DNA of 27,333 bases. Origin: Perkinsela sp. CCAP 1560/9 (taxonomy: Eukaryota; Protista; Euglenozoa: Kinetoplastea). Below the pieces are notes generated by a model. The model was given only the letters and a program-made list of their open reading frames with translations, was not told where the DNA came from and made no database searches. Shown piece by piece: positions 1-27,333 of this stretch. The stretch lies in the NCBI GenBank assembly GCA_965644495.1, contig CBFFSA010000071.1:1-27333 (forward strand), written 5' to 3'. Within the stretch, counting starts at the first letter, position 1; every line of letters starts with the position of its first letter. The position numbers and the translations under genes are program-made.

Positions 1-2
1 AG

Positions 3-1238
3 GGAGTTGAAAATAATAACCGGGGCTATACTCATATCCTCGCAATTGTTGATGCCTTCACGGGATACTTGACACTGTTTCCGTTGAAACAAGTCAATAC
101 TAGAGTGATCGCTGACTGTTTGTTGAAATATGTAACTCTACATTCAATGCCACTTGAAATAGTTACAGATGGTGGACCAGAGTTCCGAAAACAACTCTTG
201 AAAGATTTGATGGAGAATTGGGGAATCCATCATTCTAAGATCTCCGCTTACAACCATAAAGGAAATGGTAAAGTCGAGACTATCCATGGTGCTGTGAAAA
301 ACATCATGAGAGCTTTTATGAGAAAATTTGAAAATGACTGGGATTTGCTACTTCCAATGGTGGAATTCGCATATAATACCCAAGTTCATTCAACAACGGG
401 ATACAAACCTTTTACATTGCAATTTGGACGTGCTCCAACGTACCCAATTGACATAACATTACAAACATCCAATCCTGAACTTGTAACTCCGGATGAGTAT
501 GCAAAAATGGTTCACGAGAGAATGGCAGAAATATTTCAGATTGTCAACGAAAAAAGACAAGAATCTGAGGAAAAACGAGTGATTGACTACAATGCTATGC
601 ATTCTACTCAAGTGTTCGAAAAAGGACAATATGTATTACTCCTAGAACACCAAAGAAAAGAACAATTCAATCAGAAATTTGCCCAAAGGACTCAGGAAGA
701 TGTCTTTTTGGTTGAGGAAGTAATCTCTGAACAGACTTACAAAATTAAGAATACCAAAACCGGGTTGATTCTGAAAAACTCTGTTCACGGAAGTCAATTA
801 CGACCATATTATCAAAGAAAAAACCTCCTCGGAGAGGAAGAATTGAAAGAACAAACAACTCAACTTGATCCTGGGAGAGGACATCGAAGTATTCAATATC
901 AAATTACAGAGGAGCGAGAACGCGATAGGAAGTTGGAATATCGAGTCCAGATTCGACCTGCGTATGGAAAGAAAAAATATGAGTGGTGGAGTCATGAAAA
1001 GGTTAAAAAGATTGGTTTGCTTGCTGATTACCTCGAGATGAAAAAGCGCCAAAATTACGGAAATTTCGAATCTTCAACTGCTGTTGAACTGAACTCACCC
1101 AAAACTGCCACAACTTCAGAACCAAGTGAATCAGTCGAGGAACCATGGCTTGATGAAAGTATACGAAGATCAAACAGGAAGAGACGACCCCCCTTGAATC
1201 ATCCAGCGAGAGATCCTGACCAACTCGAGATATTTTGA
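3..1238 (+). CDS. Pol C-terminus: retroviral-type integrase core, GPY/F-like region and degenerate chromodomain (5'-truncated by the window)
   Basis: Frame is open from nt 3 (GYTHILAIVDAFTGY). Motifs IVTDGGPEF (second catalytic D), GNGKVE (catalytic E), WDLLLPMVEFAYNT, HSTTGYKPF and FGR are typical of Ty3/Gypsy integrase. EYRVQ..AYG....W.......LLADY resembles a chromodomain. Confidence 0.93.
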   Translation, partial: GVENNNRGYTHILAIVDAFTGYLTLFPLKQVNTRVIADCLLKYVTLHSMPLEIVTDGGPEFRKQLLKDLMENWGIHHSKISAYNHKGNGKVETIHGAVKNIMRAFMRKFENDWDLLLPMVEFAYNTQVHSTTGYKPFTLQFGRAPTYPIDITLQTSNPELVTPDEYAKMVHERMAEIFQIVNEKRQESEEKRVIDYNAMHSTQVFEKGQYVLLLEHQRKEQFNQKFAQRTQEDVFLVEEVISEQTYKIKNTKTGLILKNSVHGSQLRPYYQRKNLLGEEELKEQTTQLDPGRGHRSIQYQITEERERDRKLEYRVQIRPAYGKKKYEWWSHEKVKKIGLLADYLEMKKRQNYGNFESSTAVELNSPKTATTSEPSESVEEPWLDESIRRSNRKRRPPLNHPARDPDQLEIF

Positions 1239-1310
1239 ATCGATCGACATTCTAAAGATTTTAATTGAGACATACCTTTGAGATTGGAACCTGGAGGTTC
1301 ATTCTTTTTT

Positions 1311-1323
1311 AAGGCCGGCAAGA
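1311..1323 (+). promoter_or_regulatory. Putative polypurine tract (plus-strand primer) of the retrotransposon
   Basis: aaggccggcaaga follows a T6 run and directly precedes TGTGA. It is imperfectly purine-rich but in the expected position. A small hairpin (gaacc-tgga-ggttc) lies just upstream. Confidence 0.55.
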
Positions 1324-2230
1324 TGTGAATGAGGCTCACAAAACCACCTCTGAAAACGAAGTCAAATCAAGCCTTTAATTTAGCGCCGTACTTTTAGCAC
1401 CGCGTTTGGTCTTTTCTCTTTCTTTTTCTGTTTTCCCCTTCGTCATGATTGCGTTTCACCCCATCCTGGACACGAATGATCACGTAGCGACACTTTGGAC
1501 ACGAATCCTCTAAGAACCACCTTAGTGCTTCTTCTTTTGCTGATTTTCCCATTGCCAATTCCTGTTTCCTGATTTCCTGCTTCTCCGCTCCTGCACAATA
1601 AAACCCCCTTAAATCATAATTATCGACACCTCAGAAGTCCACTCAGAAACCTTTTTCAGACGATAAAGCCCGCTCAACCCAACCTCTGAACCCATCTCGT
1701 TGTCCAGCTTTTTTCTAAAGAAAGAGAACGTGACTGAAAACGAACGTTCGCTATGGCTGCTATGATCTTTCCATGAAATTTCGGAAGCAAATCAAACGAA
1801 TTTTAATAAAGCCTATCAGCATCCCAAGATATCCTATCAACAGCTCTGAATCGCATTGAGTGATATTTTAGCCATGATGGAAGAGGTGGCTAAAAAAGCT
1901 TCAACCCTTTCTGTTTTTTTTTGCGTTTTGTCTTGTTCCCCAAGAGAAAAAATCCAAAACAAACACGATCGTTTCAAAAATGACAAAAAGGAAAGGTTGA
2001 GTTTAATTTTCCAATGATTTATCTTGACATTCCCCCAGTGAACGACCTCCTGACTCCACACCAGACACACAGTCACTCCGACACACAGAGAACAATGGAC
2101 TCAAGAATGGTCTTCAAGCGCTTTTTTTATTCTGAAACTCCCAAGTGAGTTTCTTTCTCTTTCTCTTCTTCAGCTAATATCTGAACTCTACAAGTTCATA
2201 ATTCTTCTCCTTCTTGAGCTTCATCTTTCA
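1324..2230 (+). repeat. Putative 3' LTR
   Basis: Begins tgtgaatgaggctca and ends tgagcttcatctttca; the reverse complement of the start is tgagcctcattcaca. TG...CA termini, AATAAA motifs near 1597 and 1805, and an internal direct repeat tggacacgaat x2. The 5' LTR is not in the window, so the right boundary is inferred. Confidence 0.6.
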
Positions 2231-2246
2231 CTGAATTCCCCTGGGG

Positions 2247-3026
2247 CTAAACTAGCACCCTGTGCACACCCCCACTCTTAAGTTCCAACCTTATTCGAGA
2301 ATCTTCCACTTGATGACAATAAACAATCAAATCCTTCACTCCTTCGTCATCTCTCACCTTCACCTCCTTTCCTCCAGAGACTTCATAAACAACGTGATAA
2401 TCAAAACCTACTTTCTCGTCGAGAGTGGAAAGTGTCTCAAAGGCTGACAAATGAACAAAAAACGAGTTTTTGTTGTCCTTCATCTCGACCTCAATCGCTC
2501 CCAAATCATACTTCAAATCCGAAATTTTGTGAGCAAGAGTTAAATATTGATGTGCTGTTGTAGAAAAAGAGAAAATATCTTCCTCAGTCAATTCCAATAA
2601 AGAATCACCATCTACCAAATGCCGAATAAACCAGTCTCGTACCCAGTGGAGATTGTTTTCTTCAACCCACCCAAGAACATGGCATAATTCCCAATCTCTC
2701 GGATCGGCTGGGCGTTTCCGCTTTTCGAACGATTTTCGTCTTAACTCTTTTGGTTTTATCATCTTTCTTTTTTTCTTTTCGCTCTTGTCGCATCTTGGAA
2801 GTGGAGTCTTTTCTATCGCAGCCTCAATCAAAGTTAGAAAAGGAGGATAATCATTTTCGTCCACTGCTAACAAAAAGAGATCGTACTCGTCCATTTCAGA
2901 GAGGATCTGCCCGTCAATCCGATTGAACGAAAACTCTATTTCGTATTCGCCAAGACTTTCATTTTGAAGCCAAAGAAGAACTTCTTCCTTTGACCATTCG
3001 TTCACCCTCTTTTCAGATGTTGCCAT
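2247..3026 (-). CDS. Tandem SAM-domain protein with a probable C-terminal PB1-like domain (259 aa, single exon)
   Basis: Two SAM repeats: WSKEEVLLWL..LGEY...F..NRIDGQIL..M...DL and WELCHVLGWV...L......F..HLVDGDSLLELTEEDI. The C-terminal YHVVYEVSGGKEVKVRDDEGV...IRLEL fits a PB1 pattern. First ATG is at 3026. Confidence 0.85.
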   Translation of the reverse strand: MATSEKRVNEWSKEEVLLWLQNESLGEYEIEFSFNRIDGQILSEMDEYDLFLLAVDENDYPPFLTLIEAAIEKTPLPRCDKSEKKKRKMIKPKELRRKSFEKRKRPADPRDWELCHVLGWVEENNLHWVRDWFIRHLVDGDSLLELTEEDIFSFSTTAHQYLTLAHKISDLKYDLGAIEVEMKDNKNSFFVHLSAFETLSTLDEKVGFDYHVVYEVSGGKEVKVRDDEGVKDLIVYCHQVEDSRIRLELKSGGVHRVLV

Positions 3027-3263
3027 TGATGTTTTAATTTTGTAAGGAGACCTCTGCGCGGTGGCTGAAAAACTGTTCACGTGACGGCCAAGGTGACTTT
3101 CTTCTTTGAAGAAAAAGTTTTTTGAATAAAAAACCTCTTCGTTTTTCGATCAAAAACACCGATCCCAAAAAAAGAAAAAAAAAATACGATAGAGGTTAAA
3201 AATTCCTCATATTTATTTTTGAGACTCCCAAAAATTCCCTTTTTTATTTTTTTCCGAAATTTC

Positions 3264-6200
3264 TTATCTTCGATAAGGACCACCACCAAAATGTTGTTGT
3301 TGTTGTTGTTGGTATTGTGGGCGTGGGAGAAGTTGATGTTGTGAGGCTGCAGGGCCCATTGGTGTTGGTTGTTGCCACGGAGTCCCAGGAACATTTGGTA
3401 AGATCCCACCACCACCTGAAGGGAAAGCTGGTGGAGGTTGTGTCATTTGTTGTTGGAATTGGGCTTTAGCTTGTGCGACAGATCCGACCACTCTTTGTGG
3501 TTGCTGTGGAGAAAAAAAAAGAAGAATTTCATCAGAAAGGTATGATTGACGATTAATTTTTTTTTGGTGGGGGAAGGAGAGCCAGGAGGGGTTTTCCGAT
3601 TAGACAAAAAATCAAAAAGTCAAAACCTGAAAATTAGTTGCTGGTTGTTGAAATTGCGTTTGTTGTTGATGTTGAATTTGTTGTTGTTGCTGCTGTTGCT
3701 GAATTTGTTGTTGTTGATACAAAACTTGTTGCTGTTGTTGAAGTAATTGCTGTTTTAATTGCTGAGCTTTCATCTGTTCTTGACGAAGTTGTTGTTCTTT
3801 GCTCATCAATTGTTGTTCCTGCAATCGCCTCTGTCTTTCTTGTTCTTTCTGCCGAACATCAACCCCTCCTCCCATTCCTCCTCCTCTTCCACCAAAAGAA
3901 CCAGCTCGCCGATTCCGATCTCGATCTCGACCACCACCACCACCACCACCGCCAAGACGAGGAACCCATCTTCTTTGATCACGATTGTCTCGATTACGGT
4001 CTCGATCTCTGTAACGATCTCGATCCCGATCCCGATCTCTGTCTCCTCGATCACCACGAAAATCTCGATCGCGAAAATCTCGATCATTCCTTCGATGGTC
4101 GTTTCTTCGATCATTCCTTCGATCATCATCATCCCTTCGACGCTCAATGGAAGCAAAGTTGGACAGAGAATAGTAAGTCTGAGATGATGTAAAAGTAGAG
4201 GAATCTAAAGAAAGAAAATACAAAAAAGTTGTTTTTTTTAGTTCAATCATCGTAAATTTCCTATGTGCAACAAAAAAAAAAAGGCAAAACAAAATAAACC
4301 TGGAATTATAGCGATCACTCGGTCAGTGACCTCTAAGGCATTGGTCAGTTTCTGGACTTGTTCTGTGGCAGCAGCGACAGCAATTTTATGCTTCCCAATA
4401 AACTCTAAAAAAGAAAATCAGAAAAATCCTCTCGTCACACCAACCACCCACACCAGCTCCAAAAAAAAAAAAAATTCACACAAAAATAAAACAATTGACA
4501 GATTAAAAAAAAATGAAATAAAAAAAGGGAGGAGGGTTGATCGAAATGTGGGACCGAGAGGGATGTTTTTCACAATGAAAATCACGAAAGAAAGAAATGA
4601 GAAATCAGCAAAAATTCAAATATCTTGACAAAAAGGCCCCCTCATCCCAACAGAAAAAAAATATTTTTTTTAAAAAAAAAACAAAAAAAGCCTGACCTTC
4701 AATCTCAGAAAATTGCATAATATTTGCAGAAGTGACCATTTTCTCTTTCAAATCCTTTTCAAAACGAGCACATTTGTCTTTTAACTGATCTTTCACAACT
4801 ACCAATAACTCTTTCAGAGGCTTCAATTTCAAAGAAGAATACTTCTTCGTTGGAAGCGTCATTCTTTCCTCATAAGCTTCACACAAACCTCTTTCCATAT
4901 CAAAAAACTCTCTCATCTTACGAATATAATCAAACTGACTTTCAGCGTTCTTCAACGCAAGATGATAATTCTTAATTCTACGCTCCACTAAACTCATATT
5001 TTTCTTATACAAAGACTCAAATTCTTTCAAATCATCTAAACTCTCAAACTCAGGATAAAGATCATATAAAAAATCTTCTTGGGGAATCAGAAGTTTTGCA
5101 GCTTGTCGACAAAATGATCCATGAATCCACTTCCGATACTCAGAGGATTCAACTTCTTCCAAAGTTCGTCTCAAAAACTTACAAATAGCAGAAATCTTAC
5201 TTTCATATCTTCGGAGAACATGATAAAATCCTTCAATAGAATCACGCGCATTTGCACGAGCTCGTTGTAGTTCTTCTTCTTCAGTACTCTTCTTAGATTT
5301 TTCTTTCTCACCATCATCACTACTCTTACTACTTCCCCCTTCCCCCTCGCTACTCTCTTTCTTTTCTTCGATTTTTTTTTTCTCTTCTTCATTTTTGAAG
5401 GCAATTAAAGCCTCTTCTGCTTCGGTAAGCAGGGGGACCAAATGATCTAAAATATTGCAGAATGAACTCCAATCAGTTTCTGTTTTTTCTTCTTTCTCCT
5501 CTTTCCCATCTTTCTCATCTTTCTCTTTTTTCTTAATCATCTTCTCCTTTTCAAATCCCAAGCATTCGTCAATGAGGTTTGGGAGAGTAGTTTCAGCCAC
5601 AGAAGATGAATGTTTTTTCTCAGAACCAGAACAACACTTAGAAATTACATTCCCTAACACAGACACACTGATCGAAAAAAATAAAAAAAAAAAAAAAAAA
5701 AAAAAAAAAATAAAAAATAAAAAAATAAAAAAAATAAAAAAAAAAAACAATAAGCAATGAAACACATATTGACAAAAAAAAACCACACCACACTCCACCA
5801 TATTTAAAACAAAAAAGTCGTCAGGAGAACGTTGAAAACTTTTCCAACAAAAACACCACACACCCACCACACCCAAAATAAGAGATAAAATCGATAGATT
5901 TATAAAGAACAATTTTTCACAATAAATAAAAATAATACATAGATACTGAAAGACAGAAAAAGAAAAGAGAGAAAAAGGCGATTTAAAAAAAAAAAAAAAA
6001 ACCTCCAAAGCAAAGAAGGAGCAAATTGGCTCAGCAGAAATGAATTTGGATTCTGAAGGAGTTCTTTAAAAAGATCCGTCGATTTTTCTCCTTTCTCAAG
6101 AAGATCCATGACATCATCGACATTCCACTTGACCGCTAAATCAACCAATTTGTCTTCTTTCTATTTTTTGAAGAGACTTGAGAGGGAGAAGGAAAATCCA

Positions 6201-7147
6201 CCACAAAAAAAAAAGAAAAGAAACCTCTTCGAGTTGCGACGATAAAAGAAAGAGAAGGAACTTCTTATCTCCTTCAGAAACATCCCCTTCTTTCTCTCGT
6301 ATTTCCTTTAAAAACCGAAACCCGTTCTAAAACGAAAAGAAGTTTCAGAAAAAGAAGGAAAAGAGAAAGGAAACAAACAAGAATCAAAGAAGAGGAAAAA
6401 AAGATTGAACCCACTGAGAAGGAAGAGAAATATTCCAAAAAGGTCGAATCTAAACAAAAAAGATCAAAAATGAGTTTCACCAAAATTGATACCCTAACTT
6501 CTGACAAGAAAGTAAATCAAAAAAAACCTGCTCAAAGGTGATTTCGTCCAGATTCTCTGTCTTTCTTCGTTTATGATGTTCATCATCTTCTTCTTCTCGT
6601 TCTCTCGTCCTCTTCCGATCAGCCGCTTCAAGTTGCTCTCTCTCCTTTTCTTCCTTTTCTTCCTTTTCTTCCTTCAAACGATTCAGCGTATCTTTCAAAG
6701 AAGAAGAACTCGTCACAACCGGAGCGACCCTCAACTCAAGATCTTCATCCTCCGTATCATCACCCTCTTCAACCTCTTCCATTTCAACAACCTCATCTTC
6801 TCCTTCTCCTTCTCTTTCTCCTTCTTCTTCTTCTTTTGGGTGTTTAGACAAATGATTTTCTTCTTCGTTCTCCTCTTTCTTTCCGATTTTACGATTTTCC
6901 GACATCTCTCTCTTTCCAAATTCACACCGCTCCGTGTTTTTCACCAAACAAAAAATCGCTACTCCCTTTTGGAGATGATGAATTTTTTGTTTTATTTTTC
7001 TGCTTTGGGAAAGGATGACAAAAAAAACATAAATAGACTCGAACCGAAAAAGGTATCTGTGGTCTTTTTTTCTGACTTTTTCCAGATTTCTTCGTAATCT
7101 TCTTCTCGGAAATTCTGGTCCATTTCTGTTTTCTTTCTTTTTCCCAT
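3264..7147 (-). CDS. Large multi-exon protein of unknown function with acidic/coiled-coil regions, RD dipeptide repeats, RGG and polyQ tail (probably nuclear or RNA-associated)
   Basis: Phase-compatible GT-AG joins traced by eye; approximate exons 7147-7045, 6958-6528, 6448-6410, 6326-6225, 6160-6003, ~5839-5788, 5653-4697, 4404-4300, 4204-3627, 3503-3264. Ends FGGGPYRR*. The 5' exons are less certain than the 3' ones. Confidence 0.65.
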
Positions 7148-7246
7148 TGAATCAATGAACCAATGAACCTTCTTCCCGGAAATTAATCTTCAAAGAGTTC
7201 CTTTGTTCAAATTAAAAAGTGGTGGACATCTACTTTTTGTTTTGTG

Positions 7247-8031
7247 CTACCCTCGTTTGGCAGGTTTCACAAACCCTCCAGAAAAATTGTCCTTCTGGAA
7301 GAGACAATTCTCAGTTCACACCAAACAGAAAAAAGAAAAAAGAAATAAAATAGACAAACGATTGTTAACCACGAAGTCATACAACCAGCAATCACCACTC
7401 GAAACCCTTTGTCCCACTTCGGATCTTTCAGGTCGACAGTTTTCTCCAATTTGTTCTCTACAATAATGTCCAACTTTCTTTGGGAAGTTCTTGACACGAT
7501 CTAAAAACCAATTCGTAAATTCTTTTGAGAAAAAAAGAGGAACAAGTGAGAAAACTTCACAAAATACCTCGACATCTGTGCCGTGCATGTCAATTCGGCT
7601 TGGTGCTTGTTGTCCTCTGCTTGAGAAGTGAGGTGTAGCAACGGCAGCAGAGCTCTCTTTTTCGAGTGAAATATGTTCACCTCCTTGAACCCATTTACCC
7701 ACATGTTCCTCCAAGTCAAGAGGAACGGCTCCACAAATCCAATGTTCATTCCCGGTCATACAAAATTTCCAATTCACGCTGCCAGTTGTGTGTTTAGAGT
7801 TTTATCTCTGGGTATTCCAAAAAGAAAGAAGAGAAAGGAAAAAAAGTACTCTCGTCCTCCTTCAAACATCACAGAAGGGGCGAAGCAAAGAGGGACAGGT
7901 CCGTATCCAAATGTTGCTTTCAGATACTCCTCTCCCCCAGGAGCAACTTCTTCCCTGAGTGAGATCGATTCTGCAGTCAATTCCAGGTTAACTAAATGAC
8001 CTGTATTGGAAAGTTTGTCCCAACCATCCAT
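7247..8031 (-). CDS. Hypothetical 193-aa protein, 4 exons, ending VKPAKRG
   Basis: Exons 8031-7850, 7778-7568, 7500-7360 and 7294-7247 join in frame through GT-AG introns (582 nt total). Beta-rich sequence, possibly SPRY/NHR-like, but not confidently assigned. Confidence 0.7.
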
Positions 8032-8301
8032 TCTGTTTTCTTGATTTGCCAACACCACCAACAGAATTAAGAAGTGAAAAAAACAAAAAACGGAAGCCCA
8101 AACGTCCAAAATCACCGAAAAAAAAAAAAGGAAAGAAACAACTTTATTTTTTTTCTCTCTCTCTGTGAAGACTTTCCAAAACTCTTCACAATTTGTGAAC
8201 GAAAAAGTTTTCCCTCAACAATTGTGGGGGTAGCGCAAAAGGAAGTTCAAAAACAACAAAAACAGATCTCTCCTCAACAACAGTCACCACACACACACAC
8301 T

Positions 8302-10969
8302 TCACATGTAATACGGGTTCTGAGGAGGGGCAAGACGATCTCGACGAGGACCTCCACCACCACTACCACCACCACGTGAAGAGTTTGGATTCCATTCATG
8401 AGGTGATGTCGGGCTCCCTTTCATGTTCTTTTCTCCCTTGTTTGGATATCTCTTCTTGGGACCTTTTCCTCCTTCCATCCCACTACCTCTTCCTTCTCCT
8501 CCACCTCTTCTTCCTCCTCGGTTGCTGGAGGCACCTTTTCGATGGTCATAAGAGTCTTGGTTACGACCTGCAAAATAAAAAAGAATTTATTCAGGGTGAG
8601 TTAAAGAGTAGGTTTGTTTGTTGATTAAAAATCATGGTGTATTGGGAAAAAAAAAAGAAAAAGAAAAAATAAAAATAAAGATAAAAATAAAAAACCTTGT
8701 TGTGAGTGACCTCCTCCTCCACGACCTCCTCGTGAAGAACCACCACCACCACCACCATAATCATTTTTCGCTCCTCCACCATACCAACCATCCATCAATC
8801 CAGTTCCTCCACCTTCACCACCACCACCAGACACTCCACCTCCTCCCTCACCCCCACTATTATCCAACCTCCTTCCATGACTCCCGCCCCTCTGATGTTT
8901 CTTCTTCATTCCTTTAACATCAGATTCTGCTTTCTTTTTCACTTCAACCTCTTCCTCTCTTTCTGGAGACTCGACATAAGCTGGGTGACGTTCGTCAGAA
9001 TTCCCAATCCAACCAATTTCTTTCATAAAAGACGTTGCAGAAGCTCTACTTTCCTCCTCACATTTTAACAGTTGATCAACAAATTCACCCAAATCATCAG
9101 GAGCAACATCTTCCTCCTCAAGATCCCCTCCATCTGCTGGAGGGGCACAGCTACTTTTCTTCTCCCCTTTCTCTTCTCCTTCCTCTTCAGAAAGTGCAAA
9201 CTGAAGTTGCCCCTCATCTCGCATCTTCTTCTTGACCTTATTCCTTCTCCTATTAAAGTTCGAAAGCTTGTAGATTTCGTTCATTGAACGGGGGATTCTC
9301 TTCTGAAGAACAAGATCTTCTGATGTTGGACTTAAATTTAGAGCAGCAAGGTTACAGTACTCTTCATCAGCTTCTTTTTGAATCACATCTTTCAATGTGA
9401 CATTGGGACCTCGAAACAGAGACGCTCCGAATTCCGGAATTTTCGCAATTTTTTCAACATCCTCCTTTTTTTGTGTGTTGGTTTAAAAGAAAAGAAAAAG
9501 AAAAAAGAAGAGAAAAGAAAAAAAGAAAAGAAAAGAAATTACTTCATCACTCGAATTTTGAGGTGAATTCGGAGGTGACTCTGTCAATTTTTGACGAAGA
9601 ACAAAAGGAGACACTGTAGAAGGAGTCATAGAGAGAGGAGTTGTCCCACTATTCGCTTCTGGGGTAATCCAACCAGCTGTTGAATACAACTGATCTGTTG
9701 AAAGAACAGGGCTTAGGATATTTAAAATTTGTGATTCTACAGTTCTCTGTCCTTCCTTCGCTTCTGTAGATGGGAAAGATGGCTCAGAATGAGTCAGGGG
9801 AGCATCACCTTCTCTTCCTCCTCGAACTGGAATTGATGGGAGAATCACCATATTCTGTGGATCCGTAAAAAAAATGGGAATAAGAAAAAGATCTTCATTC
9901 TCAAAGAAGAAAAAGAAGGAAAGGTAAACATGTTCTTTCTTATAAATTGCATGAGCAACCCAATCAGAACGATCTAACACTGCTGAAAAAAGGGTATTTC
10001 TCCCTTTTGCTTTTGAAATAAGATCAGCAGACATGGCCTCAAAGATTGGCAGAAAATATCGCCCTTCCTGACGGGAATTGATCAGTCTATTACATTACAA
10101 AGGAGTAGAAACGGGGGGAAAAAAACAAAAGAAACCTTTCTTGCATCATCAACTAAGACTTTCGTTGCAGGACCTCGACGAGCTAAAGTTGAGGAAGAGG
10201 TTACATTTAAATAATATTTAAACAAGTAACCAAGCGAGTTCAGTGGGAATTCCAGCACCTGAGAAGCCTCAGCTAAAAAACAAAAATAAAATGTGAATCA
10301 AACAGCATAACCCCCTTCTCTCTTTTTCATAAATTTGAAAAGGGTTTGAAAAAATGTGAACCTAGATCAAAGATTTGGTTTGCATATAGCCCGTAAGATA
10401 AAAGAGATTCGATTTCCAAGTCACATCGATGAAGAACTTTGATGATTTCTCGATTGGCGAAAGAAGAATTCAACACACTCGCAAATGGTTTCAAATCGGC
10501 TGAGAGAACGTAGTCCCCTGAACGTGTTGTCAAATAAAGAAAGTCTGGTTGGGTGATGATCCCAAATTCTTTTTCTTTACACAACGCTCTTTCAAGACCA
10601 TAAAGATCTTCCACTTCTTGGACCCTAAAATAAAAATGAGTTGGAAAGAGAAAAAAATAAAACAAACGATTGAAAAAAAAAAAGAAAAAGAAAAAGAAAA
10701 AAAAATTCTCGAAACCAGCAAAAACCACCCCCACCAATCCCCGAAGAAGAAGAAACCGACTGAGGATTCAAACTCCGAGTAACAACCTCTCCTCTTGTAG
10801 GATCACCTCTTGCCGAAGAAGAAGAAGAAGAAGAAGAAAGCCTTCCTCTTCCACTCCTACTCCCTCTCGAAAGATCCGATGGATTTCCTCTTCCTCCATT
10901 CCGTGTACCACTCCCACCACTCCCAACCCCTCTTCCTTTATTACTACTGTGGGTTGACCAATCTCCCAT
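8302..10969 (-). CDS. Rrp6/EXOSC10-like (RNase D family) protein with a degenerate DEDDy active site and Gly/Arg-rich termini, 7 exons
   Basis: Exons 10969-10761, 10624-10362, 10272-10136, 10067-9930, 9854-9543, 9464-8696, 8567-8302. Spliced product contains IIKVLHRCDLEIESLLSYGLYANQIFDLAEASQVLEFPLNSLGYLFKYYLNV and ARKEGRYFLPIFEAM...AVLDRS, collinear with the Rrp6 exonuclease domain. Confidence 0.75.
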
Positions 10970-11468
10970 TGTTTTCTTCTCCAGTGATTAGAAATTCAAT
11001 GGAGAGGAAAGAGAGATCCGATTAAATTGAGAAAGAGAGAGAAAGAGAGAAGAAAGAGAAAAGACCGTCTGACAAAAGAAGAAAAACGAAAAGGAGAAAA
11101 AGGTGAAAAAAAATTAAAATGACGACAAAAAAAAATTTGAAGCGAAAAAACCACAAAAAAGTGAAAATGAAAATGACGTGGCAATATTTCTTTTTTTGGA
11201 TTTTTGAGATTGGTTTTTGGTTTTTTTTGGGTGTGGAAAACGCGAGGGGGATTTTTCGTTCGTTCGTTGTCGGTGTCAAAGGAGAGAGAGGAAAGAAAAG
11301 CAAAAAAAAAAAGAGAAGAGAATAAAAAGAATTTTATTTATTTTCATCCTTGTGAAATTTGTTCATCAAAGTTATTGTTCCTCTAAAAATGATGTTCTGT
11401 TTTGTAATGTGTGTTGCAAGAAAAGATATTTCTCCCTCTCACCCCCTCCAAGAGAATTGAATGGCGAA

Positions 11469-14132
11469 TTATTTGATGGAAAAGTCACGAACTTCATTCA
11501 AAATAGTATTGGCTTTTCTCAAAACTTCCAAAATTTGCTTGCATTGAGCTCTTCGCTGAGCAACGACCGGAGATTCTTCCAACAAAGTATCAAAAAAGTC
11601 TTCCCGATACAAAGACCCAACCAACTCATTTTGCATACTGTCCTTTGAGTTATTCACCAAAAAGTGCATAATTGTCTTTGGGGTCAAATCCTTGATGTTC
11701 TTCCTTACGATACCAAAATATGAGACCAACAATGTCTGGATCAATTCGCATTCAAATTTATCTTTGTCGGTTTGCGACCTCCCGGGAGTAATCTGAGCAG
11801 GAACAGGAGCCAACTTATCAACAGAACGTGATTGGTGACCACGACCTTGCTGAGATGGAGGAGGGCCTCCGCTTGGGGCCCCTCCACCCTCTCCTTTACC
11901 AAAGAAGACATTAAAGAATGAACCTCCCCCAGCACCATTCTGTTGAGGAGGCGGTCCACCTTGTGGACCTGCAGGAGGGCCATTTGGATTTGGTGCTCTT
12001 CGTCCTGGTCCTCCTGGTCCTCCAGGCCCACCAGGCCCACCAGGCCCTCCTGGTCCAGGGGCGGGTCCTCCAGGCCCAGGAGGAGCTGGTCTATTTCGTT
12101 GTGGTTGTTGAACGGGCTGTGGATGTTGTGGTTGTTGTTGAACAGGTTGTGGTTGTTGGGGACCACCAGGTCCATCACCTCCACCCTGATGAGCTTGAGC
12201 CATTTGTTCGAAGATTCGATAAAAAGCTCCGCCACCTCCAACAAAGTCAGGGTGATTGGTATTGATATAAGACATCTCAACACAGATCAAATTGCTGACC
12301 ATTTTCTTTGTTGGGATTCGGCATTTACGAAGAAGTTCGTTCGATACATCAATGACTTGCTCTCGCATTTTGGAAAAACGCATCATCTCAGGATTTTCAA
12401 GTTGATTAACGGTTCGTTGAAGTTCATCAAATACAAGATCAACGCATTGTAATGAAGGTTCTTCCAATCGCATGATCTGTCTCTTAACAAGCAACTCAAA
12501 CGCAGCCTCAGGAACAAACAAGGCAGCCTTTGGACCTGTGGCATTACGGATAGCAGTTCGAATGTCATTGTGGGTAAGCCCTTCCAACGGATTGATTCGA
12601 TTTAAACATTCACCAAAGATATCATTAAAAATGAAGTTAATTCGAGCACCACCAAACAACTCGTGGACAGTCAAATTCCCAGATGTCCCCTCAATCGTCT
12701 TTTTGTAATCTGTAGAGAATTTCGTGATAACATCCAACAAAAGACCCCCTCGACTCGCAGCACCATCAAGAGCTGAATCACCATAAGACATTAGCTCTGA
12801 TTGAGTTTCTGTCAACATCTTGTTCACTTTGACTTTTAACTCTGGCAAACAATCCCGGATATGATTCATCAAAACCTTATTGAGTGTCTTTGTTAAATAT
12901 TCAGTTCCACAACGAGATGCGATTTGTCGATAAAGAACATGCTTTTGAAAATATTTCGTTTCATTCTTCAGGGCATCACGAATTGGAGTACCAGATTTAA
13001 TGTCGTGTTGACTTCGGAGGACCACTCCCACAAAACCCAACCTCAAAGGGACAACTCGCCCAAGCAACAGATCCATTGCATCAGTTCCCTTTTTGAAATA
13101 AATAAATATTTTTAAATTCCAAAACTTCTCAATAAAATTCAATTCTAACTCTATTTAACCCACTCTCACCCAACCCAACCCAACCCCAAAACCCAAAAAG
13201 GACCTTTTCTTTCTCATTCACTCCACCTTTTTTGTCAAAAAAAAAACACATACCTTATCCATAATATCTAATTTAGTAATAACTCCCAAAGTTCGAGCGC
13301 CATCTGGATCAACTTCCTTGGCCAATCGAAGAGCATCAGAAGTTGCGATATCAGAGTTTCCGGGACTTACAGCTAAAATGACAGCGTTCCTTTAATAAGA
13401 ATAAAAGTTAATCCCTTTCTCTCGGAATATTATATTCTTTGAAGAAAAAATAACAAAAAAAAAGAGTATTCTTCAAATAAGGAAAGAAGAAACAAAAAGA
13501 AAAATACCTTTTGGTGATATACTCCATCAACATAGCGCGGATTTGCATTTCAATATCCGGTGGTTGGTCACCAACAGGAACACGAGTCATACCAGGAAGA
13601 TCGACAAGAGTCAAGTTGAGGACATGGGGAGAAGAAATTTTCAAATTGATTGGTACACGTGAAATTCCTTTTCCTTTTCCTACCACACGAGATGTCTCGT
13701 TCTCGATTTCCTCCCTAATTTTATTGAAATCTGTGAAAATCTGTTTTTGGAATGAGAAAAAGGAAATGAAGGGGAAAAAAAAAAGCAAAAAAAAGCTCTC
13801 TTCGCTTTCTCTTCTCTTTCTCTTTCTTGCTTGAACAAAAACCGATAAAAAGAAGAAGGAGAGATCCAAACCGTGTTTGGTTTATGCAAAAACTCGCCAA
13901 TCTCATTCGGTTCAGTCGGTGTATTCACCAATTGCAAAACAAGAGGACGACGAGTAACAATCCCAGAACCTCGAGGAAGAAAATCCCTTCCAACAATATG
14001 TTCTAACACACTACTCTTTCCACTTGATTGTGCTCCAATGACAACGATTTGGGGAAGATCGATTGGATCAAACCCGCCTACTGATGTGAAGGCGTCTTGG
14101 AGGCGGTTGATCACTGGAATCAGAGTCTCCAT
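11469..14132 (-). CDS. dymA: Dynamin-related GTPase of the Drp1/Dnm1/DymA type (749 aa, 4 exons)
   Basis: Exons 14132-13872, 13740-13508, 13389-13254, 13088-11469. G1 GAQSSGKS, G2 IVTRRP, G3 DLPG, G4 TKLD; middle domain ELFGGARI and YINTNHPDF; [27 protein letters not shown]. No PH domain; Gly/Pro/Gln-rich variable insert. Symbol reflects similarity to Dictyostelium DymA, not proven orthology. Confidence 0.95.
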
Positions 14133-14402
14133 TTTTTTCGGAAAGGTTGGAACGAAATTTGAATTTGAGAAGAGAAACAAAGAAGAAAAGGAAAGGAAAG
14201 AAGTTGAGAAGAACTGAAAGAGAGAGGAAGTTCAACAAATCTGTTTTTTTTGGAGAAACAAAACAAAACGCTCTCCTTTTCAATACGGGAAAATCCTGTG
14301 GTGCCTATGTGGCACTCCATTCTGAGGTTAAAAAGGACTTTTTGTTCATTTTGCGTTTCGGGATGTTGTTTCTGATTTCTGGTTTTCTCCAATTTGAAGA
14401 AA

Positions 14403-15329
14403 ATGGAAAAGGGTAAAGGGAAAAGAAAAAGAACTGCCAACAACAAATATTTTGGGGGTGATTGGGAACCACTTGAGTTCATTGGACCAAAAAAGCGATT
14501 GCGAAAGAACGACGACGATGAAAAGAACGACGACGAAAAGAACGACGACGATGAAAAGAGCGAAAAGAAAAGCCAACAACACAAAAAAAAGACGAACAAG
14601 ACAACAGCGTCAGCGAGAACGACAAACAAGAAGAGGAAATCCCCTTCCATCAACCAAGAACAACAAAAAAAGAAAAAACAGGTGAAGGAAGTGGGAGGAG
14701 ATGGGGTGGTGATGATACAAGAGGGTGGTGGCCAGCAGCAGCAGCAAGGTGGGAGGGGGTTAAAAGAAGTCGTTGAAACAACAACAAGAAGAGAAGATCC
14801 CATTGTGTGTTGTCATTTTGTGGATGCATCTACAACTCAGACTGCTGCTGGATTGCCACAATCTTCAACAATTCACATTTCGTTGTCTTGGTTTGTTAAC
14901 TTCTGTGTTGTTTCGAAATTTGAGGAAAGGTTAAGGTGGTCATGGAAGAATAAGAGACGTGCAATCACAGGGAGTTTTCCTCTGCCTTCTGAGGTGTTTG
15001 ACTTCTTTTTTCAATCTATTGGGACTTCTTTTGAGAATGAGAAAAGAATCAAGAAAATAATTACAAAGGTGGAAGACCTTGAAAAATTGGATCAGAAGTT
15101 TGGATCTTCAACTCGATGGCGCAAATGTGATTTTCCTTTGGAAAATGGAGTGGAAGATGGGAAGAATGCGATTGTTCTTCAATATCTTCAGCCTTGTGGT
15201 ATGTGTTGGCCACCAATTATGATGAAGGCAGAATCCCCACTTGAAATTTTCTATGACAAGAAGACATTGTCCATGAAGTTTTCTGCGTCAGTACAAGGAA
15301 CAAACTCAACTGATGCTGTTCGTTACTGA
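14403..15329 (+). CDS. Hypothetical 308-aa protein: basic/low-complexity N-terminus with NLS-like motifs and a globular C-terminal ~175 aa
   Basis: Uninterrupted ORF with ATG at 14403; KGKRKR and PKKRLRK motifs; normal-complexity C-terminal half; followed by an A-rich 3' region. Confidence 0.65.
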   Translation: MEKGKGKRKRTANNKYFGGDWEPLEFIGPKKRLRKNDDDEKNDDEKNDDDEKSEKKSQQHKKKTNKTTASARTTNKKRKSPSINQEQQKKKKQVKEVGGDGVVMIQEGGGQQQQQGGRGLKEVVETTTRREDPIVCCHFVDASTTQTAAGLPQSSTIHISLSWFVNFCVVSKFEERLRWSWKNKRRAITGSFPLPSEVFDFFFQSIGTSFENEKRIKKIITKVEDLEKLDQKFGSSTRWRKCDFPLENGVEDGKNAIVLQYLQPCGMCWPPIMMKAESPLEIFYDKKTLSMKFSASVQGTNSTDAVRY

Positions 15330-15606
15330 GCCAGAATGCTGCTGTGTGGGGGGGTGGGTGGGTGAGAGGGAGAAAAGAAAGAGGTTTTTGAGATCAAATA
15401 AATAAAAAAATGAGAATATTGAAGAGTTAAAAATAAAAAATTGTCTTGTCTTCAAAAAAAAAGAAAGAAATATTTTTAATATTTAAAAAAGAAAAAGAAA
15501 AAAGAAAAAAGAAAAAGAAAAAGAAAAAAGAAATAAAGGGGGTAAAAAGAAATAAGAAAAAAAAAGAAATTTTGGAAGAAACACTTTTATTTTAAAAAAA
15601 TTGATC

Positions 15607-16767
15607 TTAATCAAGATTCATCCTCTGCCCATCAGAAAAAATCTCTTCTTTTTTTAATCCTTTAGCTTTCAAGAAGGGGTGTTGGAGAAGAAAAATCCCA
15701 ATCCATCTGTTTTCTGGGTTTCCTTCATAATCCCGAATTCCATGCTCAACCAATCTTGAGTCAAGCAAAATCGCATCCCCAACCTTCCATTTGAATGCAG
15801 CATCCAACCCCCCCAACTCCAAGGCCCCTTTTTTCCCTTCTTCCACTTGGATCGGAAACAAAAAGGAAAGGTAATCATTTGGATCTCGGTGAAATTTGGA
15901 TGAACCTTGACCACACATAAAAAGATGGAAAGAACCAAAAGGAAAGTCGTCAAGTTGATCAGTCAGTTGGGCAATTTTTGGTCGATACTTTTTCACACAA
16001 CCAGAAGCAATGTTGGCAATCGGAGCCAATTCAGCATGCAAAAGATTTCGGCTTTCTTCATTTTTCCCCACCTTCCCAGCATGATATATTTTGGGTTTAC
16101 CTTGTTCAGTCCAAAAACCAGACTCAACAAATTGTTTTCTTCCAGAGTCACTTCGCCGAGAATCCCTTTTGGTCTCCCACCAGCTGCTATTCTGCTGTAG
16201 AACATGCGCAAGAGGTTCAATCAAATCTTTCGGAATTAGTTTTGTGAGAAGTTGTGCAATTGGTGTGCAAAGTGAGCGAAGAGGAGGGGAAGGTACCGAT
16301 GACAATGAGGAGGAGGAGGAGGAAGATGAACATGAGGATGAGGAGGAGGAAGAAGAAGAAGAAGAAGAGGCAGAGGAGGAAGAGGATGGAGTTTGTGATG
16401 GTGTTGGAGAAGATAGAGGAAGGGGATCACCTCCTTTCTTTCTTTTCTTTTTTGGGGGAGAGCTTCCTTGACAACAAGAAGAAGAAGAAGAAGAAGGGGA
16501 AGGAGGCTTGATTCCAACAAATACAATTGTGTTTTTGCTGTAGATTTTGACTGGTGATGACTTTGGGCCAAACGGAGTGTTAAGAGCAAAAACATTTTGT
16601 GGTGGATCAGGGACCCACAATTTGTGGATTTGTTTTTTTTTTGCAGGGTTCTTTTGAGATCGTTTTCGTTTTTGATTTCGCTTTTGATTTCGAATTCGAT
16701 TTCGATTTCGTTTGTTTGCCAGAGAATCACAGGGAAAAACAGGAGCTTTACTCATATCATCATCCAT
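15607..16767 (-). CDS. TET/JBP-like 2-oxoglutarate/Fe(II) dioxygenase; a possible extra 5' exon at 17291-17178
   Basis: HxD in SKFHRDPND (H 15889-15891, D 15883-15885), GALELGG, VGDAILLDSR, distal H in VEHGI (15742-15744), 2OG-binding R in ENRWIGIF (15706-15708). Basic NLS-like and Ser-rich N-terminus. The 2OG-Fe(II) fold is well supported; TET/JBP subfamily assignment is from motif style. Confidence 0.78.
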   Translation of the reverse strand: MDDDMSKAPVFPCDSLANKRNRNRIRNQKRNQKRKRSQKNPAKKKQIHKLWVPDPPQNVFALNTPFGPKSSPVKIYSKNTIVFVGIKPPSPSSSSSSCCQGSSPPKKKRKKGGDPLPLSSPTPSQTPSSSSSASSSSSSSSSSSSCSSSSSSSSLSSVPSPPLRSLCTPIAQLLTKLIPKDLIEPLAHVLQQNSSWWETKRDSRRSDSGRKQFVESGFWTEQGKPKIYHAGKVGKNEESRNLLHAELAPIANIASGCVKKYRPKIAQLTDQLDDFPFGSFHLFMCGQGSSKFHRDPNDYLSFLFPIQVEEGKKGALELGGLDAAFKWKVGDAILLDSRLVEHGIRDYEGNPENRWIGIFLLQHPFLKAKGLKKEEIFSDGQRMNLD

Positions 16768-16786
16768 CTTTATCAATTGTTATCTT

Positions 16787-17176
16787 GAAAAAGAGAAGAA
16801 AAGAAATGAGAAGAAAAAAGAAAAAAGAAAAAAAAGAAAAAAGAAAAAGAAAAGAAAAAAAAAAAAAAGAAAAGAAAAAAAAAAAAGAAAAGAAAAAAAA
16901 AAGAGGAACAGAGAAAAGAAAAAGAAAGAAAAAAAAAAGAAAAAAAAGAAAAAAGAAGAGAAAAAGAAGAGAAAGAAAAAGAAGAGAAAAAGAAAAAAGA
17001 TAAAAAAAGAAAAAAAAAGAAAAAAAAAGAAAAAAAAAAGAAAAAAAAAAGAAAAAAGGAAAGAAAAAGAAGAGAAAGAAAAAGAAGAGAAAAAGAAAAA
17101 AGATAAAAAAAGAAAAAAAAAGAAAAAAGGAAAGAAAAAGAAGACAAAGAAAAAGGAAAGAAAAAGAAAAAAAAAA
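16787..17176. repeat. ~390-bp nearly pure A/G low-complexity tract, probably an intron of the dioxygenase gene (minus strand, 17177-16768)
   Basis: Only a handful of pyrimidines on the + strand. On the minus strand it starts GTTTTT at 17177 and can end at AAG|ATG (16768/16767) in phase 0. Confidence 0.8.
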
Positions 17177-17663
17177 CTTTTTTCTTGGCTTTCCATTTTT
17201 TCACTTTCCAAATTATCACAAAAAAGGAGACACTCGGGTCAGTTGAGAGGTTGGGGGGGGGGTGTTGTAGAAGTCGAGGATTACCATTCATTTCCTAGAG
17301 ATGTTTTCCTCCTTCTACGACTCTCCTCCTTCTCTCTCTCTCTCTCTCCTGTTTGTCTTCCAACCAAAAAAAAAAGCTTGTTCAAATAAAGGGTCCCTAT
17401 TTTTTTTTTTTGTTTTCTCCCTTGTCTCTTGTCTCTCTCCAAATATTTTAACTCTCCATTTAATTGGGTTTTCAAAGAGTTCTTTCTAAGTGTGTGGATC
17501 AATTGCCAGAAAAAGGGTTCTGTTTGCCTCTCTTTCTAGGTGTGTGTGTTGTTGAGTTTTTTCTGAGAAGAAGTTTTGAGAAGATTCTTTGTCCCTGCCA
17601 CCCCCCACCTTATTTCCCTCTCTCATTCTTTCATTCAGGTTTAGAAGAAACTAGTTGTGTAGG

Positions 17664-20600
17664 ATGAACATCGACTTTGTTCTTGATGGATCGAAAGGGA
17701 GGATGAAGCGAAAGAAATACAACCCACCAGATCTTTGTGATGATTCCTCGTCCTCCTTTGTTGGAAACAGTGATCTCTCTTCCTCTTCCTCCTCTTTCCT
17801 TCGAGAGGAGCAAGAGACCCTTCTCAAATTTCATTCACACCTGGGGAAAAATCGAACGCAAGAGCCTCCCTCACAGACGTTAACAAATCCAGAACTGAGA
17901 GCCTGTTTTTCCCAATTTGAAGAGAGGATAAAAGGCACAAAACCTCATATTAATCTTTGGTCGCTTGAAGAACTTCTGAAAGTTCAACAAAGGGAAATCC
18001 AGGAGCTGAAAGAGATGCTTCAAGCGAGAGAGGTTCATTGGAGGGATCAAGTGAGTGAGCACACCAAACAATCAGTGCTTATGGGTGCGCTGGCGGAACG
18101 AATCGATTTTCTCCGGTACAAATCAGAGGGAACACGCAAATCGCTCCTTCGGTTACAAAGGAAAGCGAAGAAACACCACTTAGAACGAGATATAAAACAA
18201 ACCCAGAGAGTGAGGAGGATAGAACTCTTCAAAAAGAAGCTGGCAACATTGAGGGACTCCATTTTATTTCTTGAGGACTTTGCGATTGAACTGGAAGTCG
18301 AAAATAAGGATCTCTTAGAAGGAGAGAAGAAAAAACATAAAGTATTTGAGGATGGCTCTCGATGGATGATGAAACTGCTCAAAGCTTTTAGTGTTGGGGC
18401 TCCGGAGAATTCGTTCAATCCAATCCAATTTCTGAAGATGTGGATGTCTCACTTCGTAAATGATTCTCTCCCAGACTTCCAAGCGAAACTATTAAAAGAA
18501 GTGGTTGACCAGAGCCACTTTTCCATCCAAGAGGCGATAAAAATTGATCCAGAGGAAATGGCGACGGTGTTAGATCGAACAGGGATGTCACTTTGTCGTT
18601 ACGAAATTCTGGAGAACAAAGTGAGAGAGATATTGGCGAGAAAAGGATTGGAAGATCTGACCCCCTTACCTTTAATGCATAAGGTGAAAGGAGCGATTCA
18701 ACGGACCCAGAAATTGATCCCCTCTCTCTTTGAGTTCGATGATCCACCTAAGAGAACGAACAGACAAAAGAAGTTGATGGGTATAGCGTGTTGTCGACTT
18801 GCTTCTGTGGTTGAATGGATTTGTTTTGCATTGACTGGGGTCTCCGATATTGGAAAGGCTGCGACATGGAAGGTACATGCCGATGGAAGGAGTTTTTGTA
18901 AAGGGGTTAATCAAGTTGTTCTTTCAGTCCAACCAATTGGCCTTCCCTTGTGGCATTTCAATGAAGGTCAAACAAAAGGAGAGTCAGACCCAGCGAAAAA
19001 CAAGCAGTGGGCCAAAGAGAGCTCTTACCTGGTCTTCCCTTTTTTAATTTTCCAAGGGGGCGAAAAGAAACACACTTTTCAAGAGGCGATTCCAAACCAT
19101 GTGTTTTCTGACATGATTCGCTTAGAACATGATGGCCTCCATTTTATGCCCAGCCAAAGCCCAAACGAAGAGAATATTTATCGGAGGGGAACTCTCCCAG
19201 GTTGCGAAGAGGGCTCAGTGAAGTGGTGCAGTGGAGTTTTGTTTGAATTATCTTCTCCGCTCCCAGAATGGAGTCCTCCCACTCGTCATTGGAACAAAAC
19301 AGCATCAACCTCAACAATGGATGTGGTGGGGGAGGAAGGTCAAAGTGGAGAGGGGGCAAAGGGAAAGCCTGAAGACATTGTGAATGAGAAAAGTCTTCTT
19401 TGGAAATCAATTGGAGGGGATGTGGAAGAATGTGATGATGATGATGCTGACAATGATGGGAATGATGATGAGATGAGTCAACAACAATCTTGGGAAGGAA
19501 AAGAAGAAGAATTGCGAAAAGATCCATTATCAACCACTCTGGAATCCCTCTCAAGATTAACTCGAAATCTGATACCATTTGGTGCGGTGGATGCAATGGG
19601 AGTTCAGTTATTTTGGGACCCATCTACTGGCTGGAGAATTGTTCCAATTGAAGAGAACCCTTTTCAGTGGAATCATAACCATCACCCCCCCTCTTCCTCG
19701 CTTGAACATTCTTCAATCAGTCATCAGGAGGAGAGCTCCCCTTCTCGAGAATCCATTGGGAGGAGGGATGATCCTTTTTTCCCCTTTCCTCCTTCTAGTG
19801 GTTCTGTTTCCCCTGAATCACCACCACAATCACCACTGATCTCTTTTTCTCAGTCCCCTCTTCTCAATGACCAAACCTCACAAAATTTATCAGCACCATT
19901 TGTTGATTTGTCTCGTCCCCCAATGGGTTATTCTCCATCATTATCATTCCCATCACAACAATCCCTATTCTTGCCACATTCACAACCCCATTCTCAAAAA
20001 AATTCTCTTTCCCCAATTCTTTCTTTTGAAAATCTCTTTCTTTCACCAGAAGAATTTCCATTTGATTTCTCCTTGTCTGATGGTTTCATTTTGCAAAATG
20101 ATGATGATGATGATGTTGGTGATTCCTTCATATCATCTATGCAAGATGTTGGTGGTTTATCATCAATGCGAGATCACGATGCGATATCATTTTTGAAAGA
20201 ATCTCCTGCTGCTGCTTTGTTGGAACCAACAGTACAAAGAGTTGATACAACAAAGAAGCAGCTGCCCTCTCTTCCTTTTGTCCACCATTGTGTCTTTATT
20301 ATGTGCGGGGACCTGGCAAGCATTTGGGCCTTGTTTGGTTTTTGTTCTGGGATCTTTGATCAACAACATTGCCCTTATTGTACTATTGCAAGAGTGGACC
20401 AATGGCTTGGATCATCATCTGGGCCAGATCCAGTCTCTCGAAGGAAATGGTCTCAAGACACTCCACTCCCTGTTTCTCCAAGCCGATTTGTGATGTGCCT
20501 CCTTCACTGTACGTTGAGAATTGGAGATTTTGCAATTGAGAATTTGTTGAGCGATTGTCTGAATGAACAATACCTTGGTTTGCCCAAATCTCAGAGACCT

Positions 20601-21175
20601 GTTTTTCATGGAAAGAAAGGAAAAGCCAATTCTTCTCCGCAGTATTTTTTGGTGGATCGAAGTCTCAATGGGTTAAAAAAGAAGGAATTGAGGGAGAAAA
20701 TTTGCTCTCACCTGAAGCAAAAAGTAGGAAGGCAGGAATGGAGGAAAGCATTTAAAAATATTTCTATCTCTGTTCAACTGGAAGGATTGGGAATGGATGA
20801 GAAAGAGGAAAAGGGAAAGAAAAAGAGAAAAAGAAAAGCAGTTGTTGGTGGTTTTTGCCCAAGCGTTGCTACTGTACCTCAACTCACAGTCATTGCCAAC
20901 AAGCTATCAGTGAGTAAATTTACTGATGAAATAGGAGCTGATGCAGCCAAGGAAGTTGAGAGATTAACAGCTGCCAGCTTTAAAAGTGTAAACGATGAGG
21001 CAAAGAGGAAGTTTGGAAAAGGAGGTGGGAAGAAGATTCAGCTTACATGGAGACTTTTTTCTGCTTGGTATTATGAACGAAAGGAAGAAAGAGATGATGG
21101 GAAAGCAGAACAAGAAGTTTGTGGCCAAGATGGTGGTGAAGGCAGCTCAATGGGTGAGGATGATGATGATGATGT

Positions 21176-21216
<41 letters not shown>

Positions 21217-22277
21217 GTGATGATGGTGATGATGATGATTGCTTATCTTCTCTTCCTGAATCAAGCTTTGAGACAGAAAGGGCGGAAGAGGAGAGTCCCT
21301 CAATCCTTCTTGCATCTGGGCAGGATGACACAACTTCTCCTCTATTAGAAGATATGTTGATGGCTGATGATTTGATTGAAACTGATGAAAGATTGACAAC
21401 TCAATCAATGCTTAAATTGGCCAAAGTTTTTGCGGATCTTCACCTTCCTTTGCGATTTTTTGTTGAAACTGATGGAGAGCTGCAAGTTGGGCGGTACTCT
21501 GGCAAAGAGATGAAGAAAATCTTTCAAAATGCGAATGAAATATTTTCTTGCAATCCCAATGCTGCAAAGAAACACAATGGCCTTTCTCCTGCAAGATTAT
21601 GGTCACAGTTTTATGATATTTTTTCTCTAATATCTTCTGATCCTCCGAAAGGAAAAACTCGAAGAGAGGTCGCTGCTGATTTTACAACTCGCTTTCAAGT
21701 TTGGAAGAGTTCATTTCTTGGGGATGGGGGGTTTTGTCGAAAAGAATGGCGAATTTATTTTCACATCTTGGAAATGCATGTTGGGGAAGTCTATGAAAAA
21801 TTTGGGAATTTGAAGACCTGGGGCAATGAGGCAGGTGAGCATCTGCATGCACTAGATCGGATCTATTTTTTTCAGAGAAAGCGATATGGCTTAAATGCCC
21901 TAAATCATGCAGTTCTCACAAATGCCTATCAACTCCGAATGGGTCATTCTTCAATGGGGAATTACCAAATTCCTCAGCAAATTCCTGAGCGTGTTAAAAA
22001 TGTTCAACCAAAGCTTTCTCGTGTTTGTGAAATTCCTGCACTATTTACACCATCAACATCATCAACGCTATCTTCATCTTCTTTGCTCTCAACATCATCA
22101 TCTTCATCTTCTTTGCTCTCAACATCATCTTCATCTTCTTTGCTCTTGACATCATCTTCATCTCCTTTTCTCCCATCACATTTCTCCTGTGAGAATTGTG
22201 GAAAAGGGCAATATTATGATCAATGTTGTCACATTGATTTATGTGAACAATGTCTCCGAGATCATCAATGTAATTGA
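17664..22277 (+). CDS. RAG1/Transib-superfamily DDE transposase-like protein, 1537 aa, with N-terminal coiled coil, large low-complexity inserts and C-terminal Cys/His finger
   Basis: WKVHADGR (D407, nt 18882), MCGDL (D883, nt 20310), CPYC (nt 20370-20381), CLLHCTLRIG (H948), RYSGKEMKKI, and YFHILEMHVGEVYEKFGNLKTWGNEAGE (E1392, nt 21837). The last block aligns without gaps to RAG1 [28 protein letters not shown]. Confidence 0.88.
21159..21239 (+). repeat. (GAT)n microsatellite encoding a poly-Asp tract inside the transposase
   Basis: 27 consecutive GAT/GTT/GGT triplets, in frame. Confidence 0.95.
22071..22163 (+). repeat. Coding minisatellite, about 3.3 copies of a 27-30-bp unit (tcttcatcttctttgctctcaacatca[tca])
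   Basis: Direct tandem copies encoding SSSSLLSTS repeats just before the C-terminal Cys/His cluster. Confidence 0.9.
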
Positions 22278-22664
22278 GAAACTTTCGAAATCAAATCAGT
22301 TCATCTTCTTCACTTTTGATTGAACTTGCCATTATTGTCGATATTACTCCGTAATTTGTTTTTGGTTTTTGTTTTTTGGTTTTTGTTTTGTTTTTTGTTT
22401 TGTTGTCATTTTTGAAAATAAACTTCTTCATTTTTTCGCATTCCCCTTGACTTTTTTTACACACCCTTGAAAACTCTCCCAAATCATCTTTCAACACAGT
22501 GAAAAGTTGTCAGAACTGAAATATCAATTTTGCAAGTTTTTAATGATGAAATCAATTGTTTTTTTCTCTTTCAGACCTCTCACAATCCCTGAAAGATATC
22601 TACAACTCTCAGATTTGAAAAAAAAAAACCAGATTCCTTGTTAGGGGGAACAACTCATCGGCAA

Positions 22665-23932
22665 ATGTCCAACAACCGAAAAAACTACTGCAGCATCCAA
22701 TTTCGTTCAAATTTTAGAATCAATTTTATTGATTCCAGTTCTTTTAAAATCCCAAATTTTAGTTCCAACAGACACTTTCCAAATGAGATTGAAGTTTCAC
22801 AAAAAAAAAAAAATTGGTTCTCAAAAAGAAAAAAAAGGGAAAAAAGAATATTTCCAAATAAAGACTCGAAGGATCCTTCCAGTCCAAACAAAGGTTTCGA
22901 CATCAGCACCAGCGTTTTCGCTGATATTGAAAAAGAGGTTGAAAGGATCAGAGAGGGTTTGCCACCAATGTAACCAACCAAGAAGCACAAATGAGGTGCT
23001 TTTGTCACACTGTCTTGGAGATTTTCTTTTCTCTTTCCACTGATGTTTCTCGAAAATCCCGGTCGACCACAAAAACCTTGACTCTCTCATGGACACAGCA
23101 CTCTTCCCACTCACATCGAACTGAGGAACGACGTCGATCTCAACTTCTGAAAGCAATTGAATTTCTGTACCATACTCACCAAAGAAATTTAATTGGGTTC
23201 ACTCACCCCTGAGAATGCAAAACTGATTGTGCAATCCCAATCCTTCAAGGATTGCACACCAACCCTCATTTTCGAGAGGGAATTCAGTCGATAATTCAAC
23301 TTGATCTGAGTCGTTGGGAAGTGGATGAAGGGCCCGAGGTTGGGTGGTTGATCACACAAAGATGAGCAAGTATTTTTTTATCTTCTTTTTATCTCAAATT
23401 TGCGAATCACTCAGAGGTTGCTGCGATTTCAGTGCAAAACAGCAAACCATTCATCCCACCGAAACAATTGGGCTCTATCAGATCCGGCTCCGATGTAAAT
23501 ACTCTGAAAAGTATCTGTGGTTCCCAGTTTGAAAACTGATGAGAGTGTTCCTCATGGATTTCGGTCTCTATGTGATATCTTCTTCATAACCGAGTTTCTT
23601 TGTATCTGACAGTCCCTCTCTTCAAAGATGATTGGATTTAGCTTCATCGGTGGCACAACTTGAGTGGGGATAAGTATATTCTTGTTAGTATTTTTGTTGA
23701 TGGAGCCCCCAAACAAATGAGGAGGGATGACCAACATTATGGCAAGAGTTCTGAATTTTCGAGGCTGTGCTCTCCAAGACATGAGTTAAGACATGTCTTG
23801 GGTTGGGGGAACTGATCTTGGTGAAAAATCAGAACAAATCCGAACAGTTTTCATGATTTTGATAAAGAAATTGAAAAATTGCAGGAGGACTCTGAGCTTC
23901 AACTTTCGCTATTTCTTTATTCCAAATGGTGA
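22665..23932 (+). pseudogene. Decayed ubiquitin-specific protease (peptidase C19)-like gene
   Basis: USP-like segments occur in the expected order across stops and frameshifts: IGFTHP*ECKTDCAIPILQGLHTNPHFREGI (Cys-box-like), KYFFIFFLSQICESL, IGLYQIRLRCKY, KYILVSIFV...QHY (His-box-like), LSLFLYSKW*. Divergent, so the assignment is tentative. Confidence 0.4.
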
Positions 23933-24541
23933 TCTCTCCATGCTTTTCTTTATTTGGGATCTCTGGTGGTGGGACTTATTATTCAATCCATTGGGCATTA
24001 TTTTGTTTGTTCATAATCTTTTAGGTTTCTCTTCATTTATTTTTTCAACAGCATAACCTTTGTCATGCAAATAAAGCAATTCTCAAGCAATTCAAGAAAA
24101 AACACTCTATCATATTCACTTTGAGAAAAATACTCGGAATTGGCGGCTTTGAATGGAAGGGGGACAATCAAATGAATTCTTGAGATCATGGAAATCAATA
24201 TTGTTCCTTCCTGTTTTGATTTCATTTTAGCATGATGAGGAGATTCCAATTCCTTTTACGACTTAAAGTTGGTGCCCTTGGATTTGCTTGCATCTGTTTA
24301 AGGATCATGTCACAATACTGGGACCAGCTGTTCAATCACAAAATCGAGAAGGGGAAGGTAATTCCAATGACAGAAGAGGAGATTCTTCAGGGACTCCAGC
24401 GTTTCTGCTGAAAGAGAGACTTTTTCTGGGTAAAAACTGTGGCTGATTTGAATATCTTTATTTGGCAGTGACGGTTCATATTTTGGAGGACAACTTTTTT
24501 CTAAAATCCGCTTTCAACTCCAATCCGCTCCCTCAAAAAAT

Positions 24542-24600
24542 TCCAAACAATCTCCAAACAATCTCCAAACAAAACAAAAGAACAAAACAAAAGAACAAAA
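24542..24600. repeat. Short tandem repeats (tccaaacaatc)x~2.7 and (aacaaaagaacaa)x~2
   Basis: Directly visible tandem duplications. Confidence 0.7.
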
Positions 24601-24672
24601 TCTGAAACAGCCAGCACACTTCAGCTCGCTTTGTTTGAAATACAAAAAAAAAATAGTCCCACACGATTTTGT

Positions 24673-27333
24673 TTATTGCAAAGGTAGGAATTTCTTCGAA
24701 CTCATCAAAAAATCGTGAACTTCTTGCCCAGTGTCTTTCCCTTCCTTAATTGCCCACACAACCAGAGACTGCCCACGTCTACAATCACCAGCAACAAACA
24801 CATTTCCAGTCGCATGATACTTATATTCACTCGTCTGGCTTGTCGTCAGTTTTCCTTGAGAAACTTTCAGGCCAAGAGAGGTTGGTTGTCGATCATCAGG
24901 ATCAATCTCCACCCCCGCATATCCAATCGCAAGCAGCGCCAAATCACACTTCCAAATTTTTGTTGAGTTTGGGATTTCCTTCCAGGACAACCCAGCTCGA
25001 GTGTAAACCCCTGGCTTCCGGGTCCATTCAACTTCAACTGTCTCAATACCCACCAGGTCCCCCTTCTCATTTTTCACAAAAGATTTTGTAAAAATGCAAT
25101 ACTTTCGAGGATCAGAACCTTGATGATGTGCCGCTTCCTCGTGCCCATATTCAACTCGAAAAACGCTTGGCCATGCTGGCCACTCATTCCCTTTCCCTCT
25201 TGTGAGTGGCGGTTTGAACATCAGAGAAAAGTTAGTCACACTTGCACAACCCTGTCTTACAGAAGTTGCAATACAATCACATCCTGTATCCCCTGCACCA
25301 ATAACTATGACGTTTTTTCCTTTTGCATTGAAGCGAGCGCGGGAACATGAACACGAGCAGTATTTATCGTCACTTTCGTTGAAGCAATCACACCGATCTC
25401 CTCGAACATTTGCATCAAGGACAGCTTGGGCAGAATGCAAAAAAGACATTGCATATTGTACCTGTGGTGCGTCAGAACCCGGAATTGGAAGTTCTCGAGG
25501 TTTCGTGGCTCCTGTTGCTACAATCACAGCGGAATATTTGCTTTTCATTGACTCCAATCCAAAAGCATCAATTTCAGAGTTCACAATAAATTTAACTCCC
25601 ATTTGCCTCAAAATATCAAGGCGTCTTTCAACAATCATTTTATCAAGTTTCACATTTGGGATCCCAAACCTCAACAACCCACCAATCGCTTCAGCTCTCT
25701 CGAAGACTGTAACTTGATGGCCATACGAAGCGAGCTTTTGAGCTGCTGCTAAACCCGCAGGACCTGAACCAATAATTGCCAAAGTAAAAGATGTGGGGGG
25801 AGGTTTCTGAGGTTGGACCCATCCACTCTTAAAAGCTCTCTCAATAATACTATTTTCAATATTCTTAATCGTAACTGCCTGATCAACAATAGAAAGGACA
25901 CACGCTCCTTCACAAGGAGCAGGACAAACCCGCCCAGTGAACTCAGGAAATGGGTTCGTTTCAGAAAGACGTTCATAGGCCAGTTTCCATTGATCGCTGT
26001 GAACGAGAGAGTTCCATTCCGGGATTTTATTATCAACTGGACAACCATACTCTGAGTGACAAGTTGGAATCCCACAATCCATACAACGGGCAGCCTGAGC
26101 AAATCTTTTGTTATCTGTCTCATGGGGAACCCAAATTTCTTCCCAGTCTTTCACCCTCTTTTTAACAGAGCGATACTTCTCTGCATTTCGAGAAATCTTC
26201 ATAAACCCTTTGAGTTTGTTCTCCACCAGACCAGGAGTAACACCTAAATCTTCGATGTCACCAATTTCTGGAGAGGCCTGCTTTTTGTAGATCGTTGAAA
26301 GAAACTCGCCCTCCAATTCAGCATTGCTGGATTCCTCTTGTTCTTTCTTGTTCTGTTCCTCATTTTTGTGGCCTTGTTCCTCTTTGAGTTTTGCAATTTG
26401 AATAGCGTATTGAGTTGGGACAACACGTACAATTTTTTTGTGTTCCTCAGTGTCACTCAAGATCCTCTTGGCTGTAACACTTCCTGTTGTCTGTGCATAC
26501 TCGCTCAACAAACTCCAAAAATCTTGATCGAAATCGTCGCAGTTTCCTGAAGGTTTCACATATTTACAACACTTGAATGCTGGATTTGACAAAAGTGACT
26601 CCATCAAAGAGTCGGATGGTTGATAGATCCAAACAACACCCCCACTCATCCCAGCACCAAAATTTCGACCAACTCTTCCCAAGATGATAATTTTTCCCCC
26701 AGTCATATATTCTAGGAGAAAAAATTAATGGAGAAGGAAAAAAAAAATCAACATAAAAAAAATCAAACCACAAGCATGATCTCCAACACCTTCACAGATT
26801 GCATGTGCACCACTGTTCCTAACAGCGAATCGATCAGCCACCATCCCGTGAAAAAAAGCCTTTCCCTCAATTGCACCATACAAGACAACATTACCAGCAA
26901 TTACATTCTTTTCTGGGAGATACCCTTCACGCGACCGAGGAGGAGCGATAATCACCTTCCCACCTGACAACCCCTTTGCCACAAAGTCATTTGCATCTCC
27001 TCGTAATTCAACAGTGACACCACGAATAAGCCATGCAGCAAATGACTGTCCCGCTGATCCAGTAAAAAGGAAAGTAACTTGTGGGAAGTGTGCAGGAAAG
27101 CCGTCATCTCCACACAGAGATGCAATCTCAAAACTCAACATTGTTCCAACTGTTCGATCAATACTGCAGATCTTAATTGGACCAAATGTCTGTGACTCCC
27201 CAAAGTCGCCCAAGGGTTTCTGTTGAGAAATGGCTGACAAAAGTGGAGCAACACTTTTCAAGAGTTGTTGGTCCACAACGTCATCTAATCCCCTGGGTCG
27301 GAGCGTCCCCACAAAATGCAAAGGCTGTTCCAC
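24673..27333 (-). CDS. GLT1: NADH-dependent glutamate synthase (fused alpha+beta, eukaryotic type), 3' part; intron 26768-26712
   Basis: GXGXG domain (GSAGQSF, GDANDFVAKGLSGG, RFAVRNSGA, EGVGDHAC|EYMTGG restored by a 57-bp GT-AG intron). Beta domain: QAARCMDCGIPTC, NPFPEFTGRVCPAPCEGAC, GSGPAGLAAA, GAGDTGCDC, AGDCRRGQSLVVWAI. Confidence 0.97.

Follow-up and report, generated by a model that had tools for sequence, protein, structure and literature searches.

The window (the whole 27,333-nucleotide stretch of DNA analysed here) carries an intact dioxygenase gene (DX) beside an intact transposase gene (TP). We propose, with a probability of about 0.48, that this pair is a cut-and-paste DNA transposon carrying a TET/JBP gene, present as an intact and apparently single copy that has probably lost its boundaries. 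Relatives of DX are shown to be transposon cargo. For the window copy itself, it could not be shown that DX and TP form one mobile element.

Organization of the divergent gene pair

The sequence-only reading described an intact HxD..H..R dioxygenase on the minus strand diverging from an intact zinc-motif transposase on the plus strand, and the open reading frames and motif residues are present as described. DX occupies a frame of 389 codons whose first ATG is at 16767, and TP occupies a frame of 1540 codons whose first ATG is at 17664 (ORF list and translation). The two genes lie head-to-head, and both frames are intact.

15607-16776, minus strand: DX gene (ORF list, ATG position)
15610-16269, minus strand: catalytic double-stranded beta-helix domain of DX, residues 170-389 (family profile, alignment A8)
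16777-17663, no strand: divergent intergenic region of about 0.9 kb shared by DX and TP (composition)
17655-22277, plus strand: TP gene (ORF list; nearest neighbours by ESM features are RAG1 sub-domains in collinear order)

A chance origin of TP's 4.6-kb open frame is impossible at 40% GC. The CpG observed/expected ratio is 0.43-0.44 in DX and TP, compared with 0.55-0.86 in the flanking genes. The intergenic region has 30% GC and consists largely of an A/G-rich simple tract (about 16790-17180) that matches only simple repeats elsewhere. This region is presumed to be a candidate bidirectional promoter region. The spacing of the genes had been given as about 370 to about 900 bp. The larger value agrees with the distance of about 0.9 kb between the two ATGs. 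The smaller value is unsupported because the extra exon that it requires, at 17291-17178, falls inside the simple-sequence tract and nothing backs it.

DX belongs to a divergent TET/JBP clade

The N-terminal 170 or so residues of DX are basic, with NLS-like K/R runs, and contain Ser-rich low-complexity sequence. Basic N-terminal patches recur in the relatives P0001, P0002, P0003, P0007 and P0009. The catalytic residues follow in the C-terminal domain.

15874-15894, minus strand: HxD motif, H296 and D298 (alignment A8)
15736-15750, minus strand: distal His, H345 (alignment A8)
15697-15711, minus strand: 2-oxoglutarate-binding Arg, R357 (alignment A8)

These four residues are invariant over the nine relatives in alignment A8, which takes in Pfam Tet_JBP members and JBP1/JBP2, and they are invariant or nearly so over 53 family members.

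A direct Pfam scan of the DX protein itself gave no match, the Tet_JBP model (PF12851) at E <= 1 included, and phmmer of whole DX against the PDB returned low-complexity matches only. The connection to TET/JBP enzymes was made through the family. Profile A2, which represents the four closest DX sequences, found a family of 127 representatives. It matches P0076 (E 7.7e-15), P0088 (E 7.4e-10) and P0101 (E 2e-7), whose Tet_JBP scores of 45.7, 35.1 and 47.2 bits are all above the Pfam cut-off of 34.9. Tet_JBP matches were obtained for 20 of the 53 family members. The best PDB match of the 53-sequence profile A3 is the Naegleria Tet-like dioxygenase NgTet1 (E 5.5e-8), and hhalign of the family against JBP1 gave E 8e-4. 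A metagenome scan with the A2 profile confirmed no locus. The proposed TET/JBP assignment thus stands for a divergent relative reached through a transitive link between HMM profiles. Judged from these profiles, DX is a divergent TET/JBP branch within a clade that the Pfam Tet_JBP model does not detect directly.

TP appears closest to RAG1/Transib transposases

TP shows the ligand order D..D..CxxC..H(4)H..E, as expected for RAG1/Transib/CMCT transposases. The C(2)C motif is common to CMCT transposases and RAG1 (PMC12730594). In TP, the low-complexity insertions fall between the first and second Asp.

18876-18896, plus strand: putative first catalytic Asp, D410, of the RNase H-like core (motif position only)
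19281-19919, plus strand: low-complexity insertions, residues about 543-628 and 674-755 (composition scan)
20301-20510, plus strand: second Asp D886, CxxC (C906, C909) and conserved His-Cys (H951, C952) (sequence)
21099-21335, plus strand: acidic run, residues 1149-1227 (composition scan, sequence)
21756-21842, plus strand: H(4)H zinc motif (H1370, H1375) and catalytic Glu E1395 (phmmer alignment to RAG1)
Residues 1460-1506, plus strand: Ser-rich linker (composition scan, sequence)
22188-22274, plus strand: C-terminal Cys/His-rich finger after the Ser-rich linker (sequence)

RAG1 accounts for 12 of the 14 PDB matches obtained by phmmer with TP residues 1340-1430 (best E 0.2), and the alignment pairs the H(4)H/Glu stretch with RAG1 residues 934-970 (H937, H942, E962). 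This catalytic stretch is invariant in five metagenomic relatives, and TP relatives at about 50% identity preserve it. By ESM features, the named neighbours closest to the two TP halves are clusters of RAG1 sub-domains, in the right order (0.94, 0.90), with the pre-RNase H/RNase H/ZnC2 clusters nearest to residues 330-980 at 0.94; one tnp2/EnSpm cluster also scores 0.90. Other sequence searches gave no such match. A Pfam scan of TP that included the RAG1 profile found nothing, although the control genomes of the RAG1 test were unable to give a match either, phmmer of whole TP against the PDB returned low-complexity matches only, and the TP family profiles A5 and A7 did not reach RAG1. A search for homologues of TP region 1241-1470 among proteins of 847-2695 aa found none, and a metagenome scan with the A5 profile confirmed no locus.

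Predicted folds were compared by Foldseek. Because both AF2 models are poor (pLDDT 55 for DX from four sequences, and pLDDT 46 for the TP C-terminus from six), these searches provide rank evidence only. The top row for DX is CcTet (E 0.77, TMq 0.43), and NgTET1 ranks 17th. RAG1 and BbRAGL lead the rows for TP (E 0.36-2, TMq about 0.25-0.29), and RAG1 and RAG-like chains make up about half of its best 50 rows. The earlier assignment of TP to RAG1/Transib is therefore backed by ESM features, phmmer and Foldseek in agreement, each of them weak and none significant alone. With rank 1 in these three concordant tests, TP appears most like RAG1/Transib.

Relatives of DX are transposon cargo

We examined the genes that adjoin relatives of DX. 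P0003 and a 1037-aa ORF are enclosed by 29-nt TIRs that are 93% complementary (locus L007, positions 3-31 and 4465-4493). The element recurs on a second contig (L008), where the flanking sequence is different directly past the TIR; this indicates two insertion sites. A piggyBac transposase (DDE_Tnp_1_7, E 4.7e-32) precedes P0006, and a Harbinger transposase (DDE_Tnp_4, E 6.9e-15) precedes P0030. A transposase adjoins the DX relative at four of the six loci of at least 3.3 kb. DX relatives thus adjoin three other kinds of transposase, once within proven TIRs, and they are shown to be transposon cargo. By analogy with these relatives, the DX gene in the window may indirectly be assigned the same status.

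Copies and boundaries of the pair

The assembly contains two eukaryotes whose SSU rRNAs are about 75% identical, and the organism of the window is represented by small contigs only. An SSU rRNA lies on contig C58 (32767-34872), and 84-97% of the window is contained in the runs X1-X4. Because the assembly mixes two eukaryotes, the copy counts given here for DX and TP are floors only. The other TP copy is decayed and lies on contig C63, with no family dioxygenase found beside it. The other DX copy, a paralogue, lies on contig C76, with no such transposase within its 26-kb contig. Co-occurrence of the two genes elsewhere in the assembly had been proposed as a check on the pairing, and the C63 and C76 copies are unlinked. 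A TP remnant, 73-96% identical, occupies a non-syntenic locus of a related environmental genome. The decayed C63 copy and this remnant both count in favour of past mobility of TP.

A 207-aa ORF that contains an HKD motif also lies on contig C63 (L006 8560-9183, minus strand) and converges on the decayed TP. We did not count it as linkage; it scores -0.1 bits by hmmsearch and 4% probability by hhalign against the DX family.

JBP1 and JBP2 are both encoded in the assembly, on contigs C1 and C5, and a genome-wide Tet_JBP scan found nothing beyond these two. Their contigs are large and intron-poor and most likely belong to the assembly's other organism, so results on base J and methyltransferases are uninformative about the window's organism. 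We accordingly rejected the notion that the host produces base J and that a cytosine methyltransferase is missing from it.

A repeat search and two scripts comparing 13000-17700 with 22200-27333 found no credible TIRs or TSD around the pair; the inverted-repeat candidates are simple sequence or 10-12-nt chance matches only. For TP at the locus, neither TIRs of the 5'-CA..TG-3' or CAC type nor a 5-bp TSD was found. The flanks of the pair are not repeated elsewhere in the assembly, and tblastx of the flanks against the collected comparison loci found nothing. Linkage of DX and TP is seen at one locus only. Their orientation is divergent; in three metagenomic cases the dioxygenase lies downstream of the transposase on the same strand. 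A quick tree places DX in another subclade than its transposon-linked relatives (97 SH-aLRT). The locus had been presented as a transposon system, a description that its missing termini, unrepeated flanks and unlinked copies do not bear out.

Alternative explanations for the pair

DX and TP could be chance neighbours with no joint function, a Transib-like transposon or remnant having landed beside a host dioxygenase or the cargo of another, vanished transposon. The absence of common TIRs and the unlinked copies are what this explanation expects, as is the abundance of mobile-element debris on the contig, with retroelements on sister contigs. DX need not belong to the Transib-like TP, because DX relatives accompany other transposase types. 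We nevertheless consider a chance arrangement rather unlikely, since adjacency to a transposase is the rule in the DX family, both genes are intact and share their CpG depletion, and the TP relative P0130 occurs in the same metagenome sample (3300055726) as P0004, a DX relative of the closest subclade. A domesticated pair is improbable. Here the two would be immobile host genes under selection, with a bidirectional promoter and a role in, for example, programmed DNA rearrangement or epigenetic control. Intact frames of 1540 and 389 codons with all catalytic residues, no TIRs, no near-identical copies in the assembly and an invariant catalytic stretch in TP relatives at about 50% identity would suit such genes. 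Against this, the window's organism is represented by small contigs in an assembly of two organisms, which limits any judgement of copy number, the decayed copy and the remnant found elsewhere are what a mobile family leaves, and there is no known orthologous syntenic locus.

Finally, DX might act on protein, a small molecule or RNA instead of DNA bases, and the pairing would then be unrelated to base modification. The missing Tet_JBP match of DX itself agrees with this, and the A4 profile of close relatives prefers gamma-butyrobetaine dioxygenase (E 0.01) over NgTet1 (E ~1). WelO5 is touched by 7 of the 53 family members and TauD by 5 of the 53. These matches are limited to about 30 residues around the distal His, whereas those to Tet_JBP and NgTet1 span the core from HxD to Arg. 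Together with the reach of the A2 profile to bona fide Tet_JBP proteins, the conserved basic N-termini and a fungal TET as top Foldseek row, though weak, this makes a substrate other than DNA very unlikely.

Model and implications

In the transposon model that we prefer, TP would be a CMCT-clade DDE transposase with RAG1/Transib as its nearest kin; its core would be RNase H-like, and a C2/H2 zinc module would separate the second Asp from the Glu. The cargo, DX, would be a nuclear Fe(II)/2-oxoglutarate dioxygenase from a divergent TET/JBP clade. Both genes would be transcribed outward from their common region of about 0.9 kb, and we infer that they move, or once moved, together. By analogy with fungal elements and characterised TET/JBP enzymes, DX may oxidise a DNA methylpyrimidine, taking 5mC to 5hmC or further, or thymine to 5hmU, and this oxidation may remove or overwrite silencing marks that the host has placed on the element. 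Both the substrate and this purpose are inferred from that analogy.

A broader interpretation, which we put forward tentatively as a real possibility, is that an unrecognised TET/JBP clade has been shuttled as cargo among at least four superfamilies outside fungi, with the window holding the first RAG1-family transposase with a base-modifying gene. The superfamilies concerned are RAG1/Transib-like, piggyBac, PIF/Harbinger and an unclassified TIR element. If this is true, eukaryotic DNA transposons would generally use base oxidation to counter silencing, and the strategy would not be a fungal peculiarity. If the pairing is functional, TET/JBP capture by DNA transposons would reach beyond fungi and the published superfamilies, to a RAG1/Transib-like transposase and, through the relatives, to piggyBac. 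Because current Pfam models miss the clade, annotations of protist and environmental genomes probably under-record cargo of this kind. The clade supplies small stand-alone enzymes, with 5mC, T or 6mA as candidate substrates, and the pair would be a naturally occurring model in which to study how cut-and-paste elements escape silencing by base modification. Nothing known about RAG origins is overturned by the pair.

Comparison with known systems

The kinetoplastid thymine hydroxylases JBP1 and JBP2 belong to the same superfamily as DX and align with it at all four catalytic residues. Unlike DX, they match Pfam Tet_JBP strongly and carry additional DB_JBP1 or SNF2 domains, and their contigs are probably those of the other organism. 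NgTet1 (4LT5, 5CG8) and CcTet from Coprinopsis (7VPN) are closer in form, being small stand-alone TET/JBP enzymes of microbial eukaryotes with the same HxD..H..R core. They are the best PDB matches of DX by profile and by fold rank, although DX aligns from HxD onward only and at low identity, and the fold match comes from a low-confidence model.

TP shares its ligand order with Transib, RAG1 and ProtoRAG, and RAG1 is its best match by language-model features, phmmer and Foldseek. It differs in lacking a significant match to the Pfam RAG1 profile and in its very large low-complexity insertions; typical Transib transposases are half its length. Unlike ProtoRAG, TP has no RAG2-like partner, and the CAC-type TIRs and 5-bp TSD of Transib were not found around it.

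Fungal DNA transposons that carry TET/JBP genes were reportedly described by Iyer et al. in 2014. Such genes are carried by fungal elements of many superfamilies, namely KDZ, Plavaka, ESTA, EnSpm, hAT, Harbinger, IS3EU and Helitron (Kojima 2025, PMC12730594). The carriers include CMCT-clade ESTA, whose transposase is RAG1-like by HHpred, as well as EnSpm and Plavaka, and the CMCT clade and RAG1/Transib have C(2)C and H(3-4)H motifs in common (PMC12730594). The suggestion that no example had been described therefore does not hold, as TET/JBP cargo, RAG1-like CMCT lineages included, was already published for fungi. Our pair differs from the fungal elements in several respects. DX forms a separate clade that a direct Pfam Tet_JBP search misses, the ends of an element were not found at the locus, and the host is an intron-bearing microbial eukaryote, with environmental relatives. 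Transib/RAG1-like and piggyBac partners are absent from the fungal list, and the text of that study mentions neither piggyBac nor protists (PMC12730594). The transposase lineage and the DX clade are new, and the host probably is as well. What the fungal elements and our pair share is a DDE transposase gene adjoining an intact TET/JBP-type dioxygenase gene, and, with ESTA, EnSpm and Plavaka, the CMCT-clade C(2)C and H(3-4)H motifs seen in TP. In both settings the cargo passes between unrelated superfamilies, which here are piggyBac, Harbinger and a TIR element.

Gene content and base composition of the locus

The window comprises the entire 27.3-kb contig C71 of a 21-Mb assembly in 110 contigs. 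As the sequence-only reading had described, a TET/JBP-like dioxygenase (DX) and a RAG1/Transib-like transposase (TP) lie head-to-head as intact frames:

15607-16776, minus strand: DX gene, 389 codons, intact, first ATG at 16767
17655-22277, plus strand: TP gene, 1540 codons, intact, first ATG at 17664

The two frames diverge from a common region, with about 0.9 kb separating the ATGs. This intergenic region has 30% GC and consists mostly of an A/G-rich simple tract. An optional exon proposed earlier at 17291-17178 falls inside the tract and is unsupported. A Pfam scan of the DX and TP proteins returned no model at E <= 1 except noise. Convergent with DX is a 311-codon ORF (14394-15329, plus strand) that is rich in K, E, and D and has no family match; no evidence favors counting it as a third part of the element. 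A dynamin-family gene (11469-14135, minus strand; Dynamin_M and GED) contains at least three short introns in the part encoding the GTPase domain.

The ratio of observed to expected CpG reaches only 0.43 for DX and 0.44 for TP, falling to 0.24 in the middle of TP, compared with 0.55-0.86 in flanking genes, and TpG and CpA are in excess at 19-24 kb. The block from 15000 to 24000 as a whole shows a ratio of about 0.3-0.5, below that of the flanking genes, and an excess of TpG and CpA. This depletion may be compatible with past cytosine methylation; low-complexity coding sequence may be an alternative cause.

Family assignment of the dioxygenase

A word-indexed search with DX found only two relatives. 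Exhaustive HMMER searching with a four-sequence DX profile recovered 127 representatives, 50 of them at <1e-30. The relative P0076 was reached by this profile at E 7.7e-15 and scores 45.7 bits against Pfam Tet_JBP, above the model's own cut-off; P0101 (47.2 bits) and P0088 (35.1 bits), both found by the DX profile, also clear the cut-off. Nearer family members give sub-threshold Tet_JBP matches (P0015, 6.6e-4; P0027, 1.8e-3; P0030, 3.5e-3), and the model is matched by 20 of the 53 aligned members. Among solved structures, the best match to the 53-sequence profile is the Naegleria Tet-like dioxygenase NgTet1 (E 5.5e-8), with an alignment spanning HxD to Arg. An alignment with Pfam Tet_JBP members and JBP1/JBP2 among its rows shows no variation at DX residues H296, D298, H345, and R357.

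A profile restricted to the 14 closest members placed NgTet1 at E ~1 and gamma-butyrobetaine dioxygenase at 0.01, the latter match being confined to ~30 residues near the distal His. The AF2 model of DX is poor (pLDDT 55), and the top Foldseek row for it, fungal CcTet, falls short of significance. A quick tree placed DX in a 39-row clade (SH-aLRT 96), apart from the clade holding the Pfam-recognized members. The TET/JBP assignment is thus largely supported through the profiles that reach Tet_JBP members and NgTet1, and DX, judged by sequence comparison, very probably represents a divergent branch of this superfamily. Basic NLS-like N-termini recur throughout the family and would fit a nuclear enzyme.

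Family assignment of the transposase

The TP ligands are ordered D886, C906/C909, H1370/H1375, E1395. This is the C(2)C and H(3-4)H signature that RAG1/Transib share with the CMCT clade (including ESTA, EnSpm, and Plavaka), so TP very likely belongs to this clade. TP is unusually long because it carries low-complexity insertions (residues ~543-628, 674-755, and 1149-1227), and phmmer with the whole protein against the PDB gave only acidic low-complexity matches.

Three independent tests, each weak by itself, point to RAG1. In ESM-Atlas feature space, the closest neighbors of residues 330-980 are RAG1 fragments bearing pre-RNase H, RNase H, and ZnC2 (score 0.94, 170 shared features), and the nearest named clusters for residues 1230-1480 are RAG1 ZnH2/ZnC2/C (0.90, 0.88); the two halves of TP therefore match sub-domains of RAG1 in collinear order. 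One tnp2/EnSpm cluster also appeared at 0.90. phmmer with residues 1340-1430 matched 14 PDB sequences at a best E of 0.2; RAG1 accounts for 12 of these, and the alignment, spanning RAG1 934-970, sets H1370/H1375 on H937/H942 and E1395 on E962. A Foldseek search, although its input model was poor (pLDDT 46), ranked RAG1 first (E 0.36), and RAG1 and amphioxus RAG-like chains made up about half of the best 50 rows. The earlier description of TP as RAG1/Transib-like is largely borne out by these rankings, but Pfam RAG1 does not match TP. Profiles of five ~50%-identical metagenomic relatives did not reach RAG1. Within the clade, TP is probably nearest to RAG1/Transib.

Two eukaryotes in the assembly

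The sequences in the assembly come from two very different eukaryotes. One SSU rRNA gene lies on a small contig at 38% GC (C58:32767-34872) and another on a large contig at 50% GC (C11:510796-512820), and the two are ~75% identical over 1266 alignable bases. The dynamin gene of the window has a GC3 of 0.34 and at least three short introns, whereas on C11 a dynamin of 40% identity reads through 844 codons without a break; these predicted introns indicate conventional splicing in the window's organism. On contig C76, an intact gypsy element is single-copy throughout the assembly, and C58 has repeats in common with both the window and contig C63. Together, these features argue that the window most probably comes from the second organism, which is thinly sampled and present on small contigs only. 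Canonical JBP1 (Tet_JBP and DB_JBP1; C1, L020 2358-5033) and JBP2 (Tet_JBP and SNF2; C5, L021 2499-5624) lie on large intron-poor contigs and are probably the kinetoplastid-type base-J toolkit of the other organism. No C5-DNA methyltransferase was found in the assembly, which probably also describes that kinetoplastid-like organism. These observations therefore say nothing about the host of the window.

Transposases beside relatives of DX

Several DX relatives adjoin transposases. On a JGI metagenome contig (L007, 1-4796), 29-nt TIRs (3-31 and 4465-4493, 93% complementary) enclose P0003 and a 1037-aa ORF. A second locus, L008, carries the same element, identical as far as the end of the TIR and with unrelated sequence beyond, which marks a mobile element at two sites. 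The element is ~4.5 kb long. Its 1037-aa ORF, of unknown family, contains a DDE-like motif of the DGH.. type, and a GGxVRD..DxD motif resembling that of nucleotidyltransferases was spotted by eye. On two other metagenome contigs, a piggyBac transposase (DDE_Tnp_1_7, E 4.7e-32) is followed on the same strand by P0006 (L010, 1144-3897), and a PIF/Harbinger transposase (DDE_Tnp_4, E 6.9e-15) is followed on the same strand by P0030 (L027, 242-3258). These two contigs are short, and neither shows TIRs. Counting the window, a transposase adjoins the DX-family gene at four of the six loci of at least 3.3 kb, and the four are of different kinds; the loci with no adjoining transposase are L013 and C76. 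The best indirect evidence that the dioxygenase is cargo comes from these neighbors.

One subclade unites the three transposon-linked relatives with a DX paralogue on C76. DX itself falls in another with P0001, P0004, and P0005, all on contigs that end before any neighbor could be seen. P0004 shares its metagenome sample with the TP relative P0130, which is no more than suggestive.

Do DX and TP form one mobile element?

Comparing 13000-17700 with 22200-27333 of the window yielded no inverted repeats beyond simple sequence and chance matches of 10-12 nt, and no CA..TG termini with a TSD were found around the pair. Apart from simple repeats and a single 170-bp repeat also present on C58, neither flank recurs in the assembly. 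The proposal that one transposon carries both genes thus lacks TIRs, a TSD, or repeated flanks here, but draws indirect support from the DX relatives beside transposases. We give it about even odds.

Further copies lie elsewhere. The C76 paralogue of DX is intact (33% identity) and has no related transposase near it along the whole 26-kb contig. It is accompanied by the intact Ty3/gypsy element and by two class-C GPCR-like genes (7tm_3; 11460-14297 and 20010-22379) that flank this element, the second of which has a bacterial-type solute-binding domain. A TP copy on C63 (L006 6431-8374, plus strand) is decayed, with 40% identity at the C-terminus, 23% at the N-terminus, two stops, and a missing middle; it adjoins non-LTR retroelements. 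A 207-aa ORF convergent with this copy (8560-9183, minus strand; HKD..H motif) shows no convincing link to the DX family (family HMM -0.1 bits, hhalign probability 4%) and was not accepted as a second DX-TP linkage. An ENA metagenome contig from a related organism (ctg3476l, L011 8934-9434) holds a ~500-bp TP remnant with 73-96% DNA identity at a non-syntenic site, so the TP lineage moved or duplicated in the past. Ankyrin, P450, and LRR gene fragments surround this remnant. Copy numbers in the assembly are floors only, as the window's organism is sparsely sampled; that so little sequence already contains two copies each of DX and TP hints that both families are multi-copy.

Proposed activity and comparison with fungal transposons

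In the model we propose, TP would cut and paste by DDE chemistry, and the shared intergenic region would drive both genes. DX would enter the nucleus and oxidize a methylpyrimidine in DNA, either that of the element or that of the whole genome, and this oxidation would relieve or rewrite silencing. The genes are intact, their catalytic residues are kept, the family links hold, and relatives of DX are transposon cargo; joint mobility of the pair, the substrate of DX, and its purpose are what we infer.

Iyer et al. 2014 were reportedly the first to link TET/JBP to KDZ elements. TET/JBP dioxygenases are encoded by fungal hAT, Harbinger, IS3EU, EnSpm, ESTA, Plavaka, Helitron, and KDZ transposons, have passed as cargo between transposon superfamilies, and are proposed to allow escape from methylation-based silencing (Kojima 2025, PMC12730594). 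The ESTA transposases are RAG1-like by HHpred, and neither piggyBac nor protists are mentioned (PMC12730594). The principle is therefore already known; the sequence-only reading, which knew of no described example, had not taken this published work into account. Of its proposal of a new base-modifying transposon pairing, the intact genes are confirmed and their families largely upheld, but fungal elements already provide the concept. Compared with the fungal TET/JBP transposons (KDZ, Plavaka, ESTA, EnSpm, and others), the window and its relatives differ in dioxygenase clade and transposase partners, both of which are new, and probably in host.

Follow-up and report, generated by a model that had tools for sequence, protein, structure and literature searches.

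A protist DNA transposon that probably combines a RAG1-related transposase with a TET/JBP-like dioxygenase

Introduction

What is a reading frame of 1,537 codons with RAG1-like catalytic residues doing in the genome of a protist? The frame lies in a window (the whole stretch of DNA analysed here, 27,333 nucleotides from Perkinsela sp. CCAP 1560/9) in which a first-pass annotation, made from the sequence letters, saw a giant, intact RAG1-like transposase that might inform on the origin of RAG. We found that the frame is part of an 8,649-bp unit of three open reading frames (ORFs) with fixed ends, which occurs at five or more sites in both intact and dead copies (Table 1). The first-pass annotation mentioned neither this bounded unit nor its dioxygenase gene. 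The unit is likely to be a cut-and-paste DNA transposon, autonomous and recently active, that represents a distinct lineage of the CMCT clade and carries its own DNA-base oxidase. Its transposase is distantly related to RAG1 and most probably not a RAG ancestor.

Table 1. Features of the element, in positions of the window
Feature	Position	Strand	Basis or remark
Whole DNA transposon (probable), 8,649 bp, 5'-CAATA...TATTG-3'	14281-22929	+	Homology limits of copies L023, L031, L032 and L033
Left imperfect terminal inverted repeat (TIR), ~30 bp	14281-14312	+	Alignment with the reverse-complemented right end
Right imperfect TIR	22898-22929	-	TIR alignment; public contig ends
ORF3, 308 aa, basic/acidic N-terminus, convergent with the dioxygenase	14403-15329	+	Inside all copies
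TET/JBP-like dioxygenase, Fe(II)/2-oxoglutarate type (HxD..H..R), in head-to-head orientation to the transposase	15607-16776	-	ESM Atlas, fold, motif
Divergent intergenic region with ~390-bp A/G tract	16777-17663	.	Sequence and TRF; arrangement shared with L003
Transposase, 1,537 aa, CMCT-clade (Transib/RAG1/Chapaev-like) DDE, intact	17664-22277	+	Motifs, profile and fold searches
First large insert, Ser/Pro/acid-rich, ~aa 530-870, between D407 and D883	19250-20270	+	pLDDT mostly 30-40
Second insert, ~aa 1000-1240, basic helical part and poly-Asp, between H948 and the GRYSG block	20660-21380	+	D2-E spacing
C-terminal Cys/His-rich tail after a Ser-rich linker	22179-22277	+	7 Cys and 3 His within 33 aa

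An intact transposase with two large inserts

The transposase occupies a single open frame with a lone, terminal stop, as first described, and each residue singled out by the first-pass annotation is present at its position: D407 (in HADG), D883 (CGDL), C903 and C906, H948 (LLHC), H1367 and H1372 (YFHILEMH), and E1392. The YFH..H..G..W..E..E block, said to match RAG1 without gaps, indeed aligns in this way to the mouse RAG1 sequence of the PDB. In an alignment of 24 rows that includes compact relatives (720-980 aa), the three acidic residues, the CxxC, the LH histidine and the H-x4-H line up, and these residues are conserved in the 23 related sequences with few exceptions, which are fragments or misaligned rows. 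The protein reads as a CMCT transposase, with a DDE triad and with C(2)C and H(3-4)H lying after the second D and before the E. The SxxCxxC motif of Transib lacks its S here, where the sequence is QQHCPYC.

The giant size of the protein is due to two low-complexity inserts. D1 and D2 are 476 aa apart in the window transposase versus 82-290 in the compact relatives, and D2 and E are 509 aa apart versus 224-233; the latter spacing is 206-214 in Transib and 253 in RAG1 (PMC1131882). The C-terminal tail, judged by its composition, is probably a zinc finger that would bind metal, and a similar tail is retained in the homologue at locus L003 (E=1.6e-5), which has a probable 83-122-nt intron inside its first insert. 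A search for transcripts of the transposase and dioxygenase genes gave none, which counts against the explanation that we prefer.

A divergent member of the Transib/RAG1/Chapaev branch

Pfam and PDB searches with the single window protein were blank, including for Pfam RAG1 and RING, and a word search found two homologues. Significance appears only at the profile level: against structures, the family profile from the 24-row alignment matched HzTransib (E=2.4e-5) and mouse RAG1 (E=0.28). HMMER with a four-sequence profile against 1.84 billion representatives returned 28 matches, none recognisable as a RAG1 or Transib sequence; the ten that were looked up are ENA or JGI entries, all of them either unnamed or hypothetical, and none of ten scanned had a RAG1 family match. 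No related loci were found in the metagenome and viral contigs searched.

The AlphaFold model of the transposase covers aa 303-1460 with a mean pLDDT of 53; it becomes confident only at about H948, and around D407 its pLDDT is below 50. Its top six VIA matches are BbRAG1L (Z 11.8), RAG1 (Z 9.8-10.3) and HzTransib (Z 9.9), compared with Z 6.7 for the P element, and the RAG1/Transib-type fold that this model suggests is best supported in the half from D883 to E1392. In Foldseek, rows 1 to 19 are all RAG1, RAG1L or Transib, none of them significant. These rankings argue for a mode of action like that of RAG1 and Transib rather than of P or hAT, in a comparison to which the PDB libraries contributed no competing structure from Chapaev, EnSpm, Plavaka or ESTA. 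Searching the ESM Atlas structures with the full model gave nothing informative. This part of the first-pass annotation, the reading as a RAG1/Transib-type DDE transposase, is supported by the VIA ranking and by the Foldseek rows.

The closest compact relatives (P0022, P0031 and P0030-type) have weak, sub-threshold matches to DUF1280, the Chapaev family (best E 6e-4). In the Atlas, the clusters nearest to them are some without a name, DUF1280 and RAG1_RNase_H, at near-equal scores. The window transposase itself has no DUF1280 match. The tree that we built covers this family alone. By profile and fold searches, the window transposase belongs to the Transib/RAG1/Chapaev branch of CMCT transposases, to which it adds a divergent lineage.

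Ends of the element

At the left junction, homology starts at 14281 after five unrelated flanks (window, L023, L031, L032 and L033). The preceding base is T in four flanks and A in L033, which rules out a start at T14280. At the right junction, homology with L023 runs to 22929 once a nested, 418-bp SINE-like insert with its own duplication is skipped; this insert interrupts L023 at 22910, a candidate boundary that was rejected because the element continues behind it. Public contigs show loose ends behind 22929, with at least two further right junctions at that base. The score of the TIR pair was matched by one of 5,000 random pairs (null 2e-4). The termini are of the 5'-CA..TG-3' type of CMCT elements and begin with CAATA, not with the CAC heptamer of Transib TIRs. 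A Helitron was dismissed for want of a CTRR end.

No target-site duplication (TSD) of 2-5 bp was found at the two sites for which both ends are available (TTTT|AAAA and CCAT|TTTT); the 5-bp flanks, CTTTT/AAAAA in the window and TCCAT/TTTTC in L023, likewise form no 5-bp TSD as in Transib. The window flanks could be mis-joined, since identical copies may be collapsed in its assembly (G000) and the two flanks may therefore stem from different insertions. L023 sits in a Copia pol gene, whose reading frame fits a duplication of 0 or 1 bp. We had at first taken the long open Copia frame to argue for no TSD at all, and dropped this because the homologous frame of the Copia RT motif presumably needs one base fewer at this site. 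An uninterrupted Copia copy, sought in G000 as an empty site, was not found. A clean 2-5-bp TSD is usual for CMCT elements, and its lack counts against the transposon reading that we prefer; a 0-1-bp duplication, if real, sets the element apart from every CMCT, Transib and RAG element described, for which it is 2-5 bp.

Copies and relatives

Further copies are found on contigs of the ENA assembly ERZ24900291 and on one JGI contig. Copy L032, which lies at another site, matches the window over 8,054 bp without a substitution, and its 1,537-aa protein is identical; this indicates very recent movement. L031 (99.6% identity) is broken at 22049, L023 has 97.8% identity, and L033 is inserted in an ABCG-type transporter gene. 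As ERZ24900291 probably stems from the same organism or culture, these copies speak for mobility and not for taxonomic spread. G000 has one intact copy and, on contig C63, an old 40% remnant.

The L003 relative keeps the transposase-dioxygenase pair head-to-head, with 47-57% transposase identity and a different right flank. Its transposase differs from that of the window at a dN of 0.28-0.36, with dS saturated. Recent activity and selection, the alternatives that the first-pass annotation had deduced from the uninterrupted frame, are both supported, by the identical L032 copy and by this dN. The only other gene of the dioxygenase family found in G000 lies on contig C76, tail-to-tail with an intron-split set of ORFs in which the transposase motifs occur in the same order (hhalign E=0.025, HMM blank), a call made at the motif level; no TIR was found around this pair. 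The spliced models of L003 and C76 were searched exon by exon and not joined. A dioxygenase homologue, L018, has no transposase within its 4.3-kb contig, which counts against our preferred explanation.

A TET/JBP-like dioxygenase and ORF3

The divergently oriented gene has the HxD..H facial triad and the 2OG-binding Arg, placed in a DSBH fold by its model, that mark TET/JBP enzymes, and its HxDxND is invariant in five homologues. In the ESM Atlas, 25 of 30 matches are to PF12851 Tet_JBP (score 0.95), the nearest clusters being largely phage TET/JBP, and hmmscan against Pfam HMMs gave no match. VIA, run on a model of pLDDT 55, returned NgTET1 as best match (Z 7.9), TET2 (Z 6.6) and CcTet (Z 6.1), with a viral prolyl hydroxylase (Z 7.2) counted as tied; the best Foldseek match is CcTet (E=0.5). 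That the TET assignment draws on a language-model match and on this low-confidence model counts against our explanation, in which the product is probably a DNA-demethylating enzyme. Presumably, the intergenic region between the two genes serves as their shared promoter region.

ORF3 has no meaningful Pfam match and, as a guess based on composition, is most likely a nuclear helper that binds DNA or chromatin. Its weak relatives on C63 (E=0.006) and C76 (E=0.018) lie near decayed transposases. The exact ORF3 protein is on record from an MMETSP transcript and is also present in EukProt, which, with eukaryotic genes in the window that are split by introns, fits a protist host. ORF3, the dioxygenase and the transposase are the only genes between the TIRs; no RAG2L was found there, nor a kelch or PHD match. 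Outside the element, the gene on the left is a dynamin, and the convergent ORF on the right, considered as a RAG2L candidate, is a glutamate synthase instead.

CpG decay and a proposed life cycle

Of 130 substitutions between L023 and the window, 120 are C>T or G>A. C>T changes hit 73 of the 151 CpGs, at a rate of 24% per CpG base versus 1.5% for other C/G and 0.15% for A/T, and this decay produced D407N, seven stops and frameshifts. A second decayed copy, on contigs of run X1, has 11 listed changes, eight of them at CpG and ten not shared with L023. For the transposase and dioxygenase genes the observed/expected ratio of CpG lies at 0.43-0.44, compared with about 0.65 for host exons and 0.67 for ORF3. 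C>T at CpG is the product of 5-methyl-CpG deamination, and the CpG-specific decay of dead copies therefore points to 5mC as the host mark: judged by their sequence, these copies carry mutations typical of methylation silencing.

By analogy with RAG1/Transib enzymology, the transposase would bind the imperfect CAATA ends, with D407, D883 and E1392 holding the catalytic metals and C903, C906, H1367 and H1372 binding zinc in a C2H2 site, and the element would be excised and then re-inserted. The host may mark element copies by CpG methylation, and the TET/JBP-like enzyme might oxidise the 5mC of the element and delay its silencing, a step that we propose less firmly than the cut-and-paste chemistry. 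Copies that lose this contest would decay by deamination. Two observations count against this picture: unmutated copies may simply be young, and an exon-wise search of G000 for a C5 methyltransferase was blank, which is weak evidence in an assembly that is partial and intron-rich. The function of transposon-borne TET/JBP genes is without experimental validation (PMC12730594), and the identical intact copies beside CpG-decayed ones make the anti-silencing hypothesis directly testable in this family.

Alternative readings

The same mobile element could carry an enzyme that acts on thymine (yielding 5hmU or base-J-like marks) or on 6mA, and whose role is to mark the DNA of the element or shield it, not to remove 5mC. 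Thymine is also a substrate of NgTET1, and 5hmC is undetected in Naegleria (PMC12344493); CcTET acts on 6mA (PMC12730594); the phage character of the nearest Atlas clusters and the blank methyltransferase search are in keeping with this. We nevertheless regard it as unlikely, given that dead copies have decayed strongly and specifically at CpG, a sign of 5mC as the host mark. Less likely still is a domesticated transposase-TET pair with a host function that has been duplicated passively. The single intact copy in G000, purifying selection and an L003 homologue that has an intron but lacks an obvious TIR would suit it. The copies, however, share exact ends and have TIRs, identical ones occur at unrelated sites, and coding sequence has been hit by insertion; this makes the reading very improbable and largely refutes it for the window family, the L003 relative excepted.

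The best solved-structure matches and the gapless YFH..E block suggest a true RAG1L or a basal Transib, which would shed light on how V(D)J recombination arose. These motifs are common to the whole CMCT clade, however, and the other CMCT families offered no competing structure. With no RAG2L in the element and a glutamate synthase beside it, CAATA instead of CAC ends, no 5-bp TSD, no S in SxxCxxC, and neither a Pfam RAG1 match nor a RAG1 or Transib among the HMMER matches, we hold this reading to be improbable, if somewhat less so than domestication. The special link to RAG1 or to the origin of RAG drawn in the first-pass annotation thus finds no support, and the element has little bearing on that question. 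A bolder form of the transposon reading, for which we see some chance but which remains tentative, is that of a new, superfamily-level protist CMCT lineage that is still transposing, with a 0-1-bp target duplication and a self-encoded TET that erases host CpG methylation. If true, it would provide an intact, small system for probing the anti-silencing role of transposon TET genes. The family may also bring to light a transposase of RAG fold that captures its target in another geometry.

Comparison with known elements

A protist RAG1L-RAG2L transposon has been published from Aureococcus (PMC9435367), and finding a RAG1-like protein outside metazoans is therefore no novelty as such. The window transposase resembles RAG1/RAG1L (ProtoRAG, AanRAGL; PMC9435367) in its fold (Z 9.8-11.8), its gapless YFH..H..E and its D-CxxC spacing of 20, while the element is unlike theirs in having no RAG2L, no RSS-like bipartite CAC TIR, no 5-bp TSD, and no Pfam RAG1 or RING match. 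Transib (HzTransib, PDB 6PQN) provides the best profile match and the same catalytic and zinc residues, with a fold Z of 9.9, but has CACAATG-type TIRs, a 5-bp TSD, a single gene of ~500-700 aa and the shorter D2-E spacing given above (PMC1131882), none of which is found here. Likeness to Chapaev (DUF1280, PF06918) is limited to the compact relatives, with their sub-threshold matches and the DUF1280 cluster among their nearest Atlas matches; the window transposase and its element have no DUF1280 match, CAC ends or 3-4-bp TSD, and Chapaev3 has CAC TIRs and a 3-bp TWA TSD (PMC3014272).

TET-carrying DNA transposons have been described from 11 fungal lineages (PMC12730594), and our element would extend them beyond fungi; a limited literature search found no published TET-carrying transposon in a protist, nor this transposase lineage. 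The fungal TET+ ESTA, EnSpm and PlavakaB elements (Kojima 2025, PMC12730594) share with it a CMCT DDE transposase in which C(2)C and H(3-4)H occur, ends of the CA..TG type and a TET/JBP cargo inside, and ESTA transposases were likewise recognised through their similarity to RAG1. Compared by description only, the element differs from these in its protist host, its CAATA ends, the lack of a visible TA or 2-3-bp TSD, and a 1,537-aa transposase with two inserts. The Plavaka element of the red alga Bostrychia (bioRxiv 10.1101/2025.02.11.637652) has, to judge by the lack of a Plavaka Pfam match in the window protein, a transposase of another lineage, and its PAG3 oxygenase is not described as TET/JBP in the text consulted; it is like ours in being a multi-gene CMCT element outside fungi with a 2OG-oxygenase as an accessory gene.

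Relatives of the element and their possible cargo

Two genes follow P0031, a distant compact relative of the window transposase: an HxD-motif ORF, by eye a possible 2OG oxygenase, and a SET-domain gene (E=4e-10). Judging from these neighbours, chromatin-modifying cargo may also be present in relatives of the window element. A further, putative CMCT-type transposase gene, on contig C76 of the searched assembly (G000), is split by an intron, has a frameshift at a homopolymer and is paired with a second TET-like gene; no TIR was found around this pair. The remnant on contig C63 contains TGA stops and an ORF3-like piece, with LINE insertions around it.

A 370-bp contig, recovered in three runs, shares about 90% identity with the part of the transposase gene at window 21321-21509, with half of the listed changes silent; it represents a further subfamily. 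A dioxygenase homologue (38%) lies on a compact 4.3-kb contig (L018), within which no neighbouring transposase was found.

Coordinates of related loci and accompanying features
Feature	Location
P0031, then HxD-motif ORF and SET-domain gene	L025:3775-6547
Second TET-like gene, tail-to-tail with intron-split transposase	G000:C76:2571-9777 (L016)
Related-element remnant, old, internally deleted	G000:C63:14418-16400 and 21001-21249 (L007, L008)
Bacterial-looking intronless genes	G000:C63:34300-41569 (L015)
Dioxygenase homologue	L018:584-1477
ABCG-type transporter frame	L033:1-944
SINE-like repeat	L023:14742-15159 and L023:4295-4712
Junction repeat	window 22930-23097
Integrase ORF, C-terminal part	window 69-1238 (+)

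Insertions, repeats and flanks

In the copy at L033, an uninterrupted ABCG-type transporter frame leads directly into the left end of the element, possibly representing a chimeric transcript from insertion in a host gene. The dead copy L023 contains, 19 bp from its right end, a nested 418-bp, poly-A-tailed SINE-like repeat with a target duplication of ~14 bp; C63 likewise carries this repeat.

The first base outside the right junction of the window element is also the first base of a repeat of ~170 bp. This repeat has an 86% copy on contig C58 and further copies in public contigs, where the upstream sequence differs; it could be a small repeat in its own right, or it could point to a mis-joined flank. 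C63 combines eukaryotic repeats with bacterial-looking genes (by eye pilin-like, leucyl aminopeptidase-like and alanine dehydrogenase-like), for which a chimeric contig or endosymbiont DNA is possible. At the left edge of the window, a retroviral-type integrase ORF (faint rve match, E=0.006) is probably an LTR retrotransposon remnant.
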